Shown: one piece after another, positions 1 to 64,000 of the stretch
Layout of the letters: each line of letters starts with the position of its first letter
Position numbering within the stretch: position 1 is the stretch's first letter
Translations under genes and position numbers: made by a program
The notes under the pieces: generated by a model
Told to the model about the DNA's origin: nothing
Databases searched by the model: none
What the model saw: the letters and a program-made list of their open reading frames with translations, nothing else
NCBI RefSeq assembly: GCF_044647545.1
Contig: NZ_CP172818.1
Reading direction: 5' to 3' (one strand)
DNA length: 64,000 nt
Source: Escherichia coli
Lineage (GTDB): Bacteria > Pseudomonadota > Gammaproteobacteria > Enterobacterales > Enterobacteriaceae

Positions 1-805
<805 letters not shown>

Positions 806-2239
806 CTATTTCAAGCGATAGTAAAGCTCACGGTACGACTTCGCCGCGACCTGCCAGCTAAAATCCATTGCCATAGCCTGACGTTGCACAAACCGCCACA
901 GTGAAGGACGGGACCACAGTACAAAAGCACGTCGAATAGCCCGTAATAGCGACCAGGCATTACTATCTTCAAAGACAAACCCACTGGCGACGCCATCTGC
1001 AAGGTTCTCAAGAGAACAGTCAGAAACCGTATCAGCAAGCCCACCGGTGCGCCGCACTAACGGCAGCGTACCGTACTTCAATCCATAAAGTTGCGTTAAG
1101 CCGCACGGTTCAAAACGGCTGGGCACCAGAATGACGTCCGCGCCGCCCATAATGCGATGCGAAAATGCTTCGTGATAGCCAATCTGAACGCCCACCTGGC
1201 CGGGGTATTCCGCTGCCGCCGCAAGGAAACCTTCCTGCAGCACCGGATCGCCCGCGCCGAGTAGCGCCAGTTGCCCGCCCTGCTCCAGAAGACCCGGTAA
1301 GGCCTCCAGCACCAGGTCGAGACCTTTCTGGCTGGTCAGACGGCTCACCACTGCAAAAAGCGGCACTTTATCGTCAACCTTAAGCCCCATTGCGATTTGT
1401 AACTGGCGCTTATTTTCCGCTTTATCTTCCAACGTATCGCGGGTGTAACGCGAGGCCAACAGTAAGTCCGTCTCTGGACTCCAGATTTTCTCGTCCACGC
1501 CGTTCAGTACGCCGGAAAGACGCCCTTCACGGTGACGCTGTTGCAACAGACCTTCCATACCGTAGGCAAACTGCGGTTCGGTGATCTCGCGAGCGTAGGT
1601 TGGACTGACTGCCGTAATGTGATCGGCATAGTACAGACCGGCCTTCAGAAAAGAGATTTGTCCGTTGAATTCCAGCCCATGAATATTAAAGAATGACCAT
1701 GGCAATTGGATGTCATTCATGTGATGTGCATAAAACATGCCTTGATAGGCCAGGTTGTGCACAGTAAACACCGACTTCGCCGGACGCCCGCGCGCCGCCA
1801 GATACGCAGGCGCAAGGCCTGCATGCCAGTCGTGCGCATGCACCACATCAGGACGCCAGAATGGGTCAAGCCCACTGGCCATTTCTGCCCCAACCCACCC
1901 CAGCAGCGCAAAACGCAATACGTTGTCGGTATAGGCAAATAAGTTGGTATCGTGATACGGGCTTCCCGGACGATCATAGAGATGCGGCGCGTCAATCAGG
2001 TATATGCCAACCCCGTTGTAATGACCGAACAACAGCGTGATATGTCCGGCGAAGGTATCACGACGGGATACTACCTGCGCATCGGTCACGCCACGGCGAA
2101 TATCGGGAAATGCAGGCAACAGTACGCGAGCGTCAACGCCGTCTGCGATTTGTGCTGCGGGTAATGCCCCAATAACATCAGCCAGACCGCCGGTTTTAAG
2201 CAGCGGGAACATCTCTGAACATACATGTAAAACCTGCAT
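806..2239 (-). CDS. glgA: Glycogen synthase GlgA
   Basis: ORF track 477 aa; N-terminus [22 protein letters not shown] with KTGGL motif; length matches GlgA. Confidence 0.95.
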
Positions 2240-3534
2240 TATCGCTCCTGTTTATGCCCTAACTTCCGTAGCATTTCGCGCGTTACCAGCACGATGCCTT
2301 CTTCTGAACGATAGAAACGACGTGCATCTTCCTCTGCGTTTTCACCAATCACCATGCCTTCCGGAATAACACAAGCACGATCGATGACGCAGCGGCGCAG
2401 ACGGCACGAGCGACCTACCCATACTTCCGGTAACAATACGGCGGAATCAATGTTGCAGAATGAATTCACGCGAACGCGCGAGAACAGAACGGACTGCACC
2501 ACCACCGAACCGGAGATCACACAACCGCCGGAAACCAGTGAGTTAAGGGTCATCCCGTGGCTACCGGAGCGATCCTGCACGAATTTCGCTGGCGGTAATG
2601 ATTCATTGTAGGTGCGAATTGGCCAATTGCGATCGTACATATCCAGTTCCGGCACCACAGAGGCCAGATCGAGGTTCGCTTTCCAGTAAGCTTCCAGCGT
2701 ACCCACATCGCGCCAGTACGGCTCGGCATCCGGGTCGGATTGTACGCAAGAGAGCGGGAACGGATGCGCATAGGCCAGACCGGCTTCGGTGATCTTGGGA
2801 ATCAAATCTTTGCCAAAGTCGTGGCTGGAGTTCTCATCGCGATCGTCTTCTTCCAGCAGTTCATACAGATAGTCGGCGTCAAAGACGTAGATACCCATAC
2901 TCGCCAGAGATTTGCTCGGATCGTTCGGCATTGACGGTGGGTTAGCAGGTTTTTCAACGAATTCGATAATTTTATCGTTCTCATCAACCGCCATAACGCC
3001 AAATGCGGAGGCTTCTTCAATCGGTACTGGCATACAAGCAACGGTGCAACGTGCGCCTTTTTCGACGTGGTCGATAAGCATACGCGAGTAGTCTTGCTTG
3101 TAGATATGGTCGCCCGCCAGGATCACCACGTATTCCGCTTTATAACGGCGGATAATGTCGAGGTTTTGGGTAACTGCATCTGCGGTGCCGCGATACCAGT
3201 TTTCCCCTTTCATTCTCTGCTGTGCTGGCAGCAGATCGACAAACTCGTTCATTTCTTCATTGAAGAATGACCAGCCGCGCTGAATGTGCTGCACCAGAGT
3301 GTGGGACTGGTACTGGGTGATCACGCCCATACGACGGATCCCGGAGTTGATGCAGTTAGACAGCGCAAAGTCGATAATGCGGAACTTACCGCCGAAGTGT
3401 ACGGCCGGTTTTGCTCGCTTATTGGTTAAATCCTTCAGGCGGGTACCACGTCCTCCCGCCAGTATCAGGGCAACAGATTTCAATGGCAGCTGGCGCGCCA
3501 ACATTAAGTGATCGTTCTTCTCTAAACTAACCAT
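2239..3534 (-). CDS. glgC: Glucose-1-phosphate adenylyltransferase GlgC
   Basis: ORF track 2239..3570; start placed at internal Met of [16 protein letters not shown] giving 431 aa; GGRGTRL nucleotide-binding motif. Confidence 0.93.
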
Positions 3535-3551
3535 GACTAACTCCTTTTTTA

Positions 3552-5525
3552 TCATCTCTGGAACACACACAATCCGTGTGCAGGTCCCTGCCAGACAGCC
3601 GTAATCACTGGGTTATCCTCTCCAGCGAATGGGGGAATGGCGTGCCACTCCCCAGCAGGTAAAACAATCTCTGTTACCTCAAGCGTGGCGTTAATTGCGA
3701 TCAAAAAGCGATCCGAGAGCAGAATTTGCAGCTGTTTCGGCCCGTTTTGCCACTCATCCGTGCTTAAAGGTTGAGCATATCGATTTAGCCAACGGACATT
3801 GCCGTCGCCTTCTTCCCACCAGCGATTCTCCATCAAAGCGGGAATGCGCTTGCGCAGATGGATTAACGCGGCGGTAAATGCGGTTAAACCACTGCTTGCC
3901 TGCGACCAGTCCAACCAGGTTAATTGGTTATCCTGACAGTAGGCATTGTTATTGCCATGCTGGCTGTGACCATGTTCGTCACCGGCCAGTAACATCGGCG
4001 TACCCTGGGAGAGCAACAACGTTGTTAACAGGGCGTGAATGCTGTCGCGCCGCCGTTCAACCAGATCAAGAGTACCGCCTAACCCTTCTTTACCATGATT
4101 GTTACTGTAATTGTTGTTGGTCCCGTCGCGATTTTCTTCTCCGTTTGCTTCATTGTGTTTATGGTTGAAGCAAACGCAGTCGCGAAGCGTAAAACCGTCA
4201 TGCGCGGTGACGAGATTAATCGCGGCACTCGGCAGACGACCATTACGTTTAAAAACATCGCTGGAGGCAGCAAAACGCCCGGCAAACGCCCCCAGAGGCA
4301 AATCATAATGCAGCCAGAAACGACGGGCAGCATCGCGGAAATGATCGTTCCACTCGGCAAACAGCGGCGGGAAATTTCCCACCTGATAACCACCAGGAGC
4401 AATATCCCACGGTTCAGCAATTAACTTCACCTGTGAGAGCACGGGGCAGTTCTGGATAGCGGTAAACAACGGCGCATCCTGACGGAACTCTGGCGTACGG
4501 CCCATGACTGCCGCCAGATCAAAGCGGAAACCATCGACGTGGCAGGTTTCTACCCAATAACGCAGGCAGGCGCAGGCATAATCCACCACCGCCGGATGAC
4601 TCAAATTGAGCGTATTGCCGCAACCGGTCCAGTTGTGATAATCGCCGTCTTCTCTTATCCAATAATAGCTACGGTTGTCGATCCCACGCAGAGAGAATAA
4701 CGGGCCGTCGAGGTCCAGTTCCGCGCTATGGTTGAGCACGATATCAAGAATGACTTCGATACCCGCTTTATGCAGTGCTTTGATTGCATCGCGAAACTCA
4801 TGCAGCGCCGTTTCTGGGGAGCAGGCATACGCCGGATGCAGCGCAAACATCGCCACCGGGTTGTAACCCCAGTAGTTACTTAGCCCCATGCGTTGCAGAC
4901 GTGGTTCACTGGCAAACTGCGCCACCGGCAGCAGTTCCAGCGCGGTAATGCCCAACTGTTTCAAATAGTTGATCATCACCGGATGCCCCAGGGCTTTATA
5001 AGTGCCACGGATCTCGACCGGGATCTCCGGGTGCAGGTACGTTAATCCTTTGACATGGGCTTCATAAATGATGGTACTGCCCCACGGCGTGCGCGGCGGA
5101 GCATCATCCTCCCAGTCATAGTGATCAACCACCACTACGCATTTCGGCGCAATGGCGGCGTTGTCGCGATAGTCAGGTTCATTATGACCGGCGTGCAGCA
5201 GCGGGTTATCTTTAAACTCCCCGTCAATTTGCCGCGCGCAAGGATCAATCAACAACTTCGCCGGGTTAAAGCGATGCCCCTCGGCGGGTTGCCAGGGGCC
5301 ATGAACGCGATAACCATAACGCAAACCCGGACGCGCATCCGGCAGATAACCGTGCCAAATGTCGCCACTGTGCCCTGGCAAGTCATAGCGATGTTCCTGG
5401 CCATTGGCGTCAAAGATACACAGTTCTACCCGCTCGGCATGAGCGGAGAAAAGTGTGAAGTTGACGCCCTGACCGTCGTAATGCGCGCCGAGGGGTGCGG
5501 GTTTGCCAATGGCGAGTTGTGTCAT
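3552..5525 (-). CDS. glgX: Glycogen debranching enzyme GlgX
   Basis: ORF track 657 aa; [31 protein letters not shown]-terminus; GFRFD catalytic region of GH13. Confidence 0.95.
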
Positions 5526-7708
5526 TCTGCCTCCCGAACCAGCCAGATAGTGGCCAGCGGTGGTAGTGTCAGGCTTAGTGAATGCTGACGACCGTGGCTG
5601 GCAATCTCATCGCTGTGTACCGTGCCGCCATTGCCGGCATTACTGCCGTGATAGTGCATGGAATCGGTATTGAGGATTTCACGCCATTTGCCCGGCTGGT
5701 TAATGCCGAAGCGATAATCATGACGCGGCACCGGAGTAAAGTTACTGGCAACGATGATTTCGTTACCCTCTTTATCGCGACGCACAAAGATCAGCACCGA
5801 GCGTTCTTTGTCATCCACCACCAGCCATTCAAAGCCGTACGGGTCAAAATCCAGTTCATGCATTGCTTTATGGTGGCGGTAGGTGAGGTTCAGATCGCGC
5901 ACCAGACGCTGGACACCGTGGTGCCAGTTATCGCCGCCTTCCAACAGATGCCAGTCGAGGCTGGCGTCATGGTTCCACTCGCGGCCCTGGGCAAATTCGT
6001 TCCCCATGAACAGCAATTTCTTGCCCGGGAATGCCCACATCCAGCCGTAGTAGGCGCGCAGGTTAGCGAATTTCTGCCATGCGTCGCCCGGCATCCGATC
6101 GAGAATCGATTTTTTACCGTGGACCACTTCATCATGCGACAACGGCAGGACGAAGTTTTCAGTGTAGTTGTAGAGCATCCCGAAGGTCAGTTTATCGTGA
6201 TGATACTGACGATAAACCGGGTCGAGCTTCATGTAGTCCAGGGTGTCATGCATCCAGCCGAGGTTCCACTTGTACCAGAAGCCCAGACCGCCCATGTCCT
6301 GCGGACGAGAAACGCCAGGGAAATCGGTAGACTCCTCCGCCATTGTCACCGCACCGGAAACCTGCTCACCAAGAATACGGTTGGTATTACGCAAGAATTC
6401 AATCGCTTCAAGATTCTCGCGCCCGCCAAATTCGTTCGGGATCCACTCCCCCTCTTTACGGCTGTAGTCGCGGTAAATCATTGACGCCACCGCATCGACG
6501 CGCAGCGCATCAATACCAAAACGTTCGATCCAGTAAAGCGCGTTACCGACAAGGAAGTTACTGACTTCACGGCGACCATAGTTGTAGATCAGCGTATTCC
6601 AGTCCTGATGATAGCCTTCGCGCGGATCGCTGTGTTCATACAAGTTCGTGCCATCAAATTCGGCAAGCGCAAAGTCATCGGTCGGGAAGTGGCCTGGCAC
6701 CCAGTCGAGAATCACGTTCAGACCAGCTGCGTGTGCGGCATCAATGAAATAACGGAAGTCGTCGCGAGTACCAAAACGGCGGGTCGGTGCATACAGGCCG
6801 GTTGGCTGATAACCCCAACTGCCATCGAAGGGATGCTCGTTAATGGGCAGTAGCTCGAGATGGGTAAAGCCCATCCATTTAGCATAAGGCACCAGTTGAT
6901 CGGCCAGCTCGCGGTAGCTCAACCAGAAATTGTTGTCGGTGTGGCGACGCCAGGAGCCCAGGTGAACTTCATAAATAGAGATTGGCGCATCAAACTGATT
7001 CGCTTTTTTGCGCTCTTCAGTCTGTACAACCTTTTCCGGCAGCCCGCAAATAAGAGACGCGGTTTCCGGGCGCATTTGCGCTTCGAAGGCATAAGGGTCG
7101 GACTTCAGACGCAAGTTGCCATTGGCATCAATCATCTCGTATTTATAGAGCTGACCGTTATGCGCCCCAGGGATAAACAGTTCCCAGATGCCGCTCTCTT
7201 TACGCAGGCGCATCGGATGACGGCGACCGTCCCAGTAGTTGAATTGCCCAACCACCGAGACCCGACGGGCGTTTGGAGCCCAGACAGAAAAACGCGTACC
7301 TGTGACGCCATCCATAGTATCTGCATGCGCGCCTAAGGTTTCATACGGGCGCAGGTGAGTACCTTCAGATAATAGCCAGGCATCCATTTCCTGGATTAGC
7401 GGACCAAAACGGTAAGGATCATCAATCAGGTTTTGCTGACCATGCCAGACAACAGCCAACTGATAGCGGAAAAAATTCTTACGTCGCGGAATGACACCGC
7501 TAAAGAATCCCCGTGAGTCGAGACACTCCAGTTTTGCGAGTTTGCGCCCGGTTTTCGGTTCAATCACCCACACATCGGTAGCGTCGGGTAAAAGGGCACG
7601 GACTTCCAGTCCCGCGGTGGTTTTATGCATCCCCAGTACGGAAAAAGGATCCGCAAAATGGCCTGCAATTAGCGCGTTAATCACGTCTCTATCGATACGA
7701 TCGGACAT
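5522..7708 (-). CDS. glgB: 1,4-alpha-glucan branching enzyme GlgB
   Basis: ORF track 728 aa; [29 protein letters not shown]-terminus; 4-nt overlap with glgX start. Confidence 0.95.
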
Positions 7709-7944
7709 GCTTGTCTTCCTGTTTTATTGTGTCACCCCATCCAACTGAATTTTTGACTTCTGGTTGTGACATTTTTTTGACCTGAACGGCGCAGCACTCT
7801 GTGCATCCTCTCTGCGTCGTCCTCACTTCAGGTAAGGCTGTGAATACTCGTGTATTCCGCCACCCTTAAAGAATAGCCAATGCTCTATTTAACTCCCGGT
7901 AAATCATGAAACATCTGCGCTTACTCCTGTATTACGCACTAGCA

Positions 7945-7962
7945 GGGGCGGCATCGCGCCCC
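7945..7962 (-). terminator. GC hairpin (ggggcg-N6-cgcccc) just downstream of asd stop; possible terminator
   Basis: Perfect 6-bp inverted repeat seen in sequence; no strong U tract on the asd strand, so weak. Confidence 0.3.
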
Positions 7963-7980
7963 AGATTTAATGAATAAAGA

Positions 7981-9084
7981 TTACGCCAGTTGACGAAGCA
8001 TCCGACGTAGCGGCTCCGCGGCCCCCCACAGCAGCTGGTCGCCCACGGTAAAGGCTGACAGGAACTCCGGTCCCATATTCAGCTTACGCAGACGGCCTAC
8101 CGGCGTGGTCAGCGTGCCGGTAACGGCAGCTGGGGTTAGCTCACGCATAGTGATTTCCCGATCGTTTGGAACAACTTTCGCCCACGGATTGTGCGCAGCC
8201 AGCAGTTCTTCCACGGTCGGAATAGACACATCTTTTTTCAATTTAATAGTGAATGCCTGGCTATGGCAGCGCAATGCCCCGACACGCACACATAAACCAT
8301 CTACCGGAATTACGGAAGATGTGTTGAGGATCTTGTTGGTTTCCGCCTGCCCTTTCCACTCTTCGCGGCTCTGACCGTTATCAAGCTGTTTGTCGATCCA
8401 CGGAATCAGGCTACCCGCCAGCGGCACGCCAAAGTTATCTACCGGCAGCTCACCGCTACGGGTTAAGGTTGTGACTTTGCGTTCGATATCGAGAATAGCA
8501 GAGGACGGGGTCGCGAGTTCATCTGCCACATGGCCATACAGATGGCCCATCTGGGTTAATAACTCACGCATATGTCGCGCACCACCGCCGGAAGCGGCCT
8601 GGTAGGTTGCAACGGACACCCAATCAACAAGATCATTGGCGAATAAACCACCCAACGACATCAACATCAGGCTTACGGTACAGTTACCGCCAACAAAAGT
8701 CCTGATGCCATTATTTAATCCGTCGGTAATGACGTCCTGATTGACGGGGTCAAGAATGATGATGGCGTCATCTTTCATGCGCAGAGATGATGCTGCGTCA
8801 ATCCAGTAACCTTGCCATCCGCTTTCACGAAGCTTTGGATAGATTTCGTTGGTATAATCGCCGCCCTGACAGGTCACAATGATATCGAGGGCCTTTAGCG
8901 CCTCCAGATCAAAGGCATCCTGAAGTGTGTCAGTGGTTCCGCCAAAAGACGGCGCAGCCTGACCAAGCTGAGAAGTAGAAAAGAAGACAGGGCGAATGGC
9001 GTCGAAGTCGCGCTCTTCAACCATGCGTTGCATGAGAACGGAGCCGACCATACCGCGCCAGCCGATAAAACCAACATTTTTCAT
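7981..9084 (-). CDS. asd: Aspartate-semialdehyde dehydrogenase Asd
   Basis: ORF track 7981..9144; start placed at [16 protein letters not shown] (367 aa); C-terminus RRMLRQLA. Confidence 0.93.
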
Positions 9085-9275
9085 AAGCGTTTTTTCCTGC
9101 AAAGATGTGTGCTGTATAAATGTGCCGGTCTCCTCCTGGCACATCTTTCACCATACAAAAAGCAGCCAAAGTCGCAAGTGAAATTAATCAATGATAGCGA
9201 AGCCATCAGTAATGCGACTTATCCTGCTTTGTTAGCACGCAGAAAGTCCGCGGCAATTATCAGGGAATTTGAGTT

Positions 9276-9869
9276 ATGAATGAAATCATTTCTGCAGCAG
9301 TTTTATTGATCCTGATTATGGATCCGCTCGGAAACCTACCTATTTTCATGTCCGTACTGAAACATACTGAACCGAAAAGACGGCGGGCAATCATGGTGCG
9401 AGAGTTGCTTATTGCTCTCCTGGTGATGCTGGTGTTCCTGTTTGCGGGTGAGAAAATTCTGGCATTTCTCAGCCTGCGAGCAGAAACCGTCTCCATTTCT
9501 GGCGGCATCATTCTGTTTCTGATCGCCATTAAGATGATTTTCCCCAGCGCTTCAGGAAATAGCAGCGGGCTTCCGGCAGGTGAAGAGCCGTTTATCGTGC
9601 CGTTGGCAATTCCGTTAGTCGCCGGGCCGACTATTCTCGCCACGCTGATGTTGTTGTCTCATCAGTACCCGAATCAGATGGGACATCTGGTAATTGCTCT
9701 GCTGCTGGCCTGGGGTGGCACCTTTGTCATCCTGCTACAGTCTTCGCTATTTTTACGTCTGCTGGGCGAGAAAGGGGTGAATGCACTTGAACGCCTGATG
9801 GGATTGATTCTGGTGATGATGGCAACTCAGATGTTCCTCGACGGCATTCGAATGTGGATGAAGGGGTAA
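9276..9869 (+). CDS. yhgN: MarC-family inner membrane protein YhgN
   Basis: ORF track 197 aa, hydrophobic; MNEIISAAVLLILIMDPLGNLPIF N-terminus. Confidence 0.9.
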   Translation: MNEIISAAVLLILIMDPLGNLPIFMSVLKHTEPKRRRAIMVRELLIALLVMLVFLFAGEKILAFLSLRAETVSISGGIILFLIAIKMIFPSASGNSSGLPAGEEPFIVPLAIPLVAGPTILATLMLLSHQYPNQMGHLVIALLLAWGGTFVILLQSSLFLRLLGEKGVNALERLMGLILVMMATQMFLDGIRMWMKG

Positions 9870-9880
9870 CGTTCAATCTC

Positions 9881-10001
<121 letters not shown>

Positions 10002-10062
10002 CGGATAGTTTTTACGATAAAGTACCTGGTTTGCTTCACAACTACCGGCGCGAACAAAAAAA

Positions 10063-11403
10063 TTAACTCAACAGCTGGAACGCAATCATCCCAACGATGG
10101 CACCAACAGTGCCGAGTATGGTTTCCATCATGGTCCAGGTTTTCAGCGTTTCGGCTTCGGTCGCGCCGGTAAATTTACCGAACAACCAGAAACCGGCGTC
10201 GTTAACGTGGCTGACAACAATCGAACCACCGGCGATACAAATCGACAGCGCCGCCATTTGCGCACCGGAGTAGTTCAGTTGTTCAATAACCGGCATCACC
10301 AGTCCCACCGCCGTTAAACAGGCAACGGTGGCAGAACCCTGAATGATGCGCACTGCAGCTGCCAGCACGAAGCAGGTGATGGCAATCGGCAGGCCCATGC
10401 CGGTTAACGCTTCGCCCAGTGCCGGACCTACGCCTGAGTCAACCAGCACCTGTTTGAACACGCCGCCCGCACCAATCACCAGCAGAATGATCCCCGCCGG
10501 TTGCAGCGCGTGACCGCAAATCTCCATCACTTTGTCTTTTGGCATGCCCTGACGCATTGCCAGACCGTAAATCGCCACCAGACAAGCAACCAGAATCGCG
10601 GTAAACGGATGGCCGATAAACTCGAACCATTCGTAAGCGGTAGAGCCTTCTGGCACAAAACGCGCGGCAATGGTTTTCAGCCCCACCAGCACCAGTGGCA
10701 ACAGGATCAGCGACAGGCTGAATCCGAAGGACGGCATTTTGCCTTCGCCGAGATGTGGTTCGCTGATGTCGTCAGGAATATGCAGCTCCACGTAGCGGCT
10801 GATGAAATTACCCCACAGCGGCCCGGCAATAATCATTCCCGGAATTGCCGCACACAGGCCAATCAGGATCATCCAGCCAAAGTCGGCGTTCATCTGCGAT
10901 GCCAGCAGCATTGGCGCTGGTCCAGGCACCAGGAACGCAGCCGCTGCCGCCACGCCTGCGAATAATGGGATTACCAGCTTCACCAGGTTCGTACCGGTGT
11001 GGCGCGCCATTGAGAAAGCAACGCTAATCAGCAGAACAATCGCCACTTCAAAGAACAGCGGTAGCGCACAGACCAGCCCCGCAAGACCGATGGCATAATG
11101 CGCGCGACTGTGACCGAAGGATTTGAGCATTTTGACGGCAATCTGATCGACTGCGCCGGTTTCATGTAAGATCTTGCCAAACATGGCTCCCAGGGCGACA
11201 ACCACCGCCAGAAAGCCGAGGGTGCCTCCCATCCCTTTTTCCATCGTCGCTGCGATTTTATCGAGCGGCATACCGGAAAAAAGGCCAGCCCCCATGGACA
11301 CCACCATCAAAGCCAGGAAAGCGTGCATACGCGCCTTCATGACTAAAAACAGCAGCAGTAAAACAGACCCTACTGCTGTTAAAACAAGCGTTAATGTAGT
11401 CAC
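10063..11403 (-). CDS. gntU: Low-affinity gluconate transporter GntU
   Basis: ORF track 446 aa, polytopic membrane protein; MTTLTLVLTAVGSVLLLLFLVMKARM N-terminus. Confidence 0.93.
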   Translation of the reverse strand: MTTLTLVLTAVGSVLLLLFLVMKARMHAFLALMVVSMGAGLFSGMPLDKIAATMEKGMGGTLGFLAVVVALGAMFGKILHETGAVDQIAVKMLKSFGHSRAHYAIGLAGLVCALPLFFEVAIVLLISVAFSMARHTGTNLVKLVIPLFAGVAAAAAFLVPGPAPMLLASQMNADFGWMILIGLCAAIPGMIIAGPLWGNFISRYVELHIPDDISEPHLGEGKMPSFGFSLSLILLPLVLVGLKTIAARFVPEGSTAYEWFEFIGHPFTAILVACLVAIYGLAMRQGMPKDKVMEICGHALQPAGIILLVIGAGGVFKQVLVDSGVGPALGEALTGMGLPIAITCFVLAAAVRIIQGSATVACLTAVGLVMPVIEQLNYSGAQMAALSICIAGGSIVVSHVNDAGFWLFGKFTGATEAETLKTWTMMETILGTVGAIVGMIAFQLLS

Positions 11404-11406
11404 TAC

Positions 11407-11934
11407 TTATTTGCCTTTTTTAATAACCTCAATGGTGCTTGCCACAACACCTTCCAGCGGTTGATCGATATCCACCACCAGTACATCGGTTTCGTCCGCA
11501 CCCGGCTCCTGCAGCGTTTCAAACTGCGTCACCAACATTTGGGTTTTAAAGAAATGGCCTTTGCGCGCTTTCAGGCGGCTTTCAATCACATCAAAATCGC
11601 CTTTCAGGTAGATGAAAGAGAGATTCGGATTACCCGCGCGTAGCAAGTCGCGATAGTGTTTTTTCAGTGCAGAACAGACGATCAGCGACACTTTATTGGT
11701 GCGCTGCATAGCAAACGCGGCGTCGTTCAGCGCCTGCAACCACGGTTTGCGATCGTCGTCATTCAGCGGTTCACCAGACGCCATTTTTTCGATATTGCGC
11801 CGTGGATGGAGGAAATCGCCATCAAGAAACGCGGCATGAAGTTGATGCGCCACTTCACTGGCGACCGCAGATTTGCCGCTGCCCGATACGCCCATCAAGA
11901 CGTAAATGTGGTGATCATGGTTAGTCGTGCTCAA
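11407..11934 (-). CDS. gntK: Gluconokinase GntK (thermoresistant), likely TTG start
   Basis: ORF track 11407..11955; canonical 175-aa protein begins at (L/M)STTNHDHHIYVLMGVSGSGKSAV; Walker A GVSGSGKS. Confidence 0.88.
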   Translation of the reverse strand: MSTTNHDHHIYVLMGVSGSGKSAVASEVAHQLHAAFLDGDFLHPRRNIEKMASGEPLNDDDRKPWLQALNDAAFAMQRTNKVSLIVCSALKKHYRDLLRAGNPNLSFIYLKGDFDVIESRLKARKGHFFKTQMLVTQFETLQEPGADETDVLVVDIDQPLEGVVASTIEVIKKGK

Positions 11935-11964
11935 AGTGGTGCCCCCACAATACAAGAATTAAAA

Positions 11965-11993
11965 ATGTTACGGGTAACTGTTATCGGTAACAT
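11965..11993 (-). promoter_or_regulatory. Tandem GntR operator half-sites in gntKU promoter
   Basis: Plus strand atgttacgggtaactgttatcggtaacat, reverse complement atgttaccgataacagttacccgtaacat, matching the GntR operator consensus ATGTTACC-N-GTAACAT; about 30-60 bp upstream of gntK start. Confidence 0.65.
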
Positions 11994-12072
11994 TGTCCGG
12001 CCGGACAATATCAGAAGCAATATCCATCCGTGCCTTAAGTGTATAAGTGTGAGCTACTTCAAATTTGTGGGC

Positions 12073-13068
12073 TTAAATAGATCCGCCCGGTGACAAGGTG
12101 AAACCTAAATCTAACATTTTCGGTGTCACAGATTCGCCACGAATACGCGCCAGCAGGCGTTCAGCGCCAATACTGCCCATCCGCTCACGCGGCGTCAGTA
12201 CGCTCGCCAACCGTGGTTCCATCACCTGACCAATGTCATGACCATGGAAACCGGCAATCGCCATATCGTCAGGAACTTTTAACCCCAGACGCTGACATTC
12301 AAACGCCGCGCCGACCGCCAGATCATCATTAGTACAGAACACGCCATCCAGCTGCGGATATTCCCGCCGTGCCTGGCGAATCAGTTCAATACCGGAAGAG
12401 TAAGAAGAAGATTGCTCAACCATCACGCTATACGGCACCAGGCCTGCATCCAGCATCGCCTGTTCGTATCCCTTCTGTTTGATGATAGTACGTTCGTCGA
12501 GACGTGCGCCGAGATAGGCAATGTGGCGATGCCCGCGAGCAATAATGGCAGTGGTCATCTGGCGTGCCGCTTCAAAGTTATCAAAACCGACGGCAATATC
12601 GAGGCACGGCGACTTGCTGTCCATCAACTCCACCACCGGAATCCCCGCCACTTCAATCATCTTTAAGGTGCGTGGCGTGTGAGTACGTTCGGTGAGGATC
12701 AGGCCGTCGATATTCCATGAGAGCATGGATTCGAGGCGTTCTTGCTCCATTTCCGGTTTATAACCGTAGTGCGCCAGCATGGTTTGATAACCGTGCGCGT
12801 CGGTGACGCTTTCGATTCCGCGTAATACTTCCGCGAAAACCTGGTTGGTGAGAGAAGGTAACAGGACGCCAATCGCCCGGCTGGTGGCGTTAGAGAGGAT
12901 ATCGGGCGCGCGATTGGGAATATAACCCAGTTCATCAAGAGCGGCGGCAATCTTGCCGCGTAGAGCGACGGAAACCTGCTCCGGGTTGCGTAAAAAACGG
13001 CTGACCGTCATTTTGGTCACGCCTACACGGTCAGCCACATCCTGAAGTACGGGTCTTTTCTTTTTCAT
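12073..13068 (-). CDS. gntR: Gluconate repressor GntR (LacI family)
   Basis: ORF track 331 aa; N-terminal helix-turn-helix MKKKRPVLQDVADRVGVTKMTVSRFL. Confidence 0.93.
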   Translation of the reverse strand: MKKKRPVLQDVADRVGVTKMTVSRFLRNPEQVSVALRGKIAAALDELGYIPNRAPDILSNATSRAIGVLLPSLTNQVFAEVLRGIESVTDAHGYQTMLAHYGYKPEMEQERLESMLSWNIDGLILTERTHTPRTLKMIEVAGIPVVELMDSKSPCLDIAVGFDNFEAARQMTTAIIARGHRHIAYLGARLDERTIIKQKGYEQAMLDAGLVPYSVMVEQSSSYSSGIELIRQARREYPQLDGVFCTNDDLAVGAAFECQRLGLKVPDDMAIAGFHGHDIGQVMEPRLASVLTPRERMGSIGAERLLARIRGESVTPKMLDLGFTLSPGGSI

Positions 13069-13212
13069 CGTCCTGAAGGTACAAAAGAGATAGATTCTTT
13101 TAGTTTAACACGGACGCCTCAGAACCTTCCCGGGGAAAACAGTGCTTGTTTACAATTATTAGATATACACTAAATCAATTGCATCGCATTGTGCTAACGA
13201 CACGGCAAAACC

Positions 13213-13274
13213 CCGGTCGCGTACATCAGCACGCGACCGGAGCGAGCGAGGAAGCCTGCAAAAAGGCAGGCTTC
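13213..13274 (-). terminator. Two tandem hairpins downstream of yhhW; the distal one is followed by GGUUUUGCC on the minus strand
   Basis: Inverted repeats ccggtcgcgt/acgcgaccgg (13213-13240) and gaagcctgc/gcaggcttc (13251-13274). Confidence 0.45.
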
Positions 13275-13291
13275 AAAGATGCCGTTGAGTT

Positions 13292-13987
13292 TTAAACCGG
13301 CGGCAGATCGAACAGTAACACTTCGCTGTCGCTATCCGCATGAATGGAGATTGCCTGCTCATCCCAGATTGCCAGACCATCGCTGGTCGAGGCTTTCACG
13401 CCGTTAATGGTGACATTGCCTTTCACCACCTGGATCCAGACGCGGCGTTCAGCGGCAATCTGATGCACCGACTGCTCATCTTTCAGCAATGCCCAACGAT
13501 ACAGTTCCATATCCTGATGCACTTTCAGCGAACCATCTCGCGCATCCGGCGAGAGCACCAGCTGTTTGCCCTGTACGGCATCGAAGCGACGCTGTTCATA
13601 ACGCGGCGTAATGCCGTTTTCTTCAGGCATGATCCAGATCTGATACAGATGCAGACGCTCGGTGCTGCTTGGGTTGTACTCAGAGTGACGGATACCCGTA
13701 CCCGCACTCATAATCTGGAACTCACCCGCCGGAACCTGCTCTTTATTGCCCATGCTGTCCTGGTGCTCAACAGTACCTTCCAGCACGTAGGTCAAAATTT
13801 CCATATCTTTATGCGGGTGAGTACCGAAGCCCTGCCCTGCTTCAATCACGTCGTCGTTAATCACGCGCAGCGCGGAGAAACCCATAAAGTTCGGGTCGTA
13901 GTAGTTGGCAAAAGAGAAAGTATGCCAGGAGTCCAGCCAGCCATGATTTGCATGACCACGTTCATTTGCTTTGCGTAAGTAGATCAT
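13292..13987 (-). CDS. yhhW: Pirin-like quercetin 2,3-dioxygenase YhhW (cupin)
   Basis: ORF track 231 aa; MIYLRKANERGHANHGWLDSWHTFSF and HPHKDMEILTYVLEG cupin metal-site motif. Confidence 0.9.
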   Translation of the reverse strand: MIYLRKANERGHANHGWLDSWHTFSFANYYDPNFMGFSALRVINDDVIEAGQGFGTHPHKDMEILTYVLEGTVEHQDSMGNKEQVPAGEFQIMSAGTGIRHSEYNPSSTERLHLYQIWIMPEENGITPRYEQRRFDAVQGKQLVLSPDARDGSLKVHQDMELYRWALLKDEQSVHQIAAERRVWIQVVKGNVTINGVKASTSDGLAIWDEQAISIHADSDSEVLLFDLPPV

Positions 13988-14109
13988 TTGTATTCGCCCC
14001 CTGAATGTTTTCGATGGGCTTAGTGTGGACCCGATCTGCCTGGGATGATAGAGGGTGAAAATTGACCCCTATGTTCAAAAAAATTGAACTATTCGAGGGG
14101 CCATCAAAC

Positions 14110-15147
14110 TTACTTCGCGAGAGTCACTGTGGAGGGAGAGGCTTGCTCAAAACCGCGTTCAAGGATTTCCAAATTGGTAAGAACTTCAGATTCCTTGACG
14201 TAATTTGGCGCACCGTTGGTGATGGTTTGATACAACGCATCATAAACGCGCCCGTAATCGCCCATCTCCGGCTTCATCTCTTCTCTGACCGTCACCCCCT
14301 CGTCATTGACATACTCCAGCACACCGACCGAATCATCCGCTGCGAATCCCGGTTCGCCCGGCATAATATTAGCCTTGAGGCTGGTTTCCTGCTGGTCGAT
14401 ACCGTATTTAATAAACGAACCTTTCTTACCGTGAACGATAAATTTCGGATAATCGATTTTCACCAGATGGCTGGTTTTGACGATGGCTTTCAGGTCGCCA
14501 TAAAACAGCTGCGCTTCAAAGGTGTCGTCAGGATTGGCTTTATTACGCAGGCTGCGGATGTCATAAGCGACGTGATCCGGGCGACCGAACAGAGAAATAA
14601 TCTGGTCCATCGTATGCACACCAAGGCCATAGAACGCGCCATCCTGCGGCAGCCCAGGTTTGGTTTCTGCCACCGGGCGGTAATAGTCAAAATGGCTTTC
14701 CACTTCAACAATCTCTCCCAGCTTGCCGCTTTCAATCGCTTTTTTCGCCGTCAGAAAACAGGAATCAAAGCGACGATTCTGATACGGCGTGACGGTCAGC
14801 CCTTTACTTTTCGCCAGCGCAAAAAGTTCTTTCGCTTGCGCAAGCGTCGGAGTGAATGGTTTTTCGACCAGCACATTTTTCCCGGCTTCCAGCGCGCGCT
14901 TCGCGTACTCGAAGTGGCTGTCCGCATGGGTGCAGACAACAACCAGCTTAACATCGGGATCGTTTAGCACTTCGTCGAGATCGCTGGTGAAATGGATATG
15001 AGAGTAAATGGGAGCCTGTTCTTCCGGCTTCGCATGGCGACGAAAAATATGCGCGACATGCCAGCTATCCTTGCGGTTAAGTACATACGGCAGATGGTAA
15101 CGGGTGGTGCTTTTGCCGAAGCCAATAAAGGCGCAGTTGATGACCAT
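14110..15147 (-). CDS. yhhX: Gfo/Idh/MocA-family NAD(P)-dependent oxidoreductase YhhX
   Basis: ORF track 345 aa; N-terminal Rossmann segment MVINCAFIGFGKSTTRYHLPYV. Confidence 0.88.
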   Translation of the reverse strand: MVINCAFIGFGKSTTRYHLPYVLNRKDSWHVAHIFRRHAKPEEQAPIYSHIHFTSDLDEVLNDPDVKLVVVCTHADSHFEYAKRALEAGKNVLVEKPFTPTLAQAKELFALAKSKGLTVTPYQNRRFDSCFLTAKKAIESGKLGEIVEVESHFDYYRPVAETKPGLPQDGAFYGLGVHTMDQIISLFGRPDHVAYDIRSLRNKANPDDTFEAQLFYGDLKAIVKTSHLVKIDYPKFIVHGKKGSFIKYGIDQQETSLKANIMPGEPGFAADDSVGVLEYVNDEGVTVREEMKPEMGDYGRVYDALYQTITNGAPNYVKESEVLTNLEILERGFEQASPSTVTLAK

Positions 15148-15269
15148 GATTTCGTCCTTTTTAAGGGGGTTATTTACACCTTAGCGCAAAGCGGACGTGG
15201 TTCCTACTGGAGTGCGCATAACGAACACAAGCACTTCCCGTGGATAATTTGAAAACGAAAGATCAAAAA

Positions 15270-15359
15270 AAAAGCCAGCACCCGGCTGGCTAAGTAATAC
15301 TGGAAGCAATGTGAGCAATGTCGTGCTTTCAGGTTCTCCGCGAGGGTCTTCCTGATCGC
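15270..15359 (-). ncRNA. ryhB: Small regulatory RNA RyhB (iron-sparing sRNA) with intrinsic terminator
   Basis: Minus strand reads GCGATCAGGAAGACCCTCGCGGAGAACCTGAAAGCACGACATTGCTCACATTGCTTCCAGTATTACTTAGCCAGCCGGGTGCTGGC followed by T9; matches RyhB as I recall it; located between yhhX and yhhY as in K-12. Confidence 0.9.
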
Positions 15360-15362
15360 AAG

Positions 15363-15384
15363 ACAATAATAATCATTCTCATTC
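15363..15384 (-). promoter_or_regulatory. Fur box overlapping the ryhB promoter
   Basis: aataataatcattctcatt immediately upstream of the RyhB 5-prime end resembles the Fur consensus GATAATGATAATCATTATC. Confidence 0.6.
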
Positions 15385-15480
15385 GCACTTGTCCAACACT
15401 TTTTGCAAAAAAATGCATTTGACTCGCATTTGAAAGTCAATGATGTTGAAAGGGACATTTACCCCAAAGAGGACAAAGGA

Positions 15481-16305
15481 ATGAGTGAGATAGTAATACG
15501 CCACGCAGAAACACGCGATTACGAGGCCATCAGGCAGATTCACGCCCAGCCGGAGGTGTATTACAACACGCTACAGGTGCCTCATCCTTCAGAACAAATG
15601 TGGCTGGAACGACTCACCGCTCGCCCTGGCATCAAGCAGTTAGTCGCCTGTATTGATGGAATCGTCGTAGGCCATCTCACCATTGACGTGCAACAACGCC
15701 CACGCCGCAGTCATGTTGCCGACTTTGGTATCTGTGTCGACTCCCGTTGGAAGAACCGCGGCGTCGCCAGCGCCCTGATGCGAGAGATGATTGAAATGTG
15801 CGACAACTGGTTGCGGGTAGATCGTATTGAGCTAACGGTGTTCGTCGATAACGCGCCAGCAATTAAGGTCTATAAAAAATTTGGCTTTGAGATTGAAGGG
15901 ACTGGCAAGAAGTACGCGCTGCGTAAGGTGAATCGGGAGATCATGGGGTGCGCAACTTACGATGTGTGGGTAGGTGCTGCGGCTCCTCCGGCCCCGCCCG
16001 CTACGGCGGGCTACGGCGCGCGGCCGCCGCCGCAAACGGCGCCGCACGAATCGGGCCGCGGGGCCGCCTGCCCGCTCCGCGCCCCGGCGGTCCCGCGCAC
16101 GGGCAGGGCACCGCGCGGGGCCAGCGCGGGCGCGCAGCGGTTACGCGACCCCGGGGGGTGCGCGTTCGGTGACGCACGGGCGACGCGGGGGCAGGCCGCG
16201 CACCCGACGGGGGGGACGGGGCGGCCGCGGCCCGCCGGGGCCCAGCGCGACGGGGGGCCCGACGGGCCGGCGGGGCGAGCCCTCACCTACCGGGAGAGGG
16301 CTTAA
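15481..16305 (+). CDS. yhhY: GNAT N-acetyltransferase YhhY, reading frame extended into a GC-rich block because no stop occurs at the expected 162-aa position
   Basis: ORF track 15403..16305; MSEIVIRHAETRDYEAIRQIHAQPEV start at 15481; after about 162 residues the frame continues as low-complexity Ala/Pro/Gly/Arg-rich sequence to 16305. Confidence 0.7.
   Translation: MSEIVIRHAETRDYEAIRQIHAQPEVYYNTLQVPHPSEQMWLERLTARPGIKQLVACIDGIVVGHLTIDVQQRPRRSHVADFGICVDSRWKNRGVASALMREMIEMCDNWLRVDRIELTVFVDNAPAIKVYKKFGFEIEGTGKKYALRKVNREIMGCATYDVWVGAAAPPAPPATAGYGARPPPQTAPHESGRGAACPLRAPAVPRTGRAPRGASAGAQRLRDPGGCAFGDARATRGQAAHPTGGTGRPRPAGAQRDGGPDGPAGRALTYRERA
15967..16276. other. About 310 bp block of extreme GC content (by eye well above 80 percent) between yhhY and ggt; open in several frames, no recognisable gene
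   Basis: Seen directly: runs such as ggccccgcccgctacggcgggctacggcgcgcggccgccgccg; contrasts sharply with the roughly 50 percent GC flanks; right edge abuts a hairpin gccctc-N11-gagggc and the ggt stop. Confidence 0.85.
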
Positions 16306-16309
16306 GATA

Positions 16310-18055
16310 TTAATACCCCGCCGTTAAATCATCCACCGAGCGCGAGTCGGATGCACCGTACAACTCACCATCCGACCCAACCATAATGCTTTGCGTACTG
16401 CCCATCGCCTCTTTCAGCGCCACTTTCTGACCTTTTGCTTCCAGCAGCTTGAGCGTATCCGGGCTAAACCCTTTTTCGACACGCAGCTCGTCCGGCAACC
16501 ACTGATGGTGGAAACGTGGCGCATTGGTCGCTTCGGCGACATTCATACCACAATCGATGCTATTCACCACCATTTGCAGCACGGTAGTGATGATCCAGCT
16601 CCCGCCAGGGCTACCGGTAACCAGCCAGGTTTTACCGTCTTTCACCACAATGGTGGGTGACATCGACGACAGCGGGCGTTTATTCGGCCCGACCGCGTTG
16701 GCGTCACCACCCACCAGCCCGTAAACGTTCGGTACGCCCGGTTTGGCGGAGAAATCATCCATCTGGTTATTGAGCAAAATACCGCTCTCGCCCGCGACAA
16801 TGCCCGTCCCGAAGGTGGTGTTCAGCGTATAGGTCACCGCCACCGCGTTACCGTCTTTATCCACCACTGAGTAATGGGTAGTTTGATTACTCTCATAAGG
16901 CGCAAGCTTGCCGGGGCGAATTTCGCTGGATGGCTTCGCTTTATTGATATCGATTTGATCGGCAATAGATTTGGCATAGGCTTTATTGGTCAGCGCCTGC
17001 CACGGTACTTTGACAAAATCCGGATCGCCAAGATATTCCGAGCGGTCGGCGTAGGCGTATTTCTCAGCTTCTGCCATGATTTGCATCGCGTCGGCACTGC
17101 CAAAGCCGTACTTCTTCATATCGAAGTTTTCCAGGATATTGAGGATCTGCACGATATGAATCCCACCGGAAGATGGCGGTGGCATCGAGTAAACCTGATA
17201 CCCGCGATATTCGCCGCTAATCGGTGTACGTTCGACCGCTTTATACGCCGCTAAATCTTCTTTAGTGATCAAGCCACCGTTTTTCTGCATCTCCTGGGCA
17301 ATCTGTTCCGCTATCGTGCCTTTGTAGAATTCGTCCGGGCCGTTTTCGGCAATCATCTCCAGGCTCTTTGCCAGGTTCGCCTGCACCAGCTTGTCACCCT
17401 TTTTCAGCGGCGCGCCCTCTTTCCAGAAGATAGCCTTGCTGTTTTCGTGATTCGGCAATACTTCGCTACCGTAGGTTTTGAGATCGTCAGCCAACGCGTC
17501 GTTAACGATAAAACCATCGCGTGCCAGTTTAAACGCCGGTTGCACCACTTTGTTCAACGGCATGGTGCCGTACTTCTCCAACGCCAGCGAGAAACCTGCT
17601 ACCGTACCGGGCGTACCAGAAGCCAGATGCGAAGTGAGTGATTTTTTGCTGTCCGGGTTACCCTGATCATCAAGGAACATATCGCGGGTCGCTTTGGCGG
17701 GTGCCATTTCGCGGAAATCGATAGCCGTGGTATTGCCATTTTTCGAGCGGATTAACATAAAACCACCGCCGCCCAGATTCCCCGCCTGCGGATGCGTTAC
17801 CGCCAGCGCGTAGCCCACTGCCACGGCAGCATCAACGGCATTCCCGCCCTCCTTGAGGATATCCACCCCCACCTGAGTGGCAGTAGCATCTACAGACGCC
17901 ACCATCCCCTGTTTCGCGCGTACCGGATGAAAGACATCTTCCTCCACGCCGTAAGAAACAGGAGACGGCGCAGGTGGCGCGGCTACCGTACTAAAACAAC
18001 TTCCTGTGAACAGAGCAGCAATGGCCACCCGGCGTAAAAACGTCGGTTTTATCAT
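16310..18055 (-). CDS. ggt: Gamma-glutamyltranspeptidase Ggt
   Basis: ORF track 16310..18082; start placed at MIKPTFLRRVAIAAL signal peptide (580 aa); Thr nucleophile region TTHYSVVD; C-terminus DDLTAGY. Confidence 0.93.
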   Translation of the reverse strand: MIKPTFLRRVAIAALFTGSCFSTVAAPPAPSPVSYGVEEDVFHPVRAKQGMVASVDATATQVGVDILKEGGNAVDAAVAVGYALAVTHPQAGNLGGGGFMLIRSKNGNTTAIDFREMAPAKATRDMFLDDQGNPDSKKSLTSHLASGTPGTVAGFSLALEKYGTMPLNKVVQPAFKLARDGFIVNDALADDLKTYGSEVLPNHENSKAIFWKEGAPLKKGDKLVQANLAKSLEMIAENGPDEFYKGTIAEQIAQEMQKNGGLITKEDLAAYKAVERTPISGEYRGYQVYSMPPPSSGGIHIVQILNILENFDMKKYGFGSADAMQIMAEAEKYAYADRSEYLGDPDFVKVPWQALTNKAYAKSIADQIDINKAKPSSEIRPGKLAPYESNQTTHYSVVDKDGNAVAVTYTLNTTFGTGIVAGESGILLNNQMDDFSAKPGVPNVYGLVGGDANAVGPNKRPLSSMSPTIVVKDGKTWLVTGSPGGSWIITTVLQMVVNSIDCGMNVAEATNAPRFHHQWLPDELRVEKGFSPDTLKLLEAKGQKVALKEAMGSTQSIMVGSDGELYGASDSRSVDDLTAGY

Positions 18056-18174
18056 CGTTATTCTCCAGAGATTAAGGGGCAACCCCAGCTAAGCCTGGTA
18101 TATAACTCTGAATTAATCCTGATGATTGCAGGAAAGGAGTAAACTTAAAGAATATCTTCAGAGGAGGATACGCG

Positions 18175-18615
18175 ATGAAACGACTTCTGATTCTTACGGC
18201 ACTCCTGCCGTTTGTCGGCTTTGCACAGCCCATTAATACTCTGAATAACCCTAACCAGCCGGGGTATCAGATCCCCAGTCAGCAGCGGATGCAAACCCAA
18301 ATGCAAACGCAGCAAATCCAGCAAAAAGGGATGCTGAATCAGCAACTGAAAACGCAAACTCAGTTGCAACAACAGCATTTAGAAAACCAGATAAACAATA
18401 ATTCTCAGCGGGTGTTGCAGTCACAGCCGGGGGAGCGAAATCCCGCCCGGCAGCAAATGCTGCCCAACACCAATGGCGGGATGTTAAACGGCAACCGTAA
18501 TCCGGATAGTTCGTTGAATCAGCAGCATATGTTGCCGGAGAGGAGAAACGGCGACATGCTGAATCAACCCGGCACGCCGCAGCCTGATATACCGTTGAAA
18601 ACTATTGGGCCGTAA
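18175..18615 (+). CDS. yhhA: Gln-rich secreted protein YhhA
   Basis: ORF track 146 aa; signal peptide [17 protein letters not shown] followed by Q-rich low-complexity sequence. Confidence 0.85.
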
Positions 18616-19345
18616 AGTTCGGACCAATCACATCAATCGCATCGGTACAGATGCAATCCACGCCCCAGCGCAGCAACTCTGCCGCGCGCTGGGGTTTATT
18701 GACGGTATAAACCAGAATTCGCAGTCCTGCATCTTTCAACTGCATCACTCGCGCTTTATCGAGCAACTTATGATTGAGATGAATAGAGACGCAGCCCAGT
18801 CGCGCGGTCAATTCTCGCCAGTCGTCGCGCCACTCATCAAGCAATAAACCGCGCGGCAGTTCTGGTACTGCTTGTTGCGCGGCGTCTAAAGCATCAATCT
18901 CAAACGATGACAGCAGCGGCGGCGTCATTCCGGCCCACAGTTCGCGTGCCGCCAGCGCCACCATTTTGCCCGTTAATGGCCCGGTGCCAGTGGTGGGTTT
19001 GATTTCGATATTCGCCATCATCCCGTGTTTGCGACAACGTTCCGCCACCTGCGAAAGCAACGGCAGTGGCTCACCTTTAAACGCTTTGCTGTACCAACTG
19101 CCTGCATCCACGCGCAGTAAATCCTGCCAGTTCAGATCGCCCGCGACGCCCCAGCCGTTGCTGGTGCGTTCAAGATTGTCGTCATGGAGCAGGAAGATTT
19201 CGCCATCTTTCGATAACTTCGCGTCAAATTCGATCATCTTATGACCGTATTTTGCCCCGACGTCGATTGCTGCCAGGGTGTTCTCCGGGGCCAGTTTACC
19301 GCCGCCACGATGGGCGACGATGCGGGGATAAGGCCAGTTACTCAT
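18602..19345 (-). CDS. ugpQ: Glycerophosphodiester phosphodiesterase UgpQ
   Basis: ORF track 247 aa; [24 protein letters not shown]-terminus (GDPD family). Confidence 0.93.
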
Positions 19346-20412
19346 ACTCGTTGTCCTGTTTCACCATCAAAAAGATGTAGCTGATTTTCCGGCAGATGCA
19401 GCCACAGCGTGCTGCCTGCCGTCGGGCGCTCCTGATGTGCCAGTCGCACCACCAGCTTCTGTTCGCCCCAGCGTCCGTGCGCCAGGTTATCTGCGCCGAG
19501 GATCTCCAGCGTGTCCATCACCAGCGGCACACCACCTTCTGCCTGCGAGCTTAGCGCTATATGTTCCGGGCGAATGCCGAGGGTCATTTTACGCCCGGCA
19601 TACTGACGGTAGCCACCGTTTAGCGGCAGCGTAATACAACCATCCAGTTCGAAATGCGTACCTTCGTTATTCACGCGACCTGCCAGCAGGTTCATCGCCG
19701 GGCTGCCGATAAAACTCGCTACAAACAGGCTGGCGGGCTTTTCGTAGACTTCCACTGGCGTGCCAATCTGTTCGGCAACGCCGCCGTTCATCACCATTAC
19801 TCGCTGGGCGAGCGTCATCGCCTCAACCTGATCGTGAGTAACGTAGAGTGAAGTCGTTTTCAGGCGACGGTGCAGTTGTTGCAGTTCAAGACGCATCTGC
19901 ACACGCAGCTTGGCATCGAGGTTAGAGAGCGGCTCATCAAACAGGAACACTGCCGGCTCACGCACAATCGCACGCCCCATCGCCACACGCTGACGCTGAC
20001 CGCCAGATAGCTCACGCGGGCGGCGCTTAAGCAGGCCGTCCAGCTCCAGAATGCGCGCCGCTTCTTTAACACGTTCGGCAATTTGTTGCTTGCCCATGCC
20101 GCGAATTTTCAGCCCCCACGCCATGTTCTCCTCTACGCTCATATGCGGATAGAGCGCGTAGTTCTGAAACACCATCGCAATCCCGCGATCTTTCGGCTCC
20201 ATTTCGGTGACACGCTTGCGGTCGATCCAGATATCGCCCGTCGTTACCCGCTCCAGTCCGGCCACCATTCGCAATAACGTCGATTTCCCGCAGCCAGACG
20301 GCCCGACCATCACGATAAATTCGCCATCCGCCACATCAAGGGTCAGCGGTTTAATGACCTGGGTTTTGCCATCCCAGCTTTTGGTTACTGCCTGTAATTT
20401 CAGTCCTGCCAT
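19342..20412 (-). CDS. ugpC: sn-glycerol-3-phosphate ABC transporter ATPase UgpC
   Basis: ORF track 19342..20451; start placed at [13 protein letters not shown] (356 aa); Walker [10 protein letters not shown], signature LSGGQRQR. Confidence 0.92.
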
Positions 20413-20413
20413 C

Positions 20414-21259
20414 TTATTTCTCACTATCGACCAGGCCGCGCACGAAGGCACGCTGCATCACTAAAACAATCACTACTGGTGGGATCAGCGTTAACAACAT
20501 CGCCGCCATCACCGAGTTCCATTCCGTGGTGCCTTCGCCAGTGGCGATCATCCCTTTAATCCCTGCCACGGTGGTGCCGAGATCAACGTCGGTAATAATC
20601 AACAACGGCCACAAATACTGGTTCCAGCCGTAAATAAAGGTGATCACAAACAGCGCCGCCAGATTAGTTTTGGACAGCGGAAAAACGATGTCGCAAAAGA
20701 AACGCATTGGTGACGCGCCGTCGATCCGCGCGGCTTCCACCAGCTCATCCGGCAGCGTCATAAAGAACTGGCGGAACAGGAAGGTGGCGGTCGCCGAGGC
20801 CATCAGCGGCAGCGTTAAGCCGGCGTAGCTGTCGAGCATCTTCAGATTGGCGATGACTTCCACCGTCGGGAAGATACGCACTTCAACCGGCAGCATCAGG
20901 GTGATAAAAATCATCCAGAAGAAGAGGTTACGTAGCGGAAAACGAAACCAGACAATGGCAAATGCCGAGAGCATCGAGACGGTAATTTTGCCGAGCGTAA
21001 TGCTGAACGCCATCACAAAGCTGTTAAGCAACATCCGCCAGAACGGCGCGCTATTCGTGCCTACCCCGTTCACCCAGATGTTGTGGATGTTTTCCAGCAG
21101 ATGTGTGCCGGGGATTAGCGTCATCGGTGCGGCATAGACTTCTTGTTTATCCAGCGTCGCCGCGACAAACGCCACGTACAGCGGGAAGAGGATCACCGCG
21201 ATCCCGAGGATCAGCATGGTATGGCTGAATATTGTCAGCCACGGACGGTTCTCAATCAT
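20414..21259 (-). CDS. ugpE: sn-glycerol-3-phosphate ABC transporter permease UgpE
   Basis: ORF track 281 aa, membrane protein; [22 protein letters not shown]. Confidence 0.92.
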
Positions 21260-22143
21260 TGGTAACGTACCTTGCTTTCAACATAGCGGAACTGCACCAC
21301 CGTCAGCACGATGACGAGGAACATCAACACCACCGACTGCGCGGCAGACGAAGCCAAATCCAGTCCGGTAAAGCCTTCACGGTAGATCTTATAAATCAGC
21401 GTCGTGGTGGCCTGTACTGGCCCGCCGGACGTGGCGGCGTCGATCACCGGGAAGGTGTCGAAGAAGGCGTACACCAGGTTCACCACCAGCAGGAAGAAAC
21501 TCACCGGAGCGATAAGCGGCAGCGCAATCTTAAAGAAGCGGCGAATCGGGCCTGCACCGTCGATGGCTGCGGCTTCGATCAACGAACGGGGAATGGATTG
21601 CAGCGCGGCATAGAAGAACAGAAAGTTGTAGCTAATTTGCTTCCACACCGAGGCAAACACCACCAGGAACATCGCCTGACCGCTGTTTTGTGCGTGGTTC
21701 CAGTCGTAGCCGAACTCAGCGAGAAAATGGGTGATCAGCCCGCGACCGGGGTTAAACAGAAAGATCCACAATACGGCGGCAACGGCGGGAGCCACGGCAT
21801 ACGGCAGCAGCATTAAGGTTTGATAGAAACGGCTGCCGCGCACGATGTACTCCACCAACGCCGCGAAGAACAGTGACACCAGCAAACCGCTGACGGTGAC
21901 AAAGGTGCTGAATTTTATCGTCGTCCAGAAGGAGTCGAGATAGTAGCTGTCATGAAACAGCGTGACGAAGTTATCCAGGCCGACAAACTGGCTGGAGAAA
22001 CCAAACGGATCGACGCTTTGTAGCGAGTACCACAACGCTTCGCCCGCAGGCCAGATAAAAAAGATAACGGTGATGATGAGCTGCGGCGCGACCAGCAAAT
22101 AAGGCAGCCAGCGCGAGCGGAACACCGGACGGGATGATGACAT
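21256..22143 (-). CDS. ugpA: sn-glycerol-3-phosphate ABC transporter permease UgpA
   Basis: ORF track 295 aa; [24 protein letters not shown]; overlaps ugpE start by 4 nt. Confidence 0.92.
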
Positions 22144-22164
22144 TACAGTTAATTCCTGAACTGT

Positions 22165-22232
22165 GCCGGATGCGCTTCGCTTATCCGGCCTACACGCGAT
22201 GCCAGGTCAGATAAGCGAAACGCATCCGACAT
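22165..22232. repeat. REP/BIME element (two inverted REP units) between ugpA and ugpB
   Basis: gccggatgcgcttcgcttatccggcctaca and gataagcgaaacgcatccgacatt match the REP consensus GCCGGATGCGGCGTAAACGCCTTATCCGGCCTAC. Confidence 0.8.
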
Positions 22233-22240
22233 TACACTGA

Positions 22241-23557
22241 TTAAGACTTCGTCGATTTCTCAAAGCGGCGCAGTAACTGATTCCCACGCTCAACGGCGGT
22301 ATCCAGCGCCTGCTGTGGCGTCTTCTTACCGGTCCACACGCTCTCCAGCTCTTCATCCACAATCACGCGGATCTGCGGCATGTTGCCCAGACGCAGCCCT
22401 TTGGTGAACGGCAACGGCGGCTTGTTCAGCATCTGACGCGTCGCGGTATCCGCCCCTGGGTTTTTCTCATAAAAGCCCTGCTCACGGGTCAGGTCATACG
22501 CCGCTTTGGTAATTGGCAGATAACCGGTTTTCTGATGCCACTCGGCAGCGTTTTCTGGCTTCGCGAGGAAGTCGAGAAACTTCGCCACGCCGGTATACGT
22601 TTCTTTATCTTTGCCCTGCATCACCCACAGGCTGGCTCCGCCGATAATGGCGTTTTGCGGCGCGTCTTTCGCATCGGCATCGTAAGGCATCATGCCTACG
22701 CCATAGTTAAATTTGGCGTACTCGCGAATGTTGGCAAGAGAACCGGAAGAGGCGGTCGTCATCGCGCAATCACCGTTATAGAACTTCTCGGTGGATTCAT
22801 CCTTACGCCCAACGTAGCTGAAATCGCCCTTCTTGTTCATCTCTTCGAGCATGGCGATGTGTTTCACCTGCTCCGGCTTGTTGAACTCAAGCACCGCGTC
22901 TGTGCCGTCAAAGCCGTTGTTTTTGCTGGCAAACGGCAAACCGTTCCAGGCGCTAAAGTTTTCCAGTTGGATCCATCCCTGCCAGCCGCTGGCGTAGCCG
23001 CACTTCATACCGGAGGCTTTCAGTTTTGCGGCATAGTCCGCCAGATCCTGCCAGGTTTTTGGCGGCTGTTCCGGGTCTAATCCTGCTTTCTTGAAGGCGT
23101 CTTTGTTGTAATAGAGAACGGGAGTCGAGCTGTTGAACGGCTGGGAGAGTAAGTGGCCGGTTTTGCTGTCGGAGTAATAGCCTGAAACCGTCGGCACAAA
23201 CTGCGACTCATCGAATTGAATCCCCGCCTCTTTAAACACGTCATACACCGGTTTAATGGCTTTCGACGCCATCATGGTGGCGGTGCCAACTTCATAAACC
23301 TGCAAAATAGCCGGAGCGTTGCCGGTACGAAATGCGGCAATCCCCGCGCTTAAATTCTGTTCGTAGTTGCCTTTATAGGTCGGTACAATTTTGTAATCCG
23401 GGTTTTCGGCGTTAAAACGTTGGGCCAGAGAATCCACCTCTTTGCCCAGTTCCCCTTCCATAGAATGCCAGAACGGAATGGTCGTCACTGCCTGCGCATT
23501 TGCCATTAAAGCCAGTCCGAGCGCCAGTGCTGAAGCTGTATAACGTAACGGTTTCAT
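22241..23557 (-). CDS. ugpB: sn-glycerol-3-phosphate periplasmic binding protein UgpB
   Basis: ORF track 438 aa; signal peptide [23 protein letters not shown]. Confidence 0.93.
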
Positions 23558-23675
23558 TGATTATCTCTCTTGTTGTACCGAATGCGCGAATTCACGCGTT
23601 TTATGCTCGCGGGGTAACATGACATGCTCGAATTACAGAAAAATAACTATTTTGTTACATTTTTAAGATAGTAAG

Positions 23676-23693
23676 GTGTCAGAAAGATGACAA
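23676..23693 (-). promoter_or_regulatory. Candidate Pho box (PhoB site) in ugpB promoter
   Basis: Minus strand reads TTGTCATCTTTCTGACAC, two 7-bp repeats with a 4-bp spacer resembling CTGTCAT-N4-CTGTCAT; ugp is a known Pho-regulon operon. Confidence 0.5.
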
Positions 23694-23794
23694 GGCGGTG
23701 ACGGCGCGGGCGAGGGAAAATGGGAGATGGGGCACGGATAAGCGGGAAAAATAGAAGGTCTGAATCAAACTCTACAGATTGCTCATCGTTTCAT

Positions 23795-23894
<100 letters not shown>

Positions 23895-23954
23895 ATTTTA
23901 CATTTGTAACCTGTCTCAAAGGAGTCTTTTGACTCCTTATCAATCAACGTGTTA

Positions 23955-24668
23955 TTACCCGCCTAAATACGCACTTCTCACCGCTTCGTTCGCCAGCAGC
24001 GCATCGCCGGTATCGGAGAGCACCACATGACCGTTTTCCAGAACGTAGCCGCGATCAGCGAGCTTCAGCGCCTGGTTGGCGTTCTGCTCGACGAGGAAGA
24101 TGGTCATCCCCTGCTCGCGCAGCTGCTCGATGGTGTCGAAAATTTGCTGGATGATAATCGGCGCAAGACCGAGCGATGGCTCATCAAGCAACAATAAACG
24201 CGGGTTGCTCATCAGCGCGCGCCCAATCGCCAGCATCTGCTGCTCACCGCCGGACATGGTGCCCGCCCGCTGAACACGGCGTTCATGGAGACGCGGAAAC
24301 AGTTCATACACCCACTTTATGCGTTCCTGGAACTGGTCGCGTTCGGCAAAAAAGCCGCCCATCGCCAGGTTCTCTTCCACCGTCATCCGCGAGAAAACAC
24401 GACGCCCTTCCGGAACAATCGCCACCGCTTCGCGCATGATTTTCGCTGTCTGCCAGTCGGTAATGTCTTTATCATCAAACACAATTCGCCCACTGGTGGC
24501 GCGTGGGTCGCCGCATAACGTGCCGAGCAAGGTGGTTTTCCCCGCCCCGTTCGCGCCAATCAGCGTGACAATTTCGCCCTGATTGATATGCAGGCTCACC
24601 TCATGCAGCGCCTGGATTTTGCCGTAGTGGGCGCTGACTTTGTCAAAGGACAACATGACTTTTTCCAT
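23955..24668 (-). CDS. livF: Branched-chain amino acid ABC transporter ATPase LivF
   Basis: ORF track 23955..24680; start placed at MEKVMLSFDKVSAHYGKIQAL (237 aa); Walker A GANGAGKTT. Confidence 0.92.
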   Translation of the reverse strand: MEKVMLSFDKVSAHYGKIQALHEVSLHINQGEIVTLIGANGAGKTTLLGTLCGDPRATSGRIVFDDKDITDWQTAKIMREAVAIVPEGRRVFSRMTVEENLAMGGFFAERDQFQERIKWVYELFPRLHERRVQRAGTMSGGEQQMLAIGRALMSNPRLLLLDEPSLGLAPIIIQQIFDTIEQLREQGMTIFLVEQNANQALKLADRGYVLENGHVVLSDTGDALLANEAVRSAYLGG

Positions 24669-24669
24669 C

Positions 24670-25437
24670 TTATGCCTCACCTAAATAGGCACGGATCACG
24701 TCCGGGTTATTACGGATCTGCTCCGGCGTACCGTTTGCCAGCGGCGTCCCCTGATTGACCACGTAAATTCTGTCTGAAATCCCCATCACCAGCTTCATAT
24801 CGTGTTCAATCAACAAGATAGTGGTGTTGTGATGGTTACGCAGTTCGGCAATCAGCTCATCCAGCTCTTTCGTCTCTTTCGGGTTAAGTCCTGCTGCCGG
24901 TTCGTCGAGCATTAAAATCTCCGGCTGCGTCACCATGCAGCGAGCGATCTCCAGACGGCGCTGGTCACCATAAGCCAGGTTGCTCGCCTGGCGGTTGGCG
25001 TGTTCCAGCAAACCAATGCGCTCAAGCCAGGTGGCGGCGCGGTCGAGCGCTTCACTCTGGGCGCGACGGAAAGAGGGTGTTTTCAACAGGCCGGAGAACA
25101 GCCCGGTTTTCAGTTGCTGATGCTGCGCCACCAGCAGGTTTTCAATCACCGTCATTTCACGGAACAGACGCACATGCTGGAAGGTGCGCACCACGCCCAT
25201 GCGGGCAATTTGCTGCCCCGGCAAACCTTCCAGATGCTGATCGCGCAGTAAAATAGTGCCGCCGGTGGGTTTATAGAATCCGGTCAGGCAGTTGAAGACC
25301 GTGGTTTTTCCGGCACCGTTAGGGCCGATTAACGAGACGATCTCCTGCGGGTACAGTTCAAGATTGACGTTGTTCACCGCCAGCAGGCCGCCGAAGCGCA
25401 TCATCAGGCCGTTAACAGATAATAATGGCTGACTCAT
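24670..25437 (-). CDS. livG: Branched-chain amino acid ABC transporter ATPase LivG
   Basis: ORF track 255 aa; [21 protein letters not shown]; Walker [10 protein letters not shown]. Confidence 0.93.
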
Positions 25438-26711
25438 GCCTGCTCTCCTTTCGCTGCGCCGTTCTTCAGCTTGAGTTGCGGGCGCGTCATGGGCAGCAAA
25501 CCCTGCGGACGCCAGATCATCATCAGCACCATCAAACCACCGAGCATTAACATGCTGTATTCGTTGAAATCACGCATCAACTCGCGCGATACCACCAGCA
25601 GAACTGCCGCCAGAATCACTGCAAATTGCGAGCCCATACCGCCGAGCACCACTATCGCCAGCACAAACGCCGATTCGGCAAAGGTGAAGGATTCCGGACT
25701 GACAAAGCCCTGACGCGCCGCGAACAGCGTTCCGGCAAAACCGGCAAACGCGGCACTGATGGTAAAAGCAGTCAGCTTGATACGACGCGGGCTTAAGCCC
25801 AGCGAACGACAAGCGATTTCATCTTCACGCAACGCTTCCCACGCGCGGCCCAGCGGCATCCGCAGCAGGCGGTTAATGACAAACAGGCTTAACACCACCA
25901 GCAGCAACGCCACCAGGTAGAGGAAAATGACGCGATCGGAGGGATCGTATTTCAGGCCAAAGAAATTACTGAACGTGTCCCAGCCGCCTTCGCGGGCAGT
26001 ACGACTGAACTCGAGTCCGAAGAGTGTCGGTTTGGGGATCTGACTGATTCCGTTCGGACCGCCGGTGATTTCAGTGTTATTGAGCAGCAATATGCGCACA
26101 ATTTCGCCGAAACCGAGGGTAACGATCGCCAGATAGTCACCGCGCAGACGCAACACCGGGAAGCCGAGCAGGAAGCCCGCCGCCGCCGCCATCAACCCGG
26201 CAATCGGCAGACAGGTCCAGAAGCCCAGACCGTAATAGTGATTGAGCAGCGCAAAAGTGTAAGCGCCGATGGCGTAAAAGCCGCCGTATCCCAGCACCAG
26301 CAGACCAGAAAGCCCTACCACCACGTTCAGCCCGAGACCAAGAATAATGTAGATCATGGTCAGGGTGGCGATATCCACCGTCCCGCGTGACACCATAAAC
26401 GGCCACGCCACCGCAAGCACCAGCAGCGCCACGAGGAACAGTTTCTGCTTCACCGTGGAGCCATCAATCGCGGGCAGAATAAACTTCGGCCCGGAAACGC
26501 TTTTTAGCCCTTTCTGGAAAGCCGGTCGCAAAAGCTGGAAGAAAAAGACCACCGCCGTGCCGATAAACACCCACTGCCAACGGATCTCTGAAGCCGTGTC
26601 GACCACCAGTTTGGTGCCATCCAGCTCCAGTTGCACGCCCATAAAGACGCCCGCCAGCACAAAGAACATAGCGGCAGAGAGCAGCGCCATTGCAATATGC
26701 ATCGGTTTCAT
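25434..26711 (-). CDS. livM: Branched-chain amino acid ABC transporter permease LivM
   Basis: ORF track 425 aa, polytopic; [23 protein letters not shown]. Confidence 0.93.
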
Positions 26712-27634
26712 ACTTTCTCTACCTCCGGGCGACCCAGAATACCGGTCGGCATCACCAGCAACACCAGAATCAGCAGGGCGAATGAGACCACATCTTTATA
26801 TTCCGTACTCAGATAGGCAGAAGAGAGCGCCTCCGCAATCCCCAGGATCAGCCCGCCAATCATCGCCCCCGGAATGCTGCCAATCCCACCGAGCACCGCA
26901 GCGGTAAAGGCTTTCATCCCGGCCATAAAGCCGATGTAGGGGTTAATTACGCCGTAGAACTGACCGAGCAGCACACCCGCCACCGCCGCCATCGCCGCGC
27001 CAATCACAAAGGTCAGCGCAATCACCCGATCGGTGTTGATGCCAAGCAGGCTCGCCATTTTCAGATCTTCCGCGCAGGCACGACAGGCGCGCCCCATGCG
27101 GGAATAGCGAATGAAAATCGTCAGCGCCAGCATGGCGAGGAAAGTAACAATCCAGATCACCGCCTGCATGGTGGTAATAGAGGCAGAGAAGTTTTCGCTA
27201 TGCCCCACCACCCACTGACCGTTAAACAGACTGGGCAGCGCCACGTCGCGCGAACCTTCGGTCAGGCTGACATAGTTTTGCAGGAAGATGGACATACCGA
27301 TTGCAGAAATGAGGGCAATCAGGCGCTTGGAGTTGCGCACCGGGCGATAGGCCACCCGTTCGATACTCCAACCGTAGGCGCTGGCAATGACGATTGCGCC
27401 AACGAATCCCGCCGCCACCAGCAGCCAGCCGGTATCAATTCCCAGCATCATCAGTGCAGCGATGATCATAAAGGAGACGTAGCTGCCGATCATATAAACC
27501 TCACCGTGGGCGAAGTTGATCATGCCGATAATGCCGTAAACCATGGTGTAGCCGATGGCTATCAGCGCGTAGGTACTGCCCAGCGTGACGCCGTTAAACA
27601 TCTGCTGCAAGAAATACAAAAACTGCTCAGACAT
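26708..27634 (-). CDS. livH: Branched-chain amino acid ABC transporter permease LivH
   Basis: ORF track 308 aa; [34 protein letters not shown]. Confidence 0.93.
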
Positions 27635-27681
27635 AAGGTAACCTTTCTAAACCCGCCCGTTTTTCACGGGCAGTGGGATGA

Positions 27682-28791
27682 TCACTTGGCTGCCGTGGAT
27701 GAACCGTCGGCGTGCCACTGGAAGACACCAAAATCAAATCCCTTAAGATCGCCTTTTTCATCCCAGTTCAGCGGCCCAATTACGGTGTTTGCACCGTTAG
27801 CTTTTAAATCTTTCACCAGCGCCAGCGGCTCATCGCTGCCGGTACGCTCAAGTGCAGTCGCCAGAGATTGCACCGCCGCGTAAGTGATCCAGACATATGG
27901 CCCGGACGGATCTTTCTTGTCTGCTTTCAGCGCATCAACGATGTCCTGATTTGCCGGATCCTGGTCATAGCGTTTTGGCATAGTGACCAACATGCCTTCG
28001 GCAGCATCGCCAGCAATATTCGACAACGACGCATTACCCACACCTTCCGGCCCCATAAACTGGGTTTTCAGGCCAACGGAACGGGCCTGGCGCAGCATCT
28101 GCCCCATTTCCGGGTAGTAACCGCCGTAGTAAACGAAGTCGATGTTTTCTTTTTTCAGGCGGGCGATCAGCGCGGAGAAATCTTTCTCTCCAGCGGTAAT
28201 GCCGTCGAAGAAGACGACGTTGGCGTTAGCCGCTTTCAGCCCGTCCTGCACCGAACGTGCCAGTCCTTCGCCATACTGTTGTTTGTCGTGAATGATGGCG
28301 ATGCGCTGGGGCTTCACCGTCTCAAGAATGTATTTTGCCGCCGTTGGCCCCTGGGAAGAGTCCAGCCCGGCAGTACGCATGATGTATTGATAACCGCGTT
28401 GGGTCAGCTCCGGATTGGTCGCTCCCGGCGAGATCATCAGAATACCTTCGTCTTCATAGATATCTGATGCAGGTTGGGTAGAGGAGGAACACAGATGACC
28501 AATAACATATTTAATGCCGTCGTTAACGATTTTGTTGGCGACCGCAACGGCTTGTTTCGGGTCGCAGGCGTCGTCATATTCCACGCCAACCAGTTTATCA
28601 CCCTTAATTCCCCCTTTGGCATTAATGTCTTTAATTGCCTGACGCGCGCCGTTAAATTCCATATCGCCCCACTGGGCAATCGGGCCGGACATCGCGCCGA
28701 CAACGGCGACTTTAATATCGTCAGCCATAGCGGTGTGTGAAATTGTCAGTGCAATCATCCCTGCGATGATAGTTTTCGCATTCCGTTTCAT
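27682..28791 (-). CDS. livK: Leucine-specific periplasmic binding protein LivK
   Basis: ORF track 27682..28845; start placed at [23 protein letters not shown] signal peptide (369 aa). Confidence 0.9.
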
Positions 28792-29214
28792 AGTCAAAAA
28801 TCCCCATTCGTGATGTTGTGTTGCTTTGTTTTTATGTGTTAACAAATCAGACTGTTCTTTTTTTATACTGCACTGTTTTTACCTGTCTGATTAAGGGTTT
28901 AGCGCAGTATTTTGTGATGATAGCGATTAAAATCCCTATTTTTCAGTCGATTAATAACAGATAATATTCTGAATTTATTGATAGATAAACAGAAAAAAGC
29001 GCCGTTGTCAGCATAAAATAACGGTACAAAGGGCAGAATAATTCACTACCATTTAGGGGATTATGCTGGATATTTTTCATTCTCTAATGTTTTAACTTTG
29101 TAATTATTGCTGAAAAAAAATTAATCACCTGCCAAAAGAAATAAAAAAGAGAAAGCCTCCGATTAAATTATTTCGCTACACTGGTTCCACTTTTGTGATT
29201 TACACGGGTTCCCC

Positions 29215-29598
29215 ATGAAGCTGACCATCATTCGATTAGAAAACTTTAGCGACCAGGACCGGATTGACCTGCAAAAGATCTGGCCGGAATATTCCCCTTC
29301 CTCTTTACAGGTTGACGATAACCACCGCATCTACGCCGCGCGTTTTAACGAGCGCCTGCTCGCGGCCGTGCGGGTAACCTTAAGCGGCACTGAGGGGGCA
29401 CTGGATTCCCTGCGCGTGCGGGAAGTCACCCGCCGTCGCGGTGTGGGGCAATATCTGCTGGAAGAGGTTTTGCGTACCAATCCTGGCGTTTCATGTTGGT
29501 GGATGGCGGATGCTGGCGTGGAAGATCGCGGCGTGATGACGGCGTTTATGCGAGCACTGGGATTTACGGCACAACAGGGTGGCTGGGAGAAGCGTTAA
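29215..29598 (+). CDS. panM: PanD maturation factor PanM/PanZ (GNAT fold, formerly YhhK)
   Basis: ORF track 127 aa; MKLTIIRLENFSDQDRIDLQKIWPEY; position between livK and livJ. Confidence 0.85.
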   Translation: MKLTIIRLENFSDQDRIDLQKIWPEYSPSSLQVDDNHRIYAARFNERLLAAVRVTLSGTEGALDSLRVREVTRRRGVGQYLLEEVLRTNPGVSCWWMADAGVEDRGVMTAFMRALGFTAQQGGWEKR

Positions 29599-29627
29599 TC
29601 GTCAAGTTTGATTTCACAAGTGATATT

Positions 29628-29727
<100 letters not shown>

Positions 29728-29785
29728 TGAAGCAACGTACTCGATATTAGCAATTTGGCGGCAACCCAAAGTTGCCGATTAATGA

Positions 29786-30889
29786 TTACTTCGCATCGGT
29801 CGCCGTGCCGTTGGCGTGCCAGTCAAATACGCCGAACTCAAAGCCTTTCAGATCGCCTTTCTCATCCCAGCTAAGCGGCCCCATCACCGTATCAACCGAG
29901 TTCGCTTTCAGGTATTTAGCGATCTCCGCCGGATCGTCAGACTGATTCAGCCCCGCTTGCAAAGATTGCAGCGCGGCGTAGGTGGTCCAGACGAACGCGC
30001 CGCTTGGGTCCTGTTTTTTCGCTTTGATCGCGTCAACAATCGGTTTGTTCGCCGGAACCTGATCGTAGTTCTTCGGCTTGGTCACCAGCAGCCCTTCCGC
30101 TGATTCGCCTGCAATGTTAGACAGCGAGACGTTAGCCACGCCTTCCGGCCCCATAAACTGAGTTTTCAACCCTGCCGCGCGTGCCTGACGCAGGATTTGC
30201 CCCATTTCCGGGTGATAACCACCGTAGTAAACGAAGTCGATATTCTCTTTCTTCAAACGCGCCACCAGGGTAGAGAAATCTTTTTCCCCAGCGGTGATAC
30301 CATCAAAGAACACCACGTTAGCATTGCCTTTCTTCAGGCCGTCCTGCACCGCACGCGCCAGACCTTCGCCGTACTGCTGTTTGTCGTGGACGATAGCAAT
30401 ACGCTGCGGTTTCACTTTCTCAAGAATATATTTCGCCGCCGTCGGCCCCTGGTCGGAGTCCAGGCCGGTAGTGCGCAGGATCAGCTGATAGCCACGGGCG
30501 GTCAGCTCTGGCGCGGTTGCCGCTGGGGTGATCATTAAAATGCCTTCATCTTCATAGATGTCTGACGCTGGCTGCGTTGATGAAGAACAGAGGTGACCAA
30601 TCACATATTTAATGCCGTCGTTAACGACTTTGTTCGCCACCGCAACCGCCTGTTTCGGGTCACAGGCATCGTCATATTTCACGATTTGCAGTTTGTTGCC
30701 TTTGATACCACCTTTAGCATTGATATCCGCAACCGCCTGCTCAGCACCAGTAAACTCCTGGTCACCGTACTGCGCCACCGGACCGGACATTGCGCCTACG
30801 ACGGCGACTTTAATATCTTCTGCCAGAGCCATATTGCTGAATGCCAGCGCGATACATCCTGCCAGTAACGCTTTACCCTTTATGTTCAT
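29786..30889 (-). CDS. livJ: Leu/Ile/Val periplasmic binding protein LivJ
   Basis: ORF track 29786..30946; start placed at [23 protein letters not shown] (367 aa); paralogous to LivK. Confidence 0.9.
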
Positions 30890-31104
30890 CCTGAGAATCC
30901 CCACTCTTCTGGTTATTACGTGTGTTGTGATGTTGTTGTGCAGCACTTTATTTCGTTTTATACGTAGCTACCCGTGCTTTAGCAGCATACTCTGCTAAAA
31001 CATACCCCATTTTTATGATATTGGAATAGCTATTTTGACAGTTTATTAACAATCTGCGTGGGGATTGGCGTTTTGCCGGAGGGGGAAACTGATTATTGTA
31101 GAGG

Positions 31105-31139
31105 CCCAAAAAACAAAAACCCCGGACTCTCATCCAGGG
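31105..31139 (-). terminator. Rho-independent terminator of rpoH
   Basis: Minus strand CCCTGGA-tgagag-TCCGGGG stem-loop (7 bp with one G-U pair) followed by TTTTTGTTTTTT, 20-55 nt downstream of the rpoH stop. Confidence 0.65.
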
Positions 31140-31160
31140 TTCTCTGCTTAATAGCGGAAA

Positions 31161-32015
31161 TTACGCTTCAATGGCAGCGCGAAGTTTTTTCATCGCGTTC
31201 TTTTCCAGCTGACGCACACGCTCAGCGGAAACGCCGTAACGGTCAGCCAGCTCCTGCAACGTGGACTTGTTGTCTTCGTCCAGCCAGCGCGCGCGGATGA
31301 TATCCTGACTACGCTCGTCCAGACCTTGCATCGCGTCGGTCAGACGGTTTGCCGCCTGCTCTTCCCAGTTATCATCTTCGATGCCGTCGGCAAAGTTAGA
31401 TGATTTATCCTGCAGATAGAGCACCGGAGCCATCGGCTGGCTGTCGGAATCGTCGTCGGAAGACAGGTCAAAGGTCATGTCCTGTGCCGCCATACGCGAT
31501 TCCATCTCACGTACGTCTTTGCTGGTTACGCCCAGTTCACGGGCCACCATTTCGACTTCATCCTGGTTAAACCAGCCCAGACGCTGCTTAGTTTTACGCA
31601 GGTTGAAGAACAGTTTGCGTTGCGCTTTGGTGGTCGCAACTTTGACGATACGCCAGTTACGCAGGACGTATTCGTGGATCTCTGCTTTGATCCAGTGAAC
31701 GGCGAAGGAGACCAGGCGCACACCCACTTCCGGGTTAAAACGGCGCACTGCTTTCATCAGGCCGATGTTACCTTCCTGAATCAAATCCGCCTGTGGCAGG
31801 CCATAGCCCGCATAATTACGAGCAATATGAACAACAAACCGCAGGTGAGACAGGATCAGCGTTTTAGCTGCTTCCAGATCGCCATGGTAATGCAGCTTTT
31901 CAGCCAGCGCCCGCTCCTCGTCAGCCGACAACATCGGCCACGCGTTAGCTGCCCGGATGTAGGAATCCAGGTTGCCAACTGGGGCTAAAGCTAAACTTTG
32001 CATTTTGTCAGTCAT
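31161..32015 (-). CDS. rpoH: Heat-shock sigma factor sigma-32 RpoH
   Basis: ORF track 284 aa; [29 protein letters not shown]; RpoH box QRKLFFNLR. Confidence 0.96.
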
Positions 32016-32108
32016 TCAAATCCTCTCAATCGATATCTTCTGGCGCTTCAGTGGTAGCAACAACTGTGCCAGAGCTTAAGAGCAACGAGGTTATCATTCA
32101 CTGTTTTA

Positions 32109-32135
32109 TCAGACAGTGATTTTATCCACAAGTTC
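32109..32135 (-). promoter_or_regulatory. Sigma-E-dependent promoter of rpoH (P3)
   Basis: Minus strand GAACTT-N16-TCTGA matches the sigma-E -35/-10 consensus; located about 100 bp upstream of the rpoH start. Confidence 0.65.
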
Positions 32136-32259
32136 AATGCAACGCTGTGAATAAATTACGCACAAAATGTGACATAGAGATGAAATACCGGGAAGAGACA
32201 ACGGGGTCTCTTTCCCTGCTACGGAACCCATTGCAGGGAAAGAGTATAACACGCTTTTA

Positions 32260-33318
32260 TTATTCAGGCGTAAAGTGGCGTAAATGTTGTACCGTGGCAA
32301 GCCACGCTGCCACCCAGCCAATCATCGAGCATACCAGCAGCAATAGCAGGCATTCATCGAACGATAAGCCATTGATATCAAACTTTGTTCCGAAAACCTG
32401 TGCCACTTCCGCAACCGCCGATGACAAACGCAGTACCAGAATTTCTGACAAAATTAGTGACAACAATGCGCCAGAAAATCCCAGCAATGCGCCTCCGTAC
32501 AGGAACGGGCGCAGGATGAAACCATCCGTCGCACCAATCAGTTTCTGCACGTTAATGGAGTCACGGCGAGCAAAGATACTCAGGCGCACACTGTTACCGA
32601 TGACGAGGAACACTGCTGCCACCATCAACACGCCGATCATCGCGGAAACGCGCCCGACCAGCCCGGTTAACGCCGCCAGACGGGCAAACCAGCTGTCATC
32701 CATCCGCACTTCGTCAATGCCATTGATCTGGGTGATACGATCACGCAGCGTATTCAGTGATTCCGTCCCCTGAAAATCGAGTTTCGGGATCACCACCGCC
32801 ACTGCCGGAAGCGGGTTTTCTTCCAGCATATCCAGCGCACCACCAAAACCAGACCAGTTACGGAACTCGCCCAGTGCGTCTTCACGAGAAAGATAATTCA
32901 CTTTCTCCACGCCTTGCTCGGCCTGCAACTGTGCCACCACGCCCGCAGCGGCGTCATCGTCCAGCGTTTTTTGCAGATAAACAGTGATTTGCGGTGACGG
33001 ATAATATTGCGTCGCCGCCTGGTTAACGTTTTTGTACACCATATAACAGACGCTGGGCAGCGTCAGGGAGATGGCGATAACCATCACCGTTAAAAACGTG
33101 GCGAACGGTTTGCTTTTCAGATCCTGCAATGCGCCGTGGAAGGCATAGCGCACCTGTTCGTTGAAAACGTTGGTTTTGCGATTTACCGGTTTTGGCGAGG
33201 ATTTCGCCCGTTTTGGCGCGTTACGACCGCCGTCGCCAGAGCCGCCGACCGATTTACGGAAGCGATCCAGACGCCCGCCAAACTGCCGAATATGATTGAT
33301 TGCATCGCGCTTATTCAT
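32260..33318 (-). CDS. ftsX: Cell-division ABC-transporter-like permease FtsX
   Basis: ORF track 32260..33345; start placed at [20 protein letters not shown] (352 aa). Confidence 0.92.
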
Positions 33319-33979
33319 GGCCCACGCCTCCATGCAAGTGACCATCGCTCAGGGTGAGCATGCGATAGGAACGCCGCGAGATCAGGTTGATGTCGTGCGT
33401 TGCCATCAATACGGTTACCCCAACGCGGTTAAACTCTTCAAACAGACGTAAAATGCCTTCCGACAGCGCGTCGTCCAGGTTACCAGTCGGTTCGTCCGCC
33501 AGCAGTACCGCGGGCTTGTTCACCACCGCGCGGGCAATGCCAACACGCTGTTGTTCACCGCCGGAAAGCTGAATAGGGAAGTTCTTCGCTTTGTCCAGTA
33601 GCCCGACTTTATCCAGCGCCGCCGACACCCGGCGACGAATGTCATCACCGCTGGCACCGGCGATAATCAGCGGGATCGCCACGTTATCATAGACAGTACG
33701 GTCCATCAGTAGATGGTGATCCTGGAAAATCATGCCAATCTGGCGGCGCAGAAACGGAACTTCACGGTTTTTCAGACGCGTGATGTCATGGCCGCTAAAC
33801 CAGATTTTCCCGGCGCTGGGCCGCTCAATCCCACAGATCAGCTTCAGGAGGGTACTTTTCCCTGCGCCGGAATGACCGGTCAGAAACGCCATCTCACCCG
33901 GCTGCATATGGAACGTAACGCCCTGCAGCGCCTGTCTCCCACCGAGATAAGCCTTGCTGACATGTTCAAAGCGAATCAT
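33311..33979 (-). CDS. ftsE: Cell-division ATPase FtsE
   Basis: ORF track 222 aa; [21 protein letters not shown]; Walker [10 protein letters not shown]. Confidence 0.95.
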
Positions 33980-33981
33980 TG

Positions 33982-35469
33982 TTAATCCTCTCGGGCAAAA
34001 AGTGCCTCTATAAAGTCGTCCGCCTTAAACGGACGCAAATCCTCAATACGTTCGCCGACACCAATGTAGCGGATAGGGATACCAAACTGGTCAGCCACCG
34101 AGAAAATTACCCCGCCTTTCGCCGTGCCGTCCAGTTTCGTTAGCGTGATGCCGGTTAAGCCAACGGCTTCGTGGAACAGTTTGGCCTGGCTTACCGCATT
34201 CTGCCCGGTGCTGGCATCGATGGTCAGCATAACTTCATGCGGAGCTTCAACGTCGAGTTTCTTCATCACGCGGACGATTTTCTTCAACTCTTCCATCAGG
34301 TGCGATTTGTTCTGCAGGCGTCCGGCGGTATCGGCAATCAGGACGTCGATGTTACGCGCTTTAGCGGCCTGAATGGCATCGAAGATAACAGAAGCGGAAT
34401 CCGCACCGGTATGCTGGGCAATCACCGGAATATTGTTGCGCTGACCCCAGACCTGAAGCTGTTCAACCGCTGCTGCACGGAAAGTATCGCCCGCCGCCAG
34501 CATCACCGATTTACCCTGCTGCTCAAACTGACGTGCCAGCTTACCAATCGTCGTGGTTTTACCCACACCGTTGACGCCCACCATCAGGATCACGAACGGC
34601 GTTTTACCTTCAACATTCAGCGGCTCATCGACTTTCGCCAGAATCTCGCCCATCTCTTCTTTCAGCAGGCCATAGAGCGCCTCGGCATCACGAAGCTGCT
34701 TGCGGGATGCGCCTTCTGTCAGATTGGTGATAATTTTACGTGTGGTTTCCACGCCCACATCGGCGATCAACAGCTGTTCTTCCAGCTCTTCAAACAGATC
34801 ATCGTCGATTTTTTTACCGCGGAACAGGCTGATAAATCCGGAACCGAGATTTTCTTTGGTTTTTAACAGGCTGCGTTTCAGGCGCGCGAAGAAACCTTCT
34901 TTGGTCGGTTTTTCCTGCTCCTGAGCGATTTCTTCCACCGGCTGCTCTTCTTCTGCCGGAGGAACCACTATCACCGCCTCTTCGGCAGCCAGCGCCTGTG
35001 CTTCCAGCTCTTCGTCGGTGATTTCTTCTTTAGCCGCTTCTTCTTCCGCCGCTTCGACAATCTCTACGGTTTCCGCTTCGGCCTGCCACTCTTCTGGCGA
35101 AACCTCTTCGGCGTTGACGTCTTCCGGCAACGGCAGTTCTTCACGCTCGATAGCCACTGGCTCCGGCGTTTCTTCTGCGACCAGTTCCGGCTGTGCAACG
35201 ACTTCCGCTTCAGGCTGCGCTTTTTCACTTTCAGCAACCTGTTCAGTAACTTCCACAACGTCGGCAGCAAAAGTTTCCGCCTCGGCTTCAGTATGCGCCT
35301 GCGGCTGCTCTTCAACGGCTTGTTCAGAAGCCTTCACAGGCTCTTGCGCCTGAACGATTTCTTCTACAACTGGTTGTTCATTCTGAACTTCTGTCTCTTT
35401 TTCCGGGGTCTGCTCTTTTTGACCAAAGCCCAGCCAGGAAAAAAAGCCACGTTTTTTTTCTTTCGCCAT
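33982..35469 (-). CDS. ftsY: Signal recognition particle receptor FtsY
   Basis: ORF track 495 aa; acidic N-terminal domain then SRP GTPase with GVNGVGKTT and DTAGR motifs. Confidence 0.95.
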   Translation of the reverse strand: MAKEKKRGFFSWLGFGQKEQTPEKETEVQNEQPVVEEIVQAQEPVKASEQAVEEQPQAHTEAEAETFAADVVEVTEQVAESEKAQPEAEVVAQPELVAEETPEPVAIEREELPLPEDVNAEEVSPEEWQAEAETVEIVEAAEEEAAKEEITDEELEAQALAAEEAVIVVPPAEEEQPVEEIAQEQEKPTKEGFFARLKRSLLKTKENLGSGFISLFRGKKIDDDLFEELEEQLLIADVGVETTRKIITNLTEGASRKQLRDAEALYGLLKEEMGEILAKVDEPLNVEGKTPFVILMVGVNGVGKTTTIGKLARQFEQQGKSVMLAAGDTFRAAAVEQLQVWGQRNNIPVIAQHTGADSASVIFDAIQAAKARNIDVLIADTAGRLQNKSHLMEELKKIVRVMKKLDVEAPHEVMLTIDASTGQNAVSQAKLFHEAVGLTGITLTKLDGTAKGGVIFSVADQFGIPIRYIGVGERIEDLRPFKADDFIEALFARED

Positions 35470-35618
35470 TTGCGACTACACTCCTCGCTGTTGCTTCATG
35501 GCACAGCGTTAACGCTATGTACATAGCAGCTAAAAAAATGATGAAATAGTCTATCACTTAACTTAATTCACATCACCGCCTGCAAGTATGTGTTATCTGG
35601 CGGATTGAGCAATTTATC

Positions 35619-36215
35619 ATGAAAAAACCGAATCATTCCGGCAGCGGCCAAATCCGCATTATTGGCGGGCAGTGGCGAGGCCGTAAACTCCCGGTTCCTG
35701 ATAGCCCAGGTCTGCGCCCCACCACCGACCGCGTACGCGAAACGTTGTTTAACTGGCTGGCTCCGGTCATTGTTGACGCCCAATGTCTGGATTGCTTCGC
35801 CGGAAGCGGCGCGCTGGGGCTGGAAGCGTTATCGCGCTACGCTGCGGGGGCCACGTTGATTGAGATGGATCGTGCGGTTTCTCAGCAGTTAATTAAGAAT
35901 CTGGCGACACTAAAAGCAGGCAATGCACGCGTGGTGAACAGCAACGCGATGTCATTCCTGGCGCAAAAAGGCACACCGCATAATATCGTGTTTGTCGATC
36001 CACCGTTCCGCCGTGGATTGTTAGAAGAGACGATAAATTTACTGGAAGATAACGGCTGGCTGGCTGACGAAGCCCTGATTTATGTCGAAAGCGAAGTCGA
36101 AAACGGTCTGCCCACTGTTCCGGCGAACTGGTCATTACATCGGGAAAAAGTGGCGGGTCAGGTGGCTTATCGGCTGTATCAACGCGAAGCACAAGGAGAA
36201 AGTGATGTTGATTAA
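35619..36215 (+). CDS. rsmD: 16S rRNA m2G966 methyltransferase RsmD
   Basis: ORF track 198 aa; MKKPNHSGSGQIRIIGGQWRGRKLPV; SAM-binding DCFAGSGALGLEALSR; DPPF motif. Confidence 0.92.
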   Translation: MKKPNHSGSGQIRIIGGQWRGRKLPVPDSPGLRPTTDRVRETLFNWLAPVIVDAQCLDCFAGSGALGLEALSRYAAGATLIEMDRAVSQQLIKNLATLKAGNARVVNSNAMSFLAQKGTPHNIVFVDPPFRRGLLEETINLLEDNGWLADEALIYVESEVENGLPTVPANWSLHREKVAGQVAYRLYQREAQGESDVD

Positions 36216-36474
36216 TATTGGACGTTTGTTAATGCTCTGCGTTTGGGGATTTTTAATCCTCAACCTGGTGCATCCCTTCCCGCGTCCGCTGAATATTTTT
36301 GTTAACGTGGCGCTGATTTTTACCGTGCTGATGCATGGTATGCAGCTGGCGCTATTGAAATCCACTTTGCCGAAAGATGGCCCGCAGATGACCACCGCCG
36401 AAAAGGTGCGGATTTTCCTTTTCGGCGTGTTTGAACTGCTGGTCTGGCAGAAGAAATTTAAAGTTAAAAAATAA
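36205..36474 (+). CDS. yhhL: Small membrane protein YhhL (DUF1145)
   Basis: ORF track 36082..36474; start placed at MLINIGRLLMLCVWGFLILNLV (89 aa); overlaps rsmD end by 11 nt. Confidence 0.8.
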   Translation: MLINIGRLLMLCVWGFLILNLVHPFPRPLNIFVNVALIFTVLMHGMQLALLKSTLPKDGPQMTTAEKVRIFLFGVFELLVWQKKFKVKK

Positions 36475-36476
36475 CC

Positions 36477-36836
36477 TTATTGTTCGCCTACAAAGCTGAC
36501 AAAGCGCGTTCCTTTATAGCTCAGCGTACCTTTATCGCCCACTGTCAGGGCGTGGTACTGCTGGGCGTCGAGGCGAAACGTCTGCTCCATTCCTCCGCTT
36601 TGCGGTTTGAAGCTTGCCTCATAGCGCATACTGGTGCCTGCCGGAGTCACTTCCTGCTGGCGCGAACGGCGATCGTTAATCGGTTTTTCCCGCTTGTTGC
36701 TCACCACCACCAGCTTTTGCTGGAGCGGTGCCATATCATTATCAGCTTTTTCCCGTCGTTGTTGCATAAAACGAAACGATGCGGCGACGATGATTAAGCC
36801 AATGATAACAATAAAGAAAAGAGGTGGTTTACTCAT
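36477..36836 (-). CDS. yhhM: Uncharacterised protein YhhM (DUF2500)
   Basis: ORF track 119 aa; MSKPPLFFIVIIGLIIVAASFRFMQQRREK N-terminal membrane anchor. Confidence 0.8.
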   Translation of the reverse strand: MSKPPLFFIVIIGLIIVAASFRFMQQRREKADNDMAPLQQKLVVVSNKREKPINDRRSRQQEVTPAGTSMRYEASFKPQSGGMEQTFRLDAQQYHALTVGDKGTLSYKGTRFVSFVGEQ

Positions 36837-36976
36837 CTTTATCCCTCATCGGAAAATGCGGAAATAAGCATACCCTGCCAGTTATGGTGTTGTCATCCGT
36901 CCACCCTCGCCACTAAACTGGAAGCAAGACCGTAGGCATTCCGCTTACGAAAAAATAACGAATTCAAGGAACTAAG

Positions 36977-37603
36977 ATGCTTTGGTCGTTTATCGCTGTC
37001 TGTCTTTCCGCATGGCTATCTGTGGATGCATCGTATCGTGGGCCAACCTGGCAACGCTGGGTGTTTAAACCGTTAACCCTTCTTCTCCTGCTGTTGCTGG
37101 CCTGGCAAGCGCCGATGTTCGACGCCATTAGCTATCTGGTGCTGGCGGGGCTGTGTGCCTCACTGCTGGGCGATGCGCTAACCCTGTTGCCACGTCAACG
37201 TCTGATGTACGCCATCGGCGCGTTTTTCCTCTCGCACCTGCTGTACACCATCTATTTCGCCAGTCAGATGACGCTCTCCTTCTTCTGGCCTCTGCCGTTG
37301 GTGCTGTTGGTTCTGGGCGCGCTGTTACTGGCGATTATCTGGACGCGTCTGGAAGAGTATCGTTGGCCTATCTGCACGTTTATCGGCATGACGCTGGTGA
37401 TGGTGTGGCTGGCAGGTGAACTGTGGTTCTTCCGTCCGACCGCTCCGGCACTCTCTGCGTTTGTCGGCGCTTCGTTACTGTTTATCAGTAACTTTGTCTG
37501 GCTGGGTAGTCACTATCGCCGACGCTTCCGTGCGGACAACGCGATTGCTGCGGCCTGCTACTTTGCTGGTCACTTCCTCATCGTCCGCTCGCTGTATCTC
37601 TGA
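36977..37603 (+). CDS. yhhN: YhhN-family inner membrane protein
   Basis: ORF track 208 aa, multi-pass hydrophobic; [28 protein letters not shown]. Confidence 0.85.
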
Positions 37604-37609
37604 TAAAAC

Positions 37610-37641
37610 TTGACTCTGGAGTCGACTCCAGAGTGTATCCT
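37610..37641 (+). promoter_or_regulatory. zntA promoter with ZntR (MerR-type) operator: -35 TTGACT, 20-bp spacer containing a perfect palindrome, -10 TATCCT
   Basis: Seen directly: ttgactctggagtcgactccagagtgtatcct; palindrome ctctggagtc/gactccagag; the 20-bp spacer is the MerR-family hallmark; 36 bp upstream of the zntA ATG. Confidence 0.85.
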
Positions 37642-37676
37642 TCGGTTAATGAGAAAAAACTTAACCGGAGGATGCC

Positions 37677-39875
37677 ATGTCGACTCCTGACAATCACGGC
37701 AAGAAAGCCCCTCAATTTGCTGCGTTCAAACCGCTAACCACGGTACAGAACGCCAACGACTGTTGCTGCGACGGCGCATGTTCCAGCACGCCAACGCTCT
37801 CTGAAAACGTCTCCGGCACCCGCTATAGCTGGAAAGTCAGCGGCATGGACTGCGCCGCCTGTGCGCGCAAGGTAGAAAATGCCGTGCGCCAGCTTGCAGG
37901 CGTGAATCAGGTGCAGGTGTTGTTCGCCACCGAAAAACTGGTAGTCGATGCCGACAATGACATCCGTGCCCAGGTTGAATCTGCGGTGCAAAAAGCGGGC
38001 TATTCCCTGCGCGATGAACAGGCCGCCGACGAACAACAAGCATCACGCCTGAAAGAGAATCTGCCGCTGATTACGCTAATCGTGATGATGGCAATCAGCT
38101 GGGGTCTGGAGCAGTTCAATCATCCGTTCGGGCAACTGGCGTTTATCGCGACCACGCTGGTTGGGCTGTACCCGATTGCTCGTCAGGCATTACGGCTGAT
38201 CAAATCCGGCAGCTACTTCGCCATTGAAACCTTAATGAGCATAGCCGCTATTGGGGCGCTGTTTATTGGCGCAACGGCTGAAGCTGCGATGGTGTTGCTG
38301 CTGTTTTTGATTGGTGAACGACTGGAAGGCTGGGCCGCCAGCCGCGCGCGTCAGGGCGTTAGCGCGTTAATGGCGCTGAAGCCAGAAACCGCCACGCGTC
38401 TGAGTAACGGTGAGCGTGAAGAGGTGGCGATTAACAGCCTGCGGCCTGGCGATGTGATTGAAGTCGCCGCAGGTGGGCGTTTGCCTGCCGACGGTAAACT
38501 GCTCTCACCGTTTGCCAGTTTTGATGAAAGCGCCCTGACCGGAGAATCCATTCCTGTGGAGCGCGCGACGGGCGATAAAGTTCCTGCAGGAGCCACCAGC
38601 GTAGATCGTCTGGTAACGCTGGAAGTGCTGTCAGAACCGGGTGCCAGCGCCATTGACCGGATTCTGAAACTGATCGAAGAAGCCGAAGAGCGCCGCGCGC
38701 CCATTGAGCGGTTTATCGACCGCTTCAGCCGTATTTATACGCCAGCGATTATGGCCGTCGCCCTGCTGGTAACGCTGGTGCCGCCGCTGCTGTTTGCCGC
38801 CAGCTGGCAAGAGTGGATTTATAAAGGGCTGACGCTGCTGCTGATTGGTTGCCCGTGTGCTTTAGTTATCTCCACGCCCGCGGCGATTACCTCCGGGCTG
38901 GCGGCAGCAGCGCGTCGTGGGGCGTTGATTAAAGGCGGCGCGGCGCTGGAGCAGCTGGGTCGTGTTACCCAGGTGGCGTTTGATAAAACCGGTACGCTGA
39001 CCGTCGGTAAACCGCGCGTTACCGCGATTCATCCGGCAACGGGTATTAGTGAATCTGAACTGCTGACACTGGCGGCGGCGGTCGAGCAAGGCGCGACGCA
39101 TCCACTGGCACAGGCCATTGTGCGCGAAGCACAGATTGCTGAACTCGCCATTCCCACCGCCCAATCACAGCGGGCGCTGGTCGGGTCTGGCATTGAAGCG
39201 CAGGTTAACGGTGAGCGCGTGTTGATATGCGCTGCCGGGAAACATCCCGCTGATGCATTTGCTGGTTTAATTAACGAACTGGAAAGCGCCGGGCAAACGG
39301 TAGTGCTGGTAGTACGTAACGATGACGTGCTGGGTATCATTGCATTGCAGGATACTCTACGCGCCGATGCTGCAACTGCTATCAGTGAACTGAACGCGCT
39401 GGGCGTCAAAGGGGTGATCCTCACCGGCGATAATCCACGCGCAGCGGCGGCAATTGCCGGGGAGTTGGGGCTGGAGTTTAAAGCGGGCCTGTTGCCGGAA
39501 GATAAAGTCAAAGCGGTGACCGAGCTGAATCAACATGCGCCGCTGGCGATGGTCGGTGATGGTATTAACGACGCGCCAGCGATGAAAGCTGCCGCCATCG
39601 GGATTGCAATGGGTAGCGGCACAGACGTGGCGCTGGAAACCGCCGATGCAGCATTAACCCATAACCACCTGCGCGGTCTGGTGCAAATGATTGAACTGGC
39701 ACGCGCCACTCACGCCAATATCCGCCAGAACATCACTATTGCGCTGGGGCTGAAAGGCGTTTTCCTCGTCACGACGCTGTTAGGGATGACCGGACTGTGG
39801 CTGGCGGTGCTGGCAGATACGGGTGCGACGGTGCTGGTGACGGCGAATGCGTTAAGGCTGTTGCGCAGGAAATAA
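37677..39875 (+). CDS. zntA: Zn/Cd/Pb-exporting P1B-type ATPase ZntA
   Basis: ORF track 732 aa; N-terminal GMDCAAC metal-binding motif, CPC in the membrane domain, DKTGTLT phosphorylation motif. Confidence 0.96.
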   Translation: MSTPDNHGKKAPQFAAFKPLTTVQNANDCCCDGACSSTPTLSENVSGTRYSWKVSGMDCAACARKVENAVRQLAGVNQVQVLFATEKLVVDADNDIRAQVESAVQKAGYSLRDEQAADEQQASRLKENLPLITLIVMMAISWGLEQFNHPFGQLAFIATTLVGLYPIARQALRLIKSGSYFAIETLMSIAAIGALFIGATAEAAMVLLLFLIGERLEGWAASRARQGVSALMALKPETATRLSNGEREEVAINSLRPGDVIEVAAGGRLPADGKLLSPFASFDESALTGESIPVERATGDKVPAGATSVDRLVTLEVLSEPGASAIDRILKLIEEAEERRAPIERFIDRFSRIYTPAIMAVALLVTLVPPLLFAASWQEWIYKGLTLLLIGCPCALVISTPAAITSGLAAAARRGALIKGGAALEQLGRVTQVAFDKTGTLTVGKPRVTAIHPATGISESELLTLAAAVEQGATHPLAQAIVREAQIAELAIPTAQSQRALVGSGIEAQVNGERVLICAAGKHPADAFAGLINELESAGQTVVLVVRNDDVLGIIALQDTLRADAATAISELNALGVKGVILTGDNPRAAAAIAGELGLEFKAGLLPEDKVKAVTELNQHAPLAMVGDGINDAPAMKAAAIGIAMGSGTDVALETADAALTHNHLRGLVQMIELARATHANIRQNITIALGLKGVFLVTTLLGMTGLWLAVLADTGATVLVTANALRLLRRK

Positions 39876-39881
39876 GGCAAA

Positions 39882-39907
39882 CCGATCGCAACATTGAGCG
39901 CGATCGG
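39882..39907. terminator. 8-bp-stem hairpin between convergent zntA and tusA; possible bidirectional terminator
   Basis: ccgatcgc-N10-gcgatcgg inverted repeat just after the zntA stop; followed by UUUGCC on the minus strand; U tracts weak. Confidence 0.4.
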
Positions 39908-39976
39908 TCCCCTCGCTCCTCTGGGGAGAGGGTTAGGGTGAGGGGAAAAGGCGGCATCGAAGCCAATCTTCCCCCA

Positions 39977-40222
39977 TCAACCGCCTTTACGAATCAAATA
40001 ACGATAAGGCAGTCCATCCGTCTCTTTCGCAACCAGTTCGTGTTCCATAAAGGTACAAAACCCAGGAATATCGCGGGTCGTCGCCGGATCGTCAGCAATA
40101 ATCAGCAACGTTTCACCTGGCTGCATATTGCGCACTGTTTTGCGCACCATCATTACTGGTTCCGGGCAGCGCAGGCCAAGTGCGTCGAGTGTGTGGTCAG
40201 GGCTGGAAAAGAGATCGGTCAT
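39977..40222 (-). CDS. tusA: Sulfur carrier protein TusA
   Basis: ORF track 81 aa; [28 protein letters not shown] with the CPxP active-site motif. Confidence 0.93.
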
Positions 40223-40442
40223 TTTCTTCTCATCACATAAAAAAACGGCGCTAGTTTACGCCCTGTGAGTCCGTAAGCAAACCAGGTTAACGATTGCGTG
40301 AAAATTAACCATTGCATTGTTAACGTAAAGCAGTATCATGCGGCGGCTCGAAAAAAGGGTCAGCACGTTATTATGTTAAGGTAACAGACGTGTCGTACGT
40401 ATTGGGTTCCCTCACCCCAATGGTTAATCAAAAAGGTACAAT

Positions 40443-41108
40443 ATGAACGTTTTCTCGCAAACTCAACGCTATAAGGCGTTGTTCTGGTTATCGTTATTTC
40501 ATCTTCTGGTGATCACCTCCAGTAACTATCTGGTTCAGCTTCCCGTATCCATTTTTGGTTTCCATACCACCTGGGGCGCGTTTAGCTTTCCGTTTATTTT
40601 CCTTGCTACCGACCTGACTGTGCGTATTTTTGGCGCACCGCTGGCCCGTCGTATCATCTTTGCGGTGATGATCCCGGCGTTACTGATCTCCTACGTCATC
40701 TCGTCGCTGTTCTATATGGGTTCCTGGCAGGGATTCGGCGCGCTCGCCCACTTCAACCTGTTTGTCGCCCGTATCGCCACCGCCAGTTTCATGGCCTACG
40801 CGCTGGGGCAAATCCTCGACGTGCACGTTTTTAACCGCCTGCGTCAGAGTCGTCGCTGGTGGCTGGCACCGACGGCTTCCACCCTGTTTGGTAACGTCAG
40901 CGACACGCTGGCCTTCTTCTTCATTGCCTTCTGGCGTAGCCCGGATGCCTTTATGGCTGAACACTGGATGGAAATCGCGCTGGTCGATTACTGTTTCAAA
41001 GTGTTAATCAGTATCGTTTTCTTCCTGCCAATGTATGGCGTATTACTCAATATGCTGTTGAAAAGACTGGCAGATAAATCCGAAATCAACGCTTTGCAGG
41101 CGAGTTAA
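40443..41108 (+). CDS. yhhQ: Queuosine-precursor transporter YhhQ
   Basis: ORF track 221 aa, polytopic; MNVFSQTQRYKALFWLSLFHLLVITSSNYLVQLP. Confidence 0.88.
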   Translation: MNVFSQTQRYKALFWLSLFHLLVITSSNYLVQLPVSIFGFHTTWGAFSFPFIFLATDLTVRIFGAPLARRIIFAVMIPALLISYVISSLFYMGSWQGFGALAHFNLFVARIATASFMAYALGQILDVHVFNRLRQSRRWWLAPTASTLFGNVSDTLAFFFIAFWRSPDAFMAEHWMEIALVDYCFKVLISIVFFLPMYGVLLNMLLKRLADKSEINALQAS

Positions 41109-41180
41109 AGGTTCGTTATCAGAGTTGTGATAAGATGGATGAATGAGCCGTTATGGCCGTTTATCGAAAGGAAGAAGTCA

Positions 41181-41738
41181 ATGCGCAATCTGGTTAAATA
41201 TGTCGGAATTGGCCTGCTGGTTATGGGGCTTGCGGCCTGTGATGATAAAGACACTAACGCTACGGCGCAGGGTTCAGTCGCGGAAAGTAACGCTACCGGG
41301 AATCCCGTCAACCTGCTTGATGGCAAGTTAAGTTTCTCGCTGCCAGCGGATATGACCGACCAGAGCGGTAAGCTGGGAACGCAGGCTAATAACATGCATG
41401 TCTGGTCCGACGCCACCGGGCAAAAAGCAGTCATCGTCATCATGGGCGATGATCCGAAAGAAGATCTGGCGGTGCTGGCGAAGCGCCTGGAAGATCAGCA
41501 ACGTAGCCGCGATCCGCAGCTGCAAGTGGTAACCAATAAAGCCATTGAGCTGAAAGGTCACAAAATGCAGCAGTTAGACAGCATTATCTCCGCGAAAGGC
41601 CAGACGGCGTACTCTTCCGTTATTCTGGGTAACGTGGGTAATCAACTGCTAACCATGCAAATTACGCTGCCCGCTGACGATCAGCAAAAAGCACAGACCA
41701 CCGCAGAAAACATCATTAATACGCTGGTTATTCAGTAA
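41181..41738 (+). CDS. dcrB: Periplasmic lipoprotein DcrB
   Basis: ORF track 41127..41738; start placed at [20 protein letters not shown] (lipobox LAAC), 185 aa. Confidence 0.88.
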
Positions 41739-41741
41739 GTT

Positions 41742-42959
41742 TTAAGATGATGAGATGGCCTCAGGTACTTCCACCGGAGGCCGTTTTTTTAATCGCCACG
41801 TCAGTAATAACGCGATTGCGACCAGTCCCGCCGCCGCCAGATAAATCACCGGGACGCCCGCCCAACTCATCACCAGCCCAGCCAGTGGTCCGGTCACGCC
41901 AAGCGATAAATCCATAAATACGGTGTAAGTTGCCAGCGCCGCCCCCTGATTTTGCTGCGGAACCGCTTTTACCGCCACTACGCCCAATGCCGGGAACACC
42001 AGCGAAAACCCCGCCCCCGCGAGTAAGACGCCGATTTTCGCCATCCACGGCATAGTCGCCACGCCAACCAGTAGCAGGCCGATTATCTCAACGCTAAAGC
42101 AAATCATCGCCACGTTTAAGCCGCCGATACGGTTAATGCCGTTAGGAAATAACAAACGCGTACCGACAAACGCACAGCTAAACAGCGTCAGCGCGAAAGC
42201 CGCACCGTCCCAACCTTTAGCGTCATAAAACAGCGTGATAAAGGTGGCGATAACGCCAAATCCGGCGGAAGCCAGTGCCAGCGCCATACCGTACAGCCAG
42301 ACGCGCCCAAGCACCGCGCGAAACGGCAGCGGTTTGCCTTTACTGGCTTTTACCGTCGGACGCGGGATCGCCAACAAAATGGCCACCAGCGCCACGCCCA
42401 TAATGATTAACGCTAACGCCTGCAAGCCGCCCCAGTGATAAAACACGACACCTAACGGCGCACCCATCGCCATCGCCCCGTAAGTGACAATGCCGTTCCA
42501 CGAAATCACCCGCCCGATATGCAGCGAACCAACCACGCCAACGCCCCATAGGGTCGATCCCGTTCCGGCAAAACTTTGCCCAATCCCAAGGATCACGCGC
42601 CCCAGGCACAGTAATAACAGGCTGATGACGGGCAGACTGGCGGTTAATCCTGCCGTCAGATACCCCAAACCGCTCAAAAAGCAGCCGCATAAACCGAAGA
42701 CGACAATCTTTTTGGGTCCCAGCAAATCGGCGTAACGTCCGGCATGAGGGCGGCTCAGCAAGGTGGCGAAATATTGCAGGCTGATAACCAATCCTGCCCA
42801 GAAAGCGCTAAAGCCCATCACATCATGGACATAGCCCGGTAATACAGCGAGCGGCAACCCGATGGTGAGGTAGCTGGCGAAGTTAAACATGACAATGGAG
42901 ACAATGCGCAAATTCAGGCGCAATCCGTTTAGCGCGGGTTCGGCTACGGGTTCGGGCAT
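41742..42959 (-). CDS. yhhS: MFS transporter YhhS
   Basis: ORF track 41742..43001; start placed at MPEPVAEPALNGLRLNLRIVSIVMF (405 aa); 12-TMS MFS-like hydropathy. Confidence 0.85.
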   Translation of the reverse strand: MPEPVAEPALNGLRLNLRIVSIVMFNFASYLTIGLPLAVLPGYVHDVMGFSAFWAGLVISLQYFATLLSRPHAGRYADLLGPKKIVVFGLCGCFLSGLGYLTAGLTASLPVISLLLLCLGRVILGIGQSFAGTGSTLWGVGVVGSLHIGRVISWNGIVTYGAMAMGAPLGVVFYHWGGLQALALIIMGVALVAILLAIPRPTVKASKGKPLPFRAVLGRVWLYGMALALASAGFGVIATFITLFYDAKGWDGAAFALTLFSCAFVGTRLLFPNGINRIGGLNVAMICFSVEIIGLLLVGVATMPWMAKIGVLLAGAGFSLVFPALGVVAVKAVPQQNQGAALATYTVFMDLSLGVTGPLAGLVMSWAGVPVIYLAAAGLVAIALLLTWRLKKRPPVEVPEAISSS

Positions 42960-43090
42960 GAGGATCACCACATTTTTACAACAGTGTTTCATTTTTACCA
43001 CGTGCTGACGTGAAAATCAGCAGTAAGAATCAGAATATTGCTGGCGTGACTCCCGCTACACTTAATACAAAAAGTCACAAGGAAGCCCCA

Positions 43091-44140
43091 ATGGAAACCC
43101 CTCAACCCGATAAAACGGGCATGCACATTCTGCTCAAGCTGGCCTCGCTGGTGGTGATCCTCGCGGGAATTCACGCAGCGGCAGATATCATTGTGCAGCT
43201 GTTACTGGCGCTGTTTTTTGCCATCGTCCTCAACCCGCTCGTCACCTGGTTTATTCGTCGGGGAGTACAACGCCCCGTTGCCATTACGATTGTGGTGGTG
43301 GTGATGCTGATCGCACTAACCGCGCTGGTCGGCGTACTGGCGGCATCGTTTAACGAATTTATCTCTATGCTGCCGAAGTTTAATAAGGAGCTGACGCGCA
43401 AACTTTTTAAATTGCAGGAGATGTTGCCTTTTCTTAATTTGCATATGTCGCCGGAGCGAATACTGCAGCGGATGGACTCGGAAAAAATGGTTACCTTCAC
43501 CACGGCGCTAATGACCGGGCTTTCCGGGGCAATGGCGAGCGTGCTTTTGCTGGTGATGACCGTAGTTTTCATGCTGTTTGAAGTGCGCCACGTCCCTTAC
43601 AAAATGCGTTTTGCGTTGAATAATCCACAGATTCACATCGCCGGACTACACCGCGCCTTAAAAGGTGTTTCGCACTATCTTGCATTGAAGACACTGCTAA
43701 GTTTATGGACAGGCGTAATCGTCTGGCTGGGGCTGGCGCTAATGGGCGTACAGTTTGCGCTGATGTGGGCAGTACTGGCGTTTTTGCTCAACTACGTGCC
43801 CAATATCGGCGCGGTAATTTCCGCCGTACCGCCAATGATTCAGGTGCTGCTGTTTAATGGCGTTTACGAATGTATTCTGGTCGGCGCATTGTTTTTAGTG
43901 GTCCATATGGTCATCGGCAATATTTTAGAACCACGGATGATGGGCCATCGCCTGGGGATGTCCACCATGGTGGTATTTCTTTCATTGTTAATTTGGGGAT
44001 GGCTGCTCGGCCCGGTAGGGATGCTACTTTCGGTACCATTAACCAGCGTGTGTAAAATCTGGATGGAAACCACCAAAGGCGGTAGCAAACTGGCGATTTT
44101 ACTGGGACCGGGCAGACCGAAAAGTCGATTACCGGGATGA
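43091..44140 (+). CDS. yhhT: AI-2E/PerM-family inner membrane protein YhhT
   Basis: ORF track 43010..44140; start placed at METPQPDKTGMHILLKLASLVVIL (349 aa). Confidence 0.85.
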   Translation: METPQPDKTGMHILLKLASLVVILAGIHAAADIIVQLLLALFFAIVLNPLVTWFIRRGVQRPVAITIVVVVMLIALTALVGVLAASFNEFISMLPKFNKELTRKLFKLQEMLPFLNLHMSPERILQRMDSEKMVTFTTALMTGLSGAMASVLLLVMTVVFMLFEVRHVPYKMRFALNNPQIHIAGLHRALKGVSHYLALKTLLSLWTGVIVWLGLALMGVQFALMWAVLAFLLNYVPNIGAVISAVPPMIQVLLFNGVYECILVGALFLVVHMVIGNILEPRMMGHRLGMSTMVVFLSLLIWGWLLGPVGMLLSVPLTSVCKIWMETTKGGSKLAILLGPGRPKSRLPG

Positions 44141-44194
44141 GGCGACAAGTGTTACGATACGCACTTTCATTTTCCATTAAACGTTGGCCCTGAT

Positions 44195-44782
44195 ATGTAT
44201 CGGATAGTTCTGGGGAAAGTTTCGACCTTAAGCGCAGCTCCTCTGCCACCGGGTTTACGCGAGCAAGCACCGCAAGGTCCACGACGCGAACGCTGGCTGG
44301 CGGGGCGTGCATTGCTTTCGCACACGCTTTCCCCGCTACCGGAGATCATCTATGGCGAACAAGGCAAACCTGCATTCGCGCCGGAAACGCCGCTATGGTT
44401 CAACTTAAGCCATAGCGGTGACGATATCGCCCTGCTGTTGAGCGATGAAGGCGAAGTCGGCTGCGATATCGAAGTGATTCGCCCGCGCGCCAACTGGCGC
44501 TGGCTGGCGAACGCCGTATTCAGCCTTGGGGAACATGCCGAGATGGACGCCGTGCATCCTGATCAGCAACTGGAAATGTTCTGGCGCATCTGGACGCGCA
44601 AAGAAGCCATCGTTAAACAGCGTGGCGGCAGCGCCTGGCAAATCGTCAGCGTAGACAGCACCTATAACTCCTCGCTGTCAGTCAGCCATTGTCAGCTAGA
44701 AAATTTAAGCCTGGCGATCTGCACCCCTACCCCCTTTACGCTCACCGCCGACAGTGTGCAATGGATCGATTCAGTTAACTGA
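44195..44782 (+). CDS. acpT: 4-prime-phosphopantetheinyl transferase AcpT
   Basis: ORF track 195 aa; MYRIVLGKVSTLSAAPLPPGLREQAP; WTRKEA motif of the Sfp-type PPTase family. Confidence 0.88.
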   Translation: MYRIVLGKVSTLSAAPLPPGLREQAPQGPRRERWLAGRALLSHTLSPLPEIIYGEQGKPAFAPETPLWFNLSHSGDDIALLLSDEGEVGCDIEVIRPRANWRWLANAVFSLGEHAEMDAVHPDQQLEMFWRIWTRKEAIVKQRGGSAWQIVSVDSTYNSSLSVSHCQLENLSLAICTPTPFTLTADSVQWIDSVN

Positions 44783-44827
44783 TCCGCCCACCCGACTGCC
44801 CATCTATTGATCCAGAACAGGTAATCA

Positions 44828-44855
44828 GTATGACGAATACTTAAAATCGTCATAC
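44828..44855 (+). promoter_or_regulatory. NikR operator in the nikA promoter
   Basis: Seen directly: GTATGA-N16-TCATAC dyad, the canonical NikR operator, about 40 bp upstream of the nikA start; a possible FNR half-site TTGATCCAG lies just upstream. Confidence 0.85.
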
Positions 44856-44892
44856 TTATTTCCGCCATCTATTTTAATCCATTGGGGTTACC

Positions 44893-46467
44893 ATGTTCTC
44901 TACACTCCGCCGCACTCTATTTGCGCTGCTGGCTTGTGCGTCTTTTATCGTCCATGCCGCTGCACCAGATGAAATCACCACCGCCTGGCCGGTGAATGTC
45001 GGGCCACTAAACCCGCACCTTTACACGCCTAACCAAATGTTCGCCCAGAGCATGGTTTATGAACCACTGGTGAAATATCAGGCAGACGGTTCGGTGATCC
45101 CGTGGCTGGCAAAAAGCTGGACCCATTCAGAAGATGGCAAAACCTGGACCTTCACCCTGCGTGATGATGTGAAATTCTCTAACGGTGAACCGTTTGATGC
45201 AGAGGCCGCGGCAGAAAACTTCCGCGCTGTGCTCGACAACCGTCAACGTCACGCCTGGCTGGAGCTGGCAAACCAGATTGTTGATGTCAAAGCTCTCAGT
45301 AAAACCGAGCTGCAAATCACCCTGAAAAGCGCCTACTACCCTTTCCTGCAAGAACTGGCCCTGCCCCGTCCTTTCCGCTTTATCGCCCCCTCGCAGTTTA
45401 AAAACCATGAAACCATGAATGGGATTAAAGCGCCGATTGGCACCGGGCCGTGGGTTTTGCAGGAATCGAAACTGAATCAGTACGATGTCTTCGTCCGTAA
45501 CGAAAACTACTGGGGCGAAAAGCCGGCGATTAAGAAGATCACTTTTAACGTCATCCCAGACCCGACTACCCGCGCAGTAGCGTTTGAAACCGGCGATATC
45601 GATCTACTATACGGTAATGAAGGGCTATTACCGCTCGATACCTTCGCCCGCTTTAGCCAGAACTCGGCTTACCACACCCAACTGTCACAGCCGATCGAAA
45701 CCGTGATGCTGGCGCTCAATACTGCCAAAGCCCCCACCAACGAGCTGGCAGTCCGTGAAGCTCTTAATTACGCGGTAAACAAAAAATCGCTGATCGATAA
45801 CGCGTTGTATGGCACCCAGCAGGTCGCCGACACCCTGTTTGCCCCTTCCGTGCCCTATGCCAATCTCGGCCTGAAACCGCGCCAGTACGATCCGCAGAAA
45901 GCAAAAGCGTTGCTGGAACAAGCAGGCTGGACGCTGCCCGCAGGCAAAGACATCCGCGAGAAAAATGGTCAGCCGCTGCGCATTGAACTGTCGTTCATCG
46001 GCACCGATGCGTTAAGCAAATCAATGGCCGAAATCATTCAGGCTGATATGCGCCAGATTGGCGCGGATGTCACGCTGATCGGCGAAGAAGAGAGCAGTAT
46101 CTATGCTCGTCAGCGCGACGGTCGTTTTGGCATGATTTTCCACCGTACCTGGGGCGCGCCATACGATCCACACGCCTTCCTGAGTTCAATGCGCGTACCG
46201 TCGCACGCTGACTTCCAGGCACAGCAAGGTTTAGCCGACAAGCCACTGATTGATAAAGAGATTGGCGAAGTGCTGGCGACACACGACGAAACACAACGTC
46301 AGGCACTGTATCGCGACATTCTGACCCGTCTGCATAACGAGGCGGTTTATCTGCCCATCAGCTATATCTCAATGATGGTGGTTTCAAAACCGGAACTGGG
46401 TAACATCCCCTACGCGCCGATCGCCACCGAAATCCCGTTCGAACAGATTAAACCGGTGAAACCTTAA
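44893..46467 (+). CDS. nikA: Nickel ABC transporter periplasmic binding protein NikA
   Basis: ORF track 524 aa; signal peptide [27 protein letters not shown]. Confidence 0.95.
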
Positions 46468-47407
46468 TGTTGCGTTATGTATTACGCCGCTTTCTGCTGC
46501 TGATCCCGATGGTGCTCGCCGCCTCGGTGATCATTTTTCTGATGCTGCGCCTCGGCACCGGCGACCCGGCGCTCGATTATCTGCGTCTGTCTAACCTGCC
46601 GCCGACGCCGGAAATGCTGGCTTCTACCCGCACCATGCTGGGGCTGGATCAGCCGTTGTACGTGCAGTACGGAACCTGGTTGTGGAAAGCGCTGCATCTT
46701 GACTTTGGTATCTCATTCGCCAGCCAACGCCCGGTGCTGGACGATATGCTGACCTTCCTGCCCGCCACGCTGGAGCTGGCGGGTGCGGCGCTGGTATTAA
46801 TTCTGCTCACTTCCGTGCCGCTCGGCATCTGGGCGGCGCGCCATCGCGACCGCCTGCCGGATTTCGCCGTGCGTTTTATCGCGTTTCTTGGCGTGTCGAT
46901 GCCTAACTTCTGGTTGGCGTTTTTACTGGTGATGGCATTTTCAGTGTATCTGCAATGGCTGCCCGCGATGGGTTACGGCGGCTGGCAGCACATCATTTTG
47001 CCTGCGGTTTCCATCGCTTTTATGTCGCTGGCGATTAACGCGCGTCTGCTGCGCGCCAGTATGCTGGACGTCGCCGGTCAGCGTCATGTGACCTGGGCGC
47101 GACTGCGCGGCCTGAACGACAAACAGACCGAACGCCGCCACATCCTGCGCAATGCCTCGCTGCCGATGATCACCGCCGTGGGGATGCACATTGGCGAACT
47201 GATTGGCGGGACGATGATTATCGAAAACATCTTTGCCTGGCCGGGCGTCGGGCGCTATGCGGTGTCGGCGATTTTTAACCGTGACTATCCAGTGATCCAA
47301 TGCTTTACGCTGATGATGGTGGTGGTTTTTGTGGTCTGTAATTTGATTGTCGATTTGCTCAACGCCGCGCTGGACCCGCGTATTCGTCGTCATGAAGGAG
47401 CGCACGC

Positions 47408-47411
<4 letters not shown>
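46467..47411 (+). CDS. nikB: Nickel ABC transporter permease NikB
   Basis: ORF track 314 aa; [24 protein letters not shown]. Confidence 0.95.
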
Positions 47412-50235
<2,824 letters not shown>

Positions 50236-50278
50236 CTATTAAAATTAAGTTCGTACGTCTGTAAAAAAGGATTTTACG

Positions 50279-53200
50279 ATGAGCGGAAAACCGGCGGCGC
50301 GTCAGGGCGACATGACGCAGTATGGCGGTAGCATTGTTCAGGGTTCTGCCGGGGTGCGTATTGGTGCCCCCACCGGCGTGGCCTGTTCAGTGTGCCCCGG
50401 CGGGGTGACGTCCGGTCATCCGGTCAATCCGCTGCTGGGTGCAAAGGTCCTTCCCGGCGAAACCGACCTTGCCCTGCCCGCCCCGCTGCCGTTCATCCTC
50501 TCCCGCACCTACAGCAGTTACCGGACAAAAACGTCCGCGCCGGTGGGGAGCCTCGGCCCCGGCTGGAAAATGCCTGCGGATATCCGCTTACAGCTGCGCG
50601 ATAACACACTGATACTCAGTGATAACGGCGGCAGAAGCCTGTATTTTGAGCACCTGTTTCCCGGTGAGGACGGTTACAGCCGCAGCGAGTCACTCTGGCT
50701 GGTGCGCGGCGGCGTGGCGAAACTGGATGAAGGTCACCGGCTGGCCGCACTCTGGCAGGCGCTGCCGGAAGAGCTTCGCCTGAGTCCGCATCGTTATCTG
50801 GCGACGAACAGTCCACAGGGGCCGTGGTGGGTACTCGGCTGGTGTGAGCGGGTGCCGGAGGCGGATGAGGTGCTGCCTGCGCCGCTGCCGCCGTACCGGG
50901 TACTGACCGGGCTGGTGGACCGCTTCGGGCGCACACAGACGCTCCACCGCGAAGCCGCCGGTGAATTCAGCGGCGAAATCACCGGCGTGACGGATGGTGC
51001 CGGGCGTCACTTCCGGCTGGTACTGACCACGCAGGCGCTGCGGGCAGAAGAGGCCCGGCAGCAGGCCATTTCCGGCGGGACGGAACCGTCCGCTTTTCCT
51101 GATACCCTGCCGGGTTACACCGAATATGGCCGGGACAACGGTATCCGCCTGTCCGCCGTGTGGCTGACGCACGACCCGGAATATCCGGAGAATTTACCTG
51201 CCGCGCCGCTGGTGCGCTATGGCTGGACGCCACGCGGCGAACTGGCGGTGGTGTATGACCGCAGCAATACACAGGTGCGCAGCTTTACTTACGATGATAA
51301 ATACCGGGGCCGGATGGTGGCGCACCGTCACACGGGCCGGCCGGAAATCCGTTACCGTTACGACAGTGACGGGCGGGTGACAGAACAGCTAAACCCGGCA
51401 GGCTTAAGCTACACCTATCTGTTATGAGCAAAACCGCATCACCATCACCGACAGCCTGAACCGCCGTGAAGTCCTGCATACGCAGGCGAAGGCGGCCTGA
51501 AGCGGGTGGTGAAAAAGGAACACGCGGACGGCAGCGTCACGCAGAGTCAGTTTGACGCGGTGGGCAGGCTTAAGACACAGACGGATGCCGCAGGCCGGAC
51601 AACAGAATACAGCCCGGATGTGGTGACGGGCCTCATCACGCGCATCACCACGCCGGATGGCAGGGCATCGGCGTTTTACTATAACCACCACAGCCAGTTA
51701 ACGTCAGCCACCGGGCCTGACGGGCTGGAAATACGCCGGGAATATGATGAATCCGGCCGTCTGATTCAGGAAACCGCCCCTGACGGCGATATCACCCGCT
51801 ACCGTTATGATAATCCACACAGTGACTTCCCCTGCGCAACGGAAGATGCCACCGGCAGCCGGAAAACCATGACGTGGAGCCGTTACGGTCAGTTGCTGAG
51901 CTTCACCGACTGTTCCGGCTACCAGACCCGTTATGACCATGACCGCTTCGGGCAGATGACGGCGGTGCACCGCGAGGAAGGCCTGAGCCAGTGCCGCGCA
52001 TACGACAGCCGTGGACAGTTAATTGCCGTGAAAGACACGCAGGGCCATGAAACGCGGTATGAATACAACATCGCCGGTGACCTGACCGCCGTCATTGCCC
52101 CGGACGGCAGCAGAAACGGGACACAGTACGATGCGTGGGGAAAGGCCATCCGTACCACGCAGGGCGGGCTGACCCGCAGTATGGAATACGATGCTGCAGG
52201 ACGGGTCATCCGCCTGACAAACGAAAACGGCAGCCACACCACCTTCCGTTACGATGTACTCGACCGGCTGATACAGGAAACCGGCTTTGACGGCCGCACA
52301 CAGCGTTACCACCACGACCTGACCGGCAAACTTATCCGCAGCGAGGATGAGGGGCTGGTCACCCACTGGCACTATGACGAAGCAGACCGCATCACGCAGC
52401 GAACGGTGAATGGTGAAACCGCAGAACAGTGGCGGTACGACGAACGCGGCTGGCTGACACAAATCAGCCATCTCAGCGAAGGGCACCGGGTGACGGTGCA
52501 TTACGGGTATGATGAGAAAGGCCGCCTGACCGGTGAGCGCCAGACGGTGCATCATCCGCAGACGGAAGCACTGCTCTGGCAGCATGAGACCAGACATGCG
52601 TACAACGCGCAGGGGCTGGCGAACCGCTGTATACCGGACAACCTGCCCGCCGTGGAATGGCTGACTTATGGCAGTGGTTACCTGGCAGGGATGAAACTCG
52701 GCGACACACCGCTGGTGGAGTACACCCGCGACCGCCTGCACCGGGAAACGCTGCGCAGCTTCGGCCGTTATGAACTCACCACCGCTTATACCCCTGCCGG
52801 GCAGTTACAGAGCCAGCACCTGAACAGCCTGCAGTATGACCGCGATTACACCTGGAACGACAACGGCGAACTCATTCGCATCAGCAGCCCGCGCCAGACC
52901 CGGAGTTACAGCTACAGCGACTCCGGCAGGCTGACCGGCGTTCACACCACCGCAGCGAACCTGGATATCCGCATCCCGTATGCCACGGACCCGGCAGGTA
53001 ACCGCCTGCCCGACCCGGAGCTGCACCCGGACAGCACCCTCAGCATGTGGCCGGATAACCGTATCGCCCGTGACGCGCACTATCTTTACCGGTATGACCG
53101 TCACGGCAGGCTGACGGAGAAAACCGACCTCATCCCGGAAGGGGTTATCCGCACGGATGATGAGCGGACTCACCGGTACCATTACGACAGCCGGCACCGG

Positions 53201-54514
53201 CTGGTGCACTACACGCGGACACAATATGCAGAGCCGCTGGTCGAAAGTCGCTATCTTTACGACCCGCTGGGCCGCAGGGTGGCAAAACGGGTGTGGCGGC
53301 GTGAACGGGACCTGACGGGCTGGATGTCGCTGTCACGGAAACCGGAAGTGACCTGGTACGGCTGGGACGGCGACCGCCTGACCACGATACAGAACGACAG
53401 AACCCGCATCCAGACGGTTTATCAGCCGGGGAGCTTCACACCACTCATCAGGGTCGAAACCGCCACCGGTGAGCAGGCGAAAACGCAGCGCCGCAGCCTG
53501 GCGGATGCGCTTCAGCAGTCCGGCGGCGAAGACGGTGGCAGTGTGGTGTTCCCGCCGGTGCTGGTGCAGATGCTCGACCGGCTGGAAAGTGAAATCCTTA
53601 CTGACCGGGTGAGTGAGGAAAGCCGCCGCTGGCTGGCATCGTGCGGCCTGACGGTGGCGCAGATGCAAAACCAGATGGACCCGGTGTACACGCCGGCGAG
53701 AAAAATCCACCTGTACCACTGCGACCATCGCGGCCTGCCGCTGGCGCTTGTCAGCACGGAAGGGGCAACAGAATGGTGCGCAGAATACGATGAGTGGGGC
53801 AACCTGCTGAATGAAGAGAACCCGCACCAGCTGCAACAGCTTATCCGCCTGCCGGGTCAGCAGTATGATGAGGAGTCAGGCCTGTATTACAACCGCCACC
53901 GCTATTATGACCCGCTGCAGGGGCGGTATATCACTCAGGATCCGATTGGGCTGAAGGGGGGATGGAACCTGTATGGATATCAATTGAATCCGATATCAGA
54001 CATCGACCCCCTGGGTTTATCTATGTGGGAGGATGCAAAATCGGGGGCATGTACTAATGGTCTTTGCGGCACACTATCCGCTATGATAGGTCCAGATAAG
54101 TTTGATTCTATAGATAGCACCGCATATGACGCCTTAAATAAAATAAATAGCCAATCTATTTGCGAAGATAAAGAGTTCGCTGGTTTAATATGTAAGGATA
54201 ATAGTGGCAGATATTTCTCAACAGCACCTAACCGAGGGGAAAGAAAAGGATCATATCCATTCAATAGCCCTTGCCCTAATGGTACTGAGAAAGTATCAGC
54301 TTATCATACTCATGGTGCAGATAGTCATGGAGAATATTGGGACGAAATATTTTCAGGCAAAGATGAGAAAATAGTTAAAAGTAAAGATAACAATATCAAG
54401 TCATTTTATTTGGGCACGCCCAGTGGTAATTTTAAAGCAATAGATAACCACGGGAAGGAAATAACAAACGGAAAAGGATTACCTAATGTCTGCAGAGTTC
54501 ATGGTAATATGTAA
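50279..54514 (+). pseudogene. rhsB: Rhs core protein RhsB with C-terminal toxin tip; interrupted by an in-frame TGA at 51425-51427, frame resumes downstream (ORF track segments 50279..51427 and 51506..54514)
   Basis: N-terminus MSGKPAARQGDMTQYGGSIVQGSAGVRIGAPTGVACSVCPGG; YD-repeat core; core-tip boundary motif DPIGLKGGW near 53940; both segments in the same frame, total 1412 codons as for intact RhsB. The break could be a real disruption or sequence error. Confidence 0.8.
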
Positions 54515-54869
54515 AAAAATATTTTTTAGGAACTGTGTCATTGTATCTTTGTTTGTTTTTACATACAACACATGGGCGCAGTGTAATAATAATATTAAAA
54601 TAATGCGCAAGTATGAAAGTGAGGGTAAATATACCGTTAGAAATTTGGTTAAAAATAAAGCTATAGCATTGGAATTAGCTGAGATATATGTTAAGAATCG
54701 TTATGGGCAGGATGCCGCAGAAGAAGAAAAACCATATAAAATCACTGAGTTAACAACAAGTTGGGTTGTTGAAGGCACCATTCACTCAGACCAAATTGCT
54801 GGTGGGGTTTTTATTATAGAAATAGGCAAAAATGATGGGGTAATTCTGAATTTTGGCCACGGAAAATAA
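54486..54869 (+). CDS. yhhH: Probable Rhs immunity protein YhhH, overlapping the 3-prime end of rhsB
   Basis: ORF track 127 aa; start lies 29 nt inside the rhsB tip, the usual toxin-immunity arrangement; AT-rich like the tip. Confidence 0.75.
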
Positions 54870-54958
54870 GTATGTAAGGATAATCAAACATCGTGTGCGC
54901 TGATGGCAGAGTAGGTGGAGGACTCCAGACAGTCAAACGATAAAAAAAGATAGCCTTT

Positions 54959-55357
54959 ATGGAGGCTCCTGCAATGTCAAATACATACCAGAAAAGAAAG
55001 GCAAGTAAAGAGTATGGTTTATATAATCAATGTAAGAAACTAAATGATGATGAATTATTTCGCTTACTTGATGATCACAATTCCTTGAAAAGGATTTCAT
55101 CTGCCAGAGTATTACAGTTAAGAGGTGGGCAAGACGCTGTTAGATTGGTAATTGAGTTCTGCTCTGATAAAAATTATATCCGTAGAGATATCGGAGCATT
55201 TATACTCGGGCAAATAAAAATTTGCAAAAAATGCGAAGATAATGTGTTTAATATTTTGAACAATATGGCATTGAATGATAAGAGCGCTTGCGTTCGAGCT
55301 ACGGCAATCGAGTCAACGGCCAGGGAAAGATCATCAAAAGTACACTTTTTGTACTAA
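54959..55357 (+). CDS. Short HEAT-repeat-like protein, possibly a truncated YibA-like orphan remnant of an Rhs element
   Basis: ORF track 132 aa; AT-rich; real start may be the internal Met at 54974 (MSNTYQKRK). Resemblance to YibA is from memory, not a search. Confidence 0.45.
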   Translation: MEAPAMSNTYQKRKASKEYGLYNQCKKLNDDELFRLLDDHNSLKRISSARVLQLRGGQDAVRLVIEFCSDKNYIRRDIGAFILGQIKICKKCEDNVFNILNNMALNDKSACVRATAIESTARERSSKVHFLY

Positions 55358-55464
55358 ATAATTCGCATTTTATGTTTAAAAATTGAGATATTCCTCATTA
55401 CCTGAAGCTGTTTTTTATTGCTTATACATGATCAAATACTCCTTACATAATTAAGGAGAACAAA

Positions 55465-56601
55465 ATGGTACTTAAAAAATTGATGGAACATATTTCTATT
55501 ATCCCCGATTACAGACAAGCCTGGAAAGTGGAACATAAATTATCGGACATTCTACTGTTGACTATTTGTGCCGTTATTTCTGGTGCAGAAGGCTGGGAAG
55601 ATATAGAGGATTTTGGGGAAACACATCTCGATTTTTTGAAGCAATATGGTGATTTTGAAAATGGTATTCCTGTTCACGATACCATTGCCAGAGTTGTATC
55701 CTGTATCAGTCCTGCAAAATTTCACGAGTGCTTTATTAACTGGATGCGTGACTGCCATTCTTCAGATGATAAAGGCGTCATTGCAATTGATGGAAAAACG
55801 CTCCGGCACTCTTATGACAAGAGTCGCCGCAGGGGAGCGATTCATGTCATTAGTGCGTTCTCAACAATGCACAGTCTGGTCATCGGACAGATCAAGACAG
55901 ATGAGAAATCCAATGAGATTACAGCTATCCCAGAACTTCTTAACATGCTGGATATTAAAGGAAAAATCATCACAACTGATGCGATGGGTTGCCAGAAAGA
56001 TATTGCAGAGAAGATACAAAAACAGGGAGGTGATTATTTATTCGCTGTAAAAGGAAATCAGGGGCGGCTAAATAAAGCCTTTGAGGAAAAATTTCCACTG
56101 AAAGAATTAAATAATCCAGAGCATGACAGTTACGCAATGAGTGAAAAGAGTCACGGCAGAGAAGAAATCCGTCTTCACATTGTTTGCGATGTCCCTGATG
56201 AACTTATTGATTTCACGTTTGAATGGAAAGGTCTGAAGAAATTATGCGTGGCAGTCTCCTTTCGGTCAATAATAGCAGAACAAAAGAAAGAGCCAGAAAT
56301 GACGGTCAGATATTATATCAGTTCTGCTGATTTAACCGCAGAGAAGTTCGCCACAGCAATCCGAAACCACTGGCACGTGGAGAATAAGCTGCACTGGCGT
56401 CTGGACGTGGTAATGAATGAAGACGACTGCAAAATAAGAAGAGGAAATGCAGCAGAATTATTTTCAGGGATACGGCACATCGCTATTAATATTTTGACGA
56501 ATGATAAGGTATTCAAGGCAGGGTTAAGACGTAAGATGCGAAAAGCAGCCATGGACAGAAACTATCTGGCGTCAGTCCTTGCGGGGAGCGGGCTTTCGTA
56601 A
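55465..56601 (+). CDS. yhhI: H-repeat-associated (ISAs1-family) transposase-like protein YhhI
   Basis: ORF track 378 aa; [51 protein letters not shown] typical of H-rpt ORFs found at the distal end of Rhs elements. Confidence 0.88.
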
Positions 56602-56688
56602 TCTTTCCCTGATACAAAAAAAAAACAAGTTCAAAACTTTATCCGGCAATCAATATATACACACAATATGAAGTCAAGTTTCCCTTCC

Positions 56689-57813
56689 TTACGCCATTGT
56701 CCCAATCGTCTTCCTGAATCGCAGCAGTGCGATGGTGAAAAATGCGCCGCCAATTGCCATCAGCGTCAGGAACTGCGGCCAGACGATTTCGAATCCGGCA
56801 CCACGGTAGAGAATGGCCTGCGCGAGGCTAACAAAGTGTGTCGTCGGCATGGTCAGCATAATGTCCTGCACCATCTGCGGCATACTTTCGCGCGGCGTGG
56901 AGCCACCGGAAAGCATTTGCAGCGGCAGCAGCACCAGAATCACCAGCAGCCCCAGTTGCGGCATCGAACGCGCTATCGTCCCCATAAAAATGCCGATTGA
57001 CGTGGTGGCAAACAGACTCAGCGCCACGCCCAGCATAAACAGCGGGATCGAGCCTTCAATCGGTACGCCCAGCACGCCTTTCACCATCAGTACCAGCGAT
57101 AATCCCGACACCACCAGCACCACCAGCCCCATCGACCAGACCTTCGCCATCATGATCTCAAACGGCGTTATCGGCATCACCAGTAAGTGTTCCACCGTGC
57201 CGTGTTCACGCTCGCGGATCAGCGCCGATCCGGTCAACACAATCGCCAGCATGGTAATGTTGTTGATGATCGCCATCACCCCGCCAAACCACGCGGGATC
57301 GAGGTTCGGGTTAAAGCGCATCCGGGTTTCCAGCGATACCAACGGTTCGCTGTTATCACGGTAGCGCGCGACAAAGCTGTTCACTTCACCGTTGATAATA
57401 TTCTGGATATACCCGTTGCCGGTAAATGCCTGGCTCATGCGCGTGGCATCGACGTTCACCTGAATATCTGGCTGGCGCCCGGCGAGGACATCACGCTGAA
57501 AATTAGGCGGAATATTTATCGCAAAGGTATAACGCCCGGCGTCCAGCCCGGCATCCATCTCATCGGCGGTGATCATCTCCGGTGGCAAAAACCACGGGCG
57601 ATAGAAGCTGTTAACGATCCTGTTCGATAACTGCGATTGATCCATATCGGCAATGGCGATCGGCGCGAGGTTCAACGATCCTGGCGTAACGGTCGCTGAC
57701 GAATACACCGACACCGTAAACGAGAAGACAATCAGCGTCAGCATCGCTTTATCACCGAGCAAACTGCGCAACTCTTTGATACCCAGATTAAAAATATTGC
57801 GTAAATGGCGCAT
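56689..57813 (-). CDS. yhhJ: ABC-2-type transporter permease YhhJ
   Basis: ORF track 56689..57897; start placed at [18 protein letters not shown] preceded by AGGAGGG; tandem ATGATG start overlaps the rbbA stop (ATGA). Confidence 0.88.
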   Translation of the reverse strand: MRHLRNIFNLGIKELRSLLGDKAMLTLIVFSFTVSVYSSATVTPGSLNLAPIAIADMDQSQLSNRIVNSFYRPWFLPPEMITADEMDAGLDAGRYTFAINIPPNFQRDVLAGRQPDIQVNVDATRMSQAFTGNGYIQNIINGEVNSFVARYRDNSEPLVSLETRMRFNPNLDPAWFGGVMAIINNITMLAIVLTGSALIREREHGTVEHLLVMPITPFEIMMAKVWSMGLVVLVVSGLSLVLMVKGVLGVPIEGSIPLFMLGVALSLFATTSIGIFMGTIARSMPQLGLLVILVLLPLQMLSGGSTPRESMPQMVQDIMLTMPTTHFVSLAQAILYRGAGFEIVWPQFLTLMAIGGAFFTIALLRFRKTIGTMA

Positions 57814-60548
57814 CATCCCTCCTGTTTTTTCAGCAGCAGGATGCTTAAGCCCACCACCAGCGGGATGGCTATCAGCAACGGGATAAAAAGTTGCCACAAA
57901 TCAGTCAGATCCAGCGCCTTCGAGAACGTCCCGCGGGCGATAGTCAGAAAATGACTGGTCGGGTAAACCTCGCCGATCCAACGTCCTGGACCTTCCAGCG
58001 AAGCTACCGGATCGATCATCCCGGAAAACTGCGTCGCCGGAATCAACGTGATGATCGCAGTGCCAAAAATAGCGGCAATCTGGCTTTTCATAAAGGTGGA
58101 GATCAGCAGCCCCATTCCGGTGGCAATGATGATATACAGCAGCGCCGCCAGGGTGAGCGTCAGGAAACTGCCTTTATGCGGTACGCCAAACACAAACACC
58201 GACAGGCCGCAGAGCAGGAAAAAGTTCAGCATCCCCAGCGCGATGTATGGCAACTGTTTACCAAGCAAAAATTCACTACGCGTGGTGGGGGTCACGTAAA
58301 GGTTGATAATCGACCCAAGCTCTTTTTCCCGCACCACGCTAAGGGCGCTTAGCATTGACGGGATCATCATCAGCAGAAGCGGGATCACCGCCGGAACAAT
58401 CGCTGGCAGGCTTTTTACGTCCGGGTTATAGCGATAGCGCGTCTCAATGTTCATCAGCCCGCTTTGGCTGGCGGGTGTCGATTGTCGGCTCGCCACATCC
58501 TGAAGCCAACTCTGGTGCATTGCCTGCACGTAACCTTTTACCGTTTCGGCACGACTGGGCATCGCTCCGTCGATCCAGACGCCGAGTTCCACAGGCGTAC
58601 CACGCGCGATATCGCGCCCAAAATTGGGAGGGATCTCAATTGCCACCGTGATATCGCCCGCACGCATCCGACGATCCAGCTCGTCATAACTGGTGAGCGG
58701 CGGCTGTTCGATAAAGTAACGGGAACCGGAGAGATTGAGCGTCCACGCCTGGCTACTGACGGTCTGGTCGCGGTCGAGCACAGCAAAGCGCAGGTTTTCC
58801 ACATCCATACTGATGCCGTAACCCATTATCAGCATCAGGATCACCGTTCCCATCAGCGCCAGCGTCGAACGTACTGGATCGCGTCGCAGTTCCAGCGCTT
58901 CGCGGCGGCTGTAGCTAAACAGACGGCGCAGGCTAAATCCCTGACGCGGCGCGTGGGTGGTGTCGTGTACCACGGGCGGCGCTTCGGCTTCGTTGCTCTG
59001 CCCTGCCGCTTCCTGCAAATAGGCGATAAATGCCTCTTCCAGACTGGCGGCTCCGCGTTTCTCAACCAGTTCCTGCGGTGTACCGCTGGCAAGCACTTTT
59101 CCGGCGTGCATCAGTGAGATGCGGTCGCAACGTTCCGCTTCGTTCATAAAGTGGGTGGAGATGAAGATAGTCACTTTGTCCTGGCGCGAGAGATCGACCA
59201 TCAACTGCCAGAACATATCCCTCGCCACCGGATCGACACCAGAAGTAGGCTCATCGAGGATTAACATCTCCGGGCGATGAATCACCGCCACCGCCAGCGA
59301 AAGCCGCTGGCGAATGCCGAGCGGCAATGACTCCGGCAGAACATCTTCAACGTCGTTGAGCTTAAAACGCTCGCTCATTTCAGCCACTCGCGCGGGAATT
59401 TCCGCTTCCGGGATATGAAACAGACGAGCATGTAACTCCAGGTTTTGCCGCACGGTGAGTTCGTTATAGAGCGAAAACGCCTGCGACATATAGCCCACCC
59501 GACGGCGAGTATCGATATCTTTTGGATCAACCGGTTGCCCGAACAGCCACGCCTCACCTTCGCTGGCGGGCAGCAATCCGGTAAGCATTTTCATGGTGGT
59601 GGATTTACCGCAGCCGTTCGAACCAAGAAAACCAAAAATCTCCCCGCGTGGAATGCGGAAATTGACGTGATCAACGGCAACGAAGGAACCAAAACGCATG
59701 GTCAGATCGCGCGCTTCGATGGCAATCTCTGCGTTTTCAGGTTGATATGGTGGGATCACTACCGCCTGATGCGCCTGGCGTTGCGCTTGCGGTAACAGAT
59801 TTATAAATGCTTCTTCCAGCGTGGCGCTTTGCGTTTGCTGCCGCAGCTCTTCGGCGCTGCCAGTTGCCAGCACTTCTCCTGCATTCATCGCTACCAGCCA
59901 GTCGAAGCGTTCCGCCTCTTCCATATAGGCGGTGGCAACCAGCACGCTCATATTGCTCTGCCGCTGGCGAATACTGTCGATCAGATCCCAGAACTGGGCG
60001 CGGGAGAGCGGGTCAACCCCCGTTGTTGGCTCATCAAGAATCAACAGTTCCGGGTCGTGAATTAACGCACAGCACAGCCCAAGTTTTTGCTTCATCCCGC
60101 CGGAGAGTTTCCCTGCCGGGCGATCGCGAAACGGTGCTAACCCGGTGCTGGTCAGCAGCTCATTGATTCGCACTTCCCGCTCCGCTTTGTCGTGACCGAA
60201 CAGGCGAGCGAAAAAATCGACGTTTTCATACACCGACAAGGTGTGGTAGAGATTTTTGCCCAGCCCCTGCGGCATCCAGGCGATGCGCGGGCAGACGTCG
60301 CGGCGATGCTTCGGGTCGCGCATATCGCCGCCCAGCACGATCACATTGCCCTGCTCAATGACGCGGGCACCGGAAATCAATGACAATAAACTCGACTTCC
60401 CGACGCCATCCGGACCAATCAGCCCAACCATGCAGCGGGCCGGAATATCGAGAGTGATATTGTTCAGCGCAACGGTTTTTCCATAATGCTGGCTCACGCC
60501 CGCCAGTTGCGCGACAGGCGGGACGGGAACCAGTTCCAGATGCGTCAT
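57813..60548 (-). CDS. rbbA: Ribosome-associated ATPase RbbA (fused tandem ABC ATPase plus permease domain)
   Basis: ORF track 911 aa; two Walker A motifs GPDGVGKSS and GSNGCGKST; C-terminal ABC-2 membrane domain. Confidence 0.92.
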
Positions 60549-61612
60549 TGCGGCAACCTCACCGCCAGGTCTTCAGGCCACGGAAGTTCTTCATTCACCC
60601 GCACCCACGCTACGCCCGGCAAACCGGTTTTGACATATTCCAGATGCTGCTGGAGTAATTCCGGTGGGATACGCGCTTTGACACGGAACATCAGTTTCAG
60701 CCGTTCATCGCTGGTTTCGACGGTTTTTGGCGTGAACTGGGCGACGCTGGCGACAAAACTGATGGTCGCCGGAATACGCAGATCTGGCGCGGCATCGAGG
60801 ATCAGCCGGGCTTCACCGCCCAGTTTCAGCGTGCCCGCCTGTTCGGTTGGCAGGAAGAAGGTCATATAGACGTCGCTGAGATCGACCATATTCAGTACCC
60901 GACCACCTGCCGCCAGCACTTCGCCTGGCTCGGCAACCCGATACTGCACGCGTCCGTCACGCGGGGCTTTCAGTTCGCTGTCATCGATATCTGCGGCAAT
61001 GCGCCGTTCAGTGGCTTGCGCGGCTTCGACGCGAGTTTGCGCCTGAATGATATTGGTGCGTGCCGCCTCTATAGCGGCTTTAGAAGCAGAAACCTGGGCT
61101 TTTGCTGATTCCAGCGCAGCTCGGGCGCTCTCAGCGGCGGCGCGGTCGTCATCCAGCTGTTGCGCAGAAATTGCCCCCCGTTGGGCCAGTGAGCGGGAAC
61201 GCGTATGACGTTTTGCTACGGAGTCCAGTTCTGCCTGGCGTTGATTAACCAGCGACTGTGCGGCACGAGTTTCGCTTTGGCGTTGCTCCAGCAAAGCCTG
61301 CGCGGCGGCAACGGCACTTTGTGCTTCTTTGATTTGCGCGATGGCTTCCATTCGCTGTTCCTGCAACACGCGAGTATCCATCTTCGCCAGCACTTCACCT
61401 TCTCGAACAAACTGGCCTTCTTTCACCAGAATGGTGTCGATACGCCCGGCAATTTTGCTGGCGATATCCACTTCCGTCGCTTCAATGCGCCCATTACTGA
61501 CAGCAAAGCCTTCCGGCACACCTGCCGGGCGCAACAGCCACCACGCCACGATAGCGGCCACCGCCAGTAACCCGACAACCCACCACGCCAGATGGCGCTT
61601 ACTCTTATCCAT
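60545..61612 (-). CDS. yhiI: HlyD-family membrane fusion protein YhiI
   Basis: ORF track 355 aa; N-terminal TM anchor, long Ala/Gln-rich coiled coil, C-terminal beta domain; 4-nt overlap with rbbA. Confidence 0.9.
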
Positions 61613-61977
61613 AATCGACCCGCCATAATCCCTGTAAGCAAACGACGCGTGTTACAACTGCCGCCGAACGACGTTCAGCGGATTCTTCCATCCGGGATAA
61701 GAAGGAAACGGCAAATACGACCAGCGCGCAGAGCATTGAGCGCCAACGTGGAAGGCTTAGTGAAAACGGGTAGTAATGTTGTCATCATCAGCATTCCTGG
61801 CCGTAAATGAAACACGCATACTCATAAGTGTGATCTATAAAACTGGCTGACAAAACGGTATCCATCCTGTTGGATAGCGTTTCACGCCTGTTCAGTTGCA
61901 GGAACAGAGCATTCCTTATTACGTTTTATCAACAGTCTCAACCAGATAGTAACATTAATATTCATGTTGTCTATGGT

Positions 61978-63600
61978 TCAGAGCTGTAACATTGTGCGCC
62001 TTCTAATCAAAGGCATAAGTCCATTTTTGTTTTTTTCATGCTGGTAAGACTTCCAGGGAGTGGTTATCTCAGGCCCCGCACCAGGGTTAATTTGGCAATT
62101 ATGCATGCTGAACATTCTTCCAGCATGTTTACTGTCACGGGCGTTAAGACCTAAAACTGTCCCCGTTTCACCTATGCGTTCTCTCCCACCATTTCCGTTA
62201 TGTGCAACAACTTGATTTATACCTAACATTTGTGAGCATGCTAATAGTGCTTCAAGTTTAGGTCTGTAATCTGTCGAAACAGAAAAATAACGATTAAAGG
62301 ATCGACAAGAGATAGCCCGGCTAGTTTTAAACTTTTTACCATTAATTATAGTATGATGCTTTTTATTAATAATTGCCGCTAATTCGACCGGATCGAGAGC
62401 ATTGGTCATTTCATCAATAGAGACTGTTATCGGTCCTATAATGTAACGTTTTCGCTGATCATCAAAAGTTATCCCATGATGATTTGCCATTATTTTGTAT
62501 TTGGGGTCATAGAAACATACAGGATAATCTTTTATCCCGTCGTAGGTATCCTCATCAAGTGGTTTCATACGCGTGAAGTTCTGCATATAGTTACCATTGC
62601 AATTCGTTTCATGATTACCAGCTAATACATGAAAATTTTCATTGATACTCATTATGCGTTTTAACAAATCGATGATAAATTGATCGCCACAGATATTACT
62701 AAATCGATCGCCGGTTTGGTCTCCCAGAAACGTACATGGCGTCACTGCGCCTTTATTAATAACTAAATATGGCTGAATACTTTCTAAAACAACATCTCTT
62801 CTGTTCAGAATACTGATTATTGTATTAACATTAATGTCTAGTTCCTCATTAATGTTTTCCCTTAATAAAACATTGAGAACTTCATCTTCTATATTAAGCA
62901 ACTGGCTAAGAAAATTTACTCCTTCAGCCATAATTCCCAAATGTCCCGTTGCGAAAAGCGCGTACAAAACTGCACCGACTGAGCCATCGGTATCACCAAA
63001 ATAGGTTGGTCTGGTACTTGTGGGATCAACGGGTGAACAATTGGAGAAATAGATTCTGTCAGCGAACTGGGGTTTTATAATTGTTTCGAATTTAATATCA
63101 GATACATTATATTGCGATATTTTCCAGTCCCAGATGGGTTTGTACGACTCAGTAACTGCAACATCATTAGCATTATCATTTACTGTCATATTATTAAGTA
63201 AATAAACAATGCTGCACCAATTAATATCGGTATCATCAAGAGGGCAACCGTAATTTTTACTATTAATTGTCACAATAAACTGATAACTATTATTCCTACG
63301 TAGAATATGGGCACGCATGCCCGATAGCATACTATATTTTTCTGAATGATTCGTTTCTATGGTAAATGAAATTTTGTCATCTTGAAAAGATTGTTGGAAA
63401 CGTTCTATTTGCCAATCATCAATTTTTTCCACAACTTCACCGAGCATTGTCCTGGCAATACTTGATATATCATCACCTATACCATTTGCAATATACCCAA
63501 ACAGTTCTTTAGTGAAGTTAGTAACATGCTCTTGCACCATATCATTTGTTGCGATAGTCGTTATACTGTCGTTAGTGCCTGCCACAGTTCCAAGTTTCAT
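61978..63600 (-). CDS. yhiJ: Uncharacterised protein YhiJ (DUF4049 family)
   Basis: ORF track 540 aa; MKLGTVAGTNDSITTIATNDMVQEHV; AT-rich codon usage suggests horizontal origin. Confidence 0.85.
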   Translation of the reverse strand: MKLGTVAGTNDSITTIATNDMVQEHVTNFTKELFGYIANGIGDDISSIARTMLGEVVEKIDDWQIERFQQSFQDDKISFTIETNHSEKYSMLSGMRAHILRRNNSYQFIVTINSKNYGCPLDDTDINWCSIVYLLNNMTVNDNANDVAVTESYKPIWDWKISQYNVSDIKFETIIKPQFADRIYFSNCSPVDPTSTRPTYFGDTDGSVGAVLYALFATGHLGIMAEGVNFLSQLLNIEDEVLNVLLRENINEELDINVNTIISILNRRDVVLESIQPYLVINKGAVTPCTFLGDQTGDRFSNICGDQFIIDLLKRIMSINENFHVLAGNHETNCNGNYMQNFTRMKPLDEDTYDGIKDYPVCFYDPKYKIMANHHGITFDDQRKRYIIGPITVSIDEMTNALDPVELAAIINKKHHTIINGKKFKTSRAISCRSFNRYFSVSTDYRPKLEALLACSQMLGINQVVAHNGNGGRERIGETGTVLGLNARDSKHAGRMFSMHNCQINPGAGPEITTPWKSYQHEKNKNGLMPLIRRRTMLQL

Positions 63601-63872
63601 CTTTTACCTCATATAATTCACCGCAAGGAATACATAGTTATCATTTAATCTTATGACATACACCTCATGTTCGACGGGAAAATAATTATATTTTGCACAA
63701 ATCATTCAGCCTTAAAGCATAATATGAAATTTCTTATCTCATAGTAGAGAAAGTCCCTAAAGATTGTAGAGGCGTCATCAGTACATGCCTCTACAATCGA
63801 TTAAGAAAAACTATGAAATACTGGCAGGATTAAAAAGACATACCACAGCACTCATGGAGTTTTAATGTGGTT

Positions 63873-64000
63873 GAAAACAACTAAGCCCTGGGACACCTTT
63901 TTTATCACCACGTTCGTTAGGTGCTATCTTCCAGGAATTTAGCCCCATGATATAATTATCAATTTTTTGATGCTGATCTACCCCTAATCCATAATGGCCA
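63873..64000 (-). CDS. 3-prime end of an unidentified minus-strand CDS that continues beyond the window end
   Basis: Open frame on the minus strand from the window edge to TAA at 63873-63875, C-terminus ...NSWKIAPNERGDKKGVPGLSCFQPH; by K-12 synteny this could be the yhiJ paralog yhiL, unverified. Confidence 0.4.

Follow-up and report, generated by a model that had tools for sequence, protein, structure and literature searches.

An intact ryhB small RNA gene with a predicted Fur box in the yhhX-yhhY interval of an Escherichia coli chromosome

The gap between yhhX and yhhY carries the gene of the small RNA RyhB in the stretch of Escherichia coli DNA analysed here (64,000 nucleotides of contig NZ_CP172818.1, hereafter the window; positions are counted from its first letter). 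The transcribed region of ryhB, a 95-nt span delimited by the K-12 annotation and by identity to the K-12 gene b4451, lies on the minus strand at 15265-15359. The classical 90-nt RyhB RNA occupies 15270-15359 of the same strand, its 5' end being the G at 15359, which is placed by homology. Downstream of ryhB and on the same strand is yhhX (14110-15147), which encodes an oxidoreductase of the GFO/IDH/MocA type with GFO_IDH_MocA domains. On the other side, the native part of yhhY (15481-15933, plus strand), encoding a GNAT N-acetyltransferase, is divergent from ryhB, and its 3' end is replaced from position 15934 by a block of very high G+C content (the GC block). The position of ryhB between these two genes and its orientation, on the strand of yhhX, are those found in K-12, and the gene order gntR-yhhW-yhhX-ryhB-yhhY-ggt is that of E. 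coli genomes.

The whole 64 kb window was scanned with cmscan against the 4227 families of Rfam 15 at gathering thresholds. The only match at gathering level, among all 4227 families, was to RF00057 (RyhB), at 15266-15330 on the minus strand, with a score of 83.1 bits against a gathering threshold of 55 and an E-value of 3.6e-14. The preliminary description of this DNA, made from the letters alone, had placed a RyhB small RNA on the minus strand of the yhhX-yhhY gap and had named an Infernal scan with the RyhB model as a way to check it; the scan, the sequence identity to b4451 and the protein domains of the flanking genes all bear out this placement. The match extends over the full model (1-67 of 67) and is not truncated. 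It takes in the conserved RyhB core, consisting of the target-pairing stem-loop, the AU-rich linker and the terminator hairpin (15266-15330, minus strand). The match is far beyond chance, and the ryhB feature is real. Of the RNA, only the 3' 65 nt fall within the Rfam model, while the backing for the 5' 29 nt is their identity to K-12 only. The minimum free energy (MFE) of the 94-nt RNA is by itself no better than that of shuffled sequences (z = -0.59), so that ryhB would have escaped notice if structure prediction had been the sole guide.

Reading the minus strand of the region 15100-15600 downwards from the start at 15359 gives GCGATCAGGAAGACCCTCGCGGAGAACCTGAAAGCACGACATTGCTCACATTGCTTCCAGTATTACTTAGCCAGCCGGGTGCTGGC, followed by nine Ts. 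The letters of the minus strand at the locus are GCGATCAGGAAGACC...GCCAGCCGGGTGCTGGC TTTTTTTTT. The ncRNA ryhB of K-12 MG1655 (b4451, 3580922-3581016) is identical to 15265-15359 of the window, minus strand, at 95 of 95 nucleotides, and a three-way alignment shows that these transcribed nucleotides are the same in the window, in K-12 and in E. coli FDAARGOS_497, the closest reference. The -35 and -10 hexamers, the Fur box, the terminator, the yhhX and yhhY flanks and the orientation also agree with K-12. The differences from K-12 amount to one base at -1 and, downstream of the terminator, two substitutions. The base at -1 (position 15360, minus strand) is T here and C in K-12, and is the only difference in the upstream 120 nt. 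The T is common to the window and FDAARGOS_497, which identifies it as a strain polymorphism.

The region 14000-16400 was found by megablast in 5425 of 5426 complete E. coli genomes, where the features are annotated as yhhX, yhhY and ggt. A 146-bp segment comprising the promoter and the RNA is present in 5424 of the 5426, always on the chromosome, with a median of one copy per genome. In 4282 genomes the identity of this segment is at least 99%, and exact matches occur in other complete genomes. Nothing is annotated at the position of ryhB in the 12 RefSeq E. coli (PGAP) records listed, and the record of FDAARGOS_497 likewise has no feature there, in keeping with the expectation that annotation confined to open reading frames would miss the gene. 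In NZ_CP033850.1 the locus tags pass from EGY17_RS07140 (yhhX) to RS07150 (yhhY), with no RS07145 feature at the ryhB position.

A consensus scan of 15000-15700 found one sigma-70-like promoter, TGGACA-18 nt-TATTAT, agreeing with the consensus at 10 of 12 positions. Its -35 hexamer is at 15390-15395 and its -10 hexamer at 15366-15371, both on the minus strand. The latter ends 6 nt before the transcription start at 15359, and the spacing fits a start at this G. Putative Fur sites were sought by scoring all 19-mers on both strands of the window (128 kb of strand) against GATAATGATAATCATTATC. The best match, GAGAATGATTATTATTGTC in minus-strand letters, is situated at 15362-15380, overlapping the -10 hexamer and stopping 3 nt short of the transcription start. 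It agrees with the consensus at 16 of 19 positions on the plus strand and at 15 of 19 on the minus strand, and is the only site in the window that reaches at least 15 of 19. A second Fur-like 19-mer, GCGAATGAGAATGATTATT, at 15368-15386 on the minus strand (14 of 19), overlaps the first with a shift of 6 bp. Together they fit a cluster of Fur sites that overlap one another. Such a cluster, with an information content of 25.2 bits, was described at -15 of K-12 ryhB by Chen et al. 2007, who confirmed binding by gel shift; it consists of one strong site and two weaker sites overlapping it (PMC2189734). The alignment shows that the sequence of the Fur box is the same in the window and in K-12. The predicted box over the -10 hexamer has the layout that would be expected for repression by occlusion. 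That the promoter is under Fur control, as had been proposed, thus appears correct, since it carries the best match to the Fur consensus in the window and the identical K-12 box bound Fur in the gel shift (PMC2189734). Fur control, the transcription start and the 3' end are assigned to this strain by homology.

The Rho-independent terminator hairpin, AGCCAGC-CGGGU-GCUGGCU, lies at 15273-15291 on the minus strand and has seven base pairs, five of them G-C, and a loop of 5 nt. The same hairpin recurs in the MFE structure, in the centroid structure and in the Rfam consensus structure. It is followed by a run of nine Ts (15265-15273, minus strand), of which the first closes the stem and the other eight come after it. 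This run is the tail of the terminator and the 3' polyU of the Hfq-binding module, which is complete here: AGUAUUACUU is followed by the 7-bp hairpin and then by the U run. A polyU tail of nine was also given for RyhB by Morita et al. 2015, who found that Hfq binding requires a 3'-terminal polyU (PMC4509938). The hairpin and T9 of the preliminary description are therefore both present as stated. The terminator had also been called strong; as read-through at the RyhB terminator is about 20% in normal, unstressed growth (PMC4509938), the word is fair if not taken as absolute. The interval 15270-15384 given for the locus includes the 90-nt RNA and the Fur box, but it stops short of the terminator's last five Ts and of the -35 hexamer (15390-15395).

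Between the ryhB terminator and the start of yhhX there is a weaker terminator-like hairpin (15226-15242, minus strand), with six pairs and a poor T tail, which is probably a chance match. Transcripts reading through the ryhB terminator would enter yhhX.

The part of RyhB that would act as the seed against the translation start of sodB, nucleotides 38-46 (GACAUUGCU; 15314-15322, minus strand), was located by complementarity. It can form nine contiguous Watson-Crick pairs with positions -4 to +5 of K-12 sodB, the AUG included. In a longest-perfect-complement test against sodB, a run of nine was reached by 28 of 2000 shuffles of RyhB. The duplex restricted to the seed region (RyhB nucleotides 37-57 and sodB -14 to +6) has a computed energy of -18.0 kcal/mol. 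These two calculations replaced a full-length RNAduplex run of RyhB against the sodB leader, which returned an unrealistic duplex of 86 nt that did not stand out from shuffles, 71 of 500 of which scored as well. The predicted seed pairing reproduces the classical interaction of RyhB with sodB.

The surroundings of the gene were compared by local megablast of the window with 66 kb of FDAARGOS_497. Collinear segments extend over 2349-9876 (99.99% identity), 10061-15933 (99.98%), 16278-50216 (99.96%) and 56649-64000 (99.96%). The ryhB gene is well inside the second of these, showing that it is part of the native E. coli chromosome. The contrast drawn earlier between this native interval and the neighbouring GC block is upheld, as the block, at 15934-16277, is unmatched in the collections searched. 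In K-12 a yhhZ-yrhA-IS1-yrhB island is situated between yhhY and ggt, whereas in the window and in FDAARGOS_497 yhhY abuts ggt, the GC block aside.

The GC block is 344 bp long, with a G+C content of 83% overall and 87% in its core. In its place the native sequence has 63 bp, which hold the last 12 codons of yhhY with the stop codon and a portion of the spacer between yhhY and ggt. The yhhY frame consequently stays open to 16305 and would encode 274 instead of 162 amino acids, with a tail of 124 GC-encoded codons added by the block. At the left junction there is a deletion of 1 nt, followed by 7 nt that are the same as in the native sequence (GGTGAAT). A blastn search in its 'distant' setting gave no match to the block in the 5426 E. 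coli genomes, the PLSDB plasmids or the INPHARED phages, with a low-complexity filter that limits the sensitivity of this search. Exact 28-35-mers from the block were absent from viral, genome and metagenome contig collections, a result whose sensitivity is limited by the demand for exact matches. The block may be an assembly artefact, a synthetic insert or a unique insertion.

A second unmatched block of extreme composition lies, like the GC block, between convergent gene ends. In the gap between yhgN and gntU, at about 9873-10040, there is an A-rich low-complexity tract of about 125 bp (core 9880-10004), with runs of up to 29 As and with 100-bp windows in which the G+C content falls to 10%. 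The spacing between yhgN and gntU is only 56 bp in E. coli 1190, and coverage of positions 9700-10250 stays below 80% in every complete E. coli genome. At the same place FDAARGOS_497 has a 3.5-kb island encoding a DprA/RecQ-family helicase (7529-11002 of the compared segment), which is absent from the window at 9877-10060. Two further features were seen in the rest of the window. From 50217 to 56648, between nikR and yhhJ, the window has a segment of 6.4 kb that FDAARGOS_497 lacks, a hicAB toxin-antitoxin pair standing there instead. This segment is 96-97% identical to the rhsB-yhhH-yhhI (ISEc1/H-repeat) island found in other E. coli and is ordinary strain-variable Rhs content. There is also a pair of inverted repeats of about 107 bp and about 87% identity (23790-23896 and 29625-29731). 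When positions are carried over from the annotated FDAARGOS_497 record by their offset, one copy falls in the ugpB-livF intergenic region and the other in the panM-livJ region. The pair probably represents a repetitive extragenic element.

Two other explanations of the locus were considered. It could be a decayed or silent RyhB-like remnant, put out of action by the substitution at -1 or by disturbance from the GC block. One promoter base does differ from K-12, and an anomalous block of 344 bp begins 575 bp upstream of the transcription start, beyond yhhY. Against this reading, the RNA sequence agrees with that of K-12 at 100% of its positions, and the -35, -10, Fur box and terminator show no change. 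The T at -1 recurs in FDAARGOS_497, and the 146-bp segment is matched exactly in other complete genomes. The GC block, which starts at 15934, lies well clear of the ryhB promoter, with the entire native 5' region of yhhY in between, and leaves all elements of ryhB untouched. It is extremely unlikely, therefore, that the gene has decayed or fallen silent.

The locus might, on the other hand, encode a small protein instead of an RNA, as two overlapping open reading frames on the minus strand, at 15204-15458 (84 aa) and 15181-15366 (61 aa), are present in the six-frame list. Pfam gave no match to either of them at E <= 0.01, and the 84-aa frame would have to start ahead of the promoter and continue across the terminator. 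In the curated annotation of K-12 the ncRNA ryhB stands here and no CDS, and the conservation of the region is accounted for by the covariance-model match. The protein-coding reading, the probability of which is close to nil, was dropped. What the sequence comparisons point to, almost with certainty, is a native and intact ryhB gene of the E. coli chromosome, and no observation speaks against that identification.

In K-12, the repression of RyhB by Fur, its dependence on Hfq, its set of targets and the coupled degradation of the RNA with its targets are established. The sources for this regulation and these targets are reportedly the studies of Masse and Gottesman in 2002 and of Masse and co-workers in 2003 and 2005. 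The textbook model is the most likely working model for the gene described here; its sequence-level elements (identity, covariance-model match, synteny, the promoter, Fur-box and terminator motifs and the complementarity to sodB) are shown above, and its regulatory and biochemical steps are carried over from the K-12 literature. When iron is sufficient, Fur loaded with Fe2+ would occupy the cluster of Fur boxes at 15362-15386 over the -10 hexamer and block RNA polymerase. Iron scarcity would release Fur, and synthesis of an RNA of about 90-95 nt would begin with the G at 15359 and stop at the hairpin and U run (15291-15265). Hfq would then bind and stabilise RyhB by way of the AU-rich linker, the terminator hairpin and the 3' polyU, and the exposed loop (about nucleotides 37-57) would pair with mRNAs of dispensable iron-using proteins at their translation-initiation regions, the expected targets including sodB, sdhCDAB, acnB, fumA, ftnA and bfr. 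This pairing would block translation and lead to RNase E-dependent degradation of the small RNA together with the mRNA, thus sparing iron.

Similar RNAs are found in other bacteria. RyhB-1 (RfrA) and RyhB-2 (IsrE/RfrB) of Salmonella belong to the same Rfam family, are repressed by Fur, depend on Hfq, act in iron sparing and have the same conserved core. Salmonella thus carries two copies of RyhB, whereas the window has a single match to RF00057. PrrF1 and PrrF2 of Pseudomonas are functional analogues, being Fur-repressed small RNAs that lower the amounts of iron-containing proteins. IsrR of Staphylococcus is a further Fur-regulated iron-sparing analogue (PMC9410917). PrrF1, PrrF2 and IsrR belong to separate families that have no sequence homology to RyhB, so that the RNA described here is a true RyhB and not a mere analogue.

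The gene at this locus is an already known, textbook gene. It adds no new biology, and no novel reading of RyhB itself survives the evidence; the judgement that it was not novel was correct. If the GC block, which sits in the transcription unit divergent from ryhB, is a real insertion, an effect on local transcription or supercoiling at the control region of ryhB and yhhY is conceivable but very unlikely.

In the iron-sparing response of E. coli, RyhB acts as a central regulator. A scan that takes RNA into account recovers here a real gene left blank by annotation centred on coding sequences, and the locus can serve as a positive control for such scans. The presence of ryhB also anchors the interval as native chromosome, making its contrast with the nearby pair of unmatched blocks of extreme composition all the sharper.

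Follow-up and report, generated by a model that had tools for sequence, protein, structure and literature searches.

At the 3′ end of yhhY, in a 64,000-nt stretch of Escherichia coli DNA (hereafter, the window), 344 non-native nucleotides stand in place of 63 native bases, and this block, with about 87% G+C, is most probably no biological feature. We consider it likely, with a probability of about 0.7, that the block is non-biological filler introduced by assembly, polishing or in-silico infilling. It was absent from the relatives and the public data searched, its composition was degenerate and without functional anatomy, and similar anomalies were found at other breakpoints in the window. The features concerned are listed in Table 1.

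Table 1. Coordinates of the block, its seams and the companion anomalies in the window.
Feature	Position	Strand	Evidence
Left seam; 1-nt deletion, native CGTAATGGTGAAT to CGTAAGGTGAAT	15925..15933	+	Alignment to FDAARGOS_497
Non-native block; extreme-GC core at ~15976-16277	15934..16277		Alignment to FDAARGOS_497, GC profile, no collection match
yhhY ORF fused through the block, 274 aa	15481..16305	+	ORF list, translations
Native yhhY/ggt hairpin AGCCCTCACC...GGAGAGGGCT, intact; right seam	16278..16302		Inverted repeat; identical to reference
ggt; 12 substitutions in the last 96 codons (16322-16597)	16310..18055	-	Comparison with reference
A-rich degenerate run, then noisy spacer copy (10004-10060)	9877..10003		Composition, reference comparison
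nikR-rhsB seam; nikR stop lost by 1-nt deletion	50213..50261		Reference comparison
Seam 3′ of the ISAs1 transposase gene, before yhhJ	56602..56661		Comparison with reference, K-12 and O26

Extent and composition of the block

Alignment of the window to FDAARGOS_497 (NZ_CP033850.1) revealed identity through position 15925, after which one T was missing at 15926 within the native CGTAATGGTGAAT, a deletion that put yhhY out of frame at codon 149. The next seven bases were still native, after which similarity to the reference ended. The native bases lost to the block comprise the final 14 codons of yhhY, its stop codon and 28 nt of spacer. On the other side, identity to the reference was regained precisely at the hairpin located 3′ of ggt. 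The fused reading frame joins native YhhY residues 1-148 to 126 novel residues rich in Ala, Pro, Gly and Arg, and stops at a TAA (16303-16305) in the terminator hairpin. The initial annotation had placed an extreme-GC block between yhhY and ggt, with limits of 15967-16276. The block exists, but the true non-native start lies at 15934, about 33 nt earlier, where GC content is 53-62%, and the block starts inside yhhY rather than between the two genes. In K-12, the sRNA gene ryhB is located between yhhX and yhhY; positions ~15200-15400 of the window matched the reference and were untouched by the block.

Sliding-window analysis confirmed that the claimed composition is real. The most GC-rich 300 nt reached 86.7%, against a mean of 53.0% (sd 6.5%, maximum 69.7%) in the remainder of the window, which corresponds to z = 5.2, and the maximum in 161 kb of further fetched loci, mostly from E. 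coli, was 68.7%. Measured per 100 nt, GC content was 76-88% across 15950-16299 and about 45-58% in the flanks. Along the block it climbed from 53-62% in the initial 40-50 non-native bases to 80-93% thereafter, and the core contained 139 G, 123 C, 25 A and 15 T.

Searches for relatives and functional anatomy

The yhhY-ggt junction is a natural variable hot spot. The initial annotation described the yhhY-ggt gap as short in K-12, and this was wrong: MG1655 carries a 3.4-kb island there, consisting of yhhZ, yrhA::IS1E, yrhD and yrhB. Other strains have yrhB alone, and in the FDAARGOS_497-type strains, the closest relatives of the window, the gap is 60 nt. The block showed no similarity to the island genes of the yhhZ/yrhA/yrhB type, even after the alphabet was collapsed to purines and pyrimidines.

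The possibility that close reference genomes carry the block natively, which would have overturned the initial view of it as an anomaly, was checked against 5,426 complete E. coli genomes. The results showed that none of them covered the block, whereas its flanks were matched in 5,425. Sensitive blastn of 15930-16310 against the complete E. coli genomes aligned only 16278-16310. In the plasmid collection there was one chance-level match (49 nt, E = 0.3), and in the phage collection there was no match to the block. Exact words of 31-37 nt, which sampled both the GC core and the left part of ordinary composition, were absent from the GTDB species genomes, IMG/VR and the JGI metagenomes; such scans detect identical words only and are weak evidence against diverged relatives. 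Protein-level searches covered the two most plausible of the six frames. A search of 5.8 billion protein clusters gave no homologue for the plus-strand tail in the yhhY frame, and the best minus-strand ORF had one match among 1.84 billion representatives. This match (P0001) was judged spurious, being a 2,657-aa tandem-repeat protein whose score summed weak matches with no individually significant stretch. Donor homologues of the kind expected for horizontally acquired coding DNA were thus found neither in the two protein frames nor by the exact-word scans.

A local source was sought as well. Comparison of the block with the rest of the window and the fetched loci yielded only chance 12-17-mers, which ruled out a copy of sequence present there. 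A local copy hypermutated by transitions was likewise rejected, as purine/pyrimidine-collapsed scores against the K-12 island, the yrhB region, the native junction and the dprA/RecQ island were at the level of shuffles.

Analysis of the block itself gave a consistent picture. As initially described, several frames are open and encode Ala/Pro/Gly/Arg strings, which is evident from the ORF list and the translations. The base counts predict about 0.4 stops per 100 codons, so open frames are expected at this composition. GC content by codon phase in the core was 86.1, 84.2 and 90.0%, without a second-position dip and without the pattern of high-GC coding DNA, in which the third position stands well above the second. 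The period-3 Fourier power of G and of C was modest, and that of A and of T lay close to the mean or below it; the k-mer content of the core was near-random, with an entropy close to that of shuffles. The missing codon periodicity and the lack of homologues for the two most plausible frames ruled out a gene fragment, in agreement with the earlier statement that no recognisable gene is present. As for RNA, no Rfam family was matched (best E-values 1.2-7.3), and the folding energy of the block (-222 kcal/mol) gave z = +0.18 and -1.37 against dinucleotide shuffles; the test for a structured ncRNA therefore returned neither a known family nor folding beyond the shuffled controls, and both a known RNA family and a special structure were rejected.

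Repeats were limited to two near-duplications of 10 nt and to GC-rich inverted matches as short as 11-13 nt, which likely follow from composition, and a tandem or dispersed repeat was rejected. The test for a mobile element (IS, MITE, REP/BIME or ERIC) found no terminal repeats and reported no target duplication, and the block is single-copy. Neither promoter-like sites on the yhhY strand nor terminator-like sites were found in the block region. Two NotI sites (GCGGCCGC) were seen by eye in the block, and we attach no meaning to them, about 0.4 being expected from base composition by our own estimate. Taken together, the block is no gene, RNA, repeat or mobile element, and it is without relatives in the collections searched.

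Companion seams and the 3′ end of ggt

Outside three places, the window was 100% identical to FDAARGOS_497 over about 57 kb, without a single mismatch or indel. All three places are sites of gene-content difference between K-12-type and FDAARGOS_497-type genomes, and the seams at each of them are unnatural. Between yhgN and gntU, the window lacks the 3.4-kb dprA/RecQ island carried by the reference and the other closest relatives. It carries instead a run that lacks G for about 125 nt, contains stretches of poly-A and reaches 97% A per 30 nt, followed by the yhgN-gntU spacer of island-less strains with many substitutions and small indels. This arrangement was found in no complete E. coli genome. 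The reference island, at 11915-15213 of the FDAARGOS_497 locus and outside the window, holds a DprA-like protein gene paired with that of a RecQ-family helicase between yhgN and gntU; the pair could represent a small accessory or defence island.

Between nikR and yhhJ, an rhsB-yhhH-ISAs1 segment takes the place of the hicAB of the reference. Loss of the stop lengthens the nikR ORF by 7 codons, and the nikR-rhsB spacer, which is 200 nt long and identical in K-12 and O26, is represented here by a partial imitation of about 50-65 nt. Behind the transposase gene, K-12 and O26 have a spacer of about 160 nt; in the window it is reduced to about 60 nt with an A10 run, and it rejoins the reference through three 1-nt deletions. 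In addition, rhsB is split into ORFs of 382 and 1002 aa by a +1 insertion at 51423 and a -1 deletion at 51484, 61 nt apart, with stops between them.

The rhs region was not dismissed as junk as a whole. Its interior (52486-55323), which holds the Rhs C-terminal tip, a yhhH-like immunity gene and a HEAT-repeat gene fragment, was 99.97% identical to another rhs locus and is thus natural, and two of its proteins were natural as well. These two were present in an index of 153 billion genes, whereas the fused YhhY (274 aa), the altered Ggt (581 aa), the extended NikR and the 382-aa N-terminal fragment of RhsB were all absent from it. In natural E. coli genomes the matching rhs locus occupies another position, such as one about 190 kb away from ggt in CP063476.1, and over the whole segment the best matches at rhsB loci reached only 96-97%. 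The sequence of the region suggests that it has been rearranged or mixed among paralogues.

The 12 substitutions in ggt span 276 nt, and the next 8.4 kb showed zero differences from FDAARGOS_497. They were compared with 11 diverse E. coli alleles. At six of the sites the window has the base found in most of the sampled alleles, and each of these changes is synonymous. The other six (16345, 16370, 16375, 16394, 16551 and 16597) are private and are all transitions. Of these, four are nonsynonymous (P>S, P>S, Y>C and R>W), three of them at residues that are identical in H. pylori GGT, namely R in GGSRII, Y in IDY and P in DPR. Moreover, majority-type states alternate with a reference-specific one at a distance of just 3 nt (16517 T, 16520 C), which fits a simple recombination tract poorly. 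A natural divergent ggt allele was rejected on the grounds that no E. coli genome exceeded 96.7% identity over 16278-16640, that a 37-mer across five of the variants was absent from metagenomes, and that half of the variants are private. The ggt changes look unselected.

Origin of the block and comparison with known systems

The findings are best explained if the block was written by the process that produced this sequence, such as assembly, gap closing, polishing, consensus building or in-silico infilling, and was not evolved or acquired in a cell. The template is lost 8 bases past the single-nucleotide slip at codon 149 of yhhY. The GC content then drifts upward across 344 nt, starting near 55% and ending near 90%, and the native sequence is rejoined exactly at the terminator hairpin. 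The following 320 nt are a rewritten 3′ end of ggt, with six sites moved to the majority base of the sampled alleles and six new transitions. The three other seams in the window show similar signs, namely a small slip and a noisy or shortened imitation of a spacer, with a compositional collapse at two of them. Under this explanation, the template would have been lost and then regained at structural breakpoints. We infer that the cause was algorithmic, that is, model- or consensus-based rewriting at structural breakpoints and not raw read error, because the other 57 kb is free of indels and mismatches and the changes next to the block are substitutions only. For the same reasons, raw long-read error was considered unlikely. 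Among the three origins offered by the initial annotation, an artefact fits best; the searches found no donor for foreign high-GC DNA, and nothing points to an engineered insert.

Some observations speak against a production artefact. The yhhY-ggt junction is a genuine recombination hot spot, and six of the 12 ggt changes are common, synonymous E. coli polymorphisms, as expected of a natural recombination tract beside a real insertion. The natural rhs interior, with its 99.97% identity, indicates that not all oddities of the window are junk. Furthermore, a non-repetitive stretch of 344 nt at 87% GC is not a typical output of any standard assembler or sequencing chemistry known to us. The main rival is a real strain-specific insertion, in which GC-rich foreign or untemplated DNA would have been captured at yhhY-ggt during break repair, and gene conversion together with error-prone synthesis during that repair would have altered the neighbouring 320 nt of ggt. 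The variability of the site, occupied by the island in K-12 and by yrhB alone or nothing elsewhere, is in keeping with such an event, as are the common natural alleles among the flanking changes, their clustering within 320 nt of the block and abrupt end, and the clean junctions with the native hairpin retained. Nevertheless, we consider the insertion unlikely. No donor or relative appeared in any collection searched, 87% GC at all three codon phases is unlike typical coding DNA, and several independent odd events would be needed in one 64-kb stretch that is otherwise identical to a relative. The majority-type and reference-specific states 3 nt apart and the private changes at conserved Ggt residues also count against it. 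That the block is physically present in living E. coli, as orphan DNA of 87% GC and of unknown or untemplated origin captured at this junction, is in our judgement improbable.

The idea of an engineered tag, barcode or spacer downstream of yhhY draws only on the uniqueness of the block and its sharp right boundary, and we regard it as very improbable: yhhY is truncated by a frameshift, the region offers neither promoter-like sites on the yhhY strand nor terminator-like ones, the absence of repeats and of protein homologues leaves no visible selectable gene, no real match came from the plasmid collection, and the mutated ggt end and the other seams would be left unexplained. Least credible of all is a functional element, either a structured ncRNA or a newborn coding extension of YhhY. 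The 126 open codons in the yhhY frame and the strong folding energy could be read in its favour, but such a frame is expected at the composition of the block, the folding is at the level of shuffled sequences, and Rfam returned no match.

The main value of the result lies in quality control. Taken literally, the sequence replaces the last 14 residues of YhhY with a disordered tail of 126 aa and damages Ggt, and a reading at face value would lead to a spurious YhhY fusion of 274 aa, an impaired Ggt and an erroneous call of foreign DNA. We do not think that the YhhY tail and the damaged Ggt reflect a living genome. Since at least three further similar seams are present in the window, caution is called for with the source sequence in its entirety. 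If the block were real, it would represent an unusual capture of orphan DNA at a known hot spot, with an instant 126-codon extension of YhhY and with traces of gene conversion and mutation left nearby in ggt. Non-homologous capture and the birth of coding sequence de novo would then have been caught in the act, in a bacterium without classical end joining.

Among known systems, the yhhZ-yrhA-yrhD-yrhB island of K-12 is found at the same place in the chromosome, next to a 3′ end of ggt that is naturally polymorphic. Unlike the block, with its 344 nt, no gene and no similarity to the island, it consists of 3.4 kb of genes of ordinary composition. REP units are about 35 nt long and roughly 60-65% GC. 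The REP/BIME family and other GC-rich intergenic repeats resemble the block in being GC-rich, short and located at the ends of convergent genes, but REP/BIME elements are palindromic and multi-copy by definition, whereas the block is single-copy, has no significant palindromic unit and overlaps a coding region. Collapse into homopolymers and low-complexity sequence has been reported for the generative genome model Evo 2 (bioRxiv 10.64898/2026.01.17.700093). Those collapses produce multi-kilobase homopolymers after hundreds of kilobases, in contrast to a non-repetitive GC-rich block of 344 nt; 57 kb of the window copies a real genome perfectly, and no provenance links it to such a tool. The likeness to machine-written sequence is drawn as an analogy and is no evidence of origin. 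It lies in the drift to compositional extremes, from 53 to 93% GC in the block and up to 97% A in the A-rich run, in the rough imitation of spacers, and in the apparent rewriting of the neighbouring ggt toward common alleles.

Follow-up and report, generated by a model that had tools for sequence, protein, structure and literature searches.

The window analyzed here is a 64,000-nt stretch of Escherichia coli DNA in which yhhY lies on the plus strand between yhhX and ggt, both on the minus strand. An earlier note on this DNA had reported that yhhY has no stop codon at its usual end and is fused in frame to a G+C-rich block. The frame does run on to 16305: it is uninterrupted on the plus strand from the ATG at 15481 to a TAA at 16303–16305 (274 codons), passes through a conserved spacer hairpin, and ends 4 nt short of the stop codon of ggt on the opposite strand. 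Codon 163 (15967–15969) is TGG, and the block that follows yhhY has a G+C content of 87% from about 15976 to 16277. These parts of the earlier observation stood, but the native match over about 162 residues did not. The features of the locus are listed in Table 1.

Table 1. Features of the yhhY-ggt locus in the window
Feature	Position	Strand	Description
Fused open reading frame	15481..16305	+	148 native and 126 non-native residues, then TAA
Native yhhY part (GNAT N-acetyltransferase)	15481..15926	+	Codons 1–148 plus 2 nt
Block leader	15927..15975	+	49 nt, 55% G+C, encodes KVNREIMGCATYDVWV
Junction micro-feature GGTGAAT	15927..15933	+	Fits the reference if one T is deleted
Block core	15976..16277	+	302 nt, 87% G+C (G 46%, C 41%)
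Native yhhY-ggt spacer hairpin	16278..16302	.	Arms 16278–16287 and 16293–16302
ggt (gamma-glutamyltransferase)	16310..18055	-	Convergent with yhhY, frame intact
ggt 3′ tract	16322..16597	-	12 substitutions private to the window
Left junction 31-mer			GCGCTGCGTAAGGTGAATCGGGAGATCATGG
Right junction 31-mer			GGCGGGGCGAGCCCTCACCTACC

The earlier note had matched the frame to YhhY for about 162 residues, up to a C terminus reading ...REIMGCATYDV. The length it gave is correct (the reference protein WP_001296483.1 has 162 aa), but the C-terminal sequence it gave is wrong: the reference ends ...KKYALRNGEYVDAYYMARVK, as does every full-length homolog inspected. The alignment with reference YhhY that had been proposed as a check gave identity through residue 148 only (...KKYALR), which is reached at nucleotide 15926. 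Residues 149–162 of the window protein are KVNREIMGCATYDV and are encoded by foreign DNA, and evidence that they are native was looked for and not found. The 14 residues lost from the native C terminus are NGEYVDAYYMARVK, and what had been taken for the native end is the leader-encoded KVNREIMGCATYDVWV.

The native part of yhhY is 100% identical to ST648-type E. coli. Its upstream region, ribosome binding site, and start codon are unchanged, and there is no mismatch to FDAARGOS_497 over 10061–15926. When two reference genomes were aligned, 63–71 native bases were found to be replaced by 344–351 foreign nt, running from 15927 or 15934 to 16277, and the lost bases comprise the last 14 codons, the stop codon, and most of the yhhY-ggt spacer. 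At the left junction the reference reads CGTAATGGTGAAT and the window reads CGTAA-GGTGAAT; either GGTGAAT marks the actual left breakpoint, which would then lie at 15933/15934 and include a 1-nt deletion, or these 7 nt match by chance. On the right, identity to the reference resumes exactly at the spacer hairpin, which lacks a T-run and for that reason was not called a canonical terminator by a simple scan. Judged by these alignments, the 3′ end of yhhY was overwritten by a foreign block, the outcome that the earlier note had thought more likely. The native stop codon is missing along with the 14 codons before it; it was deleted, not changed to TGG. The codon found where a stop had been expected is indeed TGG, but it belongs to the foreign DNA, and mutation of the stop codon was therefore rejected.

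Within the block, the leader is similar neither to the native sequence that it replaced nor to anything else searched, and, save for the 7-nt GGTGAAT, it was rejected as a degraded copy of the replaced 71 nt. The core has a C-rich left half and a G-rich right half, and its base entropy drops along its length, from 1.9 bits at the left to 1.2 bits at the right. It has no codon periodicity, with G+C fractions of 0.86, 0.84, and 0.90 at codon positions 1, 2, and 3. No other stretch of this kind occurs within the 64 kb. We also considered whether the block derives from local E. coli DNA by hypermutation through transitions (A>G, T>C) and rejected this, since a comparison in the purine/pyrimidine alphabet, which took in the window and the reference loci, gave nothing better than shuffles.

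The G+C-rich block is without stops in the yhhY frame because stop codons are A/T-rich. When the block was shuffled 20,000 times, the yhhY frame stayed open in 39% of the shuffles, and on average 2.6 of the six frames were open. Thus, a stop-free frame through the block is expected by chance (P about 0.39). Since the first stop to follow is the TAA immediately after the native spacer hairpin, the 274-codon frame arose by accident. Its 126 non-native residues are 66% Ala, Gly, Pro, and Arg.

A search of 5.8 billion protein clusters found no relative of the block-encoded tail at E ≤ 1, Pfam found no domain in it, and in a model of the fused protein the pLDDT is below 50 from residue 140 on. The earlier note had named long reference YhhY proteins with a similar tail as evidence against itself; they were looked for among 577 relatives, and none carries a tail of any kind. 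These relatives align to the first ~148 residues only, with a maximum query coverage of about 54–60%. The YhhY family is typically 160–167 aa long, against 274 codons here, and the stop codon at the family-conserved position is missing in the window. A conserved long variant of YhhY was rejected, since the tail is in no relative and the longer relatives are N-terminal start-site variants.

The fused protein belongs to the GNAT family by Pfam, with a match to Acetyltransf_1 (PF00583) at residues 33–136 (E = 2.7e-17) and with Acetyltransf_3 and Acetyltransf_4 covering residues 4–146. The complete GNAT fold with its terminal β-hairpin and the motif R-N-G-x-x-x-D-A-x-x-M-A-R-x-K is not present, as the sequence diverges after R148. 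Seven of the 14 lost residues do not vary among 24 homologs (N149, G150, D154, M158, A159, R160, and K162), and all seven are missing here. In the AF2 model of native YhhY, strand 151–161 pairs with strand 137–148, and in the window it is replaced by sequence with a pLDDT below 50. The lost residues are predicted from this model to form the last β-strand of the GNAT fold. The closest solved relative, the acetyltransferase PA1377 of Pseudomonas aeruginosa (PDB 2vi7, E = 7e-33), is of the same GNAT subfamily. Its alignment reaches YhhY residue 161 and includes the conserved C-terminal motif R(N/D)G.(Y/F)VD.Y.MAR, whereas the window protein has lost this motif. If expressed from the intact yhhY promoter and ribosome binding site, the window gene would yield a GNAT domain without its terminal β-strand and the seven invariant residues, followed by a 126-residue Ala/Gly/Pro/Arg-rich addition without predicted structure.

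It is hardly credible that such a disordered Pro/Ala/Arg/Gly-rich domain, once expressed, gives YhhY a new property. The open frame and the intact native promoter, ribosome binding site, and start codon agree with a functional protein, and nothing else does. Chance accounts for the open frame (P = 0.39), codon periodicity is absent, no homolog bears the tail, and the last strand and the seven invariant residues are lost; moreover, the fusion occurs only once and carries no sign of selection. None of the marks of an evolved C-terminal fusion (conservation, a known domain, a coding signature) was found, and the literature on yhhY consists of strain and gene lists that say nothing about a tail. 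The fusion is not an evolved protein, and the fused product is a disrupted gene rather than an extended enzyme. Hence, of the two readings in the earlier note, the overwritten 3′ end is supported, but a YhhY that keeps its native 162 residues and gains a C-terminal extension is not, because the GNAT body is cut at residue 148, its last β-strand is gone, and the tail has no relatives.

Compared with native E. coli YhhY in its yhhX-yhhY-ggt setting, the window has the same residues 1–148, promoter region, start codon, and neighbors, but 126 unrelated residues in place of residues 149–162 and the stop codon. Public data contain other natural disruptions of the yhhY 3′ end. One of them has a frameshifted end (P0002), two have alternative ends after residue ~129 (P0028 and P0029), and one is fused to an unrelated frame (P0041). 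Similar to the window, these genes have aberrant C termini through read-through into whatever comes next. However, their tails have no sequence in common with the window tail and are not Ala/Gly/Pro/Arg-rich, and G+C-rich orphan DNA is found in none of them. The K-12-type island, in which yrhB adjoins ggt, occupies the same variable yhhY-ggt site as the block. The locus query matched a median of two places per genome in the E. coli genome search, and yrhB is annotated in many genomes. In the island, the 40 nt inspected beside ggt, which show only the end of yrhB, are ordinary in composition, while the block is 0.35 kb long, non-coding-like, 87% G+C, and unique. On the K-12 map, the island also holds yhhZ and yrhA.

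None of the 5,426 complete E. coli genomes searched contains the block, and no second copy was found in these genomes or in the window. Rfam gave only sub-threshold matches (E 3.9 and 5.5, the best below the gathering score), plasmids gave nothing significant (one 49-nt match, E = 0.3), and phages gave no match, although the low-complexity masking of BLAST may have hidden some of the block query in these searches. Two exact 22-mers of the core were absent from 100,044 GTDB species-representative genomes, and exact core 22-mers had no match in JGI metagenome contigs, an exact core 20-mer none in viral contigs (IMG/VR), and exact leader 24-mers none in viral and metagenome contigs; these large scans demand exact 20–24-mers and hold no eukaryotic genomes, and a diverged natural source could escape them. 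An exact look-up of the fused protein in public assemblies returned no entry. With no significant match in any of these collections, an origin from known RNAs, plasmids, phages, or E. coli repeats was rejected. A coding fragment of a high-G+C organism was rejected as well, since the block has no periodicity and its best-phased frame, the one frame of six searched at the protein level (the other five phase worse), has no protein match.

The many imperfect inverted repeats of the block and its very low folding energy might suggest that it works as a non-coding element, for example a regulatory insert, mobile element, or structured RNA, whose overlap with the yhhY frame is incidental. However, its folding is not significantly better than that of dinucleotide shuffles (z = −1.4 on the plus strand and −2.3 on the minus strand, where the folded stretch includes the native hairpin), and no Rfam match exceeds the threshold. 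As a mobile element or E. coli repeat (IS, MITE, REP/BIME, ERIC), the block has no convincing terminal repeats, no target duplication, and no second copy, and it replaces 63–71 nt rather than being a clean insertion. Such an element is very improbable here.

Beyond the hairpin, the 3′ part of ggt also differs from the reference. All 12 private substitutions fall within 320 nt right of the block and are followed by 15.7 kb without a mismatch. Six of them turn an ST648 base back to the species-common base and are all synonymous. The other six are novel, and on the sense strand of ggt every one of them is a C>T or an A>G change, a one-strand bias of about P 0.03. In the protein, the novel changes cause R>W, Y>C, and two P>S replacements, each at a position where the GGT of H. 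pylori has the identical residue, and the ggt product thus carries four private amino-acid changes, located in the small subunit. Of these, R>W and Y>C would be expected to reduce GGT activity. This exact GGT protein is not on record. One explanation is that the region from 15927 to ~16600, the block together with a divergent ggt allele, was imported by recombination from an unsampled Escherichia lineage, with the block being a resident element of the donor yhhY-ggt spacer. In line with this, the substitutions form one short tract adjoining the block, are mostly transitions and synonymous in 7 of the 12 cases, and at half of the sites the base is a frequent one among other E. coli lineages. 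However, none of the 5,426 genomes is closer than 97.2% to the ggt tract, and ST648-only and non-ST648 bases are interleaved at 3-nt spacing with no contiguous tract of a known allele. For these reasons, a known allele or contiguous recombination tract was rejected. Furthermore, four amino-acid changes at residues conserved between E. coli and H. pylori are unlike a functional donor allele, and the two block 22-mers are absent from the GTDB species representatives. Import is improbable.

Outside three loci, the window matches ST648-type E. coli at 100%, with no mismatches. The second locus (9870–10062), ~6 kb away from the block, contains another orphan patch with a degenerate poly-A tract (9877–10003). 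Similar to the block, this patch is private to the window and low in complexity, lies in a 100%-identical backbone, and begins abruptly at a gene end; it then collapses progressively from left to right along an entropy gradient, and a noisy copy of the native downstream spacer follows before exact identity returns. Unlike the block, it is up to 95% A, lies in an intergenic spacer, and causes no ORF fusion. The third locus is an Rhs segment (the RhsB element). It was rejected as a third noisy patch, since its private changes have a natural codon-position pattern, and it looks like natural divergence. Thus, the differences from the ST648 background are not all artefacts.

Two kinds of origin were weighed for the block. 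It might be a real scar private to this strain, left when a double-strand break near the 3′ end of yhhY underwent illegitimate repair. In such an event 63–71 nt would be lost and ~350 nt of filler captured from an unsampled G+C-rich source, for instance host eukaryotic DNA or an unsequenced organism, or made by template-free synthesis, while a local deamination-type mutation shower hit the resected single strand on the ggt side. This would have turned yhhY into a pseudogene whose ORF is extended by accident, and would have damaged ggt. The clean junctions in a perfect backbone fit this course, as do the 1-nt deletion and 7-nt match at the left junction. The six novel substitutions cluster within 320 nt of the block and are all C>T/A>G on the minus strand, which is the one that 5′ resection would leave single to the right of the break (the strand is inferred). 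Moreover, the spacer site is known to be variable, and yhhY is sporadically disrupted in nature. However, break repair does not explain the six consensus reversions among kept ST648-only bases or the second orphan low-complexity patch of like architecture (9870–10062), and the left side of the break has no mutations. In addition, the source of the filler was found in no collection searched, and the block and the resulting proteins were found in no public assembly searched. We consider a scar of this kind possible but doubtful. That it all happened in a living ST648-type E. coli, with ~350 nt of extremely G+C-rich DNA, of non-prokaryotic or unsequenced origin or synthesized without a template, ligated into the yhhY break and the poly-A patch as a second product of that activity, is unlikely. 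Such an event would have deaminated the resected ggt side in a strand-specific shower and added 126 de novo residues to the product of an expressed gene.

We think it probable that the block is a sequence artefact rather than biology. With only slightly more than even confidence, we hold that it is an erroneous, chimeric, or in-silico-generated sequence in this record and not inherited biology. We favor this, on indirect grounds, because the block is an orphan in every collection searched and sits within a backbone 100% identical to published genomes, because the 320-nt noisy ggt copy mixes ST648-only, species-consensus, and novel damaging bases within a few nucleotides, and because the second locus repeats the pattern of drift, collapse, and noisy recovery. 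Long-read gap-filling noise is an unlikely source, since the differences are substitutions with no indels. The perfect flanks and clean junctions are unlike ordinary long-read noise or a contig-end chimera, and the one-strand C>T/A>G set would fit deamination of a resected single strand at a real double-strand break better than random error. Also against an artefact, the yhhY-ggt spacer is truly variable in E. coli, other natural disruptions of the yhhY 3′ end exist, and the RhsB locus looks natural.

As a protein finding, the extended YhhY carries small weight; it is a broken gene whose frame runs on for want of stops. It is also a warning, since two or more low-complexity patches private to the window, together with a damaged ggt, interrupt the otherwise perfect ST648-type backbone, and annotations built on these stretches (a fusion protein, a disordered tail, a G+C-rich island) should be treated with caution. 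If the block is real, it would be a case of the capture or synthesis of orphan filler DNA at an E. coli chromosomal break, with an adjoining strand-biased mutation cluster and an instant new coding sequence, and would be relevant to research on break repair and de novo gene birth.

The open frame of yhhY that the earlier note had traced to 16305 is present, running from the ATG at 15481 to the TAA at 16303-16305 (274 codons). Its anatomy was misdescribed, and the observation is therefore only partly confirmed. Exact nucleotide identity with reference yhhY ends at 15926; when a 1-nt deletion is allowed (the T of CGTAATGG), seven further bases, GGTGAAT, match up to 15933. On the right, exact identity is back at 16278, the start of a conserved spacer hairpin (AGCCCTCACC/GGAGAGGGCT). 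Between these points 344-351 nt of foreign DNA stand in place of 63-71 native nt, which comprised the final 14 codons with their stop and the greater part of the 60-nt spacer. The 3-prime end of yhhY was thus overwritten by the G+C-rich block, which is the reading that the earlier note had preferred. Its match to YhhY over about 162 residues was too long: the window is identical to the reference protein (WP_001296483.1, 162 aa) only through R148, and KVNREIMGCATYDV, taken for the native end, is already coded by foreign DNA. The reference C-terminus is ...KKYALRNGEYVDAYYMARVK, as in every full-length relative inspected. Codon 163 (15967-15969) is indeed TGG, and it is no mutated stop, the native stop having been deleted.

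Features of the window, with positions and strand
Feature	Position	Strand	Description
Second orphan patch	9870-10062		Between yhgN and gntU; private; degenerate poly-A tract at 9877-10003
Block leader			49 nt; 55% G+C
Block core			302 nt; 87% G+C (G 46%, C 41%, A 8%, T 5%)
ggt substitution tract	16322-16597	-	12 substitutions within 320 nt, after 44 exact bases right of the block
Novel ggt substitutions	16345, 16370, 16375, 16394, 16551, 16597	-
Inverted-repeat pair	23790-23896 / 29625-29731		About 107 nt, about 87% identity; also at matching places in reference genomes, near the ugpB-livF and livK-panM spacers
RhsB element	50214-56662		rhsB-yhhH-yhhI, K-12-type arrangement, in place of ST648-type hicAB

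The longer protein considered in the earlier note is not a real feature. The non-native tail has 126 residues, of which Ala, Gly, Pro and Arg make up 66%; a search of 5.8 billion protein clusters gave it no relative at E<=1, it contains no Pfam domain, and its predicted structure has pLDDT <50 over the full length. The earlier note had also named reference YhhY proteins with a similar tail as grounds for refutation, and none was found: the whole 274-aa query has 577 relatives, none of which aligns beyond the first ~148 residues, or 54-60% of the query. The family is typically 160-167 aa long, and its longer members are N-terminal start-site variants, all ending in ...NGEYVDAYYMARVK. In the yhhY frame, G+C in the block is 0.86, 0.84 and 0.90 at codon positions 1, 2 and 3, so the strong periodicity that marks genuine coding DNA of high G+C is missing. 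Moreover, this frame was open in 39% of 20,000 shuffles of the block, with a mean of 2.6 of the six frames open. The fusion is long because G+C-rich DNA lacks stop codons; it is an accident of such DNA and no evolved extension. A functional neo-protein is accordingly a weakly supported reading.

The block itself has no source in the prokaryotic, plasmid, phage, metagenome and viral data searched. None of 5,426 complete E. coli genomes carries it, the only match being to the native spacer and ggt sequence that makes up the final 33 bases of the query. There was no significant match among PLSDB plasmids (one of 49 nt, E = 0.3) and none among INPHARED phages, and exact 20-24-mers of leader and core had zero occurrences in 100,044 prokaryotic species genomes, JGI metagenomes and IMG/VR. 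Import from an unsampled lineage is a doubtful explanation. No terminal repeats or target duplication were found at the block, and the window has no second stretch of its kind. A functional non-coding element is similarly doubtful, as the best Rfam hit had E = 3.9 and folding was no better than that of shuffled sequence (z = -1.4 and -2.3). A transition-hypermutated version of local sequence was rejected, the purine/pyrimidine-alphabet test being no better than shuffles, and comparison ruled out a degraded copy of the replaced native sequence.

What YhhY lost is well conserved. Across 24 homologs, with identities as low as 65%, N149, G150, D154, M158, A159, R160 and K162 never vary, and the alignment with PA1377 (2vi7), the closest solved relative, reaches YhhY residue 161 via the same C-terminal motif. 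In the AlphaFold model native YhhY ends in a beta-hairpin (strands 137-148 and 151-161); judged by this model, the window's YhhY keeps the first strand and loses the second. Since neither the upstream region nor the start codon has changed, the fused ORF would probably be transcribed and translated. The predicted product, a GNAT fold cut short and followed by a structureless tail, is likely to be inactive or unstable. Sequence and synteny identify the gene as yhhY, and it lacks the C-terminal motif, last strand and length of full-length family members. The literature on yhhY holds gene lists only. A few rare public E. coli YhhY variants (P0002, P0028, P0029, P0041) have a frameshifted end, or unrelated sequence read through after residue ~129. 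They are the closest analogues, likewise reading through into the following sequence, and show that 3-prime disruption of yhhY is recurrent in nature; unlike the window's yhhY, none of them has orphan G+C-rich DNA.

Beside the block, the 3-prime end of ggt is also altered. The best E. coli genome over the tract is the ST648 allele itself, at 97.2% identity, so the 12 changes are private to the window. Set against eight diverse alleles of ggt, six of these changes turn an ST648 base into the species-common base, all synonymously, while the other six are absent from every allele. All four amino-acid changes are among these novel six (R>W in GSPGGSRIITTVLQ, Y>C in IDYG, and P>S twice), and since each altered residue is identical in H. 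pylori GGT, ggt is probably impaired. Neither this GGT nor the fused YhhY is on record as an exact protein in public assemblies. Changed and unchanged sites are interleaved within a few nucleotides (16517 retains the T found only in ST648, 16520 is altered), which rules out contiguous recombination from a known allele.

Read on the minus strand, the sense strand of ggt, each of the six novel substitutions is C>T or A>G (P ~ 0.03 for strand bias among transitions), a pattern compatible with deamination of single-stranded DNA next to a break. This is the best support for the main rival account, a real private repair scar, as resection of a break would leave the ggt sense strand unpaired on its right side. 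Furthermore, yrhB rather than yhhY adjoins the ggt 3-prime end in K-12-type genomes, and the spacer differs from that at 16278-16310 (four loci from K-12-type, B and other E. coli were compared), so the yhhY-ggt junction is a naturally variable site; sporadic yhhY disruption in nature points the same way. A scar does not account for the consensus reversions in ggt or for the poly-A patch, and we regard it as possible but rather unlikely.

The window is a segment of E. coli chromosome whose gene order (glgA ... asd ... gntRKU, yhhW, yhhX (-), yhhY (+), ggt (-), yhhA, ugp, liv, rpoH, ftsYEX ...) is that of strain LR-28, with 98-99% identity, and ST648-type genomes such as FDAARGOS_497 are nearly identical, with zero mismatches outside three loci. 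Identity to the ST648-type reference is 100% over 1-3049, and there are zero differences over 2849-9869, BLAST's one mismatch, at 9870, being the first base of the poly-A patch. No mismatch occurs in 10063-15926, in the 15.7 kb beyond the ggt tract, or throughout 16598-50213 and 56663-64000, where only alignment-edge gaps (50214 and 56656-56662) appear, and these belong to the RhsB element.

The RhsB element looks natural, and would be ordinary accessory variation. It differs by 3.8% from each allele compared, and the best match among 5,426 genomes reaches only 96-97% identity; its private substitutions number 163, versus 18-51 in three natural alleles. In rhsB the private changes fall 61, 17 and 14 times at codon positions 3, 1 and 2 (58 synonymous versus 34 nonsynonymous), a pattern close to that of the K-12 allele's own changes. 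ST648 sequence flanks it at 100% identity, and donor SNPs are absent there. rhsB forms two ORFs (50279-51427 and 51506-54514) around a +1 insertion at 51423 and a -1 deletion at 51487; 64 nt separate the two, which compensate each other, yet a stop codon lies in the short out-of-frame stretch between.

The poly-A patch resembles the block. In ST648-type genomes yhgN and gntU are separated by a 3.5-kb recQ/dprA island, in 3,519 others by a short spacer; neither is present in the window, which diverges from 9870 on. Base entropy, 1.9 bits at first, drops to 0.3 bits (A makes up 95% of 9950-9989), and an island-less spacer copy with indels and a degraded hairpin follows at ~83% identity, none of the 3,519 genomes exceeding 83.6%. 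Exact identity is back at the gntU stop, and the flanking genes are 100% ST648. In the block, entropy likewise drops from left to right (1.9 to 1.2 bits), followed by noisy recovery.

We lean towards a sequence-level artefact, with erroneous, chimeric or computationally generated sequence in the record, because the window has two low-complexity patches, both private and orphan and opposite in composition, because drift, collapse and noisy recovery run in one direction at both, because the backbone is otherwise perfect, because the recovery tract mixes strain-specific, species-consensus and novel damaging bases, and because everything involved is absent from public data. An artefact leaves the strand bias of the six novel ggt substitutions unexplained. 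Should the block be real, it would be of moderate interest: orphan filler DNA, accompanied by a strand-biased cluster of mutations, would have extended an ORF in one step.

Follow-up and report, generated by a model that had tools for sequence, protein, structure and literature searches.

Results

The spacer between zntA and tusA

In the window, that is the whole 64,000-nt stretch of Escherichia coli DNA analysed here, the genes zntA and tusA converge on a spacer of 101 nt (39876-39976, Table 1), for which BLAST finds matches of 100% identity in many E. coli chromosomes. The initial annotation had described this interval as dense in palindromes, and every feature that it named is present in the sequence, with small corrections. 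The hairpin after zntA, whose first base follows the end of the stop codon by 5 nt, does exist, but its stem is a perfect one of 9 bp instead of the 8 bp noted before, and it begins at 39881, one base ahead of the interval 39882-39960 to which the palindromes had been assigned. The second palindrome, CCTCT-GGGG-AGAGG, is located at 39918-39931 and the G-rich repeats correspond to gggagagggttagggtgagggg at 39924-39945; the CCTCT/AGAGG palindrome is nested in a larger structure made of one pyrimidine and two purine blocks.

Table 1 Coordinates of genes, repeats and hairpins at the zntA-tusA locus (window positions).
Feature	Position	Strand	Sequence or layout	Remarks
zntA (Zn/Cd/Pb P-type ATPase, 732 aa)	37677..39875	+		open reading frame list; RefSeq annotation under the match; MG1655 b3469
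tusA (sulfurtransferase, 81 aa)	39977..40222	-		open reading frame list; RefSeq annotation under the match
Perfect 9-bp hairpin	39881-39889 / 39900-39908		ACCGATCGC / GCGATCGGT	10-nt loop
BoxC, full extent	39896..39949	+	left flank g.gc.cg..CGGTC, core, GGGGaa.a	~54 nt; 13-sequence alignment
BoxC core, TMECO type A	39910..39945	+	CCCTCGCTCC-TCT-GGGGAGAGGG-TTA-GGGTGAGGGG	
Pyrimidine block	39910..39919	+	CCCTCGCTCC	Watson-Crick partner for either purine block
Purine block 1	39923..39932	+	GGGGAGAGGG	10-position stem with the pyrimidine block
Purine block 2	39936..39945	+	GGGTGAGGGG	proposed triplex third strand or alternative Watson-Crick partner
Weak 8-bp inverted repeat	39947-39954 / 39981-39988		AAAGGCGG / CCGCCTTT	26-nt loop; overlaps the tusA stop codon

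RNA folding of both strands bore out the presence of stable structure, the 111-nt interval folding better than its dinucleotide shuffles on the + strand (z = -3.3) and on the - strand (z = -4.5). Among 2000 dinucleotide-shuffled spacers, perfect inverted repeats of at least 9 bp arose in 1.2%, and inverted repeats of 6-7 bp were present in most; the G-rich motif found matches in 0 of 100 shuffles of the window. The weak 8-bp inverted repeat that reaches into tusA folds no better than shuffled sequence (z = -1.3).

Identification of the BoxC repeat

The larger structure belongs to the BoxC repeat, also described as the PIT (potential intrastrand triplex) element and as TMECO (Bachellier et al., 1990s; Hoyne/Maher, 2000-2002; PMC4666352, 2015), with a unit given as 56 bp (PMC2267715). 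PMC4666352 catalogues 23 copies in K-12 MG1655 (Table 1 therein) and gives the consensus CCCTCNCCC-N3-6-GGGNGAGGG-N3-GGGNGAGGG. Copy no. 16 of this catalogue, at 3,608,684-3,608,719, is a type A copy with one mismatch (CCCTCGCCCCTCTGGGGAGAGGGTTAGGGTGAGGGG), and zntA and tusA are named as its neighbours (Suppl. Table S2 therein). In MG1655, zntA ends at 3,608,649 and tusA begins at 3,608,751, and the core has the same offsets as in the window, 35 nt from the stop codon of zntA and 32 nt from that of tusA. Over the 36 positions of the core, 35 are identical between the window and no. 16, the remaining one being a C-to-T transition at 39917; the MG1655 orthologue matches the published consensus exactly, and the window core misses its strict form at this single base (T for C). 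From the shared offsets, the neighbours listed in Table S2 and the 35/36 identity, it follows that the window core is the orthologue of no. 16.

The alignment of twelve other MG1655 copies with the window begins about 14 nt to the left of the core and extends to the motif GGGGaa.a, and the entire repeat is intergenic, inside the 101-nt spacer. The window copy resembles the catalogued BoxC/PIT/TMECO elements in its three-block layout, the type A 'TTA' second loop, the G.A mismatch, the flanks and the intergenic, dispersed position, but differs from them in the C-to-T change at 39917, which puts a T.G pair into the stem, and in its left flank, which pairs with adjacent unique DNA to form the separate 9-bp hairpin.

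Several observations were made alongside. Two open reading frames cross BoxC, 39769-39966 (-) and 39797-40240 (+), of 65 and 147 aa (e.g., ...PPFPLTLTLSPEERGD...); both are almost certainly spurious, the result of translating the repeat and the antisense strand of tusA. Just left of the MG1655 copies no. 3 and no. 22 are partial inverted BoxC fragments (ccccaaaggggagagggg..., caccccaatggggagaggg; L002 250-300 and L010 246-262 in the fetched loci), and the left flank of no. 22 (cgagcgcaatatt...gagcacaatcggtc) resembles that of the zntA-tusA copy past the usual border of the repeat. Convergent-gene spacers made up six of the 12 BoxC loci that were fetched (tauD/hemB, aaeR/tldD, frlR/yhfS, zntA/tusA, yjdP/phnP and fimH/gntP), a share above our genome-wide expectation in a sample that was non-random (MG1655 loci L001-L011).

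Copy number and distribution

Of the 5,426 complete E. coli genomes searched by BLAST, 5,425 contain the 54-nt repeat, at 80,555 places in total and at 1-31 places per genome (median 16). The small repetitive element that the initial annotation had offered as one of two identities proved to be BoxC/PIT/TMECO. Only 33 places were plasmid-borne; matches in true plasmids and phages were rare, some of the 'plasmid' matches being chromosome-sized records, and BoxC is almost entirely chromosomal in E. coli.

In the plasmid collection, replicons of Sinorhizobium (52), Azospirillum (44) and Rhizobium (31) gave BoxC-like matches at 80-90% identity, which fits the published claim of an evolutionarily widespread motif. 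The 'Campylobacter phage' records A18a and A11a contain three BoxC-like matches each, at ~94% identity (match sites MG065686.1 141090-141141 and MG065691.1 32982-33033); BoxC is unexpected there, which suggests that the two records include enterobacterial DNA.

Structure of the repeat

The stem formed with block 1 has one G.A mismatch that is conserved in BoxC and, owing to the T at 39917, an additional, allele-specific T.G mismatch beside it. Folded within the spacer by RNAfold, the pyrimidine block has block 1 as its partner; in the isolated element its partner is block 2, and the small CCTCT/AGAGG stem is nested inside. The pyrimidine block can pair with either purine block because GGGGAGAGGG and GGGTGAGGGG are near-duplicates, and this redundancy is the basis of the published intrastrand purine-motif triplex. 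Nearest-neighbour folding of the window element gave hairpins only. In PMC4666352, the intrastrand purine-motif triplex was demonstrated in vitro by CD and NMR with type A/B oligonucleotides, NMR on a DNA oligonucleotide favoured the triplex over the G-quadruplex (G4), and in vivo footprinting detected neither of them. The window carries a canonical G4 motif, GGGGAGAGGGTTAGGGTGAGGGG, at 39923-39945, with four runs of at least three G spaced 1-7 nt apart. With its mirror-like purine blocks and these four G runs, the element is similar to H-DNA and G-quadruplex purine tracts, but it departs from them in that the published NMR data speak against G4 and in vivo footprinting showed neither form.

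The 9-bp hairpin

Considering the extent of the repeat (39896-39949), the 9-bp hairpin is a composite, since its 3' arm falls inside the conserved left flank of BoxC and its 5' arm outside the repeat, in unique, single-copy DNA. The 38-nt hairpin segment (39872-39909) was located by BLAST in 4,947 E. coli genomes, with a median of one place per genome; its identity is 99% or higher in 4,936 of these, and it varies less than the right-hand portion of the spacer. This conservation could reflect selection for function. For the + strand the predicted folding energy is -15.7 kcal/mol; for the - strand, where the stem is extended, it is -20.1 kcal/mol. The hairpin folds better than shuffled sequence with z = -3.9. 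A GATC (Dam) site is found in each arm (39884-39887 and 39902-39905), the two being 18 bp apart. We also considered the hairpin as part of a longer repeat subfamily and rejected this: the yjdP-phnP copy has some extra similarity in its left flank, yet the 38-nt segment is single copy. The parts of PMC4666352 that were consulted do not mention this hairpin.

Allelic variation and related species

The short spacer of the window is the majority allele, and a 301-nt query covering it was matched in one piece in 5,029 of the 5,426 genomes. Longer alleles with REP elements are present in about 7% of E. coli genomes; some of them have an additional 102-aa membrane ORF, and in some of these longer alleles BoxC is truncated or deleted. 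In strain MS20674, three REP elements separate the zntA stop from BoxC. The O145 strain RM8843 has a terminator-like hairpin, a hydrophobic ORF of 102 aa on the tusA strand and one REP, and its BoxC ends after GGGTTAGGGT. Isolate A3176 combines the 102-aa ORF with three REPs, an intact left flank and, of the core, only a degenerate first block, ccgctagcc. This last allele was considered as an empty site left by precise excision, a reading that we discarded, as the sequence ccgctagcc after CGGTC is identical to cccctcgcc at 7 of 9 positions, which makes the allele an internal deletion of BoxC. In all long alleles the 5' arm of the hairpin is imperfect (ACCGGTTTC/ACCGGTTGC) and the loop measures 17 nt; the perfect 9-bp hairpin is thus specific to the short allele.

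The 102-aa ORF (MDYLIPVCLGLLGLFAMF...; 433-741 (-) in the retrieved loci L013 and L014), absent from the window, encodes a very hydrophobic product annotated as hypothetical, for which neither Pfam nor NCBIfam returned a family. Beside the zntA stop, the ORF has a hairpin of its own.

Among 80 species representatives surveyed, zntA and tusA are convergent within 1.5 kb in 48, with spacers of 0 to 1251 nt. REP-like palindromes are frequent in this spacer in Citrobacter, Klebsiella and related genera. Only an Escherichia-like MAG (L043) has a full BoxC in the surveyed spacers, and the copy of E. albertii is degenerate. Enterobacter soli (L019) and an Enterobacteriaceae isolate (L077) have a BoxC-like two-block hairpin only (CCCTCTCCCTGTGGGAGAGG and CCCTCTCCTAAAGGGAGAGGG, respectively), lacking the third purine block.

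BoxC shares with REP/BIME elements that both are small, GC-rich, palindromic intergenic repeats, often placed between convergent genes or at operon 3' ends, and REPs are found in the zntA-tusA spacer itself in other E. coli alleles, Citrobacter and Klebsiella. The two differ in sequence, no transposase (RAYT) partner or protein ligand is known for BoxC, and a regular-expression search of the window's spacer for the REP consensus (GCCGGATGCGGCG... / CTTATCCGGCCTAC) gave no hit. Elsewhere in the window, REP/BIME palindromes with these motifs and their inverted partners occur at 22180-22193, 23795-23878 and 29643-29726, and a second canonical G4 motif, at 23708-23732, adjoins one of these sites.

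Transcription termination

The sequence after the hairpin on the + (zntA) strand, CCCCTCGCTCC / CCCCUCGCUCC, lacks a U tract, and the promoter/terminator scan reported no terminator-like site on this strand of the spacer. On the - (tusA) strand, an interrupted tract with a weak tail (UUUGCCUUAUUU / TTTGCCTTATTTC / UUUGCCUUAUUUCC) comes after the hairpin. The hairpin on this strand was flagged as terminator-like by the permissive scan, and its tail reaches a T score of 2.24 and a composite d'Aubenton-Carafa-type (1990) score of about -22. Two further terminator-like sites were returned near the 5' end of tusA, one at 40201-40220 (+), within the start of tusA but on the strand of zntA, and one at 40262-40247 (-), on the minus strand upstream of the gene.

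A published 3'-end map of K-12 places no transcript end here: the curated Term-seq table for three growth conditions (PMC7815308) lists no 3' end at MG1655 3,608,500-3,608,799, which for a modestly expressed gene is a weak negative. PMC12207403 does not mention zntA or tusA. According to PMC4666352, which summarises experiments of Maher and colleagues, PIT elements have neither promoter nor terminator activity.

A Rho-termination region at 3,607,955 (-), antisense to zntA and about 700 nt past the tusA stop (PMC7815308, Suppl. 2), corresponds to approximately 39181 (-) in the window. Further Rho regions are reported antisense to tauD (388,499-) and aaeR (3,390,148-), beside BoxC no. 5 and no. 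14, respectively (PMC7815308), and at convergent genes, transcription appears to continue across BoxC spacers. We examined whether the C-rich RNA of BoxC could itself be a rut site for Rho. Downstream regions exist at no. 5 and no. 16, where the transcript is C-rich, but also at no. 14, where it is G-rich, and in the stretches of ~1 kb checked, no Rho region was present downstream of the C-rich transcripts of no. 15, 22 and 23. As no orientation specificity emerges, a link between Rho and BoxC beyond the generic Rho termination of untranslated read-through was rejected.

Discussion

The interval between zntA and tusA is a catalogued copy of BoxC, very probably without a job of its own at this locus, a passive and ordinary repeat and not a bidirectional terminator. 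Its identity follows from the orthology with no. 16 and from the recurrence of the same flanks in other copies. Natural strains without an intact BoxC between zntA and tusA exist, and BoxC is dispensable at this locus in them. We picture BoxC as probably being carried along passively. Its single strands would fold into a hairpin or, as in vitro, into the purine-motif intrastrand triplex, and by briefly holding up replication or repair this folding may favour local deletions. This mechanism is a conjecture, given that the published work did not detect the triplex in vivo. The conclusion of PMC4666352 that TMECO loci are unusually variable agrees with the series of alleles seen at zntA-tusA. The 9-bp hairpin would at best serve as a weak one-way terminator or as a stem protecting the 3' end of the tusA mRNA, and a leaky terminator acting on tusA only, or a 3'-end stem, is possible at this position. 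Transcription of zntA and part of that of tusA would probably read through the spacer and be ended further on, e.g., by Rho, and zntA transcription most likely runs into tusA antisense.

The alternative that survives best, although we consider it unlikely, is a module for RNA 3' ends, in which the hairpin is a true one-way terminator of tusA, recruited after deletion of the downstream ORF and its terminator, and the BoxC stem or the G-rich tract shields the 3' end of the zntA mRNA from exonucleases in the manner of REPs. It is favoured by the restriction of the perfect 9-bp stem to the short allele, by the strong conservation of the segment within that allele and by the significantly better folding of the hairpin compared with shuffles (z = -3.9). 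However, the U tract is weak, the curated Term-seq data contain no 3' end, the transcription antisense to zntA is ended by Rho downstream, and natural alleles do without an intact BoxC. Related to it, and somewhat less probable still, is a more specific history of the hairpin as an exapted composite: a deletion in this unstable, repeat-dense spacer would have removed the 102-aa ORF, the REPs and the terminator, after which a 7-nt deletion in the loop and a base change would have created a new leaky tusA terminator or 3'-end stem from the junction of unique DNA and BoxC flank. If this were true, Zn/Cd-induced transcription of zntA would overlap tusA antisense.

The other identity proposed in the initial annotation, a bidirectional terminator, is highly improbable; taken as an intrinsic terminator, it would have the hairpin, alone or together with the BoxC stem, halt polymerase arriving from zntA as well as from tusA. 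The site does resemble intrinsic terminators, being a GC-rich stem-loop between two convergent stop codons with stable stems on both strands (-15.7 and -20.1 kcal/mol) and, on the tusA strand, an A-rich 5' side, a partly U-rich 3' side and a terminator-like call in the scan. It is unlike them in that CCCCUCGCUCC after the + strand stem provides no U tract, and in that the tract on the tusA strand is interrupted, with the T score (2.24) and composite score (about -22) given above. The scan of the + strand gave no terminator-like site in the spacer. Moreover, no curated 3' end falls in the spacer, the tusA strand has a Rho-dependent region ~700 nt further on, and the published tests summarised in PMC4666352 found PIT elements inactive as terminators.

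Still less credible is a small RNA gene on the minus strand. The only match in Rfam is RF02631 (Hrs13), which cmscan aligned over the full model with E = 0.0097 in a 251-nt search, but its 19.7 bits are far from the gathering threshold of 52, the identical positions of the alignment come essentially from the terminator-like stem, and the scan of 39500-40400 detected no promoter-like site. That the palindromes arose by chance in a GC-rich spacer, without a common origin, has practically no probability left: short inverted repeats of 6-7 bp are indeed common in shuffles, but the alignment of 12 copies and the 80,555 near-identical places across E. coli genomes exclude this reading, and the motif was unmatched in shuffles, with a 9-bp inverted repeat in 1.2% of them.

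Returning to the interval as a passive copy of BoxC, the finding is one that is already known: the element, its copy number, the in vitro triplex, the inactivity as promoter or terminator, the variability and this very locus have all been published, and the composite origin of the hairpin together with the allele series at the locus are the sole details that are mildly new. The value as a discovery is small, and the main use of the result lies in annotation, where the interval should be labelled as BoxC/PIT (TMECO no. 16) and not as a terminator. The alleles at zntA-tusA, in which BoxC is intact, truncated or deleted, with or without REPs and the small ORF, could serve as natural material for testing whether such repeats promote deletions.

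What the first reader, a model, noticed from the sequence alone, without database searches (positions are those of the whole stretch)
51419..51490. rhsB interrupted: premature TGA, frame restored about 60 nt later
The Rhs core frame reads ...LSYTYLL then TGA at 51425-51427, yet the same frame resumes and continues to the normal C-terminus, total 1412 codons. Reading the short interval in the +1 frame gives [20 protein letters not shown], which is Rhs-like, so a 1-nt insertion near 51422 and a 1-nt deletion near 51485 are implied. Either the toxin gene is inactivated or these are two sequence errors.
Basis: partly seen in the sequence, partly recalled or inferred. Interest (0 to 1): 0.55.

Follow-up and report, generated by a model that had tools for sequence, protein, structure and literature searches.

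The report
Frameshifted rhsB, probably an assembly error
The rhsB toxin gene in this E. coli sequence is broken by one extra base and one missing base 66 bases apart. This damage occurs in no other genome searched and sits in an assembly with other garbled patches, so it is more likely a sequencing or assembly error than biology, and an ordinary dead toxin gene if real.

Summary
The rhs reading frame (50279-54514, 1412 codons) stops at TGA 51425-27, and the same frame resumes afterwards. Alignment with intact alleles shows an extra T at 51418 and one G lost from the run at 51485-86. The 22 codons between them read normal Rhs sequence in the +1 frame. A second in-frame TGA lies at 51467-69.

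Removing the T and restoring the G gives a 1411-aa protein identical to a catalogued E. coli RhsB.

The two indels, plus two adjacent synonymous substitutions (51479, 51496), are private to one NCBI assembly. They are absent from 5,426 complete E. coli genomes, 120 metagenome contigs and 128 aligned rhs copies.

The four changes fall within 79 nt (chance about 1e-5), 200-311 nt inside a 2.5-kb repeat shared by rhs paralogs. The +T site reads as a hybrid of the two natural haplotypes.

The same window holds four garbled patches at island borders (9877-10060, 15934-16277, 50214-50264, 56612-56663), in a backbone otherwise identical to ST648-type genomes apart from 13 substitutions beside two of the patches.

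Best reading: a consensus or assembly artefact (about 0.65). Rival: a real, strain-private rhsB pseudogene with its immunity gene kept (about 0.3). Programmed recoding is rejected. Low interest.

The parts
50279..54514 (+). rhsB coding region as deposited (1412 codons including the terminal stop; interrupted). The repaired product is a 1411-aa RhsB with DUF6531, YD-shell/RHS repeats, RHS core and a DUF4329 C-terminal domain.
   Evidence: The exact repaired protein is P0031, named 'rhs element protein RhsB'. Its Pfam families are listed.
51416..51419 (+). Site of the +1 insertion. The window reads TATC where ST648-type rhs reads TAC (extra T at 51418). TATC is the K-12-type spelling of the neighbouring codons, so the site reads as a hybrid of two natural haplotypes.
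   Evidence: Alignments; allele table.
51425..51427 (+). First premature in-frame stop (TGA), ending the 382-aa N-terminal fragment.
51419..51486 (+). Out-of-frame interval (22 codons). In the +1 frame it encodes [22 protein letters not shown], identical to intact Rhs.
51467..51469 (+). Second in-frame stop (TGA) inside the shifted interval.
   Evidence: read against the sequence.
51485..51486 (+). Site of the -1 deletion. The window has GG where all other copies have GGG (CAGGGCGAA).
51479..51496 (+). Two private substitutions flanking the deletion (C->T at 51479, G->C at 51496). Both are at third codon positions and synonymous in the repaired frame. Neither occurs in any other copy examined.
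   Evidence: Codon positions follow from the sequence read in the repaired frame; itself computed codon positions only for 51157 and 51385.
51157..51385 (+). Two isolated single-site switches (51157 C, 51385 A) to the K-12-type allele; 51157 C is also the allele of the ST648-type yibF-locus paralog. At 117 of 119 sites that tell the two haplotypes apart, the window has the ST648 rpmE-locus allele.
51185..53698 (+). Rhs core segment that is identical between the two rhs paralogs of ST648-type genomes (a 2.5-kb exact repeat). The damaged patch lies 200-311 nt inside its left edge.
51506..54514 (+). Downstream 1002-aa ORF (GTG start) carrying most of the Rhs shell, the PxxxxDPxGL motif ([11 protein letters not shown]) and the C-terminal toxin domain. 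It lacks the N-terminal delivery region.
54486..54869 (+). yhhH, the cognate immunity-type gene (Imm-NTF2-2). It is intact and overlaps the rhsB 3' end.
   Evidence: (P0032, seen on at least 1000 contigs).
54959..55357 (+). Truncated yibA-like HEAT-repeat fragment, cut by ISAs1 at about 55323, as in other rhsB islands.
55320..56611 (+). ISAs1/ISEc1 element (H-repeat). Its yhhI transposase ORF, 55465-56601, is intact (378 aa).
50214..50264 (+). Left junction of the rhsB island. It matches no complete E. coli genome and is a degraded, shortened copy of the natural rhsB leader. It removes nikR's stop codon.
56612..56663 (+). Right junction of the island: an A10 run followed by a degraded copy of the yhhJ-proximal sequence of ST648-type genomes.

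Best explanation
The gene is rhsB, an Rhs-family polymorphic toxin. It has an N-terminal DUF6531 delivery region, a YD-repeat shell, a PxxxxDPxGL self-cleavage motif and a DUF4329 C-terminal toxin, and is followed by the immunity gene yhhH. The +T/-G pair that interrupts it is most likely not in the living strain. It is most likely a local consensus or assembly artefact. The rhs core is a multi-kilobase repeat shared by paralogs. In the deposited sequence the rhsB copy has been written almost entirely with the sequence of the strain's other rhs copies. A short stretch 200-311 nt inside the repeat was left as an imperfect blend. At a four-base polymorphism between two equal-length haplotypes (TAC TGT versus TAT CAG), an aligner can represent the difference as insertion + deletion + mismatch. 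If only some of those edits are applied, the result is exactly the observed TAT C TGT, one base too long. The nearby G-run undercall and two odd substitutions belong to the same low-fidelity patch. Shown: the indels, their uniqueness, their clustering, the hybrid spelling, and other garbled patches in the same window. Inferred: the polishing/assembly mechanism, and that the real gene is intact.
For: 1. Uniqueness. No complete E. coli genome among 5,426 carries this version (best 98.3%; 97.7-98.5% for the repaired patch). The +T 29-mer has 0 hits in metagenome contigs. All 120 metagenome contigs over the second site are intact. All 128 aligned copies lack both indels. Each ORF fragment exists on exactly one contig among about 15 billion proteins.
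2. Repair gives a known protein. Removing the T and adding the G gives a protein identical to a catalogued RhsB.
3. Clustering. Four private changes lie within 79 nt of a 5,059-nt alignment that is otherwise identical apart from the two allele switches at 51157 and 51385 (P about 1e-5).
4. No selective reason for the pairing. The second indel cannot have been selected as a functional compensation, because two stops lie in the shifted interval.
5. Position. The patch lies just inside a 2.5-kb exact inter-paralog repeat.
6. Mixed-haplotype signature. The +T site is a literal hybrid of the ST648-type and K-12-type spellings. 51157 and 51385 are isolated single-site switches to the K-12-type allele among 117/119 ST648-type alleles. 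That fine-scale mosaic is typical of mixed-read consensus, not of a conversion tract.
7. Other defects in the window. The backbone is otherwise identical to FDAARGOS_497 except for 13 substitutions next to two of the patches. The window nevertheless contains an A-rich stretch with an A30 run (9877-10060) and a 344-nt stretch of 84-91% GC with no E. coli match (15934-16277). Two island junctions are degraded copies of natural intergenic sequence, and the degraded yhgN-gntU copy breaks that region's terminator hairpin.
8. Related assembly. BS-01, whose RefSeq protein numbers are close to this genome's, shows a similar poly-A/noisy junction and frameshifted core genes.
Against: No reads were available, so the error is not shown directly. 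Base accuracy in about 57 kb of unique flank is essentially perfect, with no indels, so this is not a generally error-ridden consensus. The ISAs1 copy and the other 4.9 kb of the rhs element show no indels. All four substitutions in the patch are third-position and synonymous, which fits natural variation at least as well as random error. Three of the changes (C->T 51479, -G, G->C 51496) are not explained by mixing of the two haplotypes I could examine. rhs pseudogenes are common in E. coli (PMC2935791; frameshifted rhs fragments are annotated).
Confidence: 0.65

Rival explanations
1. The two indels are real, and rhsB is a recent, strain-private pseudogene. Translation stops after 382 residues, so the DUF6531 N-terminal region is made without the shell or toxin. 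The toxin cannot be loaded or delivered, while the immunity gene yhhH stays intact and still protects against kin. The clustered changes would come from one localized event, for example error-prone synthesis or patchy heteroduplex repair at the edge of a gene-conversion tract between rhs paralogs.
For: The sequence as deposited has two in-frame stops. The unique flanks of the same assembly are error-free. The substitutions in the patch are all synonymous third-position changes. The gene is visibly a product of exchange between paralogs: its 5' end is like the rpmE-locus copy and its 3' end like the yibF-locus copy. rhs pseudogenes and relics are widespread (PMC2935791). yhhH is intact.
Against: It is a singleton among thousands of genomes. 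A neutral second indel of opposite sign within 67 nt of the first has a chance of about 0.013 even given two indels in the gene. Equal-length heteroduplexes do not readily yield a net +1. The isolated single-site allele switches and the garbled patches elsewhere in the window point to a consensus problem.
Confidence: 0.3
2. The whole rhsB island is a mis-built region, for example mixed strains or repeat contigs stitched into the nikR-yhhJ gap. The frameshift patch would then be one of the stitch points, and the true sequence at this locus would be unknown. This is a stronger form of the artefact reading.
For: All complete genomes examined with this backbone carry hicAB, not rhsB, between nikR and yhhJ. 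The rhs ORF is assembled from two different ST648 paralogs at 100% identity. Both island junctions are noisy and unique. The three structural differences from ST648-type genomes all coincide with garbled sequence.
Against: The island has the natural rhsB-island architecture: a yibA fragment cut by ISAs1 at the usual point. Its ISAs1 copy is distinct (best 99.2-99.7%), with an intact transposase, so it is not a paste of a known paralog. No noise is seen at the core-to-tip boundary near 53699.
Confidence: 0.2
3. The interruption is bypassed by programmed recoding (a +1 shift near 51419 and a -1 shift near 51485), or the two ORFs work as a split toxin.
For: Only that the frame is restored after 66 nt and that the downstream ORF has a possible GTG start.
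Against: Recoding would need two different non-canonical shifts. No slippery heptamer (X XXY YYZ) or prfB-like site is present at either position (sequence). There is no conservation: 0 of 128 copies and 0 of 5,426 genomes share the arrangement. The downstream ORF lacks the N-terminal delivery region.
Confidence: 0.01

Closest known systems
E. coli rhsB element (nikR-rhsB-yhhH-yhhI-yhhJ), as in K-12 and O26:H11
   Same: Same chromosomal site, gene order and length (1411 aa once repaired). Same RhsB-type tip plus YhhH, and the same truncated yibA fragment and ISAs1.
   Different: The deposited copy carries a +T/-G pair and two in-frame stops. Its DNA is about 3% from K-12/O26-type rhsB, and instead identical, outside the 340-nt stretch 51157-51496, to the rpmE-locus (5') and yibF-locus (3') rhs copies of ST648-type strains. 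The upstream leader is shortened and degraded.
T6SS-associated Rhs polymorphic toxins with a YD-repeat cage (PMC8636562, PMC8765631; Rhs toxin/immunity pairs, PMC3150448)
   Same: The domain order is the same: N-terminal delivery region, YD shell, PxxxxDPxGL motif, variable C-terminal toxin, downstream immunity gene.
   Different: No secretion, autocleavage or toxicity was tested here. No T6SS genes lie in this window. The deposited reading frame is broken.
Consensus or polishing indels in repeated genes of bacterial assemblies (my own knowledge of assembly practice, not a curated family)
   Same: A singleton, net-zero indel pair inside a multi-copy repeat, a hybrid spelling at a multi-base polymorphism, and other low-fidelity patches at repeat or island borders in the same record.
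   Different: The sequencing platform and pipeline of the source assembly are unknown to me. Three of the changes are not explained by the haplotypes I could compare.
rhs pseudogenes and relics in Enterobacteriaceae (PMC2935791)
   Same: If real, this is a frameshift-inactivated rhs with its neighbouring genes kept.
   Different: Documented pseudogenes are usually shared by lineages or carry larger lesions. This one is private to one assembly and consists of two compensating single-base indels.

Membership tests
Rhs family polymorphic toxin (RhsB type) | N-terminal DUF6531 region followed by YD/RHS repeats forming the shell | tested here: met
   The exact repaired protein P0031 carries PF20148, PF25023, PF05593 and PF03527. 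NCBI names it 'rhs element protein RhsB'.
Rhs family polymorphic toxin (RhsB type) | PxxxxDPxGL motif marking the end of the core, followed by a variable C-terminal toxin domain | tested here: met
   [11 protein letters not shown] is present in the translation. The C-terminal domain hits PF14220, DUF4329.
Rhs family polymorphic toxin (RhsB type) | Cognate immunity gene immediately downstream | tested here: met
   yhhH, 54486-54869, is intact and has the Imm-NTF2-2 family. Immunity function itself was not tested.
Rhs family polymorphic toxin (RhsB type) | Uninterrupted reading frame giving a deliverable full-length protein | tested here: not met
   As deposited there are two in-frame TGA codons, at 51425 and 51467. 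The feature is met only after removing T51418 and restoring a G.
Rhs family polymorphic toxin (RhsB type) | T6SS-dependent delivery and toxicity | not testable with these tools
   No T6SS genes are in the window. This needs experiments.
Programmed ribosomal frameshifting / recoding | Slippery sequence at the shift site | tested here: not met
   No X XXY YYZ heptamer or prfB-like CUU UGA context at 51416-51427 or 51480-51490 (sequence).
Programmed ribosomal frameshifting / recoding | Conservation of the shifted arrangement among homologues | tested here: not met
   0 of 128 aligned copies, 0 of 5,426 complete genomes, and 0 metagenome hits for the +T 29-mer.
Functionally compensated frameshift pair | The shifted interval is open, so a full-length protein with a short altered segment is made | tested here: not met
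   The shifted interval contains two stops: [24 protein letters not shown].
Assembly / consensus artefact | Variant absent from the reads of the source strain | not testable with these tools
   Reads are not available. The support is indirect: singleton status, clustering, hybrid spelling, and garbled patches elsewhere.

The most novel reading that the evidence does not exclude
The indels are real and record a single localized multi-mutation event (two indels plus substitutions within 79 nt) made at the edge of a very recent gene-conversion tract between rhs paralogs. That would be a snapshot of recombination-associated mutagenesis killing a toxin gene while its immunity gene is kept.
Probability: 0.2. 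Interest if true: 0.3.

Novelty: not a real feature. Interest (0 to 1): 0.08.

Why it matters
It matters little for biology. If it is an error, the strain has an ordinary intact rhsB, and the practical lesson concerns data quality. This record has low-fidelity patches at repeats and island borders, so pseudogene calls there (rhsB, and the 7-codon extension of nikR) should not be used in analyses of toxin loss or gene decay. If it is real, it is one more strain-private rhs pseudogene with its immunity gene retained, a known pattern.

Tried and rejected
- The look-up of encoding contigs on the two ORF fragments returned nothing, so I could not name the source record or fetch sister copies.
- Looking for sister strains through the exact ISAs1 transposase found only copies at other loci.
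- The extended NikR is a singleton.
- The exact repaired RhsB exists, but on ST648-type draft contigs that join the rpmE flank to the yibF-locus flank. It is therefore not an independent nikR-locus allele.
- I looked for a donor haplotype carrying T51479 or C51496 in 5,426 genomes, 120 metagenome contigs and all fetched loci. None was found.
- A literature search for the 4,499,902-bp genome gave nothing.
- Rejected: two independent random sequencing errors, because the flanks have no indels in 57 kb.
- Rejected: programmed frameshifting, because there is no slippery site and no conservation.
- Rejected: a functional compensated frameshift, because of the stops in the interval.
- Rejected: simple contamination by BS-01, because the window's ISAs1 is only 97.5% identical to it.

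Full report
**1. What is in the sequence**

An ATG ORF runs from 50279 to TGA 51425-27 (382 aa, ending ...LSYTYLL). A second ORF in the same frame runs 51506-54514 (1002 aa). Translating 50279-54514 in one frame gives 1412 codons, counting the terminal stop, with two internal stops...[33 protein letters not shown].... In the +1 frame the interval reads [22 protein letters not shown].

Alignment with intact rhs genes shows one extra T at 51418 (TACACCTA[T]CTGT). It also shows one G missing from the run at 51485-86 (CAGGGCGAA -> CAGGCGAA). Undoing both changes gives an open 1411-aa frame.

**2. What the gene is**

The locus is nikABCDE-nikR | rhs - yhhH - yibA fragment - ISAs1 (yhhI) | yhhJ-rbbA. 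That is the rhsB island of K-12 and O26.

The repaired protein is letter-for-letter a catalogued 'rhs element protein RhsB' (P0031, UniRef n=14). Its Pfam families are DUF6531, TEN_YD-shell, RHS_repeat, RHS and DUF4329. The PxxxxDPxGL motif is present as [11 protein letters not shown]. The downstream yhhH is intact and of the Imm-NTF2-2 family. Rhs proteins of this build are polymorphic toxins paired with immunity genes (PMC3150448, PMC8636562, PMC8765631). rhs pseudogenes and relics are common in E. coli (PMC2935791).

**3. Where the window comes from**

The backbone is identical to ST648-type genomes such as FDAARGOS_497, WB61 and ST648:
- 1-3000, 10061-15933, 16598-50213 and 56664-64000 have no differences.
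- 2849-9876 has one mismatch (9870).
- 16278-16597 has 12 mismatches.

Every complete genome examined with this backbone has hicAB (about 0.8 kb), not rhsB, between nikR and yhhJ.

The rhs ORF is a mosaic of that lineage's own paralogs. Positions 50265-51184 carry the alleles of the rhs copy next to rpmE. Positions 51185-53698 are identical in both paralogs. Positions 53699-55323 (tip, yhhH, yibA fragment) are 100% identical to the yibF-locus copy.

Against that composite, the window differs at only six positions, all within 340 nt: 51157, 51385, +T 51418, 51479, -G 51485 and 51496.

Both ORF fragments, and a 140-aa NikR that has lost its stop codon, each occur on exactly one contig. It is an NCBI replicon of 4,499,902 bp. 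NikR and the ISAs1 transposase have consecutive RefSeq numbers (WP_400165080.1 and WP_400165081.1). I infer from this that the source genome was annotated with rhsB as a pseudogene.

**4. Is the damage shared?**

No.
- The best match among 5,426 complete E. coli genomes is 98.3%.
- Even the repaired 133-nt patch has no perfect match (98.5% at best).
- The 29-mer across the +T has no hit in the metagenome collection.
- A degenerate pattern across the second site found 120 contigs, all with GGG, C at 51479 and G at 51496.
- All 128 homologous copies held locally (29 haplotypes) differ from the window by exactly these two indels.

**5. Is it real or an artefact?**

Four private changes within 79 nt of a 5,059-nt alignment have a chance of about 1e-5. 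They are therefore not independent events. The second indel cannot have been selected as a compensation, because the shifted interval contains stops.

The patch lies 200-311 nt inside the left edge of the 2.5-kb inter-paralog repeat.

The +T site is a literal hybrid of the two natural, equal-length spellings:
- ST648-type: TAC ACC TAC TGT TAT GAG
- K-12-type: TAC ACG TAT CAG TAT GAG
- window: TAC ACC TAT C TGT TAT GAG

Positions 51157 and 51385 are isolated switches to the K-12-type allele. At 117 of the 119 sites that tell the haplotypes apart, the window keeps the ST648 allele. Single-site switches and a half-applied multi-base difference are what a consensus built from mixed reads (other paralogs or another strain) produces. 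This step is my inference.

The same window also has clearly unnatural sequence at every structural difference from ST648-type genomes:
- An A/C-only stretch with A12 and A30 runs, followed by a degraded copy of the natural yhgN-gntU terminator with its hairpin broken (9877-10060).
- 344 nt of 84-91% GC that replaces the end of yhhY and has no E. coli match (15934-16277).
- Degraded, unique junctions on both sides of the rhsB island (50214-50264 and 56612-56663).

BS-01, an assembly with nearby RefSeq protein numbers, shows a similar ISAs1-poly-A-noisy junction and frameshifted livH and rbbA.

Evidence the other way:
- The unique flanks have no indels.
- The ISAs1 copy and the rest of the rhs element are clean.
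- All four substitutions are synonymous third-position changes.
- Three of the changes are not explained by the haplotypes I could compare.
- rhs pseudogenes are common.

I put a consensus or assembly artefact at about 0.65 and a real strain-private pseudogene at about 0.3. A stronger form of the artefact reading, in which the whole island is mis-built, is included within the 0.65; I give that form about 0.2.

**6. Consequences under each reading**

If it is an artefact, the strain has an ordinary intact RhsB/YhhH pair. If it is real, translation ends after 382 residues. The shell and toxin are not made, or if restarted at GTG 51506 they lack the delivery region. Immunity is retained. This would be a familiar route of toxin loss.

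Programmed recoding is rejected. It would need two different shifts, there are no slippery sites, and there is no conservation.

**7. Verdict**

The most likely cause is a sequence-quality artefact. Nothing novel is implied either way. Interest is low.

Noticed in passing
window 9877-10060: An A-rich, almost G-free stretch (GC 10-15%) with A12 and A30 runs lies between yhgN and gntU. It is followed by a roughly 75%-identical, indel-ridden copy of the natural 56-nt intergenic terminator, with the hairpin broken. ST648-type genomes have a 3.4-kb dprA/recQ island at this site. It looks like assembly junk rather than E. coli DNA.
   Followed up: partly
window 15934-16277: A 344-nt stretch at 84-91% GC replaces the last 35 nt of yhhY and the spacer before ggt. 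It matches none of 5,426 complete E. coli genomes. K-12-like strains carry the yhhZ-yrhA-IS1-yrhB island at this site.
   Followed up: partly
window 16322-16597: Twelve substitutions, nearly all transitions, relative to FDAARGOS_497 are packed into 276 nt at the 3' end of ggt, right after the GC-rich stretch. The next 33 kb have none.
   Followed up: no
window 49813-50235: nikR has lost its TGA (GAT TGA -> GAT TGG) at the island junction and is extended by 7 codons, to 140 aa. This protein (WP_400165080.1) is found on one contig only.
   Followed up: partly
window 50214-56663: An rhsB island sits in an ST648-type backbone where every complete genome examined with that backbone has hicAB instead. 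The rhs ORF is a composite of that lineage's rpmE-locus (5') and yibF-locus (3') rhs copies. This is either recent gene conversion or a mis-built region.
   Followed up: partly
L127-L130 (draft ST648-type assemblies), 9629-24236: Contigs run priA-rpmE-rhs-yhhH-yibA-...-yibH-yibI-mtlA. They join the 5' flank of one rhs locus to the 3' flank of another that lies about 425 kb away in complete genomes. This is either repeat collapse in short-read assemblies or a real rhs-mediated rearrangement.
   Followed up: no
window 55465-56601: The ISAs1/ISEc1 transposase (yhhI) is intact here (378 aa). The copy at the same place is annotated as a pseudogene with an internal stop in O26:H11 11368 and BS-01. 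The best DNA matches are 99.2% (the ydcC copy of ST648-type genomes) and 99.7% (metagenome contigs).
   Followed up: partly
window 56612-56663 and L004 8150-8212 (strain BS-01): Only BS-01, among the complete genomes, shares the arrangement of ISAs1 end, then a poly-A run, then a noisy copy of CATCAATAGTATGACATCACAATATGAAG before yhhJ. BS-01 also has frameshifted livH and rbbA, and RefSeq protein numbers close to those of the window's genome. This suggests a common pipeline or sequencing batch.
   Followed up: partly

Follow-up and report, generated by a model that had tools for sequence, protein, structure and literature searches.

A JAMM-fold toxin tip and an immunity protein with a predicted export signal at the variable end of Escherichia coli rhsB

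E. coli K-12 has been known to carry Rhs elements since the 1980s, and yet the C-terminal tips of K-12 RhsB and RhsD have no demonstrated activity. What kind of protein such a tip is, and in which compartment of a target cell it would act, are questions raised again by an rhsB locus on E. coli contig NZ_CP172818.1, from which we analyzed a stretch of 64,000 nucleotides (nt), here called the window. The region from 53939 to 54869 is the variable end of the polymorphic-toxin gene rhsB together with the immunity gene yhhH.

The variable end of rhsB and the state of the gene

All of the features described here are on the + strand. The Rhs/YD-repeat core, or shell, extends from 51506 to 53938 within an ORF of 51506 to 54514 that is annotated as rhsB in the homologous locus. 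The core is separated from the tip by the Rhs autoproteolysis motif (53939 to 54019), in which DPIGLKGGW starts at 53939 and a second motif, DPLGL, starts at 54005. A sequence-only reading of this DNA had placed the boundary at the first motif, and the motif is indeed there, but the coordinate given, 53936, is one codon before its start. [quoted passage not shown] By analogy with solved Rhs proteins, RhsB should be cleaved after the second DPxGL.

The toxin tip (54020 to 54514) consists of 164 amino acids (aa) plus the stop codon when counted from the residue after DPLGL, and of 191 aa when counted from DPIGL to the stop. It has 6 Cys residues (3.7%), with codons at 54050, 54065, 54161, 54191, 54272, and 54491. 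The GC content is 0.611 in the Rhs core versus 0.378 in the tip and 0.333 in yhhH. The yhhH gene (54486 to 54869) encodes 127 aa; its ATG is at 54486 and the TAA of the toxin gene is at 54512 to 54514, giving an overlap of exactly 29 nt, and an AAGGA Shine-Dalgarno sequence lies 7 nt upstream of the ATG. These values bear out the earlier description of a GC-rich core switching to an AT-rich, Cys-rich tip of about 190 residues, with the yhhH ORF starting 29 nt inside the toxin ORF. The interpretation that went with it, an Rhs C-terminal toxin tip with an overlapping immunity gene, also stands: the boundary motif, the GC break, and a match of YhhH to the immunity family Imm-NTF2-2 are all present. 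A scan for promoters and terminators from 53800 to 55500 gave nothing bearing on the toxin/yhhH pair above the shuffled expectation.

Downstream of yhhH is a truncated yibA-like HEAT-repeat gene (54959 to 55357) that matches NCBIfam PRK09687 (E = 3.6e-48, profile positions 1 to 126 of 285) and is annotated in the homologous locus as an incomplete HEAT repeat pseudogene. This orphan is what remains of an RhsA-type immunity gene and lies within the Rhs locus, outside the RhsB/YhhH pair. The AT-rich tip region is bounded by yhhI (55465 to 56601), an ORF annotated in homologous loci as the transposase gene of ISEc1 (ISAs1 family, "H-repeat"). The gene order nikR-rhsB-yhhH-yhhI-yhhJ is common to the window and E. 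coli genomes. With nikR upstream of rhsB and yhhJ downstream, the window contains no T6SS genes, no vgrG, and no eagR.

In this genome rhsB is split by frameshifts, which the sequence-only reading does not mention, into ORFs of 382 and 1,002 aa. The 5' fragment (50279 to 51427), whose stop was created by a frameshift, encodes the DUF6531/PAAR-like N terminus and the first YD repeats. It matches NCBIfam RHS_core (E = 4e-236, profile positions 1 to 389) and Pfam DUF6531 (E = 1.1e-17), and weakly matches the PAAR motif (E = 0.18). Relative to the intact rhsB of NZ_CP046006 (L001), used as the reference, the window copy carries an additional T at 51422 and is missing a G after 51484. A MAFFT alignment of the two genes has these two indels and no others across 4.6 kb, and three-frame translation agrees. 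Between the +1 insertion and the -1 deletion (51422 to 51484), 62 nt are read out of frame, and a stop occurs at 51425 to 51427. The two-frameshift state was absent from all 5,426 complete E. coli genomes, among which the best match to the stretch from 51422 to 51484 was at most 98.8%; the region diverges from its best E. coli matches by 1.2 to 3.5%. Homologous rhsB genes are intact, and the uninterrupted ORF is broken only in the window copy.

Because rhsB carries two frameshifts, the RhsB toxin is probably not deployed in this genome, and within the window the finding is an ordinary one: a known gene pair, probably inactivated. The whole module might even be a decaying relic that yields no deliverable toxin, with the tip, yhhH, the yibA fragment, and ISEc1 as inert, horizontally acquired DNA. 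The two frameshifts, the truncated yibA-like gene and IS element alongside, and the lack of T6SS genes within the window all point in this direction. However, the reading frames of the tip and of yhhH are intact and differ from the intact E. coli copy (NZ_CP046006) by 1 and 4 residues, respectively. In addition, the frame is restored across the two indels, which could be errors of sequencing, and immunity genes remain useful to a cell that lacks the corresponding toxin. We regard a relic as possible, if somewhat doubtful, and it bears on expression in this strain only, not on the identity of the module.

The tip is a DUF4329/Tox-JAB-2 domain with a complete JAMM motif

The tip belongs to the DUF4329/Tox-JAB-2 domains: its fold is of the JAMM/MPN+ type (Zn-hydrolase, deaminase-like), and its E...H-T-H...S-x-x-D metal/catalytic motif is complete. 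The match to Pfam DUF4329 (PF14220; E = 1.6e-39) spans 54116 to 54466 and model positions 2 to 112 of 116, and the tip is 99% identical to that of E. coli K-12 RhsB (UniProt P16917). The fold had gone unrecognized in the sequence-only reading; the family, however, was named Tox-JAB-2 in 2012, when it was described as a JAB/JAMM domain that follows RHS repeats and has Imm-NTF2-2 as its immunity partner (PMC3482391). The tip is already catalogued and belongs to a known kind of system, as the toxin tip of E. coli RhsB. Whether a confident match to a characterized toxin family would make the tip known rather than novel had also been raised: the match is to a named family, but not to one with a biochemical characterization.

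The structure predicted for the tip by AF2 (pLDDT of 93.9) has the deaminase-like/JAB fold of Tox-JAB-2, and peptidases dominate the nearest folds among its structural neighbors. The motif residues are E53 (54173), H97-T98-H99 (54305 to 54313), S113 (54353), and D116 (54362). The DUF4329 family comprises 755 representative clusters at E ≤ 0.001. Its diverse members were reached by an exhaustive search of representatives plus a profile search; word-indexed searches gave mostly E. coli copies. In 116 domains drawn from the best 150 of the 755 representative relatives by score, E53, S113, and D116 never vary, and 115 of the domains retain H97 and H99. In alignment A2 the E, H[ST]H, S, D motif shows no variation. 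The spacer from HxH to SxxD is 13 residues long in the RhsB tip and 12 in most relatives, versus 7 in canonical JAMM proteins. Among the 116 relatives, 51 of the 52 sequences that have Cys59 also have Cys86, as would be expected if these residues form a disulfide; 54 of the 116 have one Cys or none. A sequence search of the PDB with the tip matched only Rhs DPxGL motifs and no solved DUF4329 structure, and NCBIfam has no model for either the tip or YhhH.

For the Tox-JAB clades, Zhang et al. (2012) described a RadC-like form without the ubiquitin-tail tunnel and predicted nuclease activity (PMC3482391). The RNase label comes from Ma et al. (2017, Environ Microbiol), in which, according to a review (PMC6730261), only Rhs-CT1, CT3, and CT5 were tested; the review itself gives CT5 to CT8 as "putative RNase." According to a 2024 preprint, neither the activity nor the substrate of Rhs-Tox-JAB-2 is known as yet. 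The sequence-only reading had likewise supposed that neither activity nor target was established, and our literature search gave no experiment showing either: in the searchable literature, where Ma et al. (2017) is represented by the papers citing it, there is no assay of nucleic acid cleavage or of any other activity for the RhsB tip. Reports place DUF4329 in more than 150 Salmonella serotypes and, in several copies, in STEC and EHEC strains.

YhhH and the immunity partners at other DUF4329 loci

In YhhH, an Imm-NTF2-2 protein, a predicted export signal at the N terminus is combined with a small alpha+beta domain of a cystatin/PepSY/NTF2-like type. The domain (residues 60 to 127; 54663 to 54866) matches the full Imm-NTF2-2 model (PF15631, positions 1 to 68) with E = 4.7e-25, and the protein is 96 to 99% identical to E. 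coli YhhH clusters. The predicted Sec signal peptide (residues 1 to 31; 54486 to 54578) ends in a conserved Ala31 (NTWA, followed by QC). In E. coli YhhH an n-region of 16 residues, which is unusually long, precedes a short h-region of 11 residues. Homologues keep the basic n-region, the hydrophobic stretch, and the Ala at -1 while the residues themselves diverge. We considered lipoprotein processing at Cys33, after WAQ, and rejected it because Cys33 is not a conserved position in the homologues. Translation from an internal start at Met40 would yield a cytoplasmic protein. A sequence search of the PDB with YhhH gave nothing significant; the domain resembles the PepSY, cystatin, and colicin M immunity folds of periplasmic or extracellular proteins.

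Zhang et al. (2012) listed Imm-NTF2-2 from E. coli only, and in the sister clade, Tox-JAB-1, the immunity protein Imm65 was reported as a lipoprotein (PMC3482391). The new point here is that immunity partners across DUF4329 loci carry predicted export signals. Signal peptides were called by eye and by a crude hydrophobicity rule, and a simple signal heuristic was passed by 11 of 12 immunity proteins versus 8 of the 34 long ORFs of the window. Clear signal or lipobox N termini are found in YbbC and in the metagenomic Imm-NTF2-2 proteins P0306, P0317, P0318, and P0319, with lipobox-like sites in YbbC, in P0317, and in the protein of locus L011.

At nine of 10 further DUF4329 loci (L002, L004, and L006 to L012), the ORF right after the toxin begins with a predicted signal peptide; the tenth (L005) has no recognizable immunity ORF after the toxin. 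The signal-bearing ORFs fall into at least four unrelated families, and several of the immunity ORFs directly adjoin or overlap the toxin gene at its end. At L002 and L006, only an ORF whose ATG overlaps the toxin stop encodes the signal peptide. The downstream genes as called at these two loci were candidate cytoplasmic counterexamples, which we rejected because the longer ORFs encode signal peptides. Four unrelated contigs of metagenomic or genomic origin (L004, L009, L010, and L011) have Imm-NTF2-2 itself beside a DUF4329 toxin, always with a predicted export signal, which argues for an extracytoplasmic target.

Possible site of action and comparison with known systems

The occurrence of predicted export signals in at least four unrelated immunity families favors a zinc hydrolase acting in the periplasm over a nuclease. 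The co-occurrence of Cys59 and Cys86, a possible disulfide, the likeness of the YhhH domain to periplasmic and extracellular folds, and the lipoprotein reported for Tox-JAB-1 (Imm65) fit the same site. The toxin probably attacks the cell envelope, judging from the export signals predicted for its partners, and is probably not the RNase of the literature labels. As a whole, the best explanation is a JAMM-type tip with a periplasmic envelope target and an exported YhhH as immunity, a reading that we favor with modest confidence.

In strains whose rhsB is intact, the Rhs shell would enclose the tip and cut it off after DPLGL, and the freed tip would be delivered by a T6SS into the periplasm of a neighboring cell. 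There, as an amidase or (iso)peptidase dependent on zinc, it would attack a substrate in the envelope. A stem-peptide or cross-link bond of peptidoglycan and the isopeptide bond joining Lpp to peptidoglycan would be the likeliest targets, a guess based on JAMM enzyme chemistry. YhhH, exported by Sec, would protect siblings by binding and blocking the toxin in the periplasm. Expression of yhhH may be coupled to that of rhsB through the 29-nt overlap and the Shine-Dalgarno sequence. Even in this genome, the intact yhhH could still protect against RhsB-type toxins of other strains. The more specific proposal, that DUF4329/Tox-JAB-2 tips, including those of K-12 RhsB and RhsD, are periplasm-acting JAMM-type zinc (iso)peptidases that cut one of these cell wall bonds, is quite possible, but we advance it more tentatively.

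The tip could instead act in the periplasm on a different substrate, such as a lipid-linked precursor (lipid II, as with colicin M), an outer membrane lipoprotein, or an envelope biogenesis factor. Nothing specific speaks against this alternative, which differs from the preferred explanation solely in the substrate; we consider it unlikely. A cytoplasm-acting nuclease or RNase with a RadC-like JAB active site, neutralized by YhhH, is what the published prediction would imply, and it appears distinctly unlikely. The sampled immunity partners carry predicted export signals, and in this they are, to our knowledge, unlike any known nuclease-toxin immunity protein. Moreover, peptidases dominate the folds nearest to the tip, and the RNase class is a prediction in both the review and the preprint. 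Most improbable is a JAMM peptidase that acts on a cytoplasmic protein (a C-terminal tail or protein conjugate, as for Cap3 and Mec), the hydrophobic N termini of the immunity proteins being membrane anchors or annotation artifacts: signal or lipobox N termini recur in at least four unrelated immunity families, the immunity ORFs abut or overlap the toxin end with the L002 and L006 signals arising only from the stop-overlapping ATG, and the co-occurring Cys pair, a possible disulfide, points the same way.

Genome surveys annotate DUF4329 as an RNase on the strength of prediction. If the tip is a periplasmic JAMM enzyme, then the RNase or nuclease label spreading in T6SS effector surveys is wrong. 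It would be the first JAMM/MPN+ enzyme shown to be an antibacterial envelope toxin and a new enzymatic class among cell-wall-targeting effectors, and the DUF4329 immunity proteins would be exported cystatin/PepSY-like inhibitors. A search of the literature on JAMM, T6SS, and periplasm, and on ybbC and rhsD, found nothing relevant.

Known periplasm-acting T6SS pairs include the Tae/Tai amidases, the Tge/Tgi muramidases, and the Tle/Tli lipases. From these, and from colicin M/Cmi, the RhsB toxin differs in its fold (JAMM) and in its delivery as an Rhs-encapsulated tip, and its envelope substrate is putative. Identity of the tip to the JAMM/MPN+ zinc isopeptidases is 11 to 20% (AfJAMM, 1r5x; Pyrococcus furiosus JAMM1, 5ld9; BRCC36, 5cw3; AMSH/Sst2, 4jxe; Rpn11, 4o8x; CBASS Cap3, 9ild). 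Unlike them, it has the longer motif spacer of 12 to 13 residues found in RhsB and its relatives, an extra N-terminal two-helix segment, conserved Cys, and a secreted-toxin context, and has no known ubiquitin-like substrate. RadC (JAB domain, 2qlc) is cytoplasmic, with its own activity unproven, and has neither a toxin context nor an exported partner. YhhH resembles PepSY/cystatin-type inhibitor domains (YpeB, 5boi; YpmB, 2gu3; the M4/M36 metalloprotease propeptides 3nqz and 4k90) at the level of fold, without sequence similarity; the likeness is over a 70-residue alpha+beta4 unit, a common fold, and Pfam places YhhH under the NTF2 fold.

The Tox-JAB-2/Imm-NTF2-2 pair of Zhang et al. (2012) is matched here in both Pfam families, in the complete motif, and in the position of the domain after RHS repeats; a nuclease was predicted there, but the partners with predicted export signals found here argue otherwise. 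Finally, K-12 RhsB/YhhH (P16917) has the same locus and gene order and the nearly identical tip noted above, and the window copy differs from it by the two frameshifts.

The rhsB-yhhH locus and its frameshifts

Between about 50 and 57 kb, the open reading frames (ORFs) and annotated homologous loci gave an E. coli-type gene order: nikD-nikE-nikR, rhsB, yhhH, a truncated HEAT-repeat gene, yhhI (the ISEc1 transposase), yhhJ, and rbbA. The toxin-immunity junction was laid out as the sequence-only reading had described it. DPIGLKGGW starts at 53939 and a second motif, DPLGL, at 54005; GC content, 0.611 over the Rhs core, drops to 0.378 over the tip (54020-54514) and 0.333 over yhhH; and the tip, with six Cys residues, has 191 amino acids (aa) if DPIGL is included and 164 aa if it begins after DPLGL. 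The 127-aa yhhH ORF (54486-54869) begins inside the toxin ORF, overlapping it by 29 nt (the toxin's TAA is at 54512-54514), and has AAGGA 7 nt 5' of its ATG. A terminator-like hairpin with a T-run, a consensus match only, lies within the toxin ORF at 54410-54423, about 60 nt 5' of the yhhH start; the region has three such sites, with 1.1 expected. Between yhhH and the ISEc1 transposase is a truncated yibA-like ORF (54959-55357) that covers the first 126 of the 285 profile positions of PRK09687 and resembles what is left of an RhsA-type immunity gene, orphaned when the IS element cut it off.

Compared with the intact rhsB of E. coli NZ_CP046006, rhsB in the window has an extra T at 51422 and lacks a G after 51484. 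These were the only indels in the 4.6-kb gene pair. Jointly they create a 62-nt out-of-frame stretch containing a stop codon, and rhsB is split into ORFs at 50279-51427 and 51506-54514. Among 5,426 complete E. coli genomes, there was no match above 98.8% to the frameshift stretch, and the closest match to 53700-55500 was 98.8%. Across rhsB-yhhH (50279-54869), 160 of 4,592 aligned positions (3.5%) differed from the intact copy; the tip differed at one residue and YhhH at four. These distances point to a probable origin in a divergent Escherichia or Shigella lineage not represented among those genomes. The frameshifts probably block deployment of the toxin, and the intact yhhH could still guard against RhsB-type toxins of other strains. 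That the module is an inert relic in this strain is a serious possibility, if well short of an even chance, with the split ORF in its favor and the nearly unchanged tip on the other side. Because this view concerns expression only, it can stand alongside any of the mechanisms.

Family, motif, and fold of the tip

The fold of the tip had gone unrecognized in the sequence-only reading, but its family has a name. The tip matched Pfam DUF4329 (E 1.6e-39), known since 2012 as Tox-JAB-2, a JAB domain with a deaminase-like fold and conserved E, H[ST]H, S, and D that occurs after RHS repeats; YhhH matched Imm-NTF2-2 (E 4.7e-25), and the immunity partner of Tox-JAB-2 is "Imm-NTF2 family 2" (Zhang et al. 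2012, PMC3482391). By its boundary motif, the GC drop, and the adjoining immunity gene, though not by ORF integrity, the tip belongs to the Rhs tip class; the profile matches place it in Tox-JAB-2 and YhhH in Imm-NTF2-2. In a Foldseek search, the tip was 99% identical to K-12 RhsB (P16917) and 50% identical to RhsD (P16919). A confident match of the tip to a characterized toxin family had been named as what would make it known rather than novel. The Pfam match and K-12 identity make the pair known as K-12 RhsB/YhhH, in families named since 2012, but the activity of the family is a prediction.

An exhaustive search gave 755 representative relatives of the tip at E ≤ 0.001, most of them C-terminal tips of Rhs/YD proteins. 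We counted motif conservation in 116 domain sequences from the best 150 of the 755, numbering residues from the L at 54017, the last of DPLGL. E53, S113, and D116 were invariant (116/116), H97 and H99 were present in 115/116, and T98 was present in 113/116; all five motif columns were invariant in a 61-sequence alignment. The proposed structure prediction, run with AlphaFold2 on that alignment, gave a pLDDT of 93.9 and a pTM of 0.88.

Cys59 and Cys86 co-occurred in 51 of the 52 sequences bearing Cys59, a pattern expected of a disulfide and compatible with extracytoplasmic action. Cys12, 17, 49, and 159 (window positions 54050, 54065, 54161, and 54491) are restricted to the enterobacterial RhsB/RhsD-like subfamily; their co-occurrence (13/13 for C12-C17 and 10 to 12 of 13 to 14 for the other pairs) suggests two more subfamily-specific disulfides beyond the widespread C59-C86.

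AFDB entry A0A077ZH48, a 1605-aa "Trichuris trichiura" protein, is annotated with RHS, DUF4329, Imm-NTF2-2, and DDE transposase domains and shares 99% identity with the RhsB tip; it is almost certainly E. coli contamination in the whipworm assembly, fused across rhsB-yhhH-yhhI.

Predicted export signals on immunity proteins

YhhH opens with a predicted 31-residue signal segment, with QC following the putative cleavage site after Ala31. Among homologues of YhhH as distant as 58% identity, this segment varies in sequence yet keeps its basic stretch, its hydrophobic run, and Ala31; A31 is invariant in the YhhH alignment. The paralogue YbbC begins with MKYSSIFSMLSFFILFAC, and three metagenomic Imm-NTF2-2 proteins, P0317 (MKARIQIAMISLLVISC), P0318 (MRICLLSLLFLSILNGQLSFA), and P0319 (MRKLTFIFSFFLLFTCLAFA), have a classic signal or lipobox. 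For ten diverse DUF4329 toxin genes (loci L002 and L004 to L012), we examined the downstream DNA. At L004, L009, L010, and L011, the next gene encodes a member of Imm-NTF2-2 that carries a signal peptide or lipobox; at L007 (Salmonella), L008, L002/L012, and L006, it belongs to other families and has a signal or lipobox-like start. No credible immunity ORF was found downstream of the toxin in L005.

In both L002 (7641-8114) and L006 (9523-9909), the ATG of the full immunity ORF overlaps the toxin stop (ATGA), adding MKTKLLIFVLLLASISC and MRRLFKVKKISIAIFIITLLFQEISMA, respectively. The gene caller took internal Mets (starts at 7791 and 9598), and the signal peptides were thus hidden; such mis-calls may be common among metagenome-annotated immunity genes. 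The downstream proteins of L002 and L012 (2738-3202) form one shared unannotated family: they are look-alike exported proteins of about 155 aa, have no Pfam match, and follow two unrelated metagenomic toxins. Common to both are motifs such as ..G[FM][FM].Y.(F)E.T..Y....DY.Y..., and the two may represent an undescribed immunity family for Tox-JAB-2. The L006 toxin is a 2341-aa SpvB/FG-GAP/YD protein with a DUF4329 tip, and after its immunity gene come two more predicted lipoproteins (9954-10700, MKKISILFLIFLLGC.., and 10711-11388, MKTLKHILTFLILATFLTAC..), which may serve as further immunity or accessory genes.

For the sister clade Tox-JAB-1, Zhang et al. 2012 (PMC3482391) noted a lipoprotein partner, Imm65. 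Our crude export rule looked for 10 or more uncharged residues in a row, averaging a hydropathy of 1.5 or higher and beginning no later than residue 20. Of the immunity proteins, 11 of 12 passed, versus 8 of the window's 34 long ORFs (Fisher p ~1e-5 once L011 and L012 were added by eye). Because the Imm-NTF2-2 members are not independent, it is fairer to count families: at least four that are unrelated, all of them with export signals.

Site of action and activity

In characterized interbacterial systems, exported immunity proteins go with toxins whose target compartment is the periplasm (as for colicin M and the Tae, Tge, and Tle effectors), and nuclease toxins have cytoplasmic immunity proteins. 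Given its exported partners, this pairing rule would place the action of the RhsB tip outside the cytoplasm, a view we hold with slightly better than even confidence. To our knowledge, every characterized JAMM/MPN+ enzyme cleaves a peptide or isopeptide bond; with this precedent, the likeliest activity of a JAMM-type zinc hydrolase would be hydrolysis of an envelope amide bond, with peptidoglycan cross-links, stem peptides, and the Lpp-peptidoglycan isopeptide link as candidates. The tip as a JAMM cell-wall toxin is a tentative reading, somewhat below even odds, and the peptidoglycan or Lpp substrate stands at similar or slightly lower odds. By analogy, the tip would be encapsulated in the Rhs shell, freed by autoproteolysis after DPLGL, and delivered by a type VI secretion system (T6SS). 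No vgrG or eagR adjoining rhsB was found in the window, and in Pfam the rhsB N terminus had DUF6531 and a weak PAAR motif only. A rival that differs only in the substrate, periplasmic attack on something other than peptidoglycan, seems unlikely.

The literature label is that of a cytoplasmic RNase or nuclease. Nuclease activity was predicted for Tox-JAB-2 by analogy with RadC (Zhang et al. 2012, PMC3482391), and later surveys that use the RNase label cite Ma et al. 2017. According to a review of that work (PMC6730261), only Rhs-CT1 (metallopeptidase-4), Rhs-CT3 (REase-3), and Rhs-CT5 (toxin_55) were assayed, and Rhs-CT5 to CT8 are given as "putative RNase." In the open-access literature naming DUF4329 or Tox-JAB-2, with Ma et al. 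2017 represented by papers citing it, we found no assay of activity; a 2024 preprint says outright that it is not known what Rhs-Tox-JAB-2 catalyzes or on which substrate. The earlier statement, that neither the activity nor the target had been established, thus stands as far as these sources reach; they give a predicted class. With exported partners set against the label, a cytoplasmic nuclease is rather improbable. Least probable is a cytoplasmic JAMM peptidase, a reading that makes the hydrophobic N termini of the immunity proteins irrelevant to the site of action.

Comparison among loci and a heuristic reading of signal peptides suggest that the whole DUF4329 family may be active in the periplasm, and it is this, against the RNase annotation in circulation, that is possibly new. 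The cell-wall toxin reading takes its chemistry from the JAMM enzymes, but the spacer from HxH to SxxD is 12 to 13 residues in the tip family versus 7 in canonical JAMM enzymes; the tip carries the JAMM fold without the canonical motif spacing.

Follow-up and report, generated by a model that had tools for sequence, protein, structure and literature searches.

A yibA remnant at the distal end of an Escherichia coli RhsB element, probably orphaned by a tip swap and cut by a deletion associated with the H-rpt insertion sequence

Between yhhH and the transposase gene yhhI, at the distal end of an Escherichia coli RhsB element, lies a 132-codon open reading frame (ORF) that we interpret as a dead remnant of yibA, orphaned by a swap of the Rhs toxin tip and then cut by a deletion associated with an insertion sequence (IS). 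We put the probability of this reading at about 0.85. Profile, structure and DNA comparisons identify the ORF as the 5' 41% of yibA, which encodes the antidote to another Rhs toxin, and place its end at the end of the H-repeat element (H-rpt). The distal structure of RhsB, with yhhH, the pseudogene yrhC and H-rptB (yhhI), is already known, and a remnant at this place is ordinary. In the annotation of K-12 MG1655 the same stretch, between yhhH and yhhI, is the pseudogene yrhC (b4552), and in other strains PGAP annotates a 'HEAT repeat domain-containing protein' that is incomplete, with its C-terminus missing. A literature search for yrhC returned nothing relevant, and an apparent literature match to yibA was rejected as a typo for YbiA.

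Gene order and composition of the RhsB locus

The window, by which we mean the whole 64,000-nt stretch that was analyzed (contig NZ_CP172818.1, assembly GCF_044647545.1), was recognized from its ORF list and from annotated relatives as the E. coli nikABCDE-nikR / rhsB / yhhH / yhhI / yhhJ-rbbA region. Two ORFs on the + strand, one of 132 aa (54959..55357) and one of 378 aa (55465..56601), were confirmed by program, and their coordinates agree with an earlier note on this DNA, which had placed the shorter one between yhhH and the ISAs1-family transposase yhhI. The features of the distal region are the following.

50279..54514, + strand: rhsB, with a YD-repeat core up to the DPLGL motif at 54005-54019, then a 164-aa AT-rich C-terminal tip with DUF4329 (PF14220, E = 1.4e-39).
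54486..54869, + strand: yhhH, immunity gene of the present tip, NTF2-fold (PF15631 Imm-NTF2-2, E = 3.4e-25; annotated as yhhH in relatives).
54922..54953, + strand: 32 nt left over from the 3' end of an rhsA tip of the K-12 type, encoding ..SRQSNDKKR and the stop (homology to K-12 rhsA-yibA).
54974..55320, + strand: yibA', equivalent of K-12 yrhC, with 115 full native codons plus 2 nt out of 280 codons (profile, PDB and DNA matches).
55321..55357, + strand: ORF tail read out of the H-rpt left end, RERSSKVHFLY and then a stop (alignment to YibA and H-rpt).
55321..56611, + strand: H-rpt / ISEc1 (ISAs1 family), 1291 bp (boundaries from the comparison of 7 copies).
55465..56601, + strand: yhhI, intact 378-aa DDE transposase (Pfam, NCBIfam and K-12 annotation).
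56612..56647, no strand: IS1397 right-end traces and REP target (ATACA, poly-A filler, GTTCA, then AAAC..TTATCCGGC).
56649..56688, no strand: spacer adjoining yhhJ, with the same sequence as in strains that have hicAB in place of RhsB.

The GC content of the yibA fragment is 0.35, compared with 0.62 in the rhs core, and the ORF is thus AT-rich as the earlier note had described it; the whole tip region (53991-55320) has a GC content of 0.37 and the insertion sequence 0.40.

Compared with K-12, the rhsB gene of the window has one extra nucleotide near 51420 and lacks one about 80 nt further on, within a cluster of substitutions at 51400-51500. In-frame stops, including TGA at 51425-51427, break it into two ORFs of the same frame (50279..51427 and 51506..54514). 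The main toxin gene itself appears to be a pseudogene, or else the sequence is of poor quality at 51400-51500. Upstream of rhsB, nikR matches the hicAB-type strains at 100% up to position 50213 and diverges beyond. NikR is longer by seven codons (..EDWFRKKRY before the stop), and an exact-protein look-up of this extended NikR gave no match. The distance from the nikR stop to the rhsB ATG is 43 bp, as against 203 bp in K-12, and BLAST homology to K-12 restarts at 50262.

The ORF as an N-terminal fragment of yibA

The ORF is no chance reading frame. Over 399 nt, a stretch that also takes in the 20-nt spacer and the final 32 nt of rhsA, its DNA is 98.7% identical to the K-12 yibA region. At the protein level, NCBIfam PRK09687 (NF007244, YibA, 'putative lyase') was matched at profile positions 1-126 of 285 (E = 3.6e-48) and PDB entry 1oyz (E. 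coli YibA, 280 aa) at residues 1-118 (E = 7e-73). Residues 1-116 of the fragment are those of K-12 YibA and 1oyz except for a single substitution, A59V. The score of the fragment against the YibA equivalog model NF007244 was 164.3 bits, below the curated cut-off of 275 bits, and only the N-terminal 44% of the profile was covered; from these matches we identify the ORF as a fragment of a YibA/NF007244 member and not as a member-sized protein.

The earlier note had predicted a YibA-like HEAT protein shorter than full length and a partial hit, and this was found, with 115 full native codons out of 280. Neither of the two outcomes that it had named as speaking against it was observed: the full-length relatives are 280 aa long, not of the size of the ORF, and the homolog is Rhs-associated. 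Its description of the ORF as made of HEAT-like repeats stands only indirectly. Neither of the two Pfam models reached its threshold on the fragment (HEAT 21.9 bits with 23.5 required, HEAT_2 21.3 bits with 27.7 required), and the support comes from artificial alphaRep HEAT-like proteins, which also match it, after 1oyz, down to E = 5.6e-10.

The start of yibA' is probably the ATG at 54974, which would give a protein of 127 aa instead of 132, since this codon is aligned with the YibA start and a GGAGG, the native Shine-Dalgarno sequence of yibA, is kept at 54962-54966. The five N-terminal residues of the 132-aa ORF are an upstream extension relative to K-12 YibA. An exact-protein look-up of the 127-aa fragment returned no match. 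At the other end, the last 11 residues (RERSSKVHFLY) are without counterpart in YibA and are encoded by the end of H-rpt. The H-rpt end splits yibA codon 116, so that GCT CAG in yibA becomes GC/C AGG in the window, still coding for Ala. Because yibA ends inside this codon, at 55320, the tail and the stop codon of the ORF are read from the IS. The same RERSSKVHFLY tail is present in TW10573, 1919D3 and K-12.

K-12 yrhC and the window copy are alike in their locus, their yibA-derived sequence, the junction with the left end of H-rpt and the tail read from the IS. They differ in that the K-12 copy has four extra changes at the amino acid level, including a stop at codon 82, whereas the window copy is open up to the stop encoded by the IS and is nearer to full-length yibA. 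The full-length yibA of K-12 (b3594; PDB 1oyz), of 280 aa, lies straight after its cognate rhsA tip; in contrast, the window copy follows yhhH and ends at codon 116.

An older RhsA-type module and tip replacement

Position 54922, 32 nt before the rhsA stop, is a sharp boundary: upstream of it there is no homology to K-12 rhsA-yibA, and downstream the match is near-perfect. In K-12 a 20-nt spacer separates the rhsA stop from yibA, and the parent gene is thus directly downstream of its cognate tip; the window retains this spacer together with 32 nt of the rhsA tip before yibA'. This start of homology 32 nt before the rhsA stop points to yibA as the leftover of an older RhsA-type toxin/immunity pair. 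In the passage of PMC3150448 that cites Vlazny & Hill 1995, yibA is described as neutralizing a growth block exerted by the RhsA C-terminus, under which stationary-phase cells fail to recover. The proposal of the earlier note that the ORF could be a leftover immunity gene from an earlier tip replacement gains support from both sides, namely the rhsA-tip remnant upstream (54922-54953) and the antidote role given to yibA in that passage.

A full-length yibA preceded by tip-B, yhhH and the 32-nt remnant was found at the RhsA locus (yibF...yibH) of the compared loci L001, L005 and L006, with the yibA copy of L006 marked as frameshifted by PGAP. The tip region of the window is 99.7% identical to that of L001, and for the other RhsB loci the value is 98.0-98.6%. 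The window and L001 also have in common A59V and, at codon 91, a synonymous change.

As the first step of a possible history, an array like that of K-12 RhsA (core, tip-A, yibA and further orphan fragments) would have lost tip-A to a new module, in which the DUF4329 tip was followed by yhhH as its immunity gene and by a 52 bp spacer. Of tip-A, the final 32 nt would have been left behind, followed by an intact yibA as an orphan immunity gene; arrays at this intermediate stage are still found at RhsA in several strains. Tip replacement appears to be the simplest reading for the presence of yibA here. The case resembles the orphan modules of Rhs and CDI loci (PMC2935791; PMC3150448) in that the immunity gene of a former tip is kept downstream of the current pair. 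It differs in what else is kept, as displaced modules usually retain a piece of the core and the whole old tip (Jackson 2009; PMC2935791), whereas the window has 32 nt of the tip and a truncated immunity gene. C-terminal displacement is recognized by a retained old tip with a core fragment, and no core fragment lies between yhhH and yibA'. We class the arrangement, from its gene order and homology, as a tip replacement in which the immunity gene was retained.

The H-rpt element and its insertions elsewhere

The protein encoded by yhhI has the Pfam domains DDE_Tnp_1_assoc and DDE_Tnp_1 and scored 417 bits against NCBIfam NF033564 (cut-off 70), over profile positions 1-314 of 314, so that the ISAs1-family transposase named in the earlier note is confirmed as such and is full-length. 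The terminal inverted repeats of H-rpt, CAGGGAAAGAT(C/T)A, lie at 55321-55333 and 56599-56611, with 11 bp perfect and a match at 12/13 positions. H-rptB/ISEc1 (yhhI) of K-12 is the same element in its length of 1291 bp, its 378-aa DDE transposase, its inverted repeats and its RhsB position, with about 2% DNA divergence from the window copy.

In a BLAST comparison with L001, positions 54000-55323 of the window were collinear with rhs-tip / yhhH / yibA, followed by a 658-bp jump, after which homology was found again for 55320-56611, corresponding to H-rpt. In L001 and L005, H-rpt is present as simple insertions with target duplications, CCGGTGTAC and ATCCACCTGT, respectively (9 and 10 bp). These two insertions (4575-4584/5876-5885 in L001 and 4600-4609/5901-5910 in L005) are independent and lie 25 bp apart, both in the one orphan fragment of rhs core that follows full-length yibA. 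The clean 9-10 bp duplications of these copies are comparative evidence for transposition of the element.

When the transposase was looked up by exact protein match, the matches were all H-rpt copies from other Rhs loci. The metagenome contigs L011-L014 and L016 carry, distally in a different Rhs locus, a transposase whose protein sequence is the same as that of the yhhI product of the window. That locus comprises vgrG, a gene for a DcrB-domain protein, one for a PAAR-Rhs protein with an Ntox30 tip and two small ORFs, and nfrB/nfrA-like genes adjoin it. Exchange or conversion between H-rpt copies at different Rhs loci is suggested by their sequences.

H-rpt as a deletion joint

The point at which yibA is truncated is the left end of H-rpt itself (55320/55321). 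At K-12-type RhsB loci, the terminal ~84 bp of IS1397 (IS3 family) abuts the right end of H-rpt and is followed by the REP target. In K-12 (L003 7526-7609) and L010 (1793-1877) this IS1397 remnant carries no annotation. The window retains only traces of IS1397 and REP, with ATACA at 56612-56616 and GTTCA plus AAAC..TTATCCGGC at 56629-56647. A target-site duplication was sought at H-rpt in both the window and K-12 and none was found, the left flank being GTCAACGGC and the right flank ATACA...; the short direct repeats around yhhI for which the earlier note had proposed a search are thus absent from the window.

With truncated yibA as its left flank and a truncated IS1397 end as its right, H-rpt is best interpreted as marking, at the outermost end of the element, the joint of a deletion that removed distal DNA. 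An H-rpt standing between two unrelated truncated sequences bears what we take as the signature of an IS-associated deletion. The idea that H-rpt marks where displaced cassettes accumulate had to be given up: it sits at a truncation point, without direct repeat and with an IS1397 end opposite, and nothing was found between H-rpt and the yhhJ flank.

The second step of the proposed history would have taken place at the RhsB locus, with a loss of the DNA between yibA codon 116 and a point close to the end of an IS1397 copy. This IS1397 would have sat in the REP beside yhhJ, and a single H-rpt would have come to lie exactly at the joint, either through an adjacent deletion mediated by H-rpt or because two H-rpt copies in direct orientation had recombined. 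The junction of the H-rpt right end with the 3' part of yibA and that of the left part of IS1397 with the H-rpt left end each occurred in 0 of 5426 complete E. coli genomes. Since neither of these predicted ancestral junctions was found there, the order of events and the mechanism of deletion, given here as we infer them, are unproven.

The junction between yibA' and H-rpt was found, in identical form, in 1810 of the 5426 complete E. coli genomes and, being shared so widely, is an old event that was inherited. The 3' half of yibA occurs in 2955 of them, as one copy in all but 11; K-12 carries full-length yibA at RhsA in addition to the fragment at RhsB. No equivalent of the window's junction between RhsB (H-rpt) and yhhJ was found in the 5426 complete genomes, and GTDB species representatives gave no exact match to it. 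One record covered the window configuration over its full length, at 86.9% identity, and is a K-12-type locus.

The spacer from the right end of H-rpt to the yhhJ stop (56612-56688) is 77 bp long, compared with 154 bp in K-12, and its last 40 bp are those of the hicAB strains. In 1654 of 5426 complete genomes, nikR and yhhJ are joined in one short place. The hicA/hicB toxin-antitoxin pair replaces the RhsB element between nikR and yhhJ in the 15 genomes listed, which match the window at 99.9% identity in their nikR and yhhJ flanks; hicA of L007 has an internal stop. Mobilization of the whole RhsB element by H-rpt, an idea raised by these flanks unlike those of K-12, was rejected, as the conserved block runs past H-rpt into the IS1397/REP traces.

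Alternative origins and the fate of the fragment

The precision with which the H-rpt end meets yibA, and the simple insertions of the element in L001 and L005, would also fit a plain transposition of H-rpt into an intact yibA at RhsB, with the present structure as the primary insertion. Such an event is at odds with the missing target duplication and with a right flank that consists of the IS1397 end or its traces instead of yibA, and the continuation of H-rpt into the 3' part of yibA was found in 0 genomes. These observations refute plain insertion as a complete explanation, and we regard it as extremely improbable. A primary insertion of H-rpt may have been the first step, but further deletion or recombination would be needed. 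A genuine short HEAT-repeat family of about 130 aa, and thus no fragment at all, might be argued from the presence of the same ~127-aa frame in many genomes. It is ruled out, to the point of having practically no chance, by a score of 164 against the required 275 bits on the N-terminal 44% of the YibA profile, by the origin of the last 11 residues in the terminal repeat region of the IS, and by a DNA identity to full-length yibA that ends exactly at the IS end.

The outcome of a tip swap followed by an IS-associated deletion would be the 127-aa frame observed, made up of 115 full YibA codons, the split codon 116 (Ala) and 11 residues encoded by the IS. It keeps the start and the ribosome-binding site and lacks 59% of the alpha-solenoid, and we infer that the fragment is no longer protective against the RhsA toxin. 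A scan for promoters and terminators gave nothing over the shuffle expectation. The fragment alleles of K-12 and BS-01 have an additional stop at codon 82, while the window and 2 of the 4 other RhsB loci examined (TW10573 and 1919D3) keep an open frame, with 0-1 amino acid changes from yibA, indicating slow decay. This may reflect weak selection, or gene conversion with full-length yibA as the donor. The open frame, the native start and GGAGG and the persistence of the junction in 1810 genomes could also be taken to mean that a truncated YibA-IS fusion is still expressed and useful, as minimal immunity, as a decoy against RhsA-type toxins or in another role, and there is a precedent in CDI systems, where an orphan immunity gene may be expressed and give protection (Poole 2011; PMC3150448). 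We consider this very unlikely, given that 41% of a 280-aa solenoid is left, that the K-12/BS-01 lineage has the codon-82 stop, that the curated annotation is a pseudogene, and that full-length yibA stands beside the fragment in K-12, with the yibA 3' half in 2955 genomes; the generally low divergence of the region (98-99.7%) explains the few changes equally well. The narrower proposal, that the 127-aa fusion still works against RhsA-type toxins, as a minimal immunity protein or as a decoy, seems to us less probable still; if true, a three-repeat N-terminal piece of the solenoid would suffice for toxin binding.

Implications

With the ORF read as a remnant of yibA, its annotation should be that of a yrhC-type pseudogene and not of a HEAT-repeat protein, and H-rpt at this place should be read as a deletion joint rather than as a simple insertion. 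The locus would then stand as a clean textbook case of Rhs remodeling, in which a tip was swapped, the old immunity gene was orphaned and the distal array was pruned by an IS.
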